A DNA stretch of 64,000 bases from Vulcanimicrobiota bacterium. GTDB lineage: Bacteria; Vulcanimicrobiota; Xenobia; Xenobiales; JADMJV01. The notes under the pieces are model-generated. The model was not told the DNA's origin. It did no database searches and worked only from the letters and a program-made list of their open reading frames with translations. Shown here piece by piece: positions 1-64,000 of this stretch. The DNA lies in contig JBFWNU010000001.1 of assembly GCA_050250895.1 (NCBI GenBank), positions 2,596,891 through 2,660,890 of the forward strand. The letters run 5' to 3'. The stretch's first letter is position 1. The number at the start of each line of letters is the position of its first letter. Both the position numbers and the translations under genes were made by a program.

Positions 1-542
1 CAGAGCAGGGCCAGCCATCCGGGGTGGGTCCATTTGAGGCTGGCCAGGGCCAGCAGCAGGCCTGCTGCTCCTAGCCAGAAGGGCGAGAATTCGAGCGAGG
101 GAACGAAGAAGAGCGGATTGGCGGGCAAGGCCCAGGGGGCCGTGCGCAGCCAGCTGGGAGTGGCCATCTCCACCCCTCCCTGTAGCAGCCAACCCGTCGC
201 GATAAGAGTCAGACTGGCCCAAACCCGCGCTCTGGCCAGCAAGGCCAGGCCGGCGAACAGCAGCGGCAGCCAGTTCGAGAGCGTGTCCTGACCAAAATAG
301 TGCTGGGCGGCCCACAGATTCGAGACCAGTGCAGCCATCGCCGCCCCAGCCACCAAGGGCTCTAGCTCGACCAGCACCAGACTCAGACCCAGCAGGTGGG
401 CCATCGTCAGCCGAGCGCGCAGCCAGGGGTTGTGGGCGTGGAACAACATGACGGCGGCCAGGATACAGCCGACTAACAGCAATACCCGTCTGGTTTTGGC
501 GTCTTGGCTCAAGGCCGGCAAGAGCCAGAAGCATAGGCCCAT
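1..542 (-). CDS. Multi-pass membrane protein, 3' end outside window
   Basis: Open frame from ATG at 542 (MGLCFWLLPALSQDAKTRRVLLLVGCILAAVMLFHAHNPWL...) to the window edge; very hydrophobic; not in the ORF track because it has no stop. Confidence 0.7.
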   Translation of the reverse strand, partial: MGLCFWLLPALSQDAKTRRVLLLVGCILAAVMLFHAHNPWLRARLTMAHLLGLSLVLVELEPLVAGAAMAALVSNLWAAQHYFGQDTLSNWLPLLFAGLALLARARVWASLTLIATGWLLQGGVEMATPSWLRTAPWALPANPLFFVPSLEFSPFWLGAAGLLLALASLKWTHPGWLALL

Positions 543-575
543 AGAGTCGCTACCCTACCAGTGTTTCATGGTCTG

Positions 576-604
576 TTGACAAGAAATATTTGCAGTGGTA
601 TAGT
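576..604 (+). promoter_or_regulatory. Sigma70-type promoter for the tRNA-like RNA
   Basis: TTGACA (576-581), 17 nt spacer, TATAGT (599-604), with extended -10 TG. Confidence 0.85.
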
Positions 605-610
605 GTGGTT

Positions 611-753
611 ATCGCGCCCTCACCGGTCGACCTTACATACTAACTGACTGTTAATCAGAAGGTTGCGGGTTCGAGTCCCGTCTTCTCCGCCAACTTGGAG
701 AAGTAGCTCAATTGGTAGAGCATCGTATACCACGGTCCATCAACTTGCGCGAA
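611..753 (+). ncRNA. Circularly permuted tRNA-Asn(GTT)-like RNA (Y RNA/YrlA-like)
   Basis: Order is anticodon arm CTGA-CTGTTAA-TCAG (644-658), T arm GCGGG-TTCGAGT-CCCGT (665-681), acceptor 3' strand CTTCTCC-G-CCA (682-692), linker ACTT, acceptor 5' strand GGAGAAG (697-703), D arm GCTC-AATTGGTA-GAGC (706-721); flanks pair (TCGCGC/GCGCGA, GACC/GGTC, ATAC/GTAT). Confidence 0.85.
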
Positions 754-757
754 TCAG

Positions 758-783
758 AAGCCCGGCTGCTAGCCGGGCTTTTT
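758..783 (+). terminator. Intrinsic terminator of the tRNA-like RNA
   Basis: AAGCCCGGCT-GCT-AGCCGGGCTT followed by a T run. Confidence 0.85.
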
Positions 784-809
784 GGTTTTACCTCGTCTGG
801 TTGGTGACC

Positions 810-1193
810 AGGGCCATCACCCCGCCGGCGTCGGTCATGCAGAGGCTGCGCGAGCATCGGATCCGCCAGCTCGAGACGCGCTTGGCCTTCGCCGGCACCT
901 ACGTCGACCACGGCTTCGGTTTCACCACGCGCACCGGGGCGCCGCTCCATGAGAGCAACGTTCAGAAAGCGTTTCGGCGGGTTTGCAAGCGGGCCGTGCT
1001 AGCCCCGGTGCGACTCTACACACTCCGGCATACCTGCGCCACCCTGATGCTGCTCCGCCGGGTGCCGCCGAAAATCGTTTCGGAGTGGCTCGGCCACGCC
1101 AGCATCACGATCACGCTGGATGTCTACTCCCACGTCCTGCCCAGTATGCGGCAGGAGGCGGCGGCTGAGCTGGAGGCTACCGGCCTGTTTTAG
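810..1193 (+). pseudogene. Tyrosine recombinase/integrase, C-terminal remnant
   Basis: YTLRHTCATL...LGHASITITLDVYSHVLP (xxLRH, LGH and catalytic Tyr motifs); N-terminal domains absent. Confidence 0.85.
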
Positions 1194-1194
1194 C

Positions 1195-1257
1195 CACGTG
1201 CTGCCGACGATGCAGCGTGAAGCGGCCAACGAGCTCGAGGCAACGGGGTTGTTTTGA
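1195..1257 (+). repeat. Diverged duplicate of the integrase's last 20 codons
   Basis: HVLPTMQREAANELEATGLF* versus HVLPSMRQEAAAELEATGLF* at 1131-1193. Confidence 0.85.
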
Positions 1258-1342
1258 CGGTTGGCGTCAAAATTTCAATTTTCTCGCGATCGGGCTGTGG
1301 AAAACCGCCTTGGAACGCCCTAGATAGCGAACATTCTGACGC

Positions 1343-1371
1343 TTGCACCTTAGTTCAGTCCGTCGTATAAT
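1343..1371 (+). promoter_or_regulatory. Sigma70-type promoter of the small TM peptide
   Basis: TTGCAC-17nt-TATAAT. Confidence 0.8.
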
Positions 1372-1440
1372 ACGCCGAGCCTATTTCCCCTCTGGGGGTC
1401 CAGGACGCAAGTCCTAGCTCCCCAGTAAGGAGAACCGCAA

Positions 1441-1536
1441 ATGTGGTTCGAAATAGACCCAAAAGTGCTAGTCTGCTTGATCGGCGCCATCGTTGCGATC
1501 GTGAAGGTGGTCTGGGCGTATAAGAAGGAAGACTGA
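1441..1536 (+). CDS. 31-aa hydrophobic peptide, putative type I toxin
   Basis: MWFEIDPKVLVCLIGAIVAIVKVVWAYKKED; SD AAGGAG 8 nt upstream; own promoter; one TM helix with charged tail. Confidence 0.75.
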   Translation: MWFEIDPKVLVCLIGAIVAIVKVVWAYKKED

Positions 1537-1648
1537 GAAATCCTCAGCCTTCCACTCAACGCGGAGGCCGCAGTCTAACCTTACCGGGGGACGACTGCGG
1601 TCTCCCTCTTTGCCAGCGTGACGGTGCGTTAACTTTACCGTATACGCT
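1520..1648 (-). ncRNA. Putative convergent antisense RNA (type I antitoxin)
   Basis: Minus-strand promoter TTGACA(1683-1678)-17-TATTCT(1660-1655); minus-strand hairpin GGAAGGCTGAG/CTCAGTCTTCC (G.U pair) followed by TTCTTAT at 1553-1520. Confidence 0.6.
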
Positions 1649-1977
1649 TGCCTCAGAATAGACGAATGACTCATCCGTGTCAACAGTTGTAAAGCGTTTC
1701 TGCATATTTAAAAGCCCGCAAATATAGGCTTTGCGCCGATTTTTGACGAGTTTCTATTCTAAATCGTCGAAGGAATCATATTCTAAATCGCTATCCTGTT
1801 CCCCGCGCAACGCTAGCATCGCATCCCTAAAAGATCCAGTTGCTCTTGGGTCGTGGCTGCGGCTTGGGTGCGCCCGACGGTGGTGGGGGTGGCTTGTGAC
1901 CTCCTGCCTTCGCGCGGAGGTGGCGGTGGCGGCGCTGGGTCGCCCGATGGCTTGGGTGAGCTTGCGCTCGGCTGGGC

Positions 1978-2077
1978 CGGCCACGCCAGTACACGATCAC
2001 GCTGGATGTAATACTCTCACTTGCCCAGCATGCGGCAGGAGGCGGCGGCTGAGCTGGAGGCTACAGGCCTGTTCCGA
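1978..2077 (+). repeat. Third, indel-degraded copy of the integrase 3' end
   Basis: Near-identical to 1091-1193 (e.g. ATGCGGCAGGAGGCGGCGGCTGAGCTGGAGGCTAC). Confidence 0.85.
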
Positions 2078-2198
2078 GGCCCTACTGTGTCCTGGCTTGG
2101 TGCAAGTTAGACTTCTGTTTGCGAACGAATTTTTGCGAGGATTCTGGACTTTGTAGAGAAGCAATCTTCGACATCATTTGGACACTAGGAGAATGTCG

Positions 2199-2399
2199 AT
2201 GCAACCCTACTATTTTGACAATATGACCTTCGGCCCACGCGGCTTCAACGCAACCACGGACCAAGACAAGTACATTCAGACGCTTTGGAAAAACGTTGCA
2301 AAGCTCATAGACATCGTACCTGCGCAAGATAAGCAGATAGAATCTTTGAAGCATGAAATCGAGACCCTACGCAAAGAAATCGAGGAGTTGAAGAGGTAG
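2199..2399 (+). CDS. Small coiled-coil protein
   Basis: SD AGGAGA upstream; C-terminal heptads QIESLKHEIETLRKEIEELKR. Confidence 0.55.
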   Translation: MQPYYFDNMTFGPRGFNATTDQDKYIQTLWKNVAKLIDIVPAQDKQIESLKHEIETLRKEIEELKR

Positions 2400-2419
2400 C
2401 CACGGCCGAAAAACGCTTC

Positions 2420-2872
2420 TTAGAAGACCCAGTTCTGCTCTTTGATCATCTCCAAGCAAGTAATGGCCGTGACGCCGTGTTGACGGCACAGCACAGGTAT
2501 TTTTGGGCGATCCGCTGAGCCCCTTCGGCGCTCCTGGGTGACAACTTTAAAGCCCATCTCCTTAGCGTAGGCTACGACATGGGGATCGGCTTCGTTCTCG
2601 TGACCGACGACGAGCCCGGGATACTTGTTGATGATCTCTCGGACAATGTTCTCGACTTTGGCGTTGGTCGACATCACCATTTGGCTGTGCATGTCTACCC
2701 ACTTCTTAAGGTGATCGTCCTTTCGGCCCAACTCAATATGAACCGCCTTCACGATGTGGAAGCGCCCTTGATTCACAAGGTTCTGGACCTGGGTCCAGAA
2801 CTGGGGAAAATTCTGATGAGGATAGAGATCGTTTTCGGCGGTGATCAGTGCCGAAGCATCGACGCTATACAC
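2420..2872 (-). CDS. DUF4411-family PIN-like protein
   Basis: MYSVDASALI...FPQFW...ADPHVVAYAK...VVTQE...KIPVLC motifs; GTG start overlaps the upstream stop. Confidence 0.8.
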   Translation of the reverse strand: MYSVDASALITAENDLYPHQNFPQFWTQVQNLVNQGRFHIVKAVHIELGRKDDHLKKWVDMHSQMVMSTNAKVENIVREIINKYPGLVVGHENEADPHVVAYAKEMGFKVVTQERRRGSADRPKIPVLCRQHGVTAITCLEMIKEQNWVF

Positions 2873-4076
2873 TCCAAGCTCCCTTCTTCTCGAGCAGTTG
2901 TCGCATCTCACTGAAATGCTGGACCTTTGCCCCGAGGTACCCAGAGGCGCTCGAGAGAGTGATGGTTCTGGAGTCGAGAGCGTCGAAAACCAGTCGAGAG
3001 TAGGCGACGCCGTTGTAGGCGACTTTCCGCACGGCGTATCTCGGGCCACCTTCGCTTTCAGCAAGGTTCTGTCGGTGCTCACGGCGTTGGGCCCTATACT
3101 GGCTAACCTTGCGGCCGAATTCAGCTTGGGTCATTCGATGGTGGTCGAGCAGCCTTCTAACGATGACATCGCGACTAACGGAGAAACGATTCGCAACCGA
3201 CTTTATAACTTCGTCGGGCCAGCGATTAGCATCGTCATGGGCATTGACCTCCTCGTCCCTTTCTAGAACGCTCCAAGGCACCAGCAACTCAGCGGCAAAC
3301 GCGTTGCAATAGACCTCAATCTCTCTTTGCTCGGGGGGGAGCCTGGAGTTGTCGGTGGCTTCGGCGTGCAACCCGGACACTCTCATTAGGACGTGGCCCA
3401 ACTCGTGGGCCATCGAAAACAGACGGCCCAATGGAGGGTCTTGGGTATTCACAGCGATGGTGGGTAGAGGTGTTTCTGCAATACAGACGCCTCTAAAAAC
3501 ATCGAGGTCGATTTCAGGGATCTGAAAAACCAAGAGCCCAGCATCCTCAAGAGCCCTCGTCCATAGCGAGACCGCTTCGTATTGGCCTCTGCACTTAAGT
3601 TGGCTCTCGAGAGTTAGTCCGAGGCGGGTGCGAATTTCTCCGGTAACCCGCGGAATCTCCGCCGGACTCGAACTTATGATCTCTATGTCACCAAGAAGAA
3701 AGTCGGGTGGTTCTTCCTGCAATTCCTCGTAGAGTTCCAGTGCTGTCCGCCGTCGATTTCGGATTTCACGTAGAGCAAAACGTAACTTCGGGGGATAGTC
3801 TTGAATCACACCGGGTAACGTGCGAAAGTCCGTCACCCCAGGGTCTTCGATTGGAGGTTTTTCGAGATAAAAGAGGCCGATGGGTCGGTCGAAGACATGG
3901 GCAGCCTTGGTCAACTGATTAAAGGACGGACGAAGCTCACCAGCCTCGAACGCCCTCAGTCGTTCCGGCTTGACCCCGACCTTGGCCGAGGCCTGCTCGA
4001 TGGTATAGCCAGCCGTCTCCCTAGCCCAGGTTAAGAGGGCCGGTGTGATCAGAGCTTCCACCTTTTCTTTAGCCAC
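2865..4076 (-). CDS. XRE-HTH / ImmA-IrrE family metallopeptidase
   Basis: N-terminal HTH (LTWARETAGYTIEQAS...), HELGH zinc motif, EVYCNAFAAELLVP. Confidence 0.9.
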   Translation of the reverse strand: MAKEKVEALITPALLTWARETAGYTIEQASAKVGVKPERLRAFEAGELRPSFNQLTKAAHVFDRPIGLFYLEKPPIEDPGVTDFRTLPGVIQDYPPKLRFALREIRNRRRTALELYEELQEEPPDFLLGDIEIISSSPAEIPRVTGEIRTRLGLTLESQLKCRGQYEAVSLWTRALEDAGLLVFQIPEIDLDVFRGVCIAETPLPTIAVNTQDPPLGRLFSMAHELGHVLMRVSGLHAEATDNSRLPPEQREIEVYCNAFAAELLVPWSVLERDEEVNAHDDANRWPDEVIKSVANRFSVSRDVIVRRLLDHHRMTQAEFGRKVSQYRAQRREHRQNLAESEGGPRYAVRKVAYNGVAYSRLVFDALDSRTITLSSASGYLGAKVQHFSEMRQLLEKKGAWSV

Positions 4077-4205
4077 GTAAGATCTCCACGGTACAACATG
4101 CGCTGCGGAATCGGGCTCTTCCTGTACCTCGGGAGAAGTGCCCCTATTCCATATTTATCCACAAGCTTGTGAATATCCATTGGTATTTTTCTACTAACTT
4201 CCAGC

Positions 4206-4946
4206 TTAGATCATTTCTTCATCGGGCAGGTCGACTTCGGCTACCCGAAGGAGTAAGTCGCCCAGTGAGGTGATTCTATAACCGTTCAGTTCCGGTCTGC
4301 CCTCGGAATCATAAACCGGTGTCTTCGTTTTTGGGTTGACCTTGTATTTCGGCTTGAGCAGCCCCAGTCGGGCCAAGTGTGCTCTGTAGCTATCGTCAAG
4401 CGCAACGGCATTCGCCCTCTCCTCGTCCATCGGATTTGATTTGGACGGAGGAGTGATGACCGAGCCATGGCGCCGCCTGAACTCGTGGTCCGTTGATAGC
4501 GCTGGCTGGTAGTATGACCGAAGAATGAGAAGCTCGATGTCGTTAATGTCACCGAGTATCTTCAAGAGATGCTTCGCTTGTATATGCGAGACCTGAGTGG
4601 ATGTTAGACTGCTTGCGACAACGGTCGCAATTTGGTCTATTCGACGCTTCCTAGTGGCTCTCGCCGCCTGAACGGCCCCTTCTTCGACAACATCAAGAAA
4701 CTCGGCGTCGTCCCAACAGGCGTCCTCGCTTGCCTGTTCGACTCGCTGGAGCCGAGCCTCCAATGCTTTGACGAAGCTCTCCACTCTATCTAGCCGTTGG
4801 CCTGGGATAGCGCCTATTGCCTCGGCGATGGCGCCGCCAACAAAGGGAACGAAGCTCGCCCCGGCTTTGAGCCCAGTGATGACTTTGTCGGTCCACAGCG
4901 AACCGATTTTGTCGCTGCTGATCTCTATGAGGCGGTCATCGCTCAT
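4206..4946 (-). CDS. Hypothetical island protein (possibly Abi-alpha/DUF4393-like)
   Basis: 246-aa ORF; VPFVGGAIAEAI N-terminal helix and winged-helix-like C-terminus (HLARLGLL...YRITSLG). Confidence 0.65.
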   Translation of the reverse strand: MSDDRLIEISSDKIGSLWTDKVITGLKAGASFVPFVGGAIAEAIGAIPGQRLDRVESFVKALEARLQRVEQASEDACWDDAEFLDVVEEGAVQAARATRKRRIDQIATVVASSLTSTQVSHIQAKHLLKILGDINDIELLILRSYYQPALSTDHEFRRRHGSVITPPSKSNPMDEERANAVALDDSYRAHLARLGLLKPKYKVNPKTKTPVYDSEGRPELNGYRITSLGDLLLRVAEVDLPDEEMI

Positions 4947-5118
4947 GCTACCTTACCCCCCTGACTTTGAATGGATCTCCGCGGCGGGTCCGGTAGCGGG
5001 GCTTGAGCCCCGGCGGCGGCCGCCAACCCTCAACAATGACCAGCTTGCCCTTCCAGAACGGCGAATCCCCAGGCGCGCGCAGTTGGCCGCTTGGGCTCGC
5101 CAGGGATGCAGGCGGGCA

Positions 5119-5652
5119 TCACAGCCGGTTCGAAATCGTGACGACCCCATAGGGTGCTCTGGTACTTTGCCAGCCGATCTGGTGAGCATCCGACTGAACG
5201 GAAACGATCAGGCTCCCTTCCTCCGACTGTTTCTGGAAACTGCAGCTGAAGACGCTTTTCGCATCCATGGTAAAGTTGTCGGGGATAGTCCCTGACACCG
5301 ATTTCTGACCGTTTACATCCCCATAGGAACCTTGGAATGGTGTCCCCGCGTCGCCAGAGACCTGAATGTTGATCTGGTGTGCTCCGAAGGACCCGAAGCT
5401 AGGCAAGCCGATTCCTGCGCCGGCCCACTTTATTCCGAGCCAGGCGAAGATGACCAATGCAAAGACTGCGATTCCGGCGGCCGCCTTCTTCTCCGTATCC
5501 GGATCCATCTTGACGCCGTGATGCTTGGTGAGGGCGTTCTCTACAACCGGTTGTGGCTTGGCGTCCGGTCGCTCCGCTAGCATCTCCCCGCAATGCTTAC
5601 ACTTGATGGCTTCGTCCTGGATCTCTTCGGCACAAAATGGGCACTTCTTCAT
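5119..5652 (-). CDS. Zinc-ribbon membrane protein
   Basis: MKKCPFCAEEIQDEAIKCKHCGE, TM helix, beta-rich exported domain; own SD-like GGGGAAG. Confidence 0.75.
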   Translation of the reverse strand: MKKCPFCAEEIQDEAIKCKHCGEMLAERPDAKPQPVVENALTKHHGVKMDPDTEKKAAAGIAVFALVIFAWLGIKWAGAGIGLPSFGSFGAHQINIQVSGDAGTPFQGSYGDVNGQKSVSGTIPDNFTMDAKSVFSCSFQKQSEEGSLIVSVQSDAHQIGWQSTRAPYGVVTISNRL

Positions 5653-5659
5653 AACTTCC

Positions 5660-6372
5660 CCCGGTCTAGCTCCCCCGCCCCGCCCGGCATAGCCGGCCGA
5701 AACCAGCACCACCAGGTCGTCGCCGGCCAGGGTCAGGCGATCCGAGTTGGAGAAGTAGTCGCGAGTCTCACGCAGCATCCGGGCCTCGAGCGCCTCGTAG
5801 GCCCGGCCCAGACTGACGGTGCGGCCCTCCTCTTGCGACACCCACAGCAGGCAACCGGGACAGCCGGCGTTGTAGGTCACCACCGAGGAGCGGGCCGGTT
5901 CGAATAACAAAATGGCCGTTTCGACCCGTTCACGAAAGCCCTGGCGGACCAGGTGTTCGAGTAACAGATAGGCGGCCAGGCCCGGGTCCGAGTCTTCTTG
6001 AAGCGAGGTCGTCAGCACGGCGAAGGCATCATCCGAGGGTCGGGCCAGGCTCTGGCCGTCGGCGTCGACCAGGCGAAGATAGGCCAGAGCGAAGCGACCC
6101 TGGCCAAGGTCGAGGGGGCGAAACCATTCCGGCCCAGCCCCGGGCACCACCTGATCGAGCAACGACAGTTCGAAGCGACCGGTAACCACCTGGCTGAGTT
6201 CTGCCGGTAGCGGACTCTGGATCTCTTCGCCGGACCTTCCCGGCGAGGTCTGGCGCACCGAAAAGCGCTGCACCAGCAGCACCGACCCGCAGTAGCTGCA
6301 GGTCACCTGTTGAGCGTCGCCCGGGTTGATGGGCGCGCCGCAACCCGGGCAATAGAGAGCGTGGAGCCTCAT
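5660..6372 (-). CDS. Zinc ribbon + degenerate SpoIIE/PP2C-like protein, probably truncated and fused in frame to the island gene
   Basis: CPGC...CSYC, YNAGC, LAGDDLVVLVSAGY; no stop before the next gene. Confidence 0.55.
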
Positions 6373-6446
6373 TCCCGGGCGTTCCCCGCCCGGGGCGGTG
6401 GTTCCTCGAAGGCAGGATCCCTCGCACCGGTCGACAACTGGGCCGC

Positions 6447-7013
6447 ATGGCTCGAATGCAAGGCCTCACTCGAGGCGGCGGTCTGTTGGCCCGAATCAGC
6501 TTTCTTTTCACTCACTGGCGCATGGGCAAAGTGGTCACGCCCTTGCGAATTCATGCTCTCTCCACCGGTGTGTTGTGGGGCATGACCCAAATGCAGACCG
6601 GCCAGGAATTGGCCAGCAAGCTGTCGCGGCGCCTCAAGTTGTTGGCTCAGCTGCGGGTGGCCTGGCTGGTCGGCTGCCCGTTTTGAAGTGACACGGCCTC
6701 TGCCGGCGGCAGAGAACACGGGCTCACGGCCGAGCAAATCCTGGCCGTGCCGGATTATGGCGAAAGCGAACTCTTCGATGAACTCGACAAGCTGGTGCTG
6801 GCCTATGCCGACGGGCTCACCACCACGCCGGCCCGGGTCGACGACGCGCTCTATGCCGACCTCGCTAAGAAACTCGGCAACGAGCAAATGGTTGAATTGA
6901 CATCGGCCATCGCCTGGAAAAATTATCTAGCTCGATTCAATTGCGGCTTTGCCGTCGAGGCCGAGGGGATGAGCGAAGCCGGCTTCTGTCTGCTGCCGGA
7001 TCAGGCCAATTAG
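6447..7013 (+). CDS. CMD/AhpD-family selenoprotein (CPF-Sec)
   Basis: ORFs 6447-6686 and 6747-7013 are in the same frame; TGA at 6684 falls in GCPF*; SECIS-like hairpin 6698-6714; CMD-like C-terminus ELTSAIAWKNYLARFN. Confidence 0.8.
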
Positions 7014-7050
7014 GGGTTGTTCTCGGCCGGGCATGAGGGTATAACAAAGT

Positions 7051-7461
7051 ATGCTGCAGTGGGCCCACCACATTCAGGAACACTACGGCGTAGAGCCCTT
7101 CACCTTTATCGCGCTCTACGTCTTTTTTCACGTGGTGGCGTTCTATGGGTGCCTGGCTCTGGCCCTGTTGCGTTTCAAAGCCGGCCGCAAATTGGCTGCC
7201 GGAGTATGCGTGGCCGGAGCCATCGTGAGCTACTTCGTTCCTTACGGCTATCTGGCCATGCTCGGGCATGACATGCCCCGGGCGGCCTGGATCGGGTTGT
7301 TGTTGGTGTTGGTGCTCTCGAGCGCATTTTTGCTCAGCAAGTTGCGCACCTTCGCTCGTAAGGCCGTGGCTGCGCCCAAACTCGCCAGGTCGCGCACCAG
7401 CACTACCCGTGCTCGCTCGGCCCAGCCGCCCCAGGCCTACGAACGAAGCGTCGGTCTGTGA
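7051..7461 (+). CDS. Membrane protein
   Basis: Three hydrophobic helices. Confidence 0.65.
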   Translation: MLQWAHHIQEHYGVEPFTFIALYVFFHVVAFYGCLALALLRFKAGRKLAAGVCVAGAIVSYFVPYGYLAMLGHDMPRAAWIGLLLVLVLSSAFLLSKLRTFARKAVAAPKLARSRTSTTRARSAQPPQAYERSVGL

Positions 7462-7574
7462 CGTGAAATTAAAACTCTCTTAACAATTTTCAGGTTTCTT
7501 TAACACTTTTCGCCTCTGTCTCGCCCTCGATGGCCTATAAGATAGGCCCATCGTAGCGAAGAAACGGAGCACCC

Positions 7575-8579
7575 ATGGGACTGATTAGAGGACGCGGACA
7601 GCATAGACCTATCTTCGGAGGACGACGTTTCTCGCGTCAGCGACCGGTGCAACACCAGTCGAGTCAGGTTCACCGGCCCGTGCAACAGCCTCAGGCCAAT
7701 CACACTCAGGCAGCCAACAAGCCCGCGCCGGCCACCAATACGGCCCCGGCCACTCAGAGCAAGCCAGCTCCCGCCAACAACGCGGCTCCCGCCGCTCAGA
7801 CCGCTAGTCAGCCCGCCCCTAGCACCCAGACCGGCTCGGCGGCACCGGCCAATCAGACCACCGCGCCCAAGCCTGCGGATACCTCCGGCCAGGGCTGGGG
7901 ACAGAAGCTATTCAACGGCTTCTCTAACCTGGTCGGTAGCGAGAACCTGGGCGCCATCGGCGCTGCCGGCAAATCCTTCAAGTTCAATGACACCGAGCGA
8001 CATACGGCCGAGTCGGGGTTGGCCGCTCTGCGCAAGATGGCCGGCAAAGACGGCGTTCTCACTCCTGACGACCGGGGCAACATCATCGGCCAGATGAACG
8101 GAGCCCTGACTCAGGAGAAGAACCGCCAGGTTGGCGCCATCGCCAATCAGAAGATCGCTCAGGCCAAAGCCAACCGGCCGCGCTTTCTGCAGCGGCTGGC
8201 CCCCAATGCGCCGCTGGTGTCGCGCATCGGAGCCAAGAAGAAGGCCGAAGCCATGCGCGACCCGCAGCACATGGCCACCGCTCGCAACACCGCCCTGGGC
8301 CAGCTCAGCCAGGGCATGCAGCAGATGGGCATGAACACCTCGGCCGGCGTCAACATGGGTCAGGGTCTTCGCAACGCCCAGAGCCTGCCGCCCATCAGCA
8401 TGCAAGATACGAAGAACTTCGAGCAGACCATGAAGATGGTCGAAGCCAAGGCCAAGGAGATGGGCCTGCCCGAGGGCAAGTTCAAAGAGGGCTTGTCGGT
8501 GAAGTTCCTCGAGGAAGTGCTAAAGGGAACCCCCGCCATCGGTCTGCGCCAGCATCAGCTCCACCCCTTTGGGCAGTGA
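7575..8579 (+). CDS. Hypothetical protein with Q/P/A-rich N-terminus
   Basis: SD GGAG; host-like codon usage; 334 aa. Confidence 0.75.
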   Translation: MGLIRGRGQHRPIFGGRRFSRQRPVQHQSSQVHRPVQQPQANHTQAANKPAPATNTAPATQSKPAPANNAAPAAQTASQPAPSTQTGSAAPANQTTAPKPADTSGQGWGQKLFNGFSNLVGSENLGAIGAAGKSFKFNDTERHTAESGLAALRKMAGKDGVLTPDDRGNIIGQMNGALTQEKNRQVGAIANQKIAQAKANRPRFLQRLAPNAPLVSRIGAKKKAEAMRDPQHMATARNTALGQLSQGMQQMGMNTSAGVNMGQGLRNAQSLPPISMQDTKNFEQTMKMVEAKAKEMGLPEGKFKEGLSVKFLEEVLKGTPAIGLRQHQLHPFGQ

Positions 8580-8585
8580 GTGATA

Positions 8586-8726
8586 CTAGGGGCGTTGCTC
8601 GAGTCTATCGACACGAGGCTCTAGCCGGTCGCTGCGATCGAACTTCTCTTCCAGCCTGTCGAGCTTGCAGCCCTGCTCCTCCAGGGTGTTGGTGTTTTTC
8701 TTCACCTCTGCTCTTAGCTCTTCCAT
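8586..8726 (-). CDS. 46-aa coiled-coil peptide, leaderless
   Basis: MEELRAEVKKNTNTLEEQGCKLDRLEEKFDRSDRLEPRVDRLEQRP; TTGTCG-17-TATGCT ends 6 nt before ATG. Confidence 0.45.
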   Translation of the reverse strand: MEELRAEVKKNTNTLEEQGCKLDRLEEKFDRSDRLEPRVDRLEQRP

Positions 8727-8800
8727 TGGACCAGCATACGGCAATCGTGACATCTCGACAAGAAGACAAACATTCGCCGCTTCATCTCGGGTTGTCTACG

Positions 8801-9493
8801 TCAGGCCATGTCCAGCGGCACGATGCGCGCTGTTGGGATCCGCGCGTCGACGATGGCTCGGGCCAGGTTGAACCAGGCGGCGGCCCGGTCCAGGATGGCG
8901 CTATCGGCGCTGGCAATCATGGCTGCGCAATCAGCCAGGAGGGGATCGGGGTCAGGGACCAGTTCGACCGTCCACGGCCAGCCTCGCTGGTCAGCCAGTT
9001 CGCGCACCAGAGCGGCCAGGCGTCCGCTGTTGGAGACGGGTTGATCGAATAACCAGTGAGCCTCGGTGGGGCCCGTGAACTCACCCACCAGAACCACCGC
9101 CTGGGCTGTCTCGTCGACCCGGCGGTAGGTCCCGTGCAGGCTGGCCATGTCGCGATAACAGCCATCTTGGGCTGCCAGGATGAAGCCTCCAGCCAGAGCC
9201 GCCTCGAGGGTGGTCAGCAGGTTGAAGCCGTCGATCCACAGACGAGAAGCGAGCCTGGTGCACTGGCGAGATAGGCGGGCCGCTCGCTCCTGCTCGGAAC
9301 AGGTGCAGCGGCTCACCGCGATGCGCTGGCGCTCGCGCAGTTGATGGTGGTCGCCCACGAGCTTGAGGGCCGACTTGCGAGCATAGCCGCGGCTCAAAAG
9401 CCAGCTGAGTTCGGCGGTGGCCGCCTGGAGCTCGGGCCAGGTCGAGGGGGCGAAGAGTTCTTCGTCCTCAGGGTGAGGCCCCCGGTGCCTCAT
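8801..9493 (-). CDS. DUF434 domain protein
   Basis: LSWLLSRGY...ALKLVGDHHQL...IDGFNLL...DMAS...PVSNSG. Confidence 0.8.
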   Translation of the reverse strand: MRHRGPHPEDEELFAPSTWPELQAATAELSWLLSRGYARKSALKLVGDHHQLRERQRIAVSRCTCSEQERAARLSRQCTRLASRLWIDGFNLLTTLEAALAGGFILAAQDGCYRDMASLHGTYRRVDETAQAVVLVGEFTGPTEAHWLFDQPVSNSGRLAALVRELADQRGWPWTVELVPDPDPLLADCAAMIASADSAILDRAAAWFNLARAIVDARIPTARIVPLDMA

Positions 9494-10866
9494 TCGATAT
9501 AGACCGGATTGGAAAGGCCCAGAATGCGATCGTGGGCCAGAATCTCTTCCGGGGTCATCCCGAACGGCAGCCCGGTGGTGGCATGGTACTGGCGGACCAG
9601 CCCGGAATAGGCGTGGTCTTCGGCCACCGGGATGAACAGCTCCAGGCGCACGAAATCCTGACCCCTCAGCACGAAGGGCTGGTCCTGAGCTTTGCCCTGC
9701 ATGACCACGCCCTGGCTATCGACCACTCGGAGTTGGCATTCGCCGGCCCCGATCAGCTTGATTTCAAGCGGCGTTCCCCCGGGTAGGGTTTGGCCGGTGA
9801 CCACTTTGCCCTCGTGCTCGAAGTAGGCCATCGGGCCGTTGGGGCCCTCCGAGATGGAGGCTCCTCCGGCTTTGAGGGCGGCCAGAATGTCGGCTTCGGC
9901 GTTGCTTTGAGCATAGACCCAGGTGGTGGGGCCGCCCAGCTGCAGGAGGGGGTGGTCGGGGTCGGGCAGGGGCGGCTGATGGCGATCGCTGCCTCCCACC
10001 GCCGGGAGGCGACGTCCTGCACACAAGAGCTTGTGCCACAGCTCGAGCGAAACCCAGTTGCGGGTGGCCCAGGGCAAGTTCCAGACCTCGATGCAGTCGA
10101 CATCGTCCCAGTAGTCGTATTTCCAGTCGTCGTGAATCGGCTTGGGGTGGTTGACCACCCGCAGGGCACCGCCCTGGCGGGCGCTGGCCAGAGCCTGCTT
10201 GAGGCCCTCGAGATCGTCGAAGCGAAAGTCGATCCACTGGCCCGTGCCCAGGGCGTTGAAGTGACCTTTGTAGGTGGTCACCTCCTGGCCCAGGATCAGG
10301 GTCAGGCCCCAATCGCCCCTCATCTCGAGGTGGTGGGCGATAGTGTTGTGGTCGGTCACGGCCAGAAAATCGAGTTGCTTCTGGCGGGCCATCTGCAACA
10401 GTTCGTCGAGACTCCCCAGGGCATCGGAGTGGTGGGTGTGGCAGTGCAGGTCGCCCTTGAGCCAGCCCGGCCCTCGGCGGGGATTGTCCAGGTCAGGAGA
10501 CTGCGAACCGAGCCGGCGGCGGTCTTCGTCGCTGGCCCGAATCGAGAGGTGGACGGTGGTGGGCTCGCTCACCTGATAGCGGCCTAACAGAATCTTCCAG
10601 CGGCCGGCCTCGAGGGGCCCGGCCAGATAGCCGGGTGTGGCCGAAGAGGTGGCCACGTAGAACTCTTCCCGAGCCGCCCCGCTCCAGCCGCGAAAGCCCC
10701 GCAGACTGGGATAGTCGGTCAGTTCGGGTCCGCCCAGACCGATGTCGACCCGAGCCTGACCCTCGGCATAGTAGCTCACTTCGAGGCAGCGCACGCCATC
10801 GGGCAGGTCGATGGGAACCTCCACGAAGGCGGGCCCCTCGGGACGCAATTCTACTTCCAATTCCAT
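9490..10866 (-). CDS. PHP-fold metallohydrolase (CehA/McbA-like)
   Basis: GDLHCHTHHSD, VTDHN, VNHP, GGSDRH. Confidence 0.85.
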   Translation of the reverse strand: MELEVELRPEGPAFVEVPIDLPDGVRCLEVSYYAEGQARVDIGLGGPELTDYPSLRGFRGWSGAAREEFYVATSSATPGYLAGPLEAGRWKILLGRYQVSEPTTVHLSIRASDEDRRRLGSQSPDLDNPRRGPGWLKGDLHCHTHHSDALGSLDELLQMARQKQLDFLAVTDHNTIAHHLEMRGDWGLTLILGQEVTTYKGHFNALGTGQWIDFRFDDLEGLKQALASARQGGALRVVNHPKPIHDDWKYDYWDDVDCIEVWNLPWATRNWVSLELWHKLLCAGRRLPAVGGSDRHQPPLPDPDHPLLQLGGPTTWVYAQSNAEADILAALKAGGASISEGPNGPMAYFEHEGKVVTGQTLPGGTPLEIKLIGAGECQLRVVDSQGVVMQGKAQDQPFVLRGQDFVRLELFIPVAEDHAYSGLVRQYHATTGLPFGMTPEEILAHDRILGLSNPVYIE

Positions 10867-10993
10867 TCTTAGCACGGGTGCCCACTTTGGCGCCCCGAGG
10901 CGGGCATCCTTTGGCGAGAGGTTCACAGTTCGGTGACAAATCGTTCATCTGGGCGGCATAGATTTGGGAGCAACTTCGAAAGGACTCTTCGTC

Positions 10994-13219
10994 ATGATTT
11001 CACGCCTCAACAGCCAGCCCATCCTGCCCGCCAGCCGCCCCGCCACCGCTCCCGCGGCGGCCGAGGCCAGCGCCGAGCCCGCCGACCAGGCGGCCATCAG
11101 CTCGGGTCGGGTCGACCTGGCGGCCGTGCTTAAAGCTACCGCTCGCGAAGCCGCTTCGCTCGAGCAGAAGCTGCCGGCCCACATGCCCGGCGAGTTGCTG
11201 GTGAAAACGCCTTCCGGCATGGCCCTCGAGAGCATCGAGCTGCTGGCCGCTGACTATGGCGCTACCGTCATCGAGAAGTTCCAGGTGCCCGACAAGATGA
11301 AGGCGGCCTTCGGAGGCGAATTGGTCCAGCTCAAGCTGCCCGCCAACCTCAGCGTGGCCCAGGCCATGGCCGCCATGAACAAAGACGAGCGCGTCGTCTA
11401 TGCCGAGTGCAACGCCAAGCGCGAATTGCTGGCCAACCCGGTCACTCCAAACGACCTCGACCCCGCTCTCTGGGGCCTCAACAACACCGGCCAGAACGGC
11501 GGCACGGCCGACGCCGACATCGACGCTCCCGAAGCCTGGGCTCTGACCCATGGCTCGCGTTCGGGCCCGGTCATCGCCGTCATCGACACCGGCGTCGACT
11601 ACAATCACCAGGACCTGGCCGCCAACGTCTGGACCAATCCTAACGAGATCGCCGGCGACGGCATCGACAACGACGGCAACGGGGTGGTTGACGACGTGCA
11701 CGGCTACAATGCCGCCGACAACTCGGGCAACCCCCTCGATGACAACAGCCACGGCAGCCACTGTTCGGGCACCATCGGAGCCGTCGGCAACGACGAGCAC
11801 GGTGTGGTCGGCGTCAACTGGGAAGCCCAGATCATGGGCGTGAAGTTCCTTTCGGCCACCGGCGGTGGCTCGGTAGCCGACGTGGTCAAGAGCGTGTTCT
11901 ACGCCACCCAGAACGGCGCCCGTATCACCTCCAACTCGTACGGCGGCGGAGCTGCCGAGGCCGAACGCGAGGCCTTTGCCGCCTCGCCGCTCCTGCACAT
12001 CTGCGCGGCCGGCAACGAGTCGAGCGACAACGACCGGCGCGGCTCCTTCCCGGCCACCTACGACCTGCCCAACATCGTCTCGGTGGCGGCCACCGACCGC
12101 AACGACGCCCTGGCCCGCTTCTCGAACTGGGGCGCCACCACGGTCGACCTGGCCGCCCCCGGCGTCGACATCAAATCGACCGTGCCCGGCGGTGGCTACG
12201 ACAGCTACAGCGGCACCTCGATGGCCACCCCGCATGTGGCCGGTGTGGCCGGCCTCATCGCCACCCTCTATCCCGACGCCACCAACGACCAGATCAAGGC
12301 TCGCTTGATGAACGGCACCGACAAGAAGCCCAACCTGGCTGGCAAGATGGTCAGCGGCGGTCGCCTCAACGCCTATAACGCCCTCGAGAACGACCAGGTC
12401 GCTCCCGGCGCTCCCAACGACTTCCGCCAGGCTAGCGCCAACAGCCGCGGCGTGACCCTGAGTTGGACCGCCACCGGCGACGACGGCTGGTGCGGCGGGG
12501 CTCCTAACGGTTACGAACTGCGCGTGTCGGATCGTCCCATCGTCGACGGCGAGGCCCAGCAGGGCGAAGTGTCGTTCGACCAGGCGACCCCGGTAGCCAC
12601 GGCTGCCCCGGCCGAGACCGGAACCATCGAGCAGGCTGGCGTCAGCCTGGTGCCCTCGGGCTCCGAGCGCACTCTCTATTTCGCCCTCAAGGTGACCGAC
12701 AATGTCGGCAACGCCTCCGAGATTCGCACCACCAGCGCCGCCGTGCCGGCCGCCGCCGTGTCGTTCGAAGACGACATGTCCCAGGCCAACGACAACTGGG
12801 CCGCCCAGTCGGGCTGGGCCCGGGTCGAGGTCGATGGCCGTCACGCCTACACCGACAGCCCCAACGGGCAGTATGGCAACGACGCCAACACCTCGTTGAC
12901 CTCCAAGACCCTATCGCTGGCCAACTCGACCGGCTCGACCCTGATCTTCGACTCGAAGTTCGATCTCGAGTCGGGCTATGACTACATCAACATCGAGGTG
13001 GCCGAGATCGTGCCTCCGGCCCAGGGCCAGCCCCCGGCCGAACCGGTCTTCACCAGCCTGCAGCGCTTCGACGGCGCCTCGGATTGGGCCACCCGCACGC
13101 TCGACCTGTCGGCTTATGACGGCAAAGAAGTGCAACTGCGTTTCCGCCTGACCAGCGACTCGAGCCAGACCCGCGATGGGTTCTATCTGGGCAAAGTGGT
13201 CATCGCCGGCGACAACTAG
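10994..13219 (+). CDS. S8 subtilisin-like serine protease with FN3-like and beta-sandwich C-terminal domains
   Basis: VIDTG, HGSHCSG, GTSMATPHVAG catalytic triad motifs; no Sec signal. Confidence 0.93.
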   Translation: MISRLNSQPILPASRPATAPAAAEASAEPADQAAISSGRVDLAAVLKATAREAASLEQKLPAHMPGELLVKTPSGMALESIELLAADYGATVIEKFQVPDKMKAAFGGELVQLKLPANLSVAQAMAAMNKDERVVYAECNAKRELLANPVTPNDLDPALWGLNNTGQNGGTADADIDAPEAWALTHGSRSGPVIAVIDTGVDYNHQDLAANVWTNPNEIAGDGIDNDGNGVVDDVHGYNAADNSGNPLDDNSHGSHCSGTIGAVGNDEHGVVGVNWEAQIMGVKFLSATGGGSVADVVKSVFYATQNGARITSNSYGGGAAEAEREAFAASPLLHICAAGNESSDNDRRGSFPATYDLPNIVSVAATDRNDALARFSNWGATTVDLAAPGVDIKSTVPGGGYDSYSGTSMATPHVAGVAGLIATLYPDATNDQIKARLMNGTDKKPNLAGKMVSGGRLNAYNALENDQVAPGAPNDFRQASANSRGVTLSWTATGDDGWCGGAPNGYELRVSDRPIVDGEAQQGEVSFDQATPVATAAPAETGTIEQAGVSLVPSGSERTLYFALKVTDNVGNASEIRTTSAAVPAAAVSFEDDMSQANDNWAAQSGWARVEVDGRHAYTDSPNGQYGNDANTSLTSKTLSLANSTGSTLIFDSKFDLESGYDYINIEVAEIVPPAQGQPPAEPVFTSLQRFDGASDWATRTLDLSAYDGKEVQLRFRLTSDSSQTRDGFYLGKVVIAGDN

Positions 13220-13294
13220 GGCAGCTTCGCTGCGAAAAGGAGCGGCTGCGCCGAGAGTTCGCCTTCGGCGACAAGTGGCGGCGCTCCGCGCCGA

Positions 13295-13326
13295 GAAGGG
13301 CGGCCTGGGCCGCCCCTTTCTTTTTG
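13295..13326 (+). terminator. Intrinsic terminator
   Basis: GGGCGGCC-TG-GGCCGCCC followed by T-rich tail between convergent genes. Confidence 0.65.
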
Positions 13327-13331
13327 GCTGT

Positions 13332-13727
13332 CTACTTTAACTCGCGTAGGACGGCGGCGTCGGTTTGCAGGCGGAAGGTGGTCTCGCTGCCAGCGATGTC
13401 GCGTTGGTAGAGGCCGTGGGTGAACAGGCCCAGCCCTACCGTGGTGGTGGCGATCGAGGCAACCTGCAAGGGTAGGGGGTTGTTGAGCAGGCTCGAGGCC
13501 ACCGTGCCGGTCAGGCCGGCGATGAGAGTGCCCAGGCCGATCTTGGCCCGCTGGTGGCCGCGGGCGGCCTGGTGTCGATAGGCCGCAAGTTGCTCTTGCA
13601 CCCGGGCTAGTTCGGCGTCGACCCGGTCCACCCGGTCCTGGCCCTGCAGGCTGGCCAGTTCCGTGTAGGGCACTTCGCGATAAGGCTGGGGTCGCACGGT
13701 AGTTTGGTTGGCAGGCGTGAGTCTCAT
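13332..13727 (-). CDS. Hypothetical two-TM protein
   Basis: Coiled coil followed by a hydrophobic hairpin; TATCAT 6 nt before ATG. Confidence 0.65.
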   Translation of the reverse strand: MRLTPANQTTVRPQPYREVPYTELASLQGQDRVDRVDAELARVQEQLAAYRHQAARGHQRAKIGLGTLIAGLTGTVASSLLNNPLPLQVASIATTTVGLGLFTHGLYQRDIAGSETTFRLQTDAAVLRELK

Positions 13728-13811
13728 AACCCGATGATAGAGATCGAGCCTGAAGAAAACCTAAACCTCCGTCCCAGGCGGGAAATCGAACGCGACGCCG
13801 AAGATTACCCT

Positions 13812-14060
13812 ATGTCGGATCTTCACGAACCTACACCTTGCCCTGGCTGCGGGCGAGTGATGCGGTCCAACCTGCGAGAGTGCGCCTTTTGCGGCGCCAT
13901 GATTCGTCAGGACCTGCCGCCGGTCGACCCTGACTTTGAAGAGCTAGCCAAAGCCAAGAATTCTCCCATCTTTCGCTTTATCGTGTGGGCCTTCGGCGCC
14001 ATTCTGGTGGTGGCCGTGGTGGGCAGCATTCTGCTCAACTTCTCGGTCATCTTCCAGTAG
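13812..14060 (+). CDS. Small zinc-ribbon membrane protein
   Basis: CPGC...CAFC plus C-terminal TM. Confidence 0.65.
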   Translation: MSDLHEPTPCPGCGRVMRSNLRECAFCGAMIRQDLPPVDPDFEELAKAKNSPIFRFIVWAFGAILVVAVVGSILLNFSVIFQ

Positions 14061-14903
14061 CTACAGGGCCGTGTAGCGCCGGCCTTGCTCGAGACTGAGC
14101 GGAGCGTTGGCGCCGGCTACCGCAAATCTCAGGGGCAGCGATTCGCGCAGCCTGCCGCTTTTGGCTTTGAACACCATGAAGTGCAGGTGGGGCCCGCCGC
14201 TGTAGCCACTGTTGCCCGAGTATCCCAGCAGGTCTCCCACCTCGACTACCGTGCCCGGCTTGACCGCCACGCCTCCCGCCTTGAGGTGGAAATACTCGGC
14301 CACCGTGTCGTCTTCATGCTGTACGAACACGTAGTTGCCGCCGATCTCCTTGCCCAGGGCAGCATAGCGAAAGTCGTCTTCGGTATCGACCACCACCCCG
14401 GCTCGGGCGGCCAACACCGGCGTGCCGATGGGCATGTCGAAGTCGACGGCGTGGAAAGACTCGCCGGAATGGCTGAACTCGCCTCCAGGCCCCTGGCTGA
14501 CCCCGAAGGTCTTACCCGAGGCAAAAGGCAGATGATAGATGCAGTCCGGGTCGTGATGGGCGGTCAAGGAGCCCCACACCCAATGGTAGTCGACCGAGAT
14601 CTGGTGCCCCGGCGCGGTCTTCCAGAGACGGGCCACACAAACGGTGGTGGCTCCGGGAATCACGCGCTCCAGTGGCAATTGCTCTTCGGGAGCCAGGTGG
14701 TGGACGATCCTCCAGTCAAACGAGGCGGTCACCATCACGCCATAGCGATTGTCGACGATGACTTCCACAAACCGGTCCGACTCGACCACTTCCACATCGC
14801 AGTGGATGTGCCGCTTGACGGGGCGCTTCTTCTCTTTTTGCGCGATGTAGACGAGCCAGGCGGTGACACCCAGCAAAACCCATTCCAACACGGCCCGCTC
14901 CAC
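14061..14903 (-). CDS. M23 family metallopeptidase
   Basis: HAVDF, YFHL, GNSGYSGGPHLHF; N-terminal TM. Confidence 0.9.
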   Translation of the reverse strand: MERAVLEWVLLGVTAWLVYIAQKEKKRPVKRHIHCDVEVVESDRFVEVIVDNRYGVMVTASFDWRIVHHLAPEEQLPLERVIPGATTVCVARLWKTAPGHQISVDYHWVWGSLTAHHDPDCIYHLPFASGKTFGVSQGPGGEFSHSGESFHAVDFDMPIGTPVLAARAGVVVDTEDDFRYAALGKEIGGNYVFVQHEDDTVAEYFHLKAGGVAVKPGTVVEVGDLLGYSGNSGYSGGPHLHFMVFKAKSGRLRESLPLRFAVAGANAPLSLEQGRRYTAL

Positions 14904-14953
14904 GTCCCCGCAGGCTCATTCTCTACCTGAGGCTGGCCTGCCTTTTCGTGGGT

Positions 14954-15808
14954 TTAAGAGAAACTGTCGCTCTGGTTGAGTTCCTGGAGGGCGCTGGCCA
15001 GCGAAGCGTGCTGGCGCTCGATGGCTTTCATCGAGGTCTCGGCTTCGGGAAAATGCTGGCCCTTCTCGCGTCGCTTTTCGATGGTGCTACGAATCAGCTG
15101 CAGAGCGGCCCCGATCGAGCTGGCCCCCTCGGTGACCAGACCCTTGGTCCAGTCAAAAGCGAAGCGTCCGACCTCGAGGTGACCGATGGGCGAGAGAGCG
15201 TTTGGGTCGCGCGTGGCCGCCGCCATCTGCAGTTCGGGAGTCAAGAAATTGAGACCGCTCTTGTCCTGCAACTCGCTCGGGTCGACCAGGGTCGAAGCCT
15301 TGTGAATTCCCTGATTGAGGCGATTCATGCCGGTCATCAACGAGACCATCGGGCGCAGCATGCCGGCCAGGCTCGAGGCGGTGGTGAGCACGCCACGGAT
15401 GGCGGCCATCAGAGCGCCCTGGTCGGCCTGGCTGGCGATGGCTTTAGCCAGGTCTTTCATGGCCTTGCGGAAGTTGCGGAAATACTTGGCCACCTTCTTG
15501 TTGAGCTTGCGCATCAGGTGGATCAGGGTGTTCTTGCCTTTGGTGTTCCAGTGATAGGTGTCGTGCTGGCGGTCCAGGCGGTTCTGCAGATCGTGCTGTT
15601 TATCTTGATAGGCGCGGCGTTCGCCTTCGCTCGGCTCGGCCGTGGTGCGCAAAGCAAAATGCAAACGGTCGCTGGTGCGCAGGCGGGCCCAGCGCTCCCC
15701 CGGTCGCACAGGCCGGGAGTGGGGCGCAGCGGGCCGAAAGTCGGCCGTCTGGCACAGGGTCGGCAGGTGAGCCGCGAAGAGTCTTTCTTGAACCGCCAGG
15801 GCTTGCAT
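14954..15808 (-). CDS. Hypothetical helical protein
   Basis: 284-aa ORF, SD AAGGA, host codon usage. Confidence 0.65.
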   Translation of the reverse strand: MQALAVQERLFAAHLPTLCQTADFRPAAPHSRPVRPGERWARLRTSDRLHFALRTTAEPSEGERRAYQDKQHDLQNRLDRQHDTYHWNTKGKNTLIHLMRKLNKKVAKYFRNFRKAMKDLAKAIASQADQGALMAAIRGVLTTASSLAGMLRPMVSLMTGMNRLNQGIHKASTLVDPSELQDKSGLNFLTPELQMAAATRDPNALSPIGHLEVGRFAFDWTKGLVTEGASSIGAALQLIRSTIEKRREKGQHFPEAETSMKAIERQHASLASALQELNQSDSFS

Positions 15809-15900
15809 GCTTATCCTTCACGGCCGTCCTTCGGAGGGTCAACCCGAGCAACAAAGGTTTAACATTGACAACATTTTGGATCCTGTCTAATATTGGTGTC

Positions 15901-16473
15901 ATGACAAGCCATTACCTGGTGGTGGATCTCGAGGCCACCTGTTGTGACCAGCGTTCTATCCCCCGCAGTCAGACCGAGATCATCGAGATTGGGGCGGTCA
16001 TGGTCAAGACCGGCAGCTGGAAAGCCCTCGACGAGTTTCAAGCATTTGTCAAGCCGAAGCTTCATCCCCGGCTCACCGACTTCTGCCTCGAATTGACCGG
16101 CATCACCCAGGCTCAGGTGGATGGGGGTCGACCTTTTTCCGAGGTTTTGCAAGCCCTGGTCGAGTGGGCCGAGGGCTTTCCCGACTATCTGTTTTGCTCG
16201 TGGGGCAACTACGACAAGCATCAGTTCGATCAGGACTGCACCCAGCATGGGCTGGCCATGCCGTTTGCCAACCATTGCAATCTCAAAGGCGCGTTTGCGG
16301 CCCAGCGAGGGCTGCGGCGCGGCGTGGGCATGAAGGGTGCCCTGGGCATGTGCGGCCTCGAGCTAAAAGGGCAACATCATCGGGGTATCGACGACGCGCG
16401 CAACATCGCTCGTCTGGTGCCCTATGCCCTGGGGCTTACTGACCCATGCGCTGGTTCAGCAGCTGGCCCATGA
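15901..16473 (+). CDS. DEDDh 3'-5' exonuclease (ERI-1/KapD-like)
   Basis: VVDLEATC, EIIEIGAV, WGNYD, HHRGIDDARN. Confidence 0.9.
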   Translation: MTSHYLVVDLEATCCDQRSIPRSQTEIIEIGAVMVKTGSWKALDEFQAFVKPKLHPRLTDFCLELTGITQAQVDGGRPFSEVLQALVEWAEGFPDYLFCSWGNYDKHQFDQDCTQHGLAMPFANHCNLKGAFAAQRGLRRGVGMKGALGMCGLELKGQHHRGIDDARNIARLVPYALGLTDPCAGSAAGP

Positions 16474-17569
16474 TATAGGGCGAGGGCTTGATGAAGGTGT
16501 CCTTGTTCTTGACGAACGCCTGGGGCGGCAGCTGGTCGCTCTGGGTGCCGATGCCGTCCATCTTCTTGACGGCCGTGCCCAGCGCCATGAACTCGATGAT
16601 GCCGCCGCCCAGCTGCGAGATGTAGGTCTTGATACCGACCACGTCATCGGCCCCGCAGGCATCGGCCTCTTTGGCCAAACGGACGATGGCGTTCTCGCGG
16701 GCGTCGTAAATGAGGGTGGTGAGCTGATCGATCTCGCCCCGCTTGAACGACTGAAAGAAGCTGCTCACGCCGCCCACCAGGCCCAGCGAATAAACCGACA
16801 CGCCCAGCACCAGACGCAGCGGCATGTAGCCGGCTTTGATGATGTTCCACATCTCTTGATTGGTCAGATCGCTGGTGATGGGCTCGTTGTCGTACTGCTC
16901 GGGCAAGGCCGGGTGGCGCGAGGCGGTGCCGATCATGACCATCTCTTGCATGCCCATCAAAGGCAACAGGGTGGTCTGGATGCCAACCACGGCGTTGGCG
17001 CCGGCCGACTTGGCCTCGGCGGTAATGCGCTCGAGGGCCAGATGTCGGGTTTGATTGAAGACATCGGAGTATTCCTTGACTTCGCCGCGACCGAGGCTTC
17101 GCACCAGACCGCCGATGCCACCGCCGATGCCGATCGAGTAGGCCACGTTGCCGAAGGCGAACTTGATCGGCTCAAAGCCGGCGTCCATCTGGCAGAACAG
17201 CTCTTGACCGTCGGCCGAGCTCGAGAAGTGCAAGTTGTCGTCGCCTTGGCGACGTACGCAAGAACCCACCGACAAGAACTCGATATTGCCGCCGTGCCAG
17301 ACCAGTTCGTTGGTCACGCCGGTCACGCCCACGCCGCCGCGCTGGCGGGCTTCGGTGACCAGTCGCTCGTAGGCGCGCTGGCGGCCGTCGTGAATGACAT
17401 CGGTGACCTGGGTGACCTCGCCCCCCACCAGAGTGCGGACCGAGGCGGTGATGCCACCGATAAAGCCCATCGAATACACACTATTGCCGATGACCAGATC
17501 GCCAGGCGTCAGCCCCACCCGGTCAAGGCAATAGATCTCGTTGCCAGATAACCCCGTTACAATAGACAT
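16436..17569 (-). CDS. YbjQ/UPF0145 heavy-metal-binding protein, three tandem domains
   Basis: Three repeats of GE(V/I)xxx(T/S)...R..A..R...EA...GA..VVG. Confidence 0.8.
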   Translation of the reverse strand: MSIVTGLSGNEIYCLDRVGLTPGDLVIGNSVYSMGFIGGITASVRTLVGGEVTQVTDVIHDGRQRAYERLVTEARQRGGVGVTGVTNELVWHGGNIEFLSVGSCVRRQGDDNLHFSSSADGQELFCQMDAGFEPIKFAFGNVAYSIGIGGGIGGLVRSLGRGEVKEYSDVFNQTRHLALERITAEAKSAGANAVVGIQTTLLPLMGMQEMVMIGTASRHPALPEQYDNEPITSDLTNQEMWNIIKAGYMPLRLVLGVSVYSLGLVGGVSSFFQSFKRGEIDQLTTLIYDARENAIVRLAKEADACGADDVVGIKTYISQLGGGIIEFMALGTAVKKMDGIGTQSDQLPPQAFVKNKDTFIKPSPYIMGQLLNQRMGQ

Positions 17570-17580
17570 TGAGCGGACTT

Positions 17581-18603
17581 CTATAACCCCGGCCCGGCAC
17601 CTGCGCCAACCGAAATGACAACCTTGCCGAAATGGGCTCCCGAGGCCAGATGAGCGAAGGCCCGGGGAGCCTCTTCAAAGGGGAAGACTCGGTCGATGAC
17701 AGGCTGCAGCCGGGCCTGGGTGATGGCCCGGTTCATCGACTCGAAGCCGCTCTTGCTGCCCACCAGGATGCCCTGAACGCGCACGTTCTTCATCAGGATG
17801 GGCAGCACGTTGAGCGGTTGCTGCACGCCGTCGAGCACTCCGATCAGACTGACCTGTCCGCCTACTCGAACGGCCGCCAGCGACTCTGATAGCGTGCCGG
17901 CCCCACCCACCTCGACCACCAGGTCCACGCCGCCGGTCAGGTCGCGCACCAGCTTGCCCCAGGCCGGTTGCCGTTTGTAGTTGATGGTGTGATCGGCTCC
18001 CATTTGACGCACTCGCTCGAGCTTGTCGTCAGAGGACGAGGTGACCACCGTGCGCAGGCCCAGCATCTTGGCGAACTGCAGCCCGAAAATCGAGACCCCA
18101 CCCGTGCCCAACAGCAAGACCCAGTCCCCTGGCTGCAGTCGAGCTTGAGTGAACATAGCGCTCCAGGCCGTCAGGGCCGCGCAGGGCAGGCAGGCGGCTT
18201 CTTCATCACTCAAGTGGGCAGGCACCTCGAGCACGCCCGCGGCCGGAAGCACCACGGCCTGAGCCAGAGTACCGTCGATAGGGCCCCCGAGCGTGGCCCG
18301 CACGTTCTCTTGACGCGGTGGTCCGGCCATCCATTCCTGGCAGAACAGCGGGCAAACCCGGGTGCCTACGGCCAGCGCGACCCCTTCGCCGACAGCTTCG
18401 ATGACCCCCACGCCGTCCGAGCAAGGAATCAGTGGCAGCGGCTGGCGGGGATTGTAGTGGCCTTTGACCATCAGCAGGTCGCGATAGTTGAGCGACACCG
18501 CTCGCATGCCCAGGCGCACCTGGCCGGGGCCGGGTCGTCCGGGGTCGACCGTCTCGGCGGCCAGCTGGTCGAGGCCGAACGAGTGAATACGAAACGCTTG
18601 CAT
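17581..18603 (-). CDS. MDR-family NAD(P)-dependent oxidoreductase
   Basis: SLNYRD, PCSDG, GTGGVS, AHFGKVVI. Confidence 0.9.
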   Translation of the reverse strand: MQAFRIHSFGLDQLAAETVDPGRPGPGQVRLGMRAVSLNYRDLLMVKGHYNPRQPLPLIPCSDGVGVIEAVGEGVALAVGTRVCPLFCQEWMAGPPRQENVRATLGGPIDGTLAQAVVLPAAGVLEVPAHLSDEEAACLPCAALTAWSAMFTQARLQPGDWVLLLGTGGVSIFGLQFAKMLGLRTVVTSSSDDKLERVRQMGADHTINYKRQPAWGKLVRDLTGGVDLVVEVGGAGTLSESLAAVRVGGQVSLIGVLDGVQQPLNVLPILMKNVRVQGILVGSKSGFESMNRAITQARLQPVIDRVFPFEEAPRAFAHLASGAHFGKVVISVGAGAGPGL

Positions 18604-18658
18604 GGGCGGCCATTCGACGGCCCAGGGGGAACCCCTCGACTAGCGAAACTGGCTTCTT

Positions 18659-20620
18659 ATGCGGCGTCTGTGGTTGGTTGGCTTGTTGGTCGCCCTCTCG
18701 TTGGTAGGGGGCGAGAGCCAGGGTCGCAATCGCCTTTCCACGGCCGCCAGCCCCTATCTGCGCCAGCATGCCGACAACCCGGTCGAGTGGTATCCCTGGG
18801 GCGAAGAGGCCTTCGCCGCTGCCCGCGCCCAGAACAAGCCCATCTTTTTATCCATCGGCTACTCGACTTGCCACTGGTGCCACGTCATGGAGCGCGAGAG
18901 CTTCATGGACCAAGACCTGGCCGCCATCCTCAACCGAGACTTTATCGCCATCAAGGTCGACCGCGAAGAGCGGCCCGATGTCGACCGGGTCTACATGCAG
19001 TTTCTACTCTCGCTGCAAGATTCGGGCGGCTGGCCCATGAGTGTCTTTCTTACCCCTGAGCTCGAGCCGTTCTTCGGGGGCACCTACTTTCCGCCCCACG
19101 CTCGCGACGGCATGCCCGGTTTTGACGAGGTGCTGACTCGCGTGCACCAGCTCTGGACCGACCAACCCGAGCGGGTGAAGGCGGCCGCCGCCGAAAGGAT
19201 GCAAGAACTGCAAGACCAGGCGCGTGCCTTGCCCGGGCCCGAGCCGCGCCAGGAGTGGTCCAACCGGGCCCAACGAGCCCTACTCGCCAGCTATGACGAG
19301 GAGTTCGGCGGCTTTGGTCTGGCTCCCAAGTTTCCGCGCCCGGTCAATTTGACTTTTCTGCTGCAGAGAGGTCAATCCGCGCCGGTGGTGGCCACGCTCA
19401 AGGCCATGGCCCGCGGAGGCATTCACGACCAGCTCGAGGGCGGTTTTCACCGCTACTCGACCGACCGCTTCTGGCGTGTGCCTCACTTCGAGAAGATGCT
19501 CTACGACCAGGCGCTGCTGGCCGAGGTCTACAGTCAGGCCTACGCTCTGACCAACGATCCAGAGCTGGGAACCCTCGCCGCCGATATCCTCGACTATTGC
19601 CTGGCCCGTCTCCGTTCGCCCGAGGGCGCCTTCTACTGCGCCGAGGATGCCGACGAAGATTTCTATCGCTGGACCCCCGAGCAAGTCGGCGAGCTGCTCG
19701 CCCCAGCCATGGCCGAGGGCATCGTCCACGACGGGGTAGTCACCGCCGCGGGCCCCTATCCCGAGGCTCGCGCCAGGCTGCTCCAAGCTCGCAATCAGCG
19801 CCCCCGGCCGGCAGTCGACACCAAGGTGCTGGCCAGCTGGAACGGTCTTATGATTGCGGCTCTGGCCCAGGCCGGTCGCTATCTCGAGCGACCCGACTAC
19901 CTGGCCGCCGCCGAGGATTGTCTGGCCGCCTTGCTCCAGACCCTTTACGGGCAGGGTGAGCTACTGCACCAGGTGGGGGTCCCGGCCTTTTGTGAGGACT
20001 ATGCCGACTTGATCCACGGGTTGCTAGAGCTGCACCAGGCCACCCAGAAGGCCGACTACCTGCGCTTGGCCTTCGAGCTGCAGGCTCGCCAGGACGAGCT
20101 TTTCTGGGACGCCGAAGAGGGCGGCTATTTCGAGACGCGGGCCGACCAGAAGCACTTGTTGGTGCGCACCAAAGACCGCTTCGACGCGGCCACCTGGACG
20201 GCCAACTCGCGCTCGGCCCACAATCTGGTGCGGCTGGCCCAACTGGCCGACGACCCTGTCTTCGCCCGCCGGGCAGACCAGCTGGTGGCCGCCTTCGCGG
20301 GAGTCATCGAACGCGATCCCACCGCCCTGCCGGGATTACTGACCGCCTTCGACCTGAGTCGCTCGCCTCACCAACAGGTGGTGGTGGCCGGACCCGAGGC
20401 CGGCCCGATGCTCCACGAGGCCCTGGCCGGTTATGCTCCCAACCGCACCGTGCTGTGGGCTGACGACGGCCCCAATCAACGCCTCCTCGAGCAACGCCTG
20501 GATTTCTTGAAGTCGGTCCGGCCCCAACAGCCCACGGCGTATCTATGCACCGATTTCGTGTGCGGGCCGCCCATCGAGAGCCTGGACCAGTTGAAGGCTA
20601 CTCTTCGTCGAGCCCCTTGA
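18659..20620 (+). CDS. YyaL/SSP411 thioredoxin-domain protein
   Basis: [35 protein letters not shown]. Confidence 0.92.
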
Positions 20621-21314
20621 TGCCCTCGAGTTGCGACTTCTTCTTGAAGTCGTCGTCTTTTTTGCCGTTCGAGTCCATATCGATGTCCATGTCGAAGTCG
20701 GCGTCCATCTCCTTGTCGAGCTGATCAAAGGTCTTCTCGACCTCCATCCGGTCGTCTTCTTTCGGTTTGGGGATCAGGGGAGGAACGCTCTTGACACCCT
20801 CGAGGGGGGGGTCGAGCTTGGGAGTCTCGGCTGGGGCCGGCGGGGGTGGCGCAGGCTGTTCGACCACCGGCGCGGGCGGGGGTGCCGGCTTGGGCGGCGG
20901 CGGGGGAGCCGGCTGGGGCTCGGGGGTCGGCTGAGGCGGGGGCGAGGCGACCGGAGTCGGGGTCGCGACGGGCGTGGCGGCGACAGCGGGCGTCTCTATC
21001 GGCGTCGGGGTCACCGCGGGCGTGGCCGCCTCGACGGGAGTGGCCGCTTCGCCCGGGGTCGAGGCCTCGGCCGGAGTGGCCGCCTCGGCGGGCGGTGCGC
21101 CGCTCGGAGCGACCGTCGGCGCGGCCGGCGTTTCGCCGGGGTAAAGCTTGTCGAAGGCCTCCTGCATTTCTGGGCTGGGGCCCTTGGATTCGCTCTTGGT
21201 GCAGCCTGTCAGCAGACAGAACGCCACCAGAATCAGGCTAAGAGCGACCCTCGAGAGCTTGCATAGCCGCCTGTTGAGCGTTGAGGTTGAGCACGATCTC
21301 TTGGACGCGAGCAT
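20598..21314 (-). CDS. Pro/Ala-rich lipoprotein (start uncertain)
   Basis: Lipobox LTGC, EAATP repeats. Confidence 0.6.
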
Positions 21315-22911
21315 CGAATCTCTCCTTTTCGGCCTGGGCACTGGCTTCTTTCTCAAACCGTTTGTAGCCCTCCATCAGTTCGCAAAGACGGGCCTTGGTC
21401 ATGGGCTTGGCCAGGTCCCGCAGAATCTTCTTCCGTTCGTCGAAACCGACGCGATAGTATTCCTCGGGCGGCTCGACGTCTTGAATCTCGACCAGGATCT
21501 TCTGGCAGATGCTGTCGACATTGCGGCCCGAGAACTCATATTCGATGCAGAGCTTGCCGATTTCGAACCAATCCTCATCGGTGAGTTGCAACAACTCGGC
21601 GAATTCCTTGAGCTTCTTCTCGCGCATCAACTCGACGAAATCCTCGGGAGTGACCGGACCCAGAATCTTGTAAGGGTCCTGGGTGATCCGGCTGAGCGTG
21701 GCCTCGTCCATGTTCATGTAGTTAGCATCGCAGATCAAGAACCACTTGCCGTTCTTGGGAATCAGGGTGCCGTCGAAGATGCCGAAGCTGGCCCCCAGGA
21801 TGTTGGATTCCTCCGAGCGCATCCCCGGGTCCGAGCGAGCGGCGAAGGCCGTGTCGATGTCGGGCCAATAGACGCCCACCACCCCGTGAAAGCCCTGGAC
21901 TTGCTCTTTGAAGATGTTGACCAGTTGATTGGCCGAGGCGTTCTGAAAGGACGAAGCCCAGTCGGTGCGGCGAATGACCAGAAAACGGGCGGCCACGCCG
22001 CGCTCGCGGCAGTAATCGAGAAAGAAGTTGCCGATGGCGTGGGCGGTGATGGTCTTACCACAACCCGGGCTGCCCTGCCCGAACAAGACGGGATTGATCT
22101 TCTTCGGGTTCTGCCCCCGCTCGAAGTCAAAACCGGCCACATCCCGGGCCAGCCGCAAGCCGGCGGCGATGTACTCCTTATTGCCCACGATGTCATCGGG
22201 GGCGATGGGCAAGAGCTCGCCGGGCTCTTCGTCTTCGGCCGGAGCGGCCAGATACTCGAAACCGCGATAGTGGCGACCGCAGACATCCACCTGCATCTGC
22301 TCGAGGGCCCGGCAGTGGCGCTCGAAGCGGGCGTCGGTTCCGATCTGTTTGACCCCGTTGGCCAGCAGACTGAAAAAGGCGAAGGTGCAGGCCGCCATTT
22401 GCTCAGGCTCCTTGACCCGGCGCTCTTTGTCGGGATGATTGCGGTGATGGTCGTAGAAGGCGCTGATTTCACCCACCAACACCTGAATCAGTTGGCGCGG
22501 CATCATCTCTTCGATCTGCTGCACCCAGGCCTGGGTAAAGGCCCCCTTCACGTCGGGGATCTCGGTGGCAAAAGTGCGGGCGCGGGCGGCCGCGGTCTCG
22601 CTGGCTACATAGGCGGCGAACAGGTTGCAGAAAGCGTCGTCGATGGGCTCGGTCTTCGACGAGAAGGCGAACCCAGCTGCCTGCCGATCGGCCACGATCT
22701 TGTGGCTGACGGCTTTGGCCACCTCCAGCATCTGAGCCCCGGCATGCTCGATGATGTCGAGCAGACTCAGGTGAATCGGGTGAAGCCCGTAGGGGCCCGG
22801 ACAGTTGGCTTGCATCAACTGATGCAGACTCTGCATCTTGATGGTCGAGCGAACGATGGGGATCTCTTGCTCTAGGTCGGCTTCGACGACAATGATCTGG
22901 CGCTTTTGCAT
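21238..22911 (-). CDS. AAA-family ATPase
   Basis: Walker A GSPGCGKT, atypical Walker B YWPDID, sensor DAN, FSGRNV. Confidence 0.85.
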   Translation of the reverse strand: MQKRQIIVVEADLEQEIPIVRSTIKMQSLHQLMQANCPGPYGLHPIHLSLLDIIEHAGAQMLEVAKAVSHKIVADRQAAGFAFSSKTEPIDDAFCNLFAAYVASETAAARARTFATEIPDVKGAFTQAWVQQIEEMMPRQLIQVLVGEISAFYDHHRNHPDKERRVKEPEQMAACTFAFFSLLANGVKQIGTDARFERHCRALEQMQVDVCGRHYRGFEYLAAPAEDEEPGELLPIAPDDIVGNKEYIAAGLRLARDVAGFDFERGQNPKKINPVLFGQGSPGCGKTITAHAIGNFFLDYCRERGVAARFLVIRRTDWASSFQNASANQLVNIFKEQVQGFHGVVGVYWPDIDTAFAARSDPGMRSEESNILGASFGIFDGTLIPKNGKWFLICDANYMNMDEATLSRITQDPYKILGPVTPEDFVELMREKKLKEFAELLQLTDEDWFEIGKLCIEYEFSGRNVDSICQKILVEIQDVEPPEEYYRVGFDERKKILRDLAKPMTKARLCELMEGYKRFEKEASAQAEKERFDARVQEIVLNLNAQQAAMQALEGRS

Positions 22912-23015
22912 GGTAGGTTGTCCCAAGTTTTGCCAGCCCTGGCTAGTTTCCTTCGCCCAGGCCAGGGCGTCTCCAAGCAGGTCAGCTCACGGCTCTCTAC
23001 GAATTACTCGATCCC

Positions 23016-24230
23016 ATGATTGACACCAGGCTGACTCCCACTCTCGTGACTGCCGCTCGTCCGGCAACTCATCCCCCCGTGGCCAATAAAGCGCCCTCCC
23101 CGGTCTCGAGCGAGCCGAACGATGGCTATGCAGGTTCTGCGGTCACGGGCCAGCCTGATCCGGCGACCCCCACGCCGAGAGCGTCCGAGGCTGAGCCGAC
23201 AGCCACAGTTCAAGCCCCGTCGGGTCCGGTGCCGGTCGACCGAAAGGTTCCCATGTTGCTTGAGCCGGTAGCCCACTCCCTGGGGCGACACTGGGATTTC
23301 CTCTACTCCCGGGTCGACCCCGCCCGCCCCACCCCCGACCCTAACAAGGTTTGGTGCGATCGTCAGAGAGCGGCAACCGCCACCGGCGTAGCCCGGGCCC
23401 TGGCTCAACTGCAGGCCCAGGGCCACCAGCAGGGCACCGGCAAGGTGGCTGTCCTGGGCGGTGGTTACGAGGTTGATCTCAAGCCTCTGCTGGAACAGTT
23501 TGCCGAGGTCCATGTGGTGGACCTGACCGACAAGCCCTTCCCCGTCGTCGAGCGACAGAACGCCGACGACCCGAACCTGAGCAAGCTTCGTTTTGTCCAG
23601 ACCGATCTGTCCGGCGTCGACCCGCTCGTGCAAGGATTCGAGATCGAGCGTCTCCGCGGCCAAAGAGACCAGGGTCGAGAACTCGATCTGGAAGGAATCA
23701 AGAGTTATATGGGCGGGCTGGGCGAAATGTCCCCCTCGGCCCTGGAGAGTGGGGCCTACAAAATGGTGGTGGCCCCGGTGTTGACCGAGAGCATGCCATA
23801 CGGGCCTTTGTTGACCGATGTCGAGGCGCGACGCGACCAGTCCATTGCGGCGGCTGGTGTCGACGATAGTCAAGACCGCCGTTCGACCTGGAAGCATGTG
23901 AGTTCGTATCTGCCAGACTCTTTCTATTTCGACCCTCAGGTGCGCCAGGGCTTCGATCGGTTATTCTTGCACCAGTCCCAGGAACTCCATCGCCTGCTCG
24001 AACCCGGTGGTGTGGGCGTGACTTCTTTTTGGACTCGTCCCGACGAGCGCCAGGCCGAGCACGCGCCTGGCGAAGAAAATCTATCCCGATTGGGCGACAA
24101 CACGGTGACCGCGGCTACAGTCGAGGCTTTTTTCTCGCCTTTCCAGCACGAGCAGGTTGGCGAAGCCAAGATCTACGGACCCGAGAACAAGCCGACCGTT
24201 CGCGTCTATACCCTGGCCAAGCCTACCTGA
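23016..24230 (+). CDS. Hypothetical protein, methyltransferase-like Rossmann domain with P/A-rich N-terminus
   Basis: VAVLGGG...VHVVDL...FVQTDL...LLEPGGVG. Confidence 0.6.
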   Translation: MIDTRLTPTLVTAARPATHPPVANKAPSPVSSEPNDGYAGSAVTGQPDPATPTPRASEAEPTATVQAPSGPVPVDRKVPMLLEPVAHSLGRHWDFLYSRVDPARPTPDPNKVWCDRQRAATATGVARALAQLQAQGHQQGTGKVAVLGGGYEVDLKPLLEQFAEVHVVDLTDKPFPVVERQNADDPNLSKLRFVQTDLSGVDPLVQGFEIERLRGQRDQGRELDLEGIKSYMGGLGEMSPSALESGAYKMVVAPVLTESMPYGPLLTDVEARRDQSIAAAGVDDSQDRRSTWKHVSSYLPDSFYFDPQVRQGFDRLFLHQSQELHRLLEPGGVGVTSFWTRPDERQAEHAPGEENLSRLGDNTVTAATVEAFFSPFQHEQVGEAKIYGPENKPTVRVYTLAKPT

Positions 24231-25320
24231 TCGGATAGATGACACACGGTTTGCCGGTGCCTTTGAGCAACTCGTTGAGGGGCTTGAGGATACCGGGGGT
24301 GCAGCTGAATTTGCGCTCTTTGTGGACCACATAGCCCAGCTTCCTGGCCCGGGCGTCGGCCAGGGCCTTCGAGTCGGCATCGAGCGACTCGCGATAGAAT
24401 CGCCCGAAAGGGTCGCGATTGGTGTCGGGTTTGTCTTCCTTGTCGGGCAGGGCCACGCGTTCCTGGGGAAAGTTGAGGATCAGATTGCCGGGGTGAGCGT
24501 GCATCAGGTCCTGGATGACAGCCGGCATGCGCACGCCTTCCATCCACAGAGGGCCGATGCGACCGCGCACCACCTCTTCGACCGTAATGCCCTCGACGTT
24601 CGAAAGTAGAATGAAGGCAAACTCGGCCTCGTCGGAAGAGTAGCGCGAGATGACGTTGCGAAAGCCTTCGGTGTACTGCAGGTCGTCGCCCTTGAGTTCG
24701 ACTTTGGGACGGCTCCACCGTTGGTGCTGGTGGGATAGGTGAATGGTGTACTGGGTGAAGACACCCTCGCCCGGGTCGTACCGTTCGAATAGCGCCACGA
24801 ATTGAGCTGTCTTGCGGTCGTCGACCACCCGTTTGAGCTTGAGTTCGAGATTGTAGCGCTTGGGCACCGAGCGCTCGTTGACCTCGCGATAGTATTGAAC
24901 CCTCTTGAACAGCCGAACCGAGGCGTCGTCGGTGCGACCCTTGAGTTCTTCGAAGTCGTGCTTCGAGAGAAAGCGCGAGGCGATCTCTTTGTCGGCGATG
25001 ACGCGCCCGATCTCGGGCTCGTCGGGCAAACCCATGCGAAGATTGAGTCGCAGCGAATCTTGCAACCCCCGATTGGCATCGGGAGTCATCAGGTAATAGA
25101 GATTCTCCACCGACCGGCCGTCGGGAAAGAACTTGTTGGGCTTGCCCGCCCGGACCAGCTTTTGCAGCAGATCGAGATACACCTGAGCTGGTTCTCGGTC
25201 GAGAACTCGGACCGGGTCCCGTTCCACTGACGGGGTGGACGCAGTCGCCTGCTCGGAGGGGCGCTTTCGCTCTGGCTCTTCGTAGTCCGGGAGCTTCGGG
25301 GTGTTTCCAAAGAAGGCCAT
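24223..25320 (-). CDS. Hypothetical protein
   Basis: 365-aa ORF, host codon usage, 9 nt downstream of the coiled-coil gene. Confidence 0.8.
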   Translation of the reverse strand: MAFFGNTPKLPDYEEPERKRPSEQATASTPSVERDPVRVLDREPAQVYLDLLQKLVRAGKPNKFFPDGRSVENLYYLMTPDANRGLQDSLRLNLRMGLPDEPEIGRVIADKEIASRFLSKHDFEELKGRTDDASVRLFKRVQYYREVNERSVPKRYNLELKLKRVVDDRKTAQFVALFERYDPGEGVFTQYTIHLSHQHQRWSRPKVELKGDDLQYTEGFRNVISRYSSDEAEFAFILLSNVEGITVEEVVRGRIGPLWMEGVRMPAVIQDLMHAHPGNLILNFPQERVALPDKEDKPDTNRDPFGRFYRESLDADSKALADARARKLGYVVHKERKFSCTPGILKPLNELLKGTGKPCVIYPIR

Positions 25321-25329
25321 AGGCCGTGG

Positions 25330-26388
25330 CTATTGTTCCTCGCGAGCCGCCTTGAGGAGGCCGAACTCCTTTTGGGCCAGCTTGAGGGTGTCATCGATAC
25401 GAGCGTCTTGAATCTCGCGCTCCGCCTGCAGATTGCTCTCGACCAGCTTCTGGGTCTCTTCGTCGTAGATGCGCATCTGGCTGGTCATACGATCGACGTT
25501 CTGGGTCAGATAAAGCGAAGTGTTCGAGGCCAGGGTGGCCACCCGGTTGACGCTTTCCTTGAGCGAGTCCATCGACTGTTTCATATCCATGGTCAGCTCG
25601 CTGGCCTCGGTAGCGGTGGTCAAAGAGGCCAGGTTGCCGCGCAACTCGTCGAGAACCTCCTGGCCCGCGTCGTAAAGAGTCTGCATGTTGGTATGCAGAT
25701 TGGTGAGCAGTTCCATGAAATTGTTGTTCATGATGACGATGCTCGAAATGCGATCTTCGGCGTTGGAATACAGACGCAGCTTGCCGCCGTGCTGCCAGAT
25801 CAGCCGCTTGACTTCGTCGATCTCGGCCTGTTTTTCGCGGTGGGCGGCGGTGACTTCGTCACCAAGTCCCTCGATCTCGGCTTTGAGCTGGGACTCGATA
25901 TCCTTGAGTTGCAGGATATACTCGGCCGCCTTCTCTTCATTCTGGGCGGCCACGATCATCTTCTTGTTGAGACGCACCACGTCTTGGCGCACGTTCTCGA
26001 TTTCGGACTCCATCCGGTCGAGAAAGCCGCCCACTTCGCGGATGCGGGTTTCGGTCACGTGGATTTTCTCTTGCAGCAACTCCGAGATGGGACGGTCGGG
26101 CATTTTATCGCGGATGACTGGAATACGCTCGAGCAGTCCACGGGCGGCGCCCATGACGTTGCCAGAGGCGGCGTCTTTCATGCAGTCCCAAACCGATTTT
26201 TGCTCGGCCAACTCTTCGGTCATCTCACGAGCGATGATGTCGTGCGTTTTCTTGAGTTCTTCAAGCTCGCCGATGCGCTCGCCGTGTTCGTTCTGATACT
26301 CGTTGACCATGGTCTGCAGCGAGTCACGAGTATAATCCTCACCATCATAGACGATGCTCTTCTGCAGAATGTTGGAGCGGTCGGACAT
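25330..26388 (-). CDS. Long coiled-coil protein
   Basis: SD GGAGG; heptad-rich, all-helical 352 aa. Confidence 0.8.
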   Translation of the reverse strand: MSDRSNILQKSIVYDGEDYTRDSLQTMVNEYQNEHGERIGELEELKKTHDIIAREMTEELAEQKSVWDCMKDAASGNVMGAARGLLERIPVIRDKMPDRPISELLQEKIHVTETRIREVGGFLDRMESEIENVRQDVVRLNKKMIVAAQNEEKAAEYILQLKDIESQLKAEIEGLGDEVTAAHREKQAEIDEVKRLIWQHGGKLRLYSNAEDRISSIVIMNNNFMELLTNLHTNMQTLYDAGQEVLDELRGNLASLTTATEASELTMDMKQSMDSLKESVNRVATLASNTSLYLTQNVDRMTSQMRIYDEETQKLVESNLQAEREIQDARIDDTLKLAQKEFGLLKAAREEQ

Positions 26389-26520
26389 TAGATAGCCTCC
26401 TCGAAAAACCCGTGATTGCAGGCATGGTTCTGTTTCTGGAACCCGGATCCTCCATGGCCATCGCGAGGTTTTCCTTGTCTGGCAGCGTAACAACCCTGAC
26501 GAGGGAGTCAAGCGAGCAAC

Positions 26521-27225
26521 TTGGAGCGTCTACAGAAAGTGATGGCTGCGGCGGGGGTGGGCTCGCGCCGGCATTGCGAGGGCTTGATTCGCGCTGGCCG
26601 CGTGCGCGTCAACGGCGAGGTGGCCGAAGTGGGCCTGTCGGTCGAGCCGGGGCTGGACCAGATCGAGCTCGACGGCAAGAAGCTCGAGGGGCCGCGCCAA
26701 CTGGTCTATCTGGCCCTCAATAAACCGGTGGGCTACATCACTACCGCCAGCGATCCCCAGGGCCGGCCCACGGTCATGGACTTGCTTCCCAAGAATTTGC
26801 CCCGGGTATTTCCGGTGGGGCGTCTCGACCGCGATACCGAGGGGCTACTGGTGCTGACCAACAACGGACCCCTGGCCCACGGTCTGCTGCATCCCACTCG
26901 CGGAGTCCGAAAGCTCTATCACGCCACCGTGCGCGGCCGCCCTAGTCCGGCCCTTTTAAAGAAGTTGGCGGCCGGGGTGGAACTCGAGGACGGACCCACT
27001 GCTCCCTGTCGGGCTCGCCTGCTGGGACCCCACCTGGTCGAAATCGAGCTCAAGGAGGGTCGCAAGCGCCAGGTTCGGCGCATGCTGGGGTTGATCGGGC
27101 ACCCGGTCGAGAGCCTGCGCCGGGTTCGCTTCGGCCCCCTCGAACTGGGCGAGATCCCGCTGGGTAAGTGCCGTCCCATCCAGGGTCAGGCTCTCTCTGA
27201 GTTGCTGGCGGCGGCCGGCCTGTGA
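26521..27225 (+). CDS. rluB: RsuA/RluB family pseudouridine synthase
   Basis: S4 domain ERLQKVMA...[22 protein letters not shown]. Confidence 0.85.
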
Positions 27226-27240
27226 GCGGGGAGGACCATC

Positions 27241-28979
27241 ATCGCCAAGATTCCCGATAAGACCGTCGAGGCAGTTCTCGACCGGACCTCGATTGCCGAT
27301 GTGGTCGGACGTTACGTCAAGCTCAAGAAGCAGGGGCGCCGGCTGGTGGGGTTGTGCCCTTTTCACTCCGAGCGCACGCCTTCGTTTTCGGTCGACCCGG
27401 TCAAAGGTCTGTGGTACTGCTTCGGCTGTCAGGAGGGCGGCAGCCTCTTCAACTTCATCATGAAAGTCGAGGGCATCACCTTCCCCGAGGCGGTGCGCAA
27501 GATGGGGGCCGAGGTAGGGGTGGTGGTCGAAGCCGACGAGGAAGAGACCCCCGAGCAGCTCCATCGCAAACGGCTCCTTGAGCTACTCGAGCGCTGCGCC
27601 CAGTATTACCACGAGCTACTGGTAAAAAGCCCGCTGGGGCGCGCCGCTCTCGACTATTGCCGCGGCCGAGGGCTGAGCGAGGCCGCCGTCGAGCGCTTTC
27701 GGCTGGGATGGGCCCCCGACGGCGGCCAGGCCCTGGTGCAGAAGCTGCAAGCCGCCGGCTATTCCCTCGAGGACGGCTTGGCCGCCGGAGTCCTGCGCGA
27801 GCGGGGCGGACGTTACGCCGACACCCTGCGCGGACGGCTGGTCTTTCCGATCACGAATGCCCAGGGCAAAGTCCTGGCTTTCGGCGGTCGAGTGTTGGGC
27901 GACGGTCAGCCCAAATACCTGAACACTCCCGAAACCGACCTCTACTCCAAGCGGCGTCACCTGTTCGGGCTGGCTCAGCATCGCGGCGCGATCAGCCGGG
28001 CCGAACGGGCGGTGGTGGTCGAGGGTTATCTCGATGTCATCAGTATGAGTCAGGCCGGGGTCGAGCTGGGGGTGGCTTCGCTGGGAACCTCCCTGACCGA
28101 AGAGCAGACCGAGCTGCTCAAGCGCTACGCCCACCAGGCTATTCTGGCCTACGACGCCGACCGGGCCGGCGAAGCGGCCACCATCAAGGCTATCGAATTG
28201 TTCGAGAATATCGGCTTGCGGGTTTCTATCGCCCCCCTCCCGCCAGGGCACGATCCCGACTCCCTGGCCCGGGCCGGCGGGGCCACCGCCATCGAAGCGT
28301 GTCTCGAGGGAGCCATCGAGGTGATCGAGTTCTTGATCGCGCGAAGCCAGCGCCGATGGGACTTGAATACGCCGGGAGGGAAACAAGATTTCGCGAGCGA
28401 AGTTCTGCCGGCTATTGGGCGGATTGCGGACCCCATTCGGCGCGACGCTTACGTCGTGAAGGTTGCGAACCTACTGCACGTCAGCGAGCAGCGACTGGCC
28501 TGGAGGCTACAGGGGGCTGAGGCTCCTGAAGGGCGCCGGGTTGCCAAACGAGGCCGTCGTTTGTCCGATATCGAAGAGCGACTTTTGAGCATTTGCGCCA
28601 CGGAGCCGAAATGGATCACTCTGGTCAAAGCCGAGTTGTCCCCTGACGACATCCAGCGCGAGGACCTTCGGCCCCTCTACGTCGCCCTTTTTGAGGTGGA
28701 ACGCAGAGACGAGCCGATCCGGCTGCAGGATTTTCTCGCCCATCTCACGGATGAGGTCCAGGTCGAGAGACTCTCTGAGCTTCTCATGGGTGAGGAATTG
28801 AGTTCCTCGGAAGAGGATATACGACGGCTGATTAGAGATGTTCGTAAGAAAGGGCTTGAGGTGAAGGTCGAGCGGCTGCGCCAGCGGGTTGTCGACCAGA
28901 TGCAGGCGGGGACCTTGAATTCGGAAGACGAACTGTATCAGGAGTATTTGAGGCTTCAGCAACAGCTGAAAGGTGTTCG

Positions 28980-28983
<4 letters not shown>
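27241..28983 (+). CDS. dnaG: DNA primase (apparent ATC start)
   Basis: CPFH...CFGC zinc finger, [21 protein letters not shown]; directly upstream of rpoD. Confidence 0.95.
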
Positions 28984-30562
<1,579 letters not shown>

Positions 30563-30566
<4 letters not shown>

Positions 30567-45810: not shown

Positions 45811-47325
45811 ATGGCAGCACCCGCCCGCAGACCAGCGCCCCGGCCCCCGGTAAGAAGCTCGGGCAACCGCAGCCGCGGACCCAGCCGACCCCCTGCCAAC
45901 AAGAGCCGCCCCAGCCGGCCGGCCAATCCCACCCCTGCCAACCAACCCGCCCGCCCCGCCAGCCCGGCGGCGCCGGCTAATCCGAATCCCGCCCCCAATC
46001 GGCCGGCTGCCACCGAGACTCCCAGCACCCACGGCCAGGCTGCCGCTGCCGGGATGGGCTCGGCTTATGCCGGCCTGCAGGCCAACCATCAACCCGCCCA
46101 GAACGGCCAGCCCGCTCAAGCCAACCAGAACAACCAGAATCAAGCCGCTGGCGAGAATGCGGCCGCCAACGGCCAGCCTAACAGCCTCAGTCTGGGCGGG
46201 CAGAACTATCAGCTCGGCTATGACCAACAGGGCCAGATGAATCAGGTCACCGGTCCCGACGGAGTCAGTTGGAACCGCAATCAGGACGGGACCTGGAAGG
46301 GCTCCAACGGCGAGACTCGCCAGTCGATGCAGCTCGACGACAAGAGTTTCTCCTACAGTACCAAGACCAGTTGGGGTCAAGAGAACCTCACCCGCTTCGA
46401 CCGCCAATCGGGCCAGAAGACCGAGTGGACCAAGGACCGCGGCGACGAGCAGTTCCATCGCGACATCCGCGGCGGCGAGCAGTATCTCTACAAGGATGGC
46501 TCGACCATCGACCGCGACGGCGCCGGGCGCATCACCGGCTTCAACGGTACCGGCGGAATGCTCCAAGAGATTGACAAGATCTCGAACATGACCGACCGCA
46601 CCATGCGCAATCTCAAGATCACCCAGATGTATAGCGACCTGTCCCGGATGATGGGCAAGACCATCCCCGGTGGGGGCGCCAACTGGAACACCTGGGCCTC
46701 GCACGCCTCCAACGAGGCCGGTTATGCCATCCGCGGCGAGCGCAACCCTTTCGGAGGCCGCGATTCCAGCACCATGGGCTTCCACGATGTCACCAAGGCG
46801 GCCATCGCACGCGGCAACAATCAGGTCTTCACCGAGATCGCCCCCGAGATGGTCAAGTTCATGGACACCGTCAACGGCATGGGCGGCAAGCCCGACGCCG
46901 GCAAGTTCAACCAGTTCCTCAACGGCATCGGCAACAAGCCCGTCCTCAAGAATGCCTTCACCGACTACTACAAGGCCAAGTTCGCTCCCGATACGGCCAG
47001 CCGCCGCCAGCACATGCTCGACGGCAACATCAAAGTGGGAATGCACGAGCAAATGCGTCTGGACCCGATGATCGACATGGCGATGCCCGATGTCGCCGGC
47101 ACTCCGGGCCGGGTGGCCATGACTCAGGGCATGAACATCAACCTGCCTCGCGAGAGCGTCAACCTCGGCTCGGCCGGTGACTGGTCCAACTTCAACAGCC
47201 GCATGAAAGTCATCGCCAACCTCTTCAGCAGCCGCCACATGGACCCCAGCGTGTTCGGCTCGCCTTTTAGCCGCGTCGAGAGTGCCGACATCATCAACGG
47301 TCACGTTCCCACTCGCTTCCAGTAG
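45811..47325 (+). CDS. Hypothetical protein: P/A/N-rich N-terminus, YD-like repeats, helical C-domain
   Basis: YDQQGQ/RDGAGRI repeats; RNLKITQMY...ANWNTWASHAS; strong codon bias. Confidence 0.75.
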   Translation: MAAPARRPAPRPPVRSSGNRSRGPSRPPANKSRPSRPANPTPANQPARPASPAAPANPNPAPNRPAATETPSTHGQAAAAGMGSAYAGLQANHQPAQNGQPAQANQNNQNQAAGENAAANGQPNSLSLGGQNYQLGYDQQGQMNQVTGPDGVSWNRNQDGTWKGSNGETRQSMQLDDKSFSYSTKTSWGQENLTRFDRQSGQKTEWTKDRGDEQFHRDIRGGEQYLYKDGSTIDRDGAGRITGFNGTGGMLQEIDKISNMTDRTMRNLKITQMYSDLSRMMGKTIPGGGANWNTWASHASNEAGYAIRGERNPFGGRDSSTMGFHDVTKAAIARGNNQVFTEIAPEMVKFMDTVNGMGGKPDAGKFNQFLNGIGNKPVLKNAFTDYYKAKFAPDTASRRQHMLDGNIKVGMHEQMRLDPMIDMAMPDVAGTPGRVAMTQGMNINLPRESVNLGSAGDWSNFNSRMKVIANLFSSRHMDPSVFGSPFSRVESADIINGHVPTRFQ

Positions 47326-47362
47326 AAGGCTCCGGCGGGATGGGTGGTGAAAGTCGTCCCCG

Positions 47363-48265
47363 ATGGGCGACGATCTTACCGAACATCTAGGCGCTGTTCC
47401 TTCGCTCGAGGGCTTGAAGAAAAGCCATCGGATGCATCTGGTGGTGATGACCGGGCCTGAGCGCGGAAGAGTTTTTCCGTTAGAACCCGGTCAGTTCATT
47501 CTGGGACGCTCTCCCGACCACTCCGACATCGTGTTGGAAGGGCGGGGCTTGAGCCGGGCTCACGCTCGTCTGATGGTCACCACCGGGTATGAACTGCTGC
47601 TCGAAGATCTGGGTTCGACCAATGGGTCGCGCATCAACGGCGAGCGCGTCGATCGCGGCAAGCTCAAGACGGGCGACAGTCTGGCCCTGGGTGAGGCGGT
47701 GGTGAAGGTCGAGTGGACCGACTCCGACGTGGCCGGCTTGATCGAAGAGCTACATCAAAGCTCCACCAGCGACGGTCTCACGGGACTTTGGAACCGGCGT
47801 AGTTTCGAACAGCGTCTGCGCCAGGAGTGGAACGCCGTGGGCCGCCAATCCAGCACCGCCGCCTGCGTGGCCCTGCTCGACATCGATCGCTTCAAGTCGA
47901 TCAATGACACCTATGGCCACGCGGCCGGCGACGCCGTGCTCAAGGGCCTGGCCAGGTTGCTCATGTCGTCATTGCGCGATGAAGACGTGGCCGCACGCTG
48001 GGGCGGCGAAGAGTTCATCTTGCTGCTTCGAGGGGCCGAACTGGCCGGGGCTGGCGTGCTGCTCGACCGCCTGCGCGAGACCATGGCCAGCCATCTATTC
48101 GAGGTGCCCACCCCCACAGGGTCGCTGACCATCCCGGTCACGGTCAGCGTGGGGGCAGCTTCGTTAAGTCCCCAACGCTCGCCTGAAGAAACCATTGCGG
48201 TGGCCGACGAGGCTCTCTATCGAGCCAAGACCACCGGCCGCAACCAGGTGTGCCTCGAGGTCTAG
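47363..48265 (+). CDS. FHA-GGDEF diguanylate cyclase
   Basis: ILGR, SRAH, STNG; RWGGEEF. Confidence 0.92.
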   Translation: MGDDLTEHLGAVPSLEGLKKSHRMHLVVMTGPERGRVFPLEPGQFILGRSPDHSDIVLEGRGLSRAHARLMVTTGYELLLEDLGSTNGSRINGERVDRGKLKTGDSLALGEAVVKVEWTDSDVAGLIEELHQSSTSDGLTGLWNRRSFEQRLRQEWNAVGRQSSTAACVALLDIDRFKSINDTYGHAAGDAVLKGLARLLMSSLRDEDVAARWGGEEFILLLRGAELAGAGVLLDRLRETMASHLFEVPTPTGSLTIPVTVSVGAASLSPQRSPEETIAVADEALYRAKTTGRNQVCLEV

Positions 48266-48789
48266 TCGCTGCTGTCGTGCAGTAGTAGCAGGGCGGCTCC
48301 GGCCCGCTCGCTGAATTCGATGCGGTCGGGATCGCTGCCGCGAACCTTGCCTACCGGAATGCCCAGCACATCTTTGACCGTGCCGTCGGCCGTTACCCGA
48401 CCGGCCGGTAGGAAGATCCCTTTGACGGCACCGTCTTCGCTGACGCTGCCCATGGGAAGGCCCAGCGGATCTTTGACCTGACCCGACTCGGTCAGGCGCC
48501 CGACGAAGAAGGGATTGCCGAACTCGTAGAAGCGACCTTGAGTGTCGACATGGCCTTCCTGAATCCCGATGAAGTCGGTCACGACAGTGTCGTTGGGGCC
48601 GGCGCAACCCGAGACGGCTGCGGCTCCGGCCAGGGCCAGGAGTCCCAGCCCGGCCATCTTCCAGCCGGAACGGTGGGAGCCCAGTTCGACGGTGTCTTGT
48701 GGGGTCGGCAACTCGGCGGGCTCGACCGAGGGCGCTTTGCTCGCGGCTCTCGGAGGGGCGGCGTGGGTGAGGCTATTGATACTCTGCAT
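48262..48789 (-). CDS. Hypothetical protein with N-terminal extension before a lipobox-like segment
   Basis: MQSINSL...PQDTVELG...LLALAGAAAVSGC; G-x-V-x-x-x-G-x-V-K-D repeats. Confidence 0.7.
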   Translation of the reverse strand: MQSINSLTHAAPPRAASKAPSVEPAELPTPQDTVELGSHRSGWKMAGLGLLALAGAAAVSGCAGPNDTVVTDFIGIQEGHVDTQGRFYEFGNPFFVGRLTESGQVKDPLGLPMGSVSEDGAVKGIFLPAGRVTADGTVKDVLGIPVGKVRGSDPDRIEFSERAGAALLLLHDSSD

Positions 48790-48832
48790 GGCACCAGTCT
48801 GCCTCACCGACCAGAAAATAGCCTGAAAGAGT

Positions 48833-49210
48833 CTAGAGTTCGACCTGCCAGTCGGGCCGACCCAGGTGCAGGCAGACCGCGTTAAAAACCAGGGCGTCAT
48901 CATCCAGGCCCAACATCGACTCGAGGTCCGGATCGGCATCGTCGCTTTCAACGAAATAATAGGCGGCTGCCTGGGCGTGAATGAGCATGGGGCCGGGGGC
49001 CTGACCCAGCATGCGCTTGAGGCCCTCGGTAAGGTCTTTGGCCAGCACGGTGTCGATGCGAGGATGGAGCGGCAGGGCTGCACGCAAGCGAAGGTGGTGA
49101 GCTTCAACCATTTGCGCCAGCGCCTCGCGTGAGAGCAGAGGGCGCTCGAGAAACTTGGCATACGCGTCCGCCGCCTCGGGCGGAAGCTCGATGGGCAGTT
49201 GGTCTTGCAT
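48833..49210 (-). CDS. DUF1232-like protein
   Basis: AAAYYFV..DD..PD....GLDDDALV. Confidence 0.65.
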   Translation of the reverse strand: MQDQLPIELPPEAADAYAKFLERPLLSREALAQMVEAHHLRLRAALPLHPRIDTVLAKDLTEGLKRMLGQAPGPMLIHAQAAAYYFVESDDADPDLESMLGLDDDALVFNAVCLHLGRPDWQVEL

Positions 49211-49258
49211 GCCCGCTAGAGTTCCACTCTGGCGGGGATACTCCCACCGGCCCGAAAT

Positions 49259-49286
49259 AAAAAAGCCCCGGCTTGCGCCGGGGCGT
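49259..49286 (-). terminator. Intrinsic terminator
   Basis: GCCCCGGC-GCAA-GCCGGGGC-TTTTTT on the minus strand. Confidence 0.8.
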
Positions 49287-49350
49287 TAGGTCCAACCATG
49301 CTCATCTCACTACCGAGAGGATACCGGTCCGACGTCACAAGCTCGTTAAA

Positions 49351-49677
49351 TCATTCAAGGGTCACGATCAGGTGGGGAGGGAACGAATAAGTGATCATCT
49401 CACCGTCTTCCTCGCCACCGTCCTGTTCCCACTTTTTGGCTCTAAAGAGACTTTCATCGTGGAGCTCTTTGCAACAGATGGCCACATCGCGTCGCTTCGC
49501 TTCGGTGATGGCCTTGAACAGGTGACAAATCACCCCAAATTCGATGATCCCCTCGGTGTCGGTGTATTTGCAAAAGCGTGGCTGTAGCACGCCTACCTTC
49601 ATCCGCTCGAGCAGCTCCCGAATGGTTTGCTTCATAGCTGGATCAGCGCGGCGCTTTTTCTTGGCTGGTTCAGGCAC
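49351..49677 (-). CDS. Hypothetical protein
   Basis: SD AAGGAG; 108 aa. Confidence 0.65.
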   Translation of the reverse strand: MPEPAKKKRRADPAMKQTIRELLERMKVGVLQPRFCKYTDTEGIIEFGVICHLFKAITEAKRRDVAICCKELHDESLFRAKKWEQDGGEEDGEMITYSFPPHLIVTLE

Positions 49678-49763
49678 CCGGGGGCGCTCCTTTCACTATC
49701 AATATCCCCCAAAGCCAAGATTTTTCGTGAGGGGCGGGTTTGTTCCTGGCGGAAAGGGTTTCC

Positions 49764-50045
49764 TTACAGCCAGATTCGAGCCAGCCAGAAGGCTGCCATC
49801 CCGGCCGCGATAGCAGCCCCCGCACTCTGGGTCTTCCAGGCTACCAGGCCAGTAACGAGTGCGGCCAGCCAGCGTGGGGGTTCGGGCTCGAGCAACATCG
49901 GGGCCACCAGGGCCGAAAGCACGGCCGGCGGGACATAGGGCAGGGCTGCGTTCAGCCAGCTCGGCAAGGCGCGGTCGCCCAGGCCGAGAAACGACCAGCG
50001 CAAGAGATAGGTCCCCACCGCCATGGCCAGGATCGTCACCTCCAT
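49764..50045 (-). CDS. azlD: Branched-chain amino acid exporter, small subunit
   Basis: MAVGTYLLR...YVPPAVLSAL. Confidence 0.85.
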   Translation of the reverse strand: MEVTILAMAVGTYLLRWSFLGLGDRALPSWLNAALPYVPPAVLSALVAPMLLEPEPPRWLAALVTGLVAWKTQSAGAAIAAGMAAFWLARIWL

Positions 50046-50704
50046 CGTTCGCCCGCCACACCCGCCGCCACTCCGGCCAGAGCCCCTAGCATCAATCCCA
50101 GCTTGAAAGGGAGCCCGGCCGCCAGCAGGGCCACCAGGGCGGCCACCAGCGCCGCCAGCAGGCGGGGCCGAGTGACCACGGTGGGCACCAGCAAGGCGAG
50201 AAACATCAAGGGGATCGCCATCTCAAGGTGCCACTCTGGCGGGACCACCCCGCCTAGACACACGCCCACCAGGTGGCTGAGTTGCCAGGTCGTCCACAGG
50301 GCTGTGGCGGCACCGAGGTAAAAACCCCGCCGGTCGAGTTGCGGGTCCTGGTCAAAACGAATCACGCACAAGGCGTAGCCCTGGTCCGTCAAGAGATAGG
50401 CCAGCCCTGCCCGCAGCCATACCGGTTGCTGTTCGAAATGGGGTGAGATCGACAGGCTATAGAGTAGAAACCGCAGATTGACGGTCCAGGCGGCCAGCAC
50501 CACCACGATGGCCGGCGTCGCCTTGGCTATCAAAGCGGTCGCCGCTAACTGCGAGGCCCCGGCGAACATCGACAACGACATGGCCGTGGCTTGCCAGGGC
50601 CCCATCACCCCGACCGCTGCTGCGCCAGCCACGGCGCCGAAGGGCACCACTCCGATCAAAATGGGGGCAATCCCGCGCACCCCGCTCCAGAAGGCCGTCC
50701 GCAT
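50036..50704 (-). CDS. azlC: Branched-chain amino acid exporter, large subunit
   Basis: FAGASQ, VNLRFLLYS, LTDQ. Confidence 0.9.
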   Translation of the reverse strand: MRTAFWSGVRGIAPILIGVVPFGAVAGAAAVGVMGPWQATAMSLSMFAGASQLAATALIAKATPAIVVVLAAWTVNLRFLLYSLSISPHFEQQPVWLRAGLAYLLTDQGYALCVIRFDQDPQLDRRGFYLGAATALWTTWQLSHLVGVCLGGVVPPEWHLEMAIPLMFLALLVPTVVTRPRLLAALVAALVALLAAGLPFKLGLMLGALAGVAAGVAGERWR

Positions 50705-50997
50705 GCCAGCCAGCCTAGCCGGGCTGGCAGAAATTTGCAAGTGGGTGCACCCACCCTCGCATACCCCTGGAACATCTCGATGGAGGCTCTCAAAGCGCGA
50801 CTCGTCTGGCATACTGTCTCTAGAGGCAGAAACGGGAAGCAAAACCGCTTCCGACAGGGCCTACATAGTAAGCTTGGAGAGACCCCGTCTCAGGCCGGCA
50901 CTGGCGGCGAAATGCGCCAGGCTACAGCTGGTCCAGATGGGTGGACCCTCCGATAGAAAGAAGCGGCTTCGTCGCGCGAGCAGCGACGGAGCTTCGC

Positions 50998-51390
50998 TCA
51001 TTTTAGGCGGGATTCGCTGGGGAAGTCTTTGGCCATCATGACCAGGCAGACCGCCACCATGGCCAGCAAATAGGATTTGGGCCCGCCCAACAGCGCCACG
51101 AGGAGGCCGTAGATAGCTCCTGACTCATAAAACGCCAGGGTCACGAGATGGGCTGCTTTGAAGGCCGCTATCGGGTCGGCGCCTCGGGCCAGGTTTTGGC
51201 GCATAAGACTACGGCGCAAGAAGTGGGAAGCCACCAGACCACCCAGATAAACCGAAGCCAGGCAGACCATAAAGACATGCAACTCGTAGGCCGACATATT
51301 GCTTTGTTCGGGACCCACGGCATAGCCCACCGCCAGGAAAACCAGTGGGCTGGCCATGAATACACTATGAACAACTCTGATTTCTCGCAT
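50998..51390 (-). CDS. Four-TM membrane protein
   Basis: Hydrophobic helices; start uncertain. Confidence 0.65.
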   Translation of the reverse strand: MREIRVVHSVFMASPLVFLAVGYAVGPEQSNMSAYELHVFMVCLASVYLGGLVASHFLRRSLMRQNLARGADPIAAFKAAHLVTLAFYESGAIYGLLVALLGGPKSYLLAMVAVCLVMMAKDFPSESRLK

Positions 51391-51517
51391 ACGATCTGTT
51401 TCGCGCAAGCAAGGAGAGTTCCCATCGTTCGAGCGAACTAGGCCGAAAGGCTTAGGTCGAACGGACGATCTTGGTGTCCTCTATTGTTCCCGATGAAGCG
51501 GCAGCCTATAATCCGGA

Positions 51518-52168
51518 GTGTCAATGAAAATAATGGATCGCATTCGGCGCAGCGTGTTTGAGCGCCGACCTGGAGAGTTCTTTACCGCCAAGGAGTTCCT
51601 CCAGTTGGGCAGTCGGGCGGCGGTCGATCAGACGCTGGCCCGCCTGGCGCGTGGTGGGCTGATCAAACGGGTGGCACGTGGCGTTTATATGCGCCCCCGC
51701 GTGCATCCGGCTCTCGACCCTGAGGTGGTCTCTCCTAACGATGTCCTGCGAGCCCTGGCCCAGACCAAAGGCGCCAGGATTCAACTCGGAGGAGGCGCGG
51801 CTGCCCATCTGCTGGGCTTGACCGAAACGATTCCCGAGAAGGTCGTCTATCTCACCGACGCCCCTTCGCGCACCTTGCAGGTGGGCACCGAGACCATCGA
51901 GCTGCGCCACGTCAGCGCTTCGACACTGGTGGGATGCGGTACCCTCGCGGGCGATGTGGTGCAAGCCATGCGCCACGTCGGTAAAGAAGGTTGCACCCGC
52001 GAGCGACTCGATCAGCTCAAAGACCGGCTGCCTCCCGACACCATCAAGGACCTGGTGGGGCTCATTCCCCGCATCGCCTCCTGGATGTCAGTCCCGATCA
52101 GCTATCTAGCCGGCGAGGACCGTCTCGATCCCAAGCCGCGGGGGCGGGCCAAAGCCCAGGCCGAATAG
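51518..52168 (+). CDS. AbiEi-like (DUF6088) type IV TA antitoxin
   Basis: GSRAAVDQTLARL...RVARGVY, GAAAHLLGLT, YLTDAPSR. Confidence 0.85.
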   Translation: MSMKIMDRIRRSVFERRPGEFFTAKEFLQLGSRAAVDQTLARLARGGLIKRVARGVYMRPRVHPALDPEVVSPNDVLRALAQTKGARIQLGGGAAAHLLGLTETIPEKVVYLTDAPSRTLQVGTETIELRHVSASTLVGCGTLAGDVVQAMRHVGKEGCTRERLDQLKDRLPPDTIKDLVGLIPRIASWMSVPISYLAGEDRLDPKPRGRAKAQAE

Positions 52169-52238
52169 ACTACCCACTCTGGGTCGGATTACTAACTAGC
52201 CAGGGTTACATTTTTCTCTTCTCCTGCCGATATTCCAT

Positions 52239-53393
52239 GTGATGGAATGGTTCGGGGGACGGGAGGAAAATCACTTGAACAAAGCCACTATCCTCATCGC
52301 CGATGACGAGGAATTTGCTCTCTTGCTGCTGGGTGACTTGCTTGGCCATCATGGTTACCTGGTCGAGACCGCCGGCGACGGCGAGGCGGCTCTGCAGAAG
52401 GCCCTGGCCCTGCGACCGGACGCCATCCTGCTCGACGTGATGATGCCCAAGCTCGATGGCTTCGAGGTGTGTGCGCGGCTCAAAGCGGCCCACTCGACTC
52501 GGGCCATTCCGGTGCTGCTGGTGACCGCCCTCAACCGGCAAGAATTTCGTAATCGGGGCATCGAGGCGGGCGCCGACGACTTTTTGAACAAGCCCTATGA
52601 CGCCACCGAAATTGCCCTGCGGGTGCGTAACGCGGTTCGCACCAAGCGATTGTTTGACGAGTCAGAGAGCAACTATCAGCGATTGGCGCGCCTCGAGCGC
52701 AGCCGCGACGAGCTCGTCCACATGCTAGTGCACGACCTGCGCAACCCGCTGGCCGCCGCTTCGCTGGCCAGCGAGATGCTCGACGACGAGCTCCGGGAGT
52801 TGCTGCTAGGCGACCAGACCGCCCTTCTTCAGGCAGTTCGCGACGGGCTGCGCGAGGTGACTGGTCTGGTCAATCAGATCCTGGAATACAGCCGACTCGA
52901 GTCCGAAACCCTGCCCGTCGAGCAGACGTCGGTGGACCTGCTCGAGTTGCTCGAACGTAACGCCGCCAACCGTTTGCTCTGCGAGCGGCGGGTGGTGCTC
53001 GACATGCCCCGGTCTGGGGTGCGAATCTGCAGTGATCCCGACCTGCTCAACCGGGTGCTCGAGAACCTGCTGAGCAACGCCGTCAAATACACCAAGCGCG
53101 GCGACGAGATCCGTCTCTCGCTCAAGCTCGACGGAAAGATCGTCCACCTGGTCGTCGAGGACACGGGTTGCGGCTTTGACCCGGCCCACGCCGAAGCCAT
53201 CTTCGACAAGTTCTTCCAGGTGGAAAGGCGCGGCCTGCCTGGAGCTAACGGCTCGTCGGGTCTGGGGCTGTCGTTTTGCAAACTGGCCATCGAGGCGCTG
53301 GGGGGGACCATTCGCGCCGAGAGCCAGCCCGGCCAGGGAAGCCGCTTCGAGGTGACCCTTCCCGGGGCGCAGTGCTCCCGAGCGGTGGCCTGA
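52239..53393 (+). CDS. Hybrid REC-histidine kinase
   Basis: ILIADD, LDVMMP, HDLRNPL, NAVKY, GLGL. Confidence 0.9.
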   Translation: MMEWFGGREENHLNKATILIADDEEFALLLLGDLLGHHGYLVETAGDGEAALQKALALRPDAILLDVMMPKLDGFEVCARLKAAHSTRAIPVLLVTALNRQEFRNRGIEAGADDFLNKPYDATEIALRVRNAVRTKRLFDESESNYQRLARLERSRDELVHMLVHDLRNPLAAASLASEMLDDELRELLLGDQTALLQAVRDGLREVTGLVNQILEYSRLESETLPVEQTSVDLLELLERNAANRLLCERRVVLDMPRSGVRICSDPDLLNRVLENLLSNAVKYTKRGDEIRLSLKLDGKIVHLVVEDTGCGFDPAHAEAIFDKFFQVERRGLPGANGSSGLGLSFCKLAIEALGGTIRAESQPGQGSRFEVTLPGAQCSRAVA

Positions 53394-53965
53394 TGAAAGC
53401 TCGCTGTCCGCTCAAGGGTGTCATCTTCACCGAGTTCCTGGGCCTGGTCGAACAAATCGGAGGTTTCGAACTTGGCGATGGCGTGATCACGGCCGCCGGC
53501 CTGGACGGCGCGTACACAGCCCTGGGAAACTATCCCTACGAAGAATTGGTGGCTCTGGTCGAGCAGCTTTCTCTGCGTCTGGGTCAGCCGGTAGCCGTCT
53601 TGCTGGAACAGTTCGGGCGCCACCTGTTCGGGCGCTTTCTACAACTTTATCCCGATCTATTTCGTGACCATCGGGATGCTTTCGCCCTACTGGCCCGGCT
53701 CGATGACACCATTCACGTCGAAGTTCGCAAGCTCTATCCTGAGGCTACACCTCCTCGCTTCGAGTGTCGCCTCGATGGAGACTCCATGGAATTGGTCTAC
53801 ACCTCGGTCCGACCCTTTGCCGACCTGGCCCGAGGGCTGCTCAACGCTTGCCTGGAGGGTTATGGCGAGGGAATCGAAGTGCACGAGCAGGACGCTCGCG
53901 GGGATCGCCGGCAGGTCCGCTTCGACTTAAGGAGGCAAGAACTTGTCCGAGTCACTCCTGCGTAG
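53393..53965 (+). CDS. Heme NO-binding (H-NOX) protein
   Basis: KGVIFTEF, IHVEVRKLYP (proximal His), YTSVR (YxSxR). Confidence 0.9.
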   Translation: MKARCPLKGVIFTEFLGLVEQIGGFELGDGVITAAGLDGAYTALGNYPYEELVALVEQLSLRLGQPVAVLLEQFGRHLFGRFLQLYPDLFRDHRDAFALLARLDDTIHVEVRKLYPEATPPRFECRLDGDSMELVYTSVRPFADLARGLLNACLEGYGEGIEVHEQDARGDRRQVRFDLRRQELVRVTPA

Positions 53966-54824
53966 TCTCGAGAGAGAGCGACGGGCTCGTCAGCAGGCCG
54001 AGAGCATCGCCGAGTCTCGGACTCGAGAGCTCTATGGGCTCAACTGCCGCCTCGAGCAATTAGTGGACGAGAAGACCATCCATCTGCGTCACGCCCTGGA
54101 GGTGGCCCGATCGGCCGACCAGACCAGATCCGCCTTTATCGCCCGCATCAGCCACGAGTTGCGGACTCCCCTGACGGCCATTCTGGGTTTCACCGAATTG
54201 ATGTTGGCCGGAGTGGTGGAACCCCTCGGCCCCCGTCAGCGCACTTATCTCGAGCAGATGCAAGCCCAGGGAAAGCGCCTTCAGAACTTGCTCGAGAACC
54301 TGCTGGACTTTGCCGAGGAGCAAGAGCTGGCGCCGACCTACGCACCCTTTCTTCCCTCTCGCCTGCTGGTCGGGGCGCGGGAGGTCTTCGCCAACTTGGC
54401 GGCCCAGCGTGGATTGGCCTTTGAACTGGTGCAACAGGGTGAGGACGGGCCCTTTCACGGCTCAGCCGAGACCCTGGAATTGGTGCTGCACGGCCTGCTG
54501 AGCAATGCCCTGCGGCTGACCCCGGTCGGGGGTAAGATCAAGGTCCAGGTGACCAGTTCCTCGGACCGTCTGCGAGTGTCGGTAACCGACACCGGACCCG
54601 GTCTGAGCCGCGAAGCCATGGGGCGGCTCTTCGAGTCTTTCCATCCCCTCGACTCATCCCTCTGTGCTGAAAGCCAGGGGGCTGGCCTGGGTCTGGCCCT
54701 GGCGCGTCAAAGGGTCGAAGCCCACGGGGGACAAGTCTGGGCCTGCAGTGACGGTCCCGGCAGCGGGGCGACTTTCGCCTTCGAGGTGCCGAGTGCAGCA
54801 TCCGGCCACTTCGCCCCACCCTGA
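53943..54824 (+). CDS. Histidine kinase
   Basis: SHELRTPL, DTGPG, GAGLGL. Confidence 0.9.
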   Translation: MSESLLRSLERERRARQQAESIAESRTRELYGLNCRLEQLVDEKTIHLRHALEVARSADQTRSAFIARISHELRTPLTAILGFTELMLAGVVEPLGPRQRTYLEQMQAQGKRLQNLLENLLDFAEEQELAPTYAPFLPSRLLVGAREVFANLAAQRGLAFELVQQGEDGPFHGSAETLELVLHGLLSNALRLTPVGGKIKVQVTSSSDRLRVSVTDTGPGLSREAMGRLFESFHPLDSSLCAESQGAGLGLALARQRVEAHGGQVWACSDGPGSGATFAFEVPSAASGHFAPP

Positions 54825-54902
54825 GGCGCCGAGCATCCCGAATCGCGGCGTCGCGCTTCGCTCTATTACAACCAGGTACTCATTGCTCAGACGCTCCTTG
54901 CA

Positions 54903-55856
54903 CTAGCTCCAGACCAGAGCCAGCGCAGCCTGAGCCGCAAAAACCCTGAGCACATCTCGCTCGAGGGGCGAGATGGAAGTCGTGCCGCTCTGTTCGGCAA
55001 ACAGGACGCCCAGTAAGCGGTCGCTGGAGCGGATGGGAATGGTGACCCACCAGGCCGTGTGTCCCTGGCGATGGAAACAACTGGGAACTGGATTGCCCAG
55101 TCCGGAAAGGGGCAGAGTGGCTCGTTCGAGCCGTGAGGTAAGCGGGCACCTGGTGCCCAGGCTAAAGGCCAGGGCTCCCTGGGCATTGCTCACGCGTAGA
55201 CCTTCGTCGTCCACCAGCGCCACGGCCAGGCCCTCGACCTCGATCTCTTGCCCCAGCCCCAGCAAGAGGTCGTGAAGAAATTCTTGATGGGGAACCGAAC
55301 CCACGATCCTGGCGGTAGCCTCGAGCACCCGGCGTTGGCTGCCCACCAGGCTGTGCAGATTGATTTCACGTTCGGCTACTCCGGCTAGATCGGCCAGCCA
55401 GGCCAGATATTCAGGGGTCACCGGGCGGGGCTCGGTGTCGATGACGCAATAGGTGCCGACCACGAACCCCTCGTTGGTGGAGAGAGGATGACCCATATAA
55501 AAGCGGATGTGAGGGGGACCGGTGACGTAGGGGTTGGTTCGAAACCGCTCGTCGAGACTGGCATCGGCGATAGTCAGGGTGCGACCCATCTCGACCACAT
55601 AGGTACAGAACGAGTTGGCTCGGGGCGATTCGCTGATGCCGGGCAACCCGCAGGCCGCCTTGAACCATTGCCGATCGGCATCCATCAAGGAGACGTAGCA
55701 AATGGGTGTGCCGAACAGGGCGGCCCCCAGCCGGCAGACCCGGTCAAAGCGCTCCTCGGTGTCGGTATCGAGAAGTTGGAGTTCTTCTAACGCCTGCAGA
55801 CGAGCTTCTTCGCGAGTCAGCATCGCCGTTTTTTCGAGCCGGTCGGCCCGATTCAT
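54903..55856 (-). CDS. Tandem GAF domain protein
   Basis: LLDT..EERFDR, RQWFK, NPYV...IRFY; no output domain. Confidence 0.85.
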   Translation of the reverse strand: MNRADRLEKTAMLTREEARLQALEELQLLDTDTEERFDRVCRLGAALFGTPICYVSLMDADRQWFKAACGLPGISESPRANSFCTYVVEMGRTLTIADASLDERFRTNPYVTGPPHIRFYMGHPLSTNEGFVVGTYCVIDTEPRPVTPEYLAWLADLAGVAEREINLHSLVGSQRRVLEATARIVGSVPHQEFLHDLLLGLGQEIEVEGLAVALVDDEGLRVSNAQGALAFSLGTRCPLTSRLERATLPLSGLGNPVPSCFHRQGHTAWWVTIPIRSSDRLLGVLFAEQSGTTSISPLERDVLRVFAAQAALALVWS

Positions 55857-56503
55857 TCTTCCGTGTCGGGCAACTCGATAAACAGCGTTCGACTGGAGGG
55901 GGTGGTAGACCACTCATAAGGTTCCCAGCGCTGCTCGGGGCGATGGAAGTAAGCTGCGATGGTTCGCCTGCCGTCGCTCCACAAGACGGCCCCGCGACCC
56001 ATCCCCTCGAGCAGGTGGCTGGTGCGCTCAATGGGCGCTACCAGATCTTCGCTAAAGAGACGAAATTCGGCGCTTTGCTCGAGTGCCTGGCCGGCCTGGT
56101 CCAGGCTGTCTTCGCTGGGCAACTCGTCGAGCACCAGGTGGGCCGGGGCCCGCCCCTCGAGAAAGGCTTTGATGTGGCCCTGATCCTCATCGACCGCTTC
56201 GGCGAGCTCCCCGTTGAAGTAGACGTAGATCTCGTCGACCGGCTGGGGATTGGCAACTGTAAAAACCACCACCACCCGCTGGCCTTCTTGCAGGCGGCCC
56301 GATTCGGCGAGGGTGAAGCCTTTGTCCTCTGCCTGGGCGTAGAGTTGGGCCGCCGAGTCGCTGCGTGAGGCCCAGAACTGTGGGCTGCAGACGGCCCGGA
56401 AGTCGGCCTGGCGTCGGGCGTTGAGGGTCTCGGCGAAGCGAGTGCCCGGGTCGGCCAGGGCTGGCAGGGCCAGCAGCAAGGCCAGGACCAGAATGCGGCT
56501 CAC
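55853..56503 (-). CDS. Exported hypothetical protein
   Basis: Signal peptide ...LALPALA; coupled to the iorA stop. Confidence 0.65.
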
Positions 56504-56946
56504 GACCCGGCCGCCTGGCGAATGGCCTGACGGATGCGAACGTAGGTACCGCATCGACAAAGGTTGCCGGCCATGGCACTGTCGATCTCATCGTCACTGG
56601 GGCTGGCGTTCTGGTTGAGCAACCCCACCGCCGCCATGATCTGGCCCGACTGGCAGTAGCCGCACTGGGGTACCGCGATTTCTCGCCAGGCCTGCTGCAC
56701 GGGATGGTCTTGCAGGCCCTCGATGGTAGTGACCTCTTTGCCGACGGCTTGCGAGACGGGCAGCAGGCAGGTGCGGGTGGGGGCCCCGTCGAGGTGGACC
56801 GTGCAAGCGCCGCACAGGGTGGCTCCGCAGCCGAACTTGGTGCCCGTCAGTCCCAGGTCCTCACGCAAGACCCAGAGCAGCGGCTTGCTCGGCTCGACCT
56901 CGAGGTCATGCCGAGTGCCGTTGACGTTGAGAGTGATCTTTTCCAT
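56500..56946 (-). CDS. iorA: (2Fe-2S) subunit, isoquinoline 1-oxidoreductase alpha-like
   Basis: GCG...[15 protein letters not shown]. Confidence 0.88.
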
Positions 56947-56955
56947 CGCTCCTCC

Positions 56956-59142
56956 TTAGACCAATCCGTGTTTTGCAAAGGGAAGTGACCGGATGCGCCG
57001 GCCGGTGGCGGCGAAGATGGCGTTGGCCACGGCCGGGGCCAGGGGCGGCACGCCCGGCTCGCCCACCCCGGTGGGGGCCTCGGTCGAGGGCACGATGTGG
57101 ACCTCGACCTCGGGGGTGTCGCGAATGCGCATCACCTGGTAGCGGTCGAAATTGGCCTGTTCGACCATGCCCTCTTTGAGGGTCACCTCTTCCCGGAGAG
57201 CAGCCGACAGAGCGAAGAGAATACCGCTCTCCATCTGAGCCTTGACGATGTCGGGGTTGACCGCCAGGCCACAGTCGACGGCGCACACCACCCGGTCGAC
57301 CTTGAGCTTGCCCCCGTTTACGGTCACGTCGGCCACTTCGGCCACGAAGCTGCTGAACGATTCGTGGACGGCCACCCCGCGTCCCCGTCCCGGGTCGCTG
57401 GGAGCCGGACCCGCCTTTTCCAGGGCAAGCTCGAGGGCCTTGAGCAAGCGTGGCTTGCCGGTCAACATCGTCCGGCGCAGAGCGACCGGGTCCTGGCCGG
57501 CCAGGTGGGCCAACTCGTCAAAGAAAGTCTCGGTCACATAGGCGTTGTGCGTATGACCCACCGAGCGCCACCACAAGGCCGGCACGCCGGGTTCGGGCAG
57601 ATGCAGCTCGACCCGGAGGTTGGGCACGGTGTAGCACAGGTCGGCCGAGCCCTCGACCGCGGCGTGCTCGATTTTTTGCCCGCCAAACGGCGTCCCTTTG
57701 AGGATCGACTGCACCGCCACCCGATGCTTGAAGGCGCTGATGGCGCCGGATTTGTCCACCGAACCCCAGACCTTATGCACGCTCATGGGCCGGTAGCGCC
57801 CGCCCTTGATGTCGTCTTCGCGGGTGCGCACCAACTTGACCGGGACCCGCTTTTGCATAGCCTTGGCGATGGCCACGGCGGCCATCACATAATCGCTGTC
57901 GGGAACGCCGCGCCGTCCGAAGCTGCCTCCACAATAGTAGGTGTGGACCACGATCTGATCAGGCTCAAGGCCCAGCAACCCGGCCGCGTTGGCCTGGTCG
58001 AAAGTGGGGATCTGGGTGCCGGTGTAGAGGTGGCATTCGTGCTCTTGGAGGTCGACCAGGCAGCCCGGAACCTCCATGCAGGCATGCGCCAGATACGGAA
58101 ACTCGTAGTCGGCCTCGATGGCCTTGCCTGCTTTGAGGGCCTTTTCTACATCGCCATCGTTGCGGGCCACTTCGCCGGGCCTGGCCACCAGTTCTCGGTA
58201 GTGAGCGAAGAGTTCGGCACTGCCGCGCAGCTCAGACTCGCTATCGTCCCACTCGACTTTCACCTTGTTTCGGCCCTGGCTGGCGGCCCAAAAATCGCGA
58301 GCCACTACCCCCACTCCGCGTTCGGTGGTGACCACCTCGAGCACCCCCGGCACCTCGAGCGCTTCGGCCGAATCGACCTTCTTGACCTTGCCGCCAAAGC
58401 GGGGAGGATAAAGCATCACTGCCGTGACCATGCCGGGAAGGCTGGCGTCGAGGCTAAACTGGGCCTTGCCGTCGCTCTTGTCGGCCACGTCGAGGCGCTC
58501 GACCGTCTTACCGACGTAGCGATACTTCTCGGGCGACTTGAATTCGGGTTGCTCGGGCGGCGTGATTTGGGCGGCCGCAGCGGCCACCTCGCCAAAGCCC
58601 AATTCTCGGCCGTCGGCCGTTTTGAGCCGACCCTCGGCGACCTCGATTTGGCCACTCTCGATGCCCCACTGCCTCGCGGCCGCTTCGACCAGCATTTGGC
58701 GGGCGCCGGCCCCGGCAAGCCGCAGCTGGTCCCAACTGTTGGCGATGGAACTCGAGCCCCCGGTGGCCTGAATCCCCAGGCGCAGGTTCTTATAGCGTTC
58801 GGCGTCGGCCGGGGCAAATTCCCAGCGCATCTGCTCCCAGGCAGCATCCATCTCTTCGGCCACGATGGTGGTCAGGCCGGTGGTCACCCCCTGGCCCAAC
58901 TCGGCGTGCTTGATGACCACCGTGACCGTCCCGTCGCTGCCGACCTTGACGAAGGAGTTGAGCGCCTGCAAGTTCACCGCCGGCGGGTGGGCGGGAGTCG
59001 GGGTTGCGGGCAAATTCGGCACCGGAGGGTTGGCCTGGCATCCCACCACGAATCCGGCGGTCCCCAGGCTGATCACGTGGAGGAAGTTGCGGCGGCTGAG
59101 GGTGGGAGACTGAGGGGACAGGTAACGGTGGACCTTCTGCAT
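56956..59142 (-). CDS. iorB: Molybdopterin subunit, isoquinoline 1-oxidoreductase beta-like, Tat-exported
   Basis: [24 protein letters not shown]. Confidence 0.88.
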
Positions 59143-59199
59143 CGAAGCTGCTTCAATGGCCTGGGCGGGGATCCTCTGGCCCGGCGCGAAGCTGCGGGG

Positions 59200-60078
59200 A
59201 TGTGTGACCTGTATCGATGGCTCGACCAGCTGACCCCGGCGATGGCCCTGGCCTCGGTGGTGCGCACCTCGGGCTCGACCTATCGCAAGGTCGGGGCCCG
59301 CATGGTCATCGACGAAACGGGCGAGTTTCTCGGCCTGGTCAGCGGCGGTTGCCTCGAGCGCGAGGTGGCCCGCCGGGCTCAGCAGGTGCTGGCCGACGGC
59401 ACGCCTCAATTGGTGGCCTTCGACACACGCCAGTTTCTGGGTTGTGACGGCCTGGTCGAGATCGTCATCGAGCCTTTGCCGGCCGAACTCATCACGGCAC
59501 TGCGCCGCCAGGTCGAAGAGCGGCGTCAGGACCTGACTCTGGTCACCCCCTTTACCGGCGGAACCCGCCTGGGAAGCGGCGACCCCGAGAGCTTGAGCGT
59601 CCGCCTCGAGCCGCCTCGCCGACTGCTGATTTTCGGCTCGGGAGTCGACGTGGCGCCGATGGCCGCCATGGCCGAGTGCCTGGGTTATGAAACGGTCCGC
59701 CTGACCCACCCGGCCGATCCGGCCCGCCCCGCCGGTCTGGTCCCCCTCGACCCGGCCGGAGTGGCTCGCCGTTTTGCTCTTGACCAGCGGACGGCGGCGG
59801 TGGTGATGAACCATCATTACGGCAACGATCTGGCCTTTCTGGCCGCCCTCTGGGACAGCCCCGTCGGCTATCTGGGTTGCGTCGGCAGCCGGGCCCGGCG
59901 CGAGTGCTTGTTGGCCGATCTAGCCCAGAGCGGCCTCGCCATCGAAGCCCGCCCCTTCTTCTCGCCGGCCGGACTGAATCTTGGGGGGGAAGGGCCCGAG
60001 GCCATCGCGCTCTCGGTTCTAGCCGAGATCCAGACGGTCTTCTCGGGCGCGCCTCACCCCCACGTCCACAATGTCTGA
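59200..60078 (+). CDS. xdhC: XdhC/CoxI Moco-insertion chaperone
   Basis: GSTYR.VGARM, SGGCLE, LGC.G, PAGLNLG.EGPEAIALS. Confidence 0.88.
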   Translation: MCDLYRWLDQLTPAMALASVVRTSGSTYRKVGARMVIDETGEFLGLVSGGCLEREVARRAQQVLADGTPQLVAFDTRQFLGCDGLVEIVIEPLPAELITALRRQVEERRQDLTLVTPFTGGTRLGSGDPESLSVRLEPPRRLLIFGSGVDVAPMAAMAECLGYETVRLTHPADPARPAGLVPLDPAGVARRFALDQRTAAVVMNHHYGNDLAFLAALWDSPVGYLGCVGSRARRECLLADLAQSGLAIEARPFFSPAGLNLGGEGPEAIALSVLAEIQTVFSGAPHPHVHNV

Positions 60079-61195
60079 ACTCGAGCAGTTTCTGGCCTCG
60101 GCCCGCCAGGGCCAGACCGAGTCGAGCGGAGTCTTCTCGGTCGACCCCGTCAAAGCACGCCAGAAGCTAGCTCTCTATCAATTTACCGACCCCTACATCT
60201 ATGTCTTGCGGCTGGTGCAGGCGGCGGTGGCGGCCGGGGCTGACCAGGTCAGCGTGTCCTCGGGCCAGCGCTCGGTCGAACTCGCCTTCAACAGCCGGTT
60301 CGCCCCCGAATCCCTGGAGCAGTTGCTGACTCTAGCCGGAGCCGGCCCGCCTCATCTGGCCGCCGGCCTGTACGGCGCCCTCAACGCCCGAGCCAGCCGG
60401 ATTATCTTGAGCAGCGGCTCGGCCCGTCTAAGCCTGACGGCTGGCGGCGGCCAGTTCAGCCAGACTGAGCCGGTCGAGGGCACTCACGTGACCATTCGCC
60501 GCAAAGCCCCAGGCTTTTTCTGGAAGAGCGACCGCGAGTCGGCGCTGGTGCGCGAGCGCTGTTGCTATGCGGCCCTGCCCATTCTTTGCAATGGCAAGAT
60601 CGTCAATCGGGCCTATCTCGGCCTGCCCGGCAATGACCCCGACCTTCGCGAAGGCGAGCGGTGGTTCTTGGGCGAGCCGTTAACCGACTACACCCAGCGC
60701 GAACTCTTTCTGATCGCTGAGGAGTTTCGGCCCGATCTTGTCACCGCTCCCTGGCAGCCCACCTGGGGCGCTTCGATGGAGGCCATCGACGGGCTGGACT
60801 GGCGCACCACCAAGGAGCTGCGCCGCAACCACAGCCAAAGCGCCCGGCGCTCGCGCTCGAAGGCGGCCGATAAGTGCTTCGCCCGCTGCCCTCGCCTGGG
60901 CACCCGGCGCTCGCGCTCACTCGTCCTCCCATCCGAGACCGAAGAGACACGCGCTCACCTGCGTCCCTGCCATCTGGCTCTGGCCACTCGCCGCGACAGC
61001 CAGGGGGATTCTCAACTGGTGGTGGTGCGCGACGGAGTGGCGCTCAACACCGTCTTCAACGCCTTTCCCAGCCCGGGCGCCCTGGCCGTGGTCTCGGGGC
61101 GCGCTCTCAAGACCGACGCGGGCGGAATGGCCGTGATCGAAGACCGCAACTACACTTCGCTGTGCCAGTATCTTGAATTGCTGGCCAATAGCTAG
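60071..61195 (+). CDS. Hypothetical protein with degenerate HSP90/GHKL-like N-terminus
   Basis: SSGVFSVDPVKARQKLALYQF...LRLVQAAVAAGA; paralog of 42095. Confidence 0.7.
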   Translation: MSELEQFLASARQGQTESSGVFSVDPVKARQKLALYQFTDPYIYVLRLVQAAVAAGADQVSVSSGQRSVELAFNSRFAPESLEQLLTLAGAGPPHLAAGLYGALNARASRIILSSGSARLSLTAGGGQFSQTEPVEGTHVTIRRKAPGFFWKSDRESALVRERCCYAALPILCNGKIVNRAYLGLPGNDPDLREGERWFLGEPLTDYTQRELFLIAEEFRPDLVTAPWQPTWGASMEAIDGLDWRTTKELRRNHSQSARRSRSKAADKCFARCPRLGTRRSRSLVLPSETEETRAHLRPCHLALATRRDSQGDSQLVVVRDGVALNTVFNAFPSPGALAVVSGRALKTDAGGMAVIEDRNYTSLCQYLELLANS

Positions 61196-61638
61196 CTGTC
61201 GGTAGGGTCACTCACGTCGAGGAAAGGAAATAGCCTGAAGTCACGGATATTGCGAGTCCAAAGAGTCCGCACCTGGTAGCGCCGGAGAGTGGCGGCCAAC
61301 AGGCTATCGGCGACTCGGTGCCGCCCCAGTTTGTGTTCCTCGAGCAGAGCAAGCGCGTTGACCAGGTCAATCTCATCGCTGTGAAGCACCCTGACGTTGG
61401 AACGGCCTAAATAGAGGCGCGCTTCCCCGATGGCCTGGGCCATCGAGAGGGGAGGGTCGAAGCGTCTGGAGTCCGTGACGACATGGACCATCTCGTGGAG
61501 AATCGACACCGTCACGACCATCCGCCTGGTTCGATCCGACAACAAAGCCTGCAACGCAGCCAGGGACATTTCGTGTTCGGAAAAGGCGGGAAACTGCGCG
61601 TAGATTAGGAGGTTGGTGTCGACGGCAACGTCGCTCAC
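61192..61638 (-). CDS. vapC: PIN-domain toxin
   Basis: VDTNLLIYA, HEMVHVVT, DSLLAA, TRNIRDF. Confidence 0.88.
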   Translation of the reverse strand: MSDVAVDTNLLIYAQFPAFSEHEMSLAALQALLSDRTRRMVVTVSILHEMVHVVTDSRRFDPPLSMAQAIGEARLYLGRSNVRVLHSDEIDLVNALALLEEHKLGRHRVADSLLAATLRRYQVRTLWTRNIRDFRLFPFLDVSDPTDS

Positions 61639-61874
61639 AGGTGACGAGTGCCCATTTCGTCATAGAGTTCAAAGCGTTCGGGTAGGGCGGCTACAGGTTG
61701 ATGCCCTTCGAAAAGAGGCAGCCGCTCCAGTCGTTCGAGAGGTTGCAGCCGCTCTTCGCGATAGAGACGCATCGCCTCACGCATGAGTTCGGCAATCGGA
61801 CGGTCGGTACGGTGAGCATGAGCCCGGAAGGCTTCGTAATCCTCTTCGGATACCGAAATCGATATTGTTCTCAT
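61635..61874 (-). CDS. vapB: RHH/CopG antitoxin
   Basis: MRTISISV...IAELMREA; overlaps vapC; TTGACG-17-TATCAT promoter with CATAT-N8-ATATG inverted repeat. Confidence 0.8.
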   Translation of the reverse strand: MRTISISVSEEDYEAFRAHAHRTDRPIAELMREAMRLYREERLQPLERLERLPLFEGHQPVAALPERFELYDEMGTRHL

Positions 61875-61958
61875 ATGGTTTATGATATGGCTCGTGGCGG
61901 CCTCCGTCAAGACGCCGGGGAGGTATGTCCCGCTCGTGACCAGAAAAATGCAGACAGG

Positions 61959-62291
61959 GTGAAAGGTCAGATTTCAAGATACCGGCCGGCGGCACGCCTA
62001 CTATTGAGCTTGGTGTTGGTCCTGTCGATGCTCGGCTATGGGCTCGACCTCAAGTGTGCCTTTAGCTCCGATTGTTGTCAGACTGCCGACTGCTGCCACG
62101 ACTGCGGTGCCCCTCCCCACAGCGATTGGACCGATCAGGCGCAGCCAAAGCCGCCGGTGGTGCTCACCCTGGCGCCGATGTCACCAGCCGGGCCCGACCT
62201 GGGGATACCCGAGGCACCGCCTCCCCAGACGAAACTAGTCTTTCAGGCCCCAGCCAGAGCCGAACCCTCTCGAGGCCCTCCCGCCGTCTAG
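61959..62291 (+). CDS. Cys-rich leader peptide ending RGPP (DUF2946/CruR-like uORF)
   Basis: Hydrophobic N-terminus, CC...CCHDC, Pro-rich linker, SRGPPAV*. Confidence 0.7.
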   Translation: MKGQISRYRPAARLLLSLVLVLSMLGYGLDLKCAFSSDCCQTADCCHDCGAPPHSDWTDQAQPKPPVVLTLAPMSPAGPDLGIPEAPPPQTKLVFQAPARAEPSRGPPAV

Positions 62292-62348
62292 TTGCCACCG
62301 CTGGTCTGCTCTTGCGGCCCCGTTTCACTAGAGGTTGGAGGCATTGGA

Positions 62349-63992
62349 GTGCCCGTCATCGATCATTTGCGCGCCCGCTGGCCCTGGCTGGTCGCGGGAG
62401 CGGTTCTCTTTCTATCTATTGTCCTGGTGGGTTATGGATTATCCCGGCGTCAGGCCACCCCGGTCGAAGAGAAGCCGATTCTCTCGGTGGTGGCCGGTAG
62501 GGCCGGGAAAGCCGGCGAAGTCCTGGTAACCCAGCAGGCACTCAAATTGGCCGAGATCGAAGTCGCGCCGGCGACGGTTCGTTCTGTGGCCGACAAGCTC
62601 ACCCTCACCGGCATTGTGCGAAGTGGGGGCAACCAGAAGGCCAAGATCACGCCCCAGGTGGCTGGCGAGGTGGTCGAGATCCGGTCCCTCATCGGCGATC
62701 AGGTCAAGAAGGGCCAGGTGTTGGCCTGTCTGGCCAGCCCCGAATTGGCCAGAGCTCAAGCCGATTTTCATGAGGCCGCGGCCAGGTTGGAGGTCTTTGA
62801 AGCCGACCTGGCTCGCAAAGAACAACTGGCCAGCCTGGGCGAGTACGGTAGCGATGCTTTGGAAGACTCTCACTCTCGAGCCGTCGAGGCGGAACGCAAT
62901 CTTCTCTCGGCCCGCCGTTCGGTGGCCGAGAAAGAAGCCGAGCTGACCGAAGCCCGCAGCCAGGTCGAGGTGCTAGCCAACCGGCTTGCTCAGGCCGAGG
63001 CCGAACTGGCCGTGAAGAAGGCGCACTACGAGCGGGCCAGGGCTGTGCCCGAAGTGGTCTCGCTGCAGAATCTGGAGCGGCTTCGGGCCGATTTCGAGAA
63101 GGCGAAGGCCGACGTGGCCGTCGCCCGCGCCTCGAAGCTCCAGGGCGAGGCGCACCTTCAGGTCGCCGGTCGCAATCTGGAAACGGCCATTGCCGAGCAA
63201 CCCTTGGTGCAAAAGGAATACGAGGTCCGCCGACGGGCACTGTCCAGAGAAGAGAAGATCTTCTCGGGCGGCTTTTCACGCAACCAGGAACTGGTCGATG
63301 CCCAGGCCCGACGCAATCTGGCTCGGGTCGAGCTTAGCAGCGCGGCCGAACGGGTCAAGCTGCTGGGTGGATCCCCCGGTGGAGGCAGCCGGGTGCTGTT
63401 GCGTTCCCCCATCGCGGGCAAGGTCGAAGAGGCCTCATTGACTCTGGGCGAGAGCCTCGATTCGGATCAGGTGGCCTTTATCGTGGTCAATCTCGACCGG
63501 GTCTGGGCGACTTTGGCGGTGGCCCCCAAGGACTTGCCCAAACTGGCTGTCGGCGATCAGGTCGAGCTTCGAGCCGACGCCGCCCCCGACCGTACCTTCC
63601 AGGCTCGCCTGACCAGTGTTGGGACCACCACCGACGAAACCACCCGCACCGTGCCGGTAACCGTCGCCATCGATCATCCCGAGGCCATTTTGGCGGCCGG
63701 CTCCTACGTTCAGGCGACAGTCCTTACCGAGGTTCACCATGACCGTCTGACCGTCCCGACATCGGCCTTGCAGGAGCATACCGGCCGGGCTACCATCTAT
63801 GTGGCCAGCCCCGAGCAGGTAGGACGTTTCGAGGTGCGTCATGTGGTTCTGGGCATTCAAGAGGGCGATTGGCAAGAGATTGCCGACGGCCTGGCACCCA
63901 ACGAGTCGCTCGCTATCGGGGGCACTTTCTACCTCAAGTCAGAAGCCCTGAAGAGTTCGCTCTCCGACGGGTGCTGTGCGGTGGGGAAATAG
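62349..63992 (+). CDS. Heavy-metal RND efflux periplasmic adaptor (CzcB/CusB-like)
   Basis: GDQVKKGQ.L...SPEL, long helical hairpin, RSPIAG, TRT; SD GGAGG; C-terminal DGCC. Confidence 0.88.
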   Translation: MPVIDHLRARWPWLVAGAVLFLSIVLVGYGLSRRQATPVEEKPILSVVAGRAGKAGEVLVTQQALKLAEIEVAPATVRSVADKLTLTGIVRSGGNQKAKITPQVAGEVVEIRSLIGDQVKKGQVLACLASPELARAQADFHEAAARLEVFEADLARKEQLASLGEYGSDALEDSHSRAVEAERNLLSARRSVAEKEAELTEARSQVEVLANRLAQAEAELAVKKAHYERARAVPEVVSLQNLERLRADFEKAKADVAVARASKLQGEAHLQVAGRNLETAIAEQPLVQKEYEVRRRALSREEKIFSGGFSRNQELVDAQARRNLARVELSSAAERVKLLGGSPGGGSRVLLRSPIAGKVEEASLTLGESLDSDQVAFIVVNLDRVWATLAVAPKDLPKLAVGDQVELRADAAPDRTFQARLTSVGTTTDETTRTVPVTVAIDHPEAILAAGSYVQATVLTEVHHDRLTVPTSALQEHTGRATIYVASPEQVGRFEVRHVVLGIQEGDWQEIADGLAPNESLAIGGTFYLKSEALKSSLSDGCCAVGK

Positions 63993-64000
63993 GCTCTTGC

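Follow-up and report, generated by a model that had tools for sequence, protein, structure and literature searches.

A YrlA-type Y RNA gene with a tRNA-Asn-like core in a Vulcanimicrobiota bacterium and its probable link to a divergent Ro60-like system

Introduction

The closest described relatives of the gene analysed here are the bacterial Y RNAs of the YrlA kind. According to Chen et al. 2014 (PMC4201824), these RNAs are organised as a 5' motif, a YUAY sequence, a V stem-loop, and T, AS (acceptor) and D elements, and a Levitt pair between positions 15 and 48 covaries. The same study shows that RNase P cleaves the YrlA of M. smegmatis, whose AS has 7 bp, both in vitro and in vivo, and that this RNA bears CCA. 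The YrlA of S. Typhimurium is described, in the preprint of Wang et al. (10.1101/312249), as being without an anticodon loop or a free CCA; the preprint also cites Sim and Wolin 2018 for the idea that YrlA derives from dimeric tRNA transcripts.

Here, we analyse an RNA gene found in a stretch of 64,000 nt of a Vulcanimicrobiota bacterium (GCA_050250895.1, contig JBFWNU010000001.1, positions 2,596,891-2,660,890, forward strand). We call this stretch the window, and positions given without a prefix are counted from its first letter. A first-pass annotation, made from the letters of the window, had read the gene either as a circularly permuted tRNA-Asn or as an orphan Y RNA. We find that the gene belongs with the YrlA-type Y RNAs, so that its core biology is known. 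The more interesting result lies around it, in an unannotated Ro60-like protein family and in the arrays of Y RNAs that accompany it.

Results

Organisation of the gene

The gene spans 576-782, and an RNA body of about 140 nt (612-752) lies between its promoter and its terminator (Table 1). The first-pass annotation had claimed these three elements and a tRNA 3' half that precedes the corresponding 5' half across an ACTT linker; the elements are all present where it placed them and the order of the halves is confirmed in the sequence. From 5' to 3', the tRNA-like parts are a V (anticodon-like) arm, a T arm, a closed acceptor hairpin with CCA, and a D arm. The closing stem of the RNA begins 8-9 nt after the end of the -10 element, and a promoter scan of positions 1-2000 gave 3 promoter-like sites for 0.5 expected. 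The fold of a 181-nt region has a z of -3.8, and none of 200 shuffles was equally stable. A C-terminal fragment of an integrase starts 4 nt 3' of the terminator and is followed by an XRE/M78 gene.

Table 1. Features of the RNA gene, in positions of the window.
Feature	Positions	Strand	Details
Sigma-70-type promoter	576-604	+	TTGACA, 17-nt spacer with TG extension, TATAGT; 11/12 match to the consensus
P1 closing stem, 5' strand	612-617	+	Pairs with 747-752
Conserved internal loop, 5' side	618-624	+	Motif CGCGCCCYNAC is 613-623; kept in 52 aligned members; presumed protein-binding module
P2 helix, 5' strand	625-632	+	Pairs with 734-741, with one C.C mismatch
UUAC (the YUAY of YrlA) and P3 5' strand AUAC	633-640	+	P3 pairs with 725-728; part of the conserved TACAYAC motif
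V stem-loop ("anticodon arm" of the first-pass annotation)	644-658	+	4-bp stem, 7-nt loop CUGUUAA
Variable-loop-like linker AAGGUU	659-664	+	U664-A711 possible as the 15-48 Levitt pair
T arm	665-681	+	5 bp, loop UUCGAGU; in Rfam YrlA and tRNA alignments; 100% of cells paired in the family
AS, closed acceptor hairpin	682-703	+	7-bp stem, 682-688 with 697-703; 8-nt loop
AS loop	689-696	+	Discriminator G689, CCA 690-692, ACUU 693-696
U8-A9-like UA and D arm	704-721	+	D arm 706-721; 4 bp, loop AAUUGGUA
3' strands	725-752	+	P3 725-728, P2 734-741, conserved ACUU loop side 742-746, P1 747-752
Intrinsic terminator	756-782	+	12-bp stem, 3-nt loop, T run

The cloverleaf of the rejoined halves

ARAGORN detects 0 tRNAs and no tmRNA in the native window. 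When 697-723 and 644-692 are rejoined computationally, it calls a 76-nt tRNA-Asn(GTT) with a 7/7 acceptor stem, and the cloverleaf announced by the first-pass annotation is thereby borne out. The partners of the tertiary interactions of tRNAs, i.e., U8-A14, 15-48, and G18/G19 with the T loop, can be read directly in the sequence. The Rfam tRNA model has a partial match to the native sequence that falls under its threshold (22.9 bits for a threshold of 29), and tmRNA_permuted matches with 14.4 bits. The same rearrangement was applied to other RNAs of the family described below: ARAGORN calls a tRNA for 14 of 15 circularised cores, with assorted anticodons, which makes the cloverleaf a trait of the family and not of a single gene.

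The genome has one canonical tRNA-Asn gene (C2:413437-413511). Its stems differ throughout from those of the rejoined halves, and the RNA gene is therefore not a remnant of the host tRNA-Asn. By BLAST, the RNA gene is itself single-copy in its genome. We searched the machinery and the signals that a permuted tRNA would use. The tRNA-splicing endonuclease (PF01974) is absent from the genome, which is 99.6% complete, and the same search was positive in the 4 archaea used as controls. Both the folds and a direct reading of the sequence show flanks without a bulge-helix-bulge; they form P3, P2 and P1, and both strands have unpaired bases where the 4-bp P3 stops at one and the same side. The genome does have RtcB ligase genes, away from the genes of the Ro60-like proteins described below. 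Among the genes that the first-pass annotation had named as informative, rtcB and the single canonical tRNA-Asn are thus found in the genome, and TROVE, as defined by Pfam, is not.

Similarity to YrlA

The Rfam YrlA model (RF02553), also proposed for comparison in the first-pass annotation, does match the RNA, if partially: the alignment covers T-AS-D (model positions 24-84, with high posterior probabilities) and its score, 38.8 bits (E 2.9e-7), is below the gathering score of 69. To place this value, one can look at similar RNAs elsewhere. We scanned a genome collection for CTGTTAA with a T loop and a D arm and obtained at least 120 matches, mostly tandem tRNA-Asn pairs of Streptomyces; because it is saturated by these pairs, the scan is uninformative on the total distribution. 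It nonetheless includes at least 10 YrlA-like RNAs, from Actinomycetota, Bacillota, Bacteroidota and Pseudomonadota, in which the acceptor hairpin is closed, a D arm is missing upstream and the V loop is identical to CUGUUAA. TROVE genes are present in all five tested genomes holding such RNAs; in the cases with comparable coordinates (L239 and L179), only a few hundred bases separate the gene and the RNA. The YrlA-like RNAs of these TROVE genomes (L205, L167, L216, L239, L179) also fail to reach the Rfam gathering score (0/5), so that the Rfam model is a narrow one and missing this threshold is weak counter-evidence. We also looked for the permuted-tRNA pattern in viral contigs: among the 80 matches listed of at least 120, only tandem phage tRNAs were left after a filter on acceptor complementarity.

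These comparisons bear on the arm that had been taken for an anticodon arm. The first-pass annotation stated that described Y RNA models lack such an arm; YrlA has its V stem-loop at that very place, and the loop CUGUUAA recurs unchanged in the at least 10 RNAs mentioned above. Its novelty does not stand either, given that the V arm is described for YrlA in the literature and is family-wide here. Within a YrlA subfamily, the CUGUUAA "Asn anticodon loop" is conserved as a motif of the V loop, and it is not evidence of decoding.

Conservation in a related species and in metagenomes

The RNA copy is conserved between two species. When the 215-nt region was compared by BLAST with 61 related genomes, it had one true ortholog, in a genome of the same genus (G001), with 85% identity. 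The other matches running from T arm to D arm in these relatives are tandem tRNA-Asp/tRNA-Phe arrays or ordinary tRNAs. The similarity between the two genes extends from the closing stem to its partner, the promoter and downstream regions diverge, and the genomic contexts are different. A promoter-like site (TTGATA-17-TATCAT) lies in G001 at the same distance from the RNA as in our genome. The V arm and the 5' half of the T arm are identical in the two RNAs. In the acceptor stem of G001, 3 pairs have changed on both sides and the CCA is retained; the discriminator has gone from G to A, one base of the AS loop is lost, and an A.A occupies the 27-43 position. Its closing module is shorter by 7 nt on the 3' side of the conserved loop, and this paralog may therefore have relaxed protein binding.

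Short contigs from 3 metagenome runs span the junction between the 3' half, the linker and the 5' half, which shows that the gene is not a product of assembly. One of them (X1) is identical across 624-788, and the others (X2 and X3) have a single difference in the RNA body (695 T>C). The strain variants seen within the terminator hairpin are in the stem (763 C>T) and in the loop (770 T>C). The remaining DNA contigs matched in the metagenome runs are mostly unrelated tRNAs, and no RNA run was among the sequencing runs listed as carrying the gene.

An RNA family with covarying structure

A first covariance model, built with the RNA gene and its G001 ortholog, identified full-length members in 14 of the 61 related genomes, and we checked the shared modules by eye. 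The members have in common CGCGCCCYNAC...TACAYAC on the 5' side and RACUUGCGCG on the 3' side; P1, CGCGCCCYNAC, TACAYAC and ACUUG are all kept in the RNA gene. Across 15 members, 96.1% of the cells are paired and double changes are found at 20 of 30 pairs, including covariation at 7/7 pairs of AS (100% of cells paired) and 4/4 pairs of V, although these counts are biased towards the structure of the model, to which the alignments were fitted. We kept the model-based alignment; MAFFT misplaced the 3' end of the homolog from one relative (G041). As controls, none of 500 shuffles reached this level of pairing, and structures slid along the alignment have 33-50% of pairing. Covariation was the check that the first-pass annotation had put forward for the closing stem, and it is indeed observed there: P1 has compensatory changes at 4 of 6 pairs, with 97.8% of cells paired.

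Separate folds of the joined flanks resolve the closing module into P1, an internal loop conserved in sequence on both strands, a covarying P2 and a short P3. In such folds of the 15 members, P2 varies in sequence and covaries among relatives. This separates the two words that the first-pass annotation had singled out in the flanks. The word CTTG lies in the conserved ACUUG of the family. The word GTCGA, in contrast, is inside P2 (GUCGAC, 626-631) and is not a conserved motif, because the sequence of this helix differs among relatives; the pattern GNCGAAN0-1G, the presumed Ro60 contact, is not matched.

The V element is usually made of a 4-bp stem and a 7-nt loop in the 52 aligned members, with a varying "anticodon". 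Most V loops have U at position 2 and a purine at position 6, and in this they are anticodon-loop-like. The loop CUGUUAA is present in 4 of the 52; one member that adjoins the protein gene described below (L352) has an arm and a linker identical to those of the RNA gene, and another (L278) has an identical arm. An NCCA at the start of the AS loop is found in 5 of the 52 members, all with 7-bp stems, in the relatives' genomes and unlinked to the protein gene. There are also 5 of the 52 with 5-bp AS stems closed by GNRA tetraloops. The genome that carries the RNA gene has further members: two sister RNAs in tandem (C1:2531714-2532026), a non-permuted one (C1:1894740-1894855), and two minis of 62-63 nt that consist of the closing module alone, one of them with a promoter-like site at the usual distance.

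A probable divergent relative of Ro60

Pfam TROVE (PF05731) has no match in the 99.6% complete genome of the RNA gene or in G001, and is present in 7 of the 61 relatives. Searches with tblastn using the Ro60 proteins of two relatives gave a best E of 0.96 in our genome. Two weak matches of these searches fall within C1:1584196-1585608, which encodes one of the paralogs presented below. One of the TROVE-positive relatives (G041) has Y-like RNAs clustered directly upstream of its TROVE gene, and the first RNA of this cluster has 5' and 3' modules like those of our RNA gene.

The conserved neighbour of the family RNAs is a protein of 476 aa. It has a weak match to VWA_2 as its only Pfam match, none to Pfam TROVE, none in NCBIfam and no sequence match in PDB. 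Its AlphaFold model (pLDDT 85.5) predicts a helical-repeat ring domain followed by a vWA domain, a fold similar to that of solved Ro60 structures. The 12 best matches of the model to PDB, obtained with Foldseek, are all Ro60, Rsr or TROVE proteins and extend over the full length (E from 4e-12 to 2e-9, TM 0.57-0.70). In the ESM Atlas it matches TROVE/vWA_Ro60 clusters at TM 0.72-0.77 and also clusters dominated by phages. An alignment of profiles (hhalign) with the TROVE proteins of six relatives gives a probability of 98.3% and an E of 1.2e-14 over 405 columns, and the MIDAS motif DxSxS is invariant across 30 homologs. The predicted structure and the comparison of profiles, at 13-17% identity, point to a divergent relative of Ro60.

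Our genome encodes four paralogs of this protein, whose genes start at C1:2532547, C1:2534820, C1:1584196 and C6:105155. It is thus not without Ro60, since it has four divergent Ro60-like proteins that Pfam does not see, and the RNA can be called an orphan, as in the first-pass annotation, with respect to Pfam TROVE only. A Pfam scan of the genes beside three of the four paralogs (with one neighbour of C1:2532547 left out) revealed no informative partner, be it RtcB, PNPase or another. The protein is present in 25 of the 61 relatives, including 14/14 of those that hold the RNA. The family (about 477 aa) has 2431 matches at E <= 1e-3 among 8000 scored candidates; the sources named among the matches listed are Armatimonadetes/Chthonomonadaceae, cyanobacteria and one Pyrinomonadaceae MAG.

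Genomic coupling of the RNA and the protein

The RNA family is genomically coupled to the Ro60-like protein. We searched 80 metagenome loci encoding the protein, several of which are duplicates of each other, with a model of 15 sequences. The 203 matches obtained at E <= 0.01 are spread over 67 of the 80 loci and lie without exception on the strand of the protein, 195 of them upstream of its ORF and the other 8 downstream. In nine of the 13 loci lacking a match, the DNA upstream is shorter than 500 nt. The RNAs form arrays, with up to six or more per locus. Some members of the arrays exceed the Rfam tRNA threshold, and their TACAYAC is the 5' strand of an acceptor-like stem.

The same organisation is found in our genome, where the two tandem sister RNAs are about 500 nt upstream of a paralog (C1:2532547-2533974), on the same strand. 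For the RNA gene, the distance to the nearest Ro60-like gene is about 61-65 kb. Genomes with the protein commonly contain unlinked copies of the RNA, whereas no such copy was verified in a protein-free genome. The partial match to Rfam YrlA, the V-T-AS-D order and the location of the family beside Ro60-like genes side with the Y-RNA-like option among the readings of the first-pass annotation.

Discussion

A probable Y RNA of a Ro60-like system

We conclude that the gene probably encodes an unlinked, self-transcribed YrlA-type Y RNA of a divergent Ro60-like system. The closing module (P1, the conserved loop, P2 and P3) carries the tRNA-like domain V-T-AS-D. By analogy with the Y RNAs of D. radiodurans and S. 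Typhimurium, this module may bind the Ro60-like ring, and the tRNA-like domain could be a handle for a partner that recognises tRNAs or degrades RNA.

The acceptor hairpin allows a further step. Because its 7 bp enclose an encoded discriminator and CCA, the RNA is a plausible substrate of RNase P, and the example of the M. smegmatis YrlA suggests a similar cleavage here. The predicted site lies between 696 and 697; trimming of the ACUU after such a cut would leave the RNA in two pieces, with a 3' end at the CCA. Such a role of the CCA would not be family-wide, as the NCCA loop is found in just 5/52 members. One may go beyond this and imagine that the two-piece RNA, bound by the Ro60-like protein, is a mimic of tRNA-Asn whose CCA is aminoacylated or otherwise used, which we regard as quite improbable. 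If this were true, a bacterial RNP would present a tRNA body that can be charged, and it would belong to a large unannotated Ro60-like system in whose gene arrays non-permuted tRNA-like RNAs occur as well.

Alternative explanations

The gene could be a stand-alone tRNA mimic that works without a Ro60-like protein, e.g., as a decoy or sponge that captures enzymes or toxins directed at tRNAs with GUN anticodon loops or at the tRNA elbow, or as a mimic of uncharged tRNA that binds a sensor. Its distance from the Ro60-like genes and its own promoter and terminator would fit such a role, but unlinked copies are common where the protein exists and the protein is present in all 14 of the 14 genomes that hold the RNA. 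The 7-nt V loop contains U-G-U, which is what tRNA-guanine transglycosylase recognises in a loop of this length. In the G001 ortholog, part of the closing-module loop is lost and the tRNA-like domain is intact, in line with a mimic; our copy, however, retains the whole set of closing-module elements (P1, CGCGCCCYNAC, TACAYAC, ACUUG). We consider this explanation unlikely.

It is highly improbable that the gene specifies a working permuted or split tRNA-Asn, in which the ACUU linker would be cut, perhaps with re-ligation of 723 to 644, to give a chargeable or two-piece molecule with a role in translation or akin to that of tmRNA. The ARAGORN call on the rejoined halves, with its 7/7 acceptor stem, G73 and CCA, is generic, being obtained for 14 of 15 family cores, and the genome already has a canonical tRNA-Asn. 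RtcB ligase genes are available for joining, but no splicing endonuclease was found by a search that succeeds in archaea, and the flanks have no bulge-helix-bulge. In G001, the CCA persists in spite of the changes in the surrounding stem, whereas the discriminator is A and position 27-43 has A.A. A point in favour is that the M. smegmatis YrlA has CCA in vivo after cleavage by RNase P (PMC4201824). Finally, the CUGUUAA arm is kept in RNAs beside Ro60-like and TROVE genes, and the V arm is a conserved trait of the family and not a captured tRNA-Asn. The permuted tRNA of the first-pass annotation thus does not survive these comparisons.

A functionless, decaying relic, left either by two tandem tRNAs or by a Y RNA array that a mobile element has carried along (as the integrase fragment 4 nt past the terminator, the XRE/M78 gene after it, and the other context of the G001 ortholog might suggest), is very unlikely indeed, because the RNA body is conserved in two species with compensated acceptor pairs and the same promoter distance between diverged flanks, the gene is nearly unchanged in contigs of three metagenome runs, and every module of the family is intact.

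Implications

With our preferred reading, a Y RNA of a Ro60-like system, the biology of the RNA itself is known at its core, and the new points concern what surrounds it. The widespread family of about 477 aa would be a relative of Ro60 missed by both Pfam TROVE and NCBIfam. Surveys that rely on the annotation of TROVE, as that of Chen et al. 2014 does, would miss it, because Pfam TROVE is blind to this family. In the literature on YrlA and on bacterial Y RNAs and Ro60 that we consulted, which consists mostly of abstracts, there is no mention of a TROVE-negative Ro60-like family or of arrays of Y RNAs; the 254-species tables of Chen et al. 2014 could bear on this point. The arrays of permuted and non-permuted RNAs and the unlinked copies with their own promoters broaden the known range of bacterial Ro60/Y RNA systems. 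The members that combine an anticodon-loop-like V with an encoded NCCA agree with the proposal that YrlA arose from tandem tRNAs, and they are natural substrates for testing the cleavage of Y RNAs by RNase P.

Comparison with known systems

Several known systems share part of this architecture. The two-piece tmRNA is circularly permuted, like our RNA gene, and the cut of a linker would likewise free a CCA end, but the RNA gene has no reading frame for a tag and no pseudoknots. In the permuted tRNAs of Cyanidioschyzon merolae and of archaea, the 3' half also comes first and rejoining the halves gives a cloverleaf. Such genes, known from C. merolae and some archaea, need a bulge-helix-bulge and a splicing endonuclease, and pass through a circular intermediate. 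The RNA gene differs from them in that the genome has no gene for the endonuclease, there is no canonical bulge-helix-bulge, and the layout recurs in dozens of RNAs linked to Ro60-like genes.

Tandem tRNAs, such as the tRNA-Asn pairs of Streptomyces, present the same succession of T arm, acceptor 3' strand, (CCA), spacer, acceptor 5' strand and D arm. In the RNA gene, by contrast, the first half is not preceded by a D arm, the second is not followed by an anticodon arm or a T arm, and the flanks are the closing module of a Y RNA. This module is what the gene shares with Yrn1 of D. radiodurans and with metazoan Y RNAs: the ends pair into a stem with a conserved, interrupted helix, and the partner is presumed to be a Ro60-type ring. 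Vertebrate Y RNAs have an ACUUG-like word on their 3' strand. We know of no tRNA-like domain in the metazoan Y RNAs, and that of Yrn1 has its parts in the orientation opposite to that of the RNA gene.

YrlA remains the closest system. The RNA gene departs from it by scoring below the gathering threshold of RF02553, by a closing module with CGCGCCCYNAC / RACUUGCGCG instead of GNCGAAN0-1G, and by a discriminator and CCA wholly encoded in the AS loop. It is unlinked from the Ro60-like gene, with a promoter and a terminator of its own, whereas YrlA is expected within about 4 kb of a Ro60 gene and on the same strand, and the candidate Ro60-like partner of the RNA gene, unlike that of YrlA, is negative for Pfam TROVE. 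What the two have in common is the architecture itself: a closing stem between the 5' and 3' ends that carries a tRNA-like domain in the order V-T-AS-D, a YUAY ahead of V, near-invariant T and D arms, and a possible 15-48 pair.

Ro60-like proteins and the wider RNA family

The genome encodes four paralogs of the Ro60-like protein (~476 aa), all of them outside the window. The protein family is matched by neither Pfam TROVE nor NCBIfam, and its modelled fold appears to resemble that of Ro60, i.e., a helical ring and a vWA domain. It is a large family, with 2431 matches at E <= 1e-3 among the 8000 candidates scored. The sources named among the matches listed are Armatimonadetes/Chthonomonadaceae, cyanobacteria and one Pyrinomonadaceae MAG, and a search of the ESM Atlas also found phage-dominated clusters. 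In the region upstream of the two sister Y RNAs (L317:200-1600 of the extracted own-genome locus; G000:C1:2529700-2531100), long open frames overlap on both strands and would encode repetitive sequences with a high content of Pro, Arg, Gly and Ala; it looks highly repetitive and G+C-rich.

Metagenome loci encoding the Ro60-like protein (L322-L401) carry arrays of Y-like RNAs, up to six or more, upstream of its gene. In some array members, the enclosed tRNA-like body is not permuted (D, anticodon arm, T) and its score exceeds the Rfam tRNA threshold. In these members, the conserved TACAYAC/GUAUGAA forms an acceptor-like stem, and CCA is absent. A non-permuted member also occurs in the genome studied here, as do two mini RNAs, both consisting of the closing module alone (P1, conserved loop, P2, TACACAC), with the tRNA-like domain absent; a promoter-like site lies 8 nt upstream of the one on contig C1.

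Coordinates of family members and neighbouring features (C1, C4 and C6, contigs of the genome G000; L376, a metagenome locus)
Feature	Location	Strand	Remark
Ro60-like paralog 1	G000:C1:2532547-2533974		
Ro60-like paralog 2	G000:C1:2534820-2536232		
Ro60-like paralog 3	G000:C1:1584196-1585608	-	
Ro60-like paralog 4	G000:C6:105155-106561		
Mini RNA	C1:3292878-3292939	-	62-63 nt
Mini RNA	C4:33180-33242	-	62-63 nt
Non-permuted member	C1:1894740-1894855		own genome
Y-like RNA array	L376:1244-2440		example
Tyrosine integrase C-terminal fragment	window 786-1193	+	Phage_integrase model positions 92-169 of 172
XRE-HTH/Peptidase_M78 gene	window 2865-4076	-	after integrase fragment
16S-23S-5S rRNA operon	window 34159-39169		complete

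Genomic context of the RNA gene

ARAGORN found zero tRNA genes in the 16S-23S spacer of the window's rRNA operon. Tandem tRNA-Asn genes spaced by 5-7 nt were retrieved by a pattern scan of genome contigs at L151, L154, L156 and, among the matches listed, about 40 more Streptomyces/Kitasatospora loci.

In a same-genus relative, the ortholog of the Y RNA gene (L002, G001:C98) adjoins a radical-SAM/SPASM-like gene. The counterpart of the latter in our genome (C1:660865-661998) is about 1.9 Mb from the Y RNA gene, so the RNA gene or its surroundings relocated. The integrase fragment starts 4 nt past the terminator of the Y RNA gene and, together with the XRE-HTH/Peptidase_M78 gene, looks like a decayed integrated element adjoining this tRNA-like gene. 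A whole-genome search found no second copy of the 3' end of the Y RNA elsewhere. Islands adjoin tRNA genes, and the apparent decayed element beside the tRNA-like Y RNA gene has a similar arrangement.

Follow-up and report, generated by a model that had tools for sequence, protein, structure and literature searches.

A candidate orphan type I toxin-antitoxin-like module with a 3'-overlap layout in acquired DNA of a Vulcanimicrobiota bacterium

Results

A low-GC segment bracketed by integrase remnants

The locus described here (positions 1343 to 1683) was analysed within a window of 64,000 nucleotides, which is the whole stretch of DNA under study. It lies in a low-GC block: whereas the window as a whole has a GC content of about 0.62, the value is 0.49 for 1401-1800 and stays at 0.49-0.57 as far as about 4800. 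On its left is a 5'-truncated tyrosine-integrase fragment (810-1193, plus strand), which matches residues ~249-380 of relatives of ~380 aa and lacks the first ~250 codons. A second copy of the last ~20 integrase codons (1196-1257, plus strand) follows immediately. A third remnant of the integrase 3' end (1973-2075, plus strand) is frameshifted and agrees with 1091-1189 at 89 of 100 aligned positions, with 5 gaps. The segment 1258-1972, which carries the module, is bracketed by these integrase 3'-end remnants, and a 12-nt direct repeat (1755-1766 and 1779-1790) lies close to the module.

No full-length relative of the integrase exceeds 54% identity. A convergent tRNA gene within 300 nt of the integrase end was found at 15 of the 41 loci scanned (80 were fetched), so the relatives belong to ordinary tRNA-targeting elements and the position of the module is normally that of the attachment site. 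A degraded tRNA inside the module was considered and rejected: tRNA and Rfam scans were negative there and no tRNA fragment was detected.

To the right of the module stands a toxin-antitoxin-like pair, a DUF4411 protein with a partner of the HTH plus ImmA/IrrE type. The partner matches the PADLOC RmrA models and, below the family cut-off, the NCBIfam spr1629 repressor/antitoxin family. The neighbouring proteins in the window are singletons at 90% identity. The closest relative of the RpoD encoded in the window is 87% identical, and named relatives are labelled Vulcanimicrobiota or Candidatus Eremiobacteraeota. The host thus appears to fall in Eremiobacterota/Vulcanimicrobiota, a placement at the level of the phylum.

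A 31-codon ORF for a hydrophobic peptide

The ORF at 1441-1536 (plus strand) encodes a peptide of 31 aa, MWFEIDPKVLVCLIGAIVAIVKVVWAYKKED. The SD sequence AAGGAG (1427-1432) precedes the ATG at 1441 with a spacer of 8 nt, and the 16S 3' end in the window carries CCTCCT. The peptide has an acidic N-terminus, a single hydrophobic helix and the tail YKKED. Its maximum Kyte-Doolittle mean over 15 residues is 2.93, and an AlphaFold2 model built from the single sequence, with no alignment, places a helix at residues 7-30 with a mean pLDDT of 87.6. Type I toxins are small proteins (20-60 aa), usually hydrophobic and with a single alpha-helical transmembrane segment (PMC8594479, PMC12390103), and the peptide as predicted is of this form.

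How often would such an ORF arise by accident? The pattern AAGGAG-(4-10 nt)-ATG occurs at 8 sites in the window, five of which open ORFs of at least 59 aa, and the 31-aa ORF is the sole SD-preceded hydrophobic ORF of 18-60 aa in the 64 kb. First-order Markov simulations gave a mean of 0.16 SD-preceded small hydrophobic ORFs per window, with at least one in 15 of 100 windows, so the ORF by itself is not decisive. Applied to 132 regions, each of 730 nt, from other genomes, the same filter returned none. The GC3 of the ORF is 0.74, close to that of the core genes dnaG and rpoD (0.75 and 0.79), against a GC of 0.55 in the surrounding 619 nt (binomial P 0.024); 4.5% of the 93-nt windows in the segment reach this value. 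We take the GC3 as a modest signature of coding. Other, overlapping ORFs considered as coding alternatives, 1468-1683, 1350-1559, 1556-1705 and 1754-1984 on the minus strand and 1731-2156 and 1254-1370 on the plus strand, have no Pfam match at E<=10, and those at 1468-1683 and 1754-1984 on the minus strand have no PHROGs match at E<=0.1.

Sense promoter and a structured mRNA leader

A putative sense promoter, recognised by its sequence pattern, is formed by TTGCAC (1343-1348) and TATAAT (1366-1371) with 17 nt between them on the plus strand, and places the predicted start of the peptide mRNA near A1378. Counting both strands, 0.05 copies of the pattern TTG-N20-TATAAT would be expected in the 64-kb window. 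It is found twice, a number that 0 of 100 shuffles reached; the second copy is located directly upstream of the ORF at 51518. The sense promoter is missing from a consensus scan because its -35 element matches at just 3 of 6 positions.

The predicted 5' UTR (1378..1440, plus strand) is structured. A hairpin with a GCAA loop (1392-1425) lies just before the SD and, as plus-strand RNA, folds at -20.5 kcal/mol (z -4.15). The minus-strand version of this hairpin is the more stable one (-23.7 kcal/mol), so no strand argument can be drawn from it. The 93-nt mRNA leader folds at -38.2 kcal/mol (z -4.90). In the ensemble of the 238-nt mRNA, G1429, G1430 and nucleotides 1432-1438 are paired with a probability of at least 0.99. 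In the predicted fold the AUG at 1441 is part of a small hairpin, lying in both its loop and its stem; the first codons contribute to this hairpin, which is closed by pairing of the extreme 5' end of the mRNA with codons 4-6. The RBS would therefore be sequestered in the predicted fold. Its accessibility, averaged over -14 to +3, is 0.37, inside the range of 0.20-0.59 for 14 other gene starts in the window, so the sequestration is not distinctive in this GC-rich genome. The predicted mRNA as a whole (1378-1615) folds at -102.6 kcal/mol (z -4.37), a stability reached by 0 of 200 shuffles.

Two hairpins could end this mRNA. A 13-bp hairpin at 1563..1605 (plus strand), followed by CTCTTTGCC with a weak U-tract, is its likely 3' end or a stabiliser. 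It contains one G.U pair on the plus strand and folds at -29.8 kcal/mol there, as compared with -24.4 kcal/mol on the minus strand. It is not listed among the terminator-like sites because of its 17-nt loop and too few T residues. A second, terminator-like hairpin at 1717..1745 (plus strand) has a better T-tract and offers an alternative 3' end. The predicted mRNA would thus measure about 235 nt, or about 368 nt with the end at 1717-1745, and the longer form would span the entire antisense gene described below. The fold of 1378-1746 has an energy of -140.7 kcal/mol (z -5.19).

A convergent promoter and a predicted antisense RNA

On the minus strand, TTGACA (1683-1678) and TATTCT (1660-1655) are separated by 17 nt and match the consensus at 10 of 12 positions, with a predicted start near 1648. 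With 0.07 expected, the pattern TTGACA-N17-TANNNT occurs at five sites in the 64-kb window. Besides this one, they are 576, where it is the promoter of a small-RNA gene, 15865, and 33827 and 33921, the last two preceding the 16S gene at 34159 by 332 and 238 nt. Since the pattern falls mostly at the 16S gene and small RNA in a genome of ~62% GC, it marks the places where strong promoters are expected.

From this promoter, a non-coding antisense RNA of about 130 nt is predicted to run from about 1648 to about 1518 on the minus strand, ending at a terminator-like hairpin (1517..1553; stem 1553-1527, with 11 pairs in the RNA fold and 12 by scan) whose tail, TTCTTATACG, is interrupted. Among 26 terminator-like sites in positions 1-20000 the hairpin ranked third; a site at 13298 and the terminator of the small RNA, at 756, came before it. 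It contains one G.U pair on the minus strand, where it folds at -18.4 kcal/mol against -14.2 kcal/mol on the plus strand, and it overlaps codons 29-31 and the stop codon. The whole antisense RNA would overlap codons 27-31 and the stop codon (1534-1536) of the peptide ORF. Its predicted fold has an energy of -55.2 kcal/mol (z -4.48), matched by 0 of 200 shuffles, and no AUG is present in its sequence.

Between 1520 and about 1612, over about 93 nt, the predicted antisense RNA and mRNA are perfectly complementary as a consequence of their positions on opposite strands. This stretch takes in both hairpins, so the loops of each RNA could pair with those of the other. To the 5' part of the mRNA the antisense RNA has no complementarity beyond chance (289 of 300 and 133 of 300 shuffles did equally well), and a trans interaction at the mRNA 5' end of the Fst kind was rejected on this ground.

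Most of this anatomy had been described in the first-pass annotation, and each element was located as proposed: the TTGCAC-17-TATAAT promoter at 1343-1371, which is now seen to be a rare pattern, the 5' UTR hairpin with its GCAA loop directly before the SD (1392-1425), the 31-aa single-TM peptide with a KKED tail (1441-1536, helix at 7-30 in the AlphaFold2 model), the 13-bp 3' hairpin at 1563-1605, the convergent TTGACA-17-TATTCT promoter at 1683-1655 on the minus strand, and a predicted antisense RNA of ~130 nt with its terminator hairpin over the stop codon. The annotation had also pointed to G.U pairs that favour the plus strand in one hairpin and the minus strand in the other. By fold energy both asymmetries are real; as an argument they carry little weight because, by our own reasoning, two single-transition G.U pairs would fall the right way roughly 1 time in 4. 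The description of the module as unannotated agrees with the records, as the peptide is known only from a 909-nt Logan contig, while its neighbours are found also in an NCBI record of 3,947,236 nt.

Searches for relatives

When 1.84 billion representatives were searched with phmmer, the peptide found nothing but itself, and at 31 aa such a search reaches just fairly close relatives. Its cluster is a singleton, and the 64-kb window has no second copy. The peptide had no match in Pfam (E<=10), NCBIfam (E<=1), PADLOC (E<=1) or PHROGs (E<=0.1), and Rfam returned nothing within 1343-1683 at E<=10; in Pfam, NCBIfam and Rfam, neither the peptide nor the antisense region matched a known type I toxin or antitoxin sequence family. 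Plasmid and phage collections gave no match to the peptide by tblastn or to the module DNA by blastn. A degenerate back-translated pattern of the peptide matched once in the window, at the peptide, with 0 expected. The degenerate pattern, which has ten fixed features and would find close relatives only, gave 0 matches in a collection of genome contigs; it missed the window itself there too, the source genome being absent from the collection or masked in it. In a language-model feature atlas all matches to the peptide scored below 0.9, the best being an unnamed cluster at 0.84. The nearest named cluster was Fst at 0.76, a score that is a lead, not evidence.

Linkage to the integrase was examined by aligning the fragment with 24 relatives, taken from the best 28 of 44, and fetching 80 related loci (769,227 nt). 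No peptide homologue was found in the 80 loci (best E 1.6), and the best match to the module DNA was 20 nt long (E 0.074). In the 700 nt that follow the integrase stop, 0 of 70 loci have a small hydrophobic ORF preceded by an SD, with 0 of 62 in the control. With nothing similar in the 80 related loci, linkage of the module to this integrase family was rejected. Gene callers often skip ORFs of 31 codons, and the NCBI record has no entry for this one. Because the searches are limited by the short peptide, by skipped ORFs and by the strict pattern, the lack of relatives makes the peptide an orphan in the collections searched and is no proof of a false gene.

Discussion

The rare promoters, the strong SD-ATG arrangement, the hydrophobic ORF and the strand-appropriate hairpins lie together within 340 nt, a combination of predicted features that is well beyond chance, and both transcription units are probably real. 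What, then, do they encode? Our preferred reading, which we hold tentatively and would put somewhat short of an even chance, is that the module may be an orphan type I toxin-antitoxin-like system of the 3'-overlap class. What the analysis shows is the signals in the sequence and how rare they are, the RNA folds, the predicted helix and a GC3 like that of coding DNA; from these we infer the transcripts, the translation and toxicity of the peptide, its neutralisation and any role in retaining acquired DNA.

Type I loci have been defined by an mRNA of 150-400 nt and a protein of 20-60 aa (PMC8594479), and the predicted mRNA and peptide here are inside both ranges. An antisense RNA encoded 3' of the toxin gene and partly overlapping its mRNA is the arrangement given in the same source for Fst/RNAII, TxpA/RatA, YonT, SprA1, SprG and BsrE-G-H; these 3'-overlap families are all classed there as Gram-positive and, Fst and SprA1 apart, their antisense RNAs are said to cover the ORF as well (PMC8594479). 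The locus has the layout of this class (TxpA/RatA, BsrE-G-H, YonT, SprG/SprF), in layout only and not by homology. The likeness to TxpA/RatA and BsrG/SR4 drawn at first pass is thereby borne out for the convergent arrangement, in which the antisense RNA is predicted to cover codons 27-31 and the stop codon.

Close parallels are bsrE/SR5 on the prophage-like element P6 and bsrG/SR4 on the prophage SPbeta of Bacillus subtilis, which are likewise convergent, pair at their 3' ends and have the antisense RNA over the end of the ORF. Their toxins have 30 and 38 aa, their mRNAs 255-294 nt and their antitoxins 163-180 nt, as reported in PMC6562991; here a peptide of 31 aa, an mRNA of about 235-368 nt and an antisense RNA of about 130 nt are predicted. 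All three modules are located on acquired elements, in keeping with PMC6562991, where every B. subtilis example is placed on a prophage-like element; the toxins there have 29-59 aa and the antitoxins 100-222 nt. As in bsrE and bsrG, part of the SD of the presumed toxin would be sequestered by the predicted fold, and hairpin loops are a plausible means of recognition. Unlike bsrE/SR5 and bsrG/SR4, the module has no match to a library family or to an Rfam antitoxin, and its host is outside the Firmicutes. Rfam contains 13 type I antitoxin families according to PMC8594479. The txpA/RatA pair of the B. subtilis skin element resembles the locus in the overlap of the RNAs at their 3' ends and in its place on an acquired element; it differs in size, with 59 aa for TxpA and 222 nt for RatA, and TxpA is not related to the peptide here.

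The Fst/RNAII pair (par, Enterococcus plasmid pAD1) is convergent too, and its toxin of about 30 aa with one helix is similar in size and form to the peptide. The par RNAs share one bidirectional terminator, whereas two distinct hairpins are found here. Fst and RNAII also pair outside their overlap, and the antisense RNA does not lie over the ORF (PMC8594479); here, in contrast, the stop codon is within the predicted overlap and no further complementarity was seen. The Fst model PF13955 (Fst_toxin) does not match the peptide at E<=10. Membership of the Fst/RNAII family was rejected, given the lack of a PF13955 match and a 5' complementarity no better than that of shuffles.

Another precedent in kind is msoT1/msoA1 of Microcystis aeruginosa, which is also a candidate chosen by its architecture and found outside Proteobacteria, Firmicutes and Tenericutes (PMC12390103). 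MsoT1 has two predicted transmembrane helices and impairs the growth of E. coli, as that source reports, while the peptide here has one helix and is a prediction from DNA. According to PMC12390103, reports of type I systems are confined to Proteobacteria, Firmicutes and Tenericutes, with one cyanobacterial candidate, a narrow range that its authors blame on homology-based search methods. Our literature search found no paper that joins Eremiobacterota/Vulcanimicrobiota with a type I toxin or a toxin-antitoxin system.

How might such a module work? The plus-strand promoter would give an mRNA of about 235 nt, or of about 368 nt by read-through, whose folded leader would tie up the SD and the first codons and which would encode the 31-aa single-helix membrane peptide as the presumed toxin. 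The strong convergent promoter would give the antisense RNA of about 130 nt, non-coding and able to pair with the mRNA over its last codons, stop codon and 3' UTR. Pairing would probably begin between the complementary hairpin loops, and the mRNA, once in a duplex, would be open to double-strand-specific cleavage, as happens with RatA and SR5; RatA acts only via RNase III cleavage of the duplex, as described in PMC6562991. Alternatively or additionally, the antisense RNA may alter the fold of the mRNA, including that of the SD, and lower translation, as with SR4. Since there is no extra antisense complementarity to the 5' part of the mRNA, the simplest mechanism would be loop-loop recognition at the 3' end followed by duplex-dependent decay.

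The same transcription and translation signals would serve equally well if the peptide were a harmless small membrane protein, accessory or regulatory, and the cis-antisense RNA merely tuned its level, because such signals are silent on toxicity. We consider this unlikely, if still a serious contender. It gains from the fact that the peptide matches no toxin family, and from the Microcystis work, where two of six tested type I toxins predicted by architecture impaired the growth of E. coli and the other four had no effect on it (PMC12390103), a rate that serves us as a rough prior, since predictions from architecture alone frequently fail. The surroundings speak against it, as low-GC acquired DNA with integrase relics and an adjacent toxin-antitoxin-like pair is a typical setting for addiction or defence cargo. 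So does the fact that a peptide with a hydrophobic helix and a Lys-rich end is faced by a strong antisense promoter of its own, an arrangement that is classic for type I systems as these are portrayed in PMC8594479 and PMC6562991. A related explanation drops the peptide altogether and supposes a convergent pair of non-coding RNAs, in which the plus-strand RNA is a structured small RNA with an irrelevant ORF and the two RNAs regulate each other or other targets. Both strands are indeed unusually structured (z -4.4 to -5.2) and the 5' hairpin is stable on either strand. Nevertheless, no Rfam family was matched and the plus-strand RNA carries a strong SD with ideal spacing, an ATG and a helix-forming hydrophobic ORF with a GC3 bias, which together make this explanation very improbable in our estimate.

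The position of the module raises another prospect, that it is debris of a decayed integrative element, made up of attachment or regulatory leftovers (the promoters, hairpins and nearby 12-nt repeats), an orphan small RNA or terminator on the minus strand, and a fortuitous, untranslated ORF of 31 codons. The segment 1258-1972 does lie between integrase 3'-end remnants, in what is normally the attachment region (15 of 41 scanned related loci have a convergent tRNA gene there), and it contains the 12-nt repeat at 1755-1766 and 1779-1790. The peptide is an orphan, and 15 of 100 simulated 64-kb windows contain an SD-preceded small hydrophobic ORF. Against it stand a near-consensus promoter at the right distance upstream, AAGGAG 8 nt from the ATG, a host-like GC3 (P 0.024) and an antisense unit aimed exactly at the stop codon. 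Co-occurrence of these features within 340 nt is improbable by chance, the two promoter patterns being expected 0.05 and 0.07 times per 64 kb, and a tRNA fragment was not detected in the module. We judge the debris explanation to be rather unlikely.

The type I interpretation that the first-pass annotation had put forward is partly supported. The predicted anatomy fits and its individual signals are stronger than that annotation could know. No homologue of the peptide or of the DNA was found in the collections searched, among them the 80 integrase loci, so that the conservation among homologous loci that had been looked for was not seen. The proposal of a new type I family is consistent with the data and amounts at present to an orphan with no homologue found. 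The suggestion that the module stabilises the island is not supported, as the flanking integrases are a truncated fragment and two short 3'-end remnants. Because these genes are relics, there is no intact mobile element to stabilise, and such a role would at best belong to the past; it is speculative.

A bolder form of the type I interpretation, which we regard as doubtful, is that this would be the first type I system of Eremiobacterota/Vulcanimicrobiota, with a relative-less toxin and a 3'-overlap layout, and that it may persist as a self-sufficient addiction module of about 0.7-0.9 kb, bracketed by integrase 3'-end repeats, that has outlived the decayed element around it. If the locus is debris or encodes a harmless small protein, the finding is an ordinary one. 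If the type I interpretation is true, a phylum that has hardly been studied would provide a compact system in which a structured mRNA and an antisense RNA each have a strong promoter. The system would widen the range of type I systems to Eremiobacterota/Vulcanimicrobiota and add a new toxin family, and the 3'-overlap design would not be confined to Gram-positive bacteria.

Integrase relics and a small-RNA gene next to the module

The candidate type I toxin-antitoxin-like module (1343..1683), in which a predicted minus-strand antisense RNA accompanies a plus-strand 31-aa peptide ORF, has remains of a tyrosine integrase on both of its sides, with a spacing of ~886 nt. The three relics (plus strand, 810-1257 and 1973-2075) derive from one gene: one is its C-terminal third, and the other two, of which one is frameshifted, are short copies of the 3' end. 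The relatives of the integrase are at most 54-57% identical to it. Among 41 related loci scanned, 15 have a tRNA gene that lies convergent to the integrase, no more than 300 nt from its end; ARAGORN found no tRNA gene anywhere in the window, the 16S-23S spacer of the rRNA operon included.

The truncated integrase fragment is directly adjoined by the canonical terminator (756-782, followed by a T-tract) of a plus-strand small-RNA gene at 576-792. The promoter of this gene, TTGACA-17-TATAGT, is near consensus (11 of 12 matches). Within the small RNA lies a tRNA-like domain that is circularly permuted: the T arm is followed by a closed acceptor stem and then the D arm. The Rfam YrlA (Y RNA-like) model matches it with 38.8 bits (E 1.4e-6), below the gathering score of 69. 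The match is to positions 24-84 of the 114-position model, its tRNA-like core; in the same comparison the Ro-binding stem had no match, and no TROVE/Ro domain was detected among the ORFs scanned.

Downstream of the module, a perfect 12-nt direct repeat, TATTCTAAATCG, occupies 1755-1766 and 1779-1790 on the plus strand, its copies offset by 24 nt. The window has just these two copies, where the expected number is 0, and the repeat may be a protein-binding site belonging to the decayed element.

Transcription signals and the neighboring gene pair

In the peptide mRNA, the leader hairpin (1392-1425) is predicted to be more stable on the minus strand than on the plus strand (-23.7 versus -20.5 kcal/mol), so a longer minus-strand RNA reading through the predicted antisense terminator is conceivable. 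The sense promoter pattern of the module, TTG-N20-TATAAT, recurs at just one other site in the window, directly 5' of a DUF6088-domain ORF (site and ORF together at 51484-52168, plus strand). Two sites with the antisense pattern, TTGACA-17-TANNNT, precede the 16S gene (34159-35674) by 332 and 238 nt in the plus-strand rRNA operon, which spans 33827-39169 with these sites and continues with 23S (35949-38954) and 5S (39053-39169).

The degenerate back-translated pattern of the peptide matches the window exactly and had 0 matches in the species-representative genome collection, so the source genome is absent or masked there.

The low-GC block that holds the module also contains two overlapping minus-strand ORFs (2420-4076). 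One encodes a DUF4411 protein, the other a 403-aa protein that combines an HTH with ImmA/IrrE (Peptidase_M78). For the 403-aa protein, RmrA models of PADLOC match with a best E of 4.3e-17, and the NCBIfam spr1629 repressor/antitoxin family matches below its cut-off. The two ORFs form a toxin-antitoxin-like or defence-like pair.
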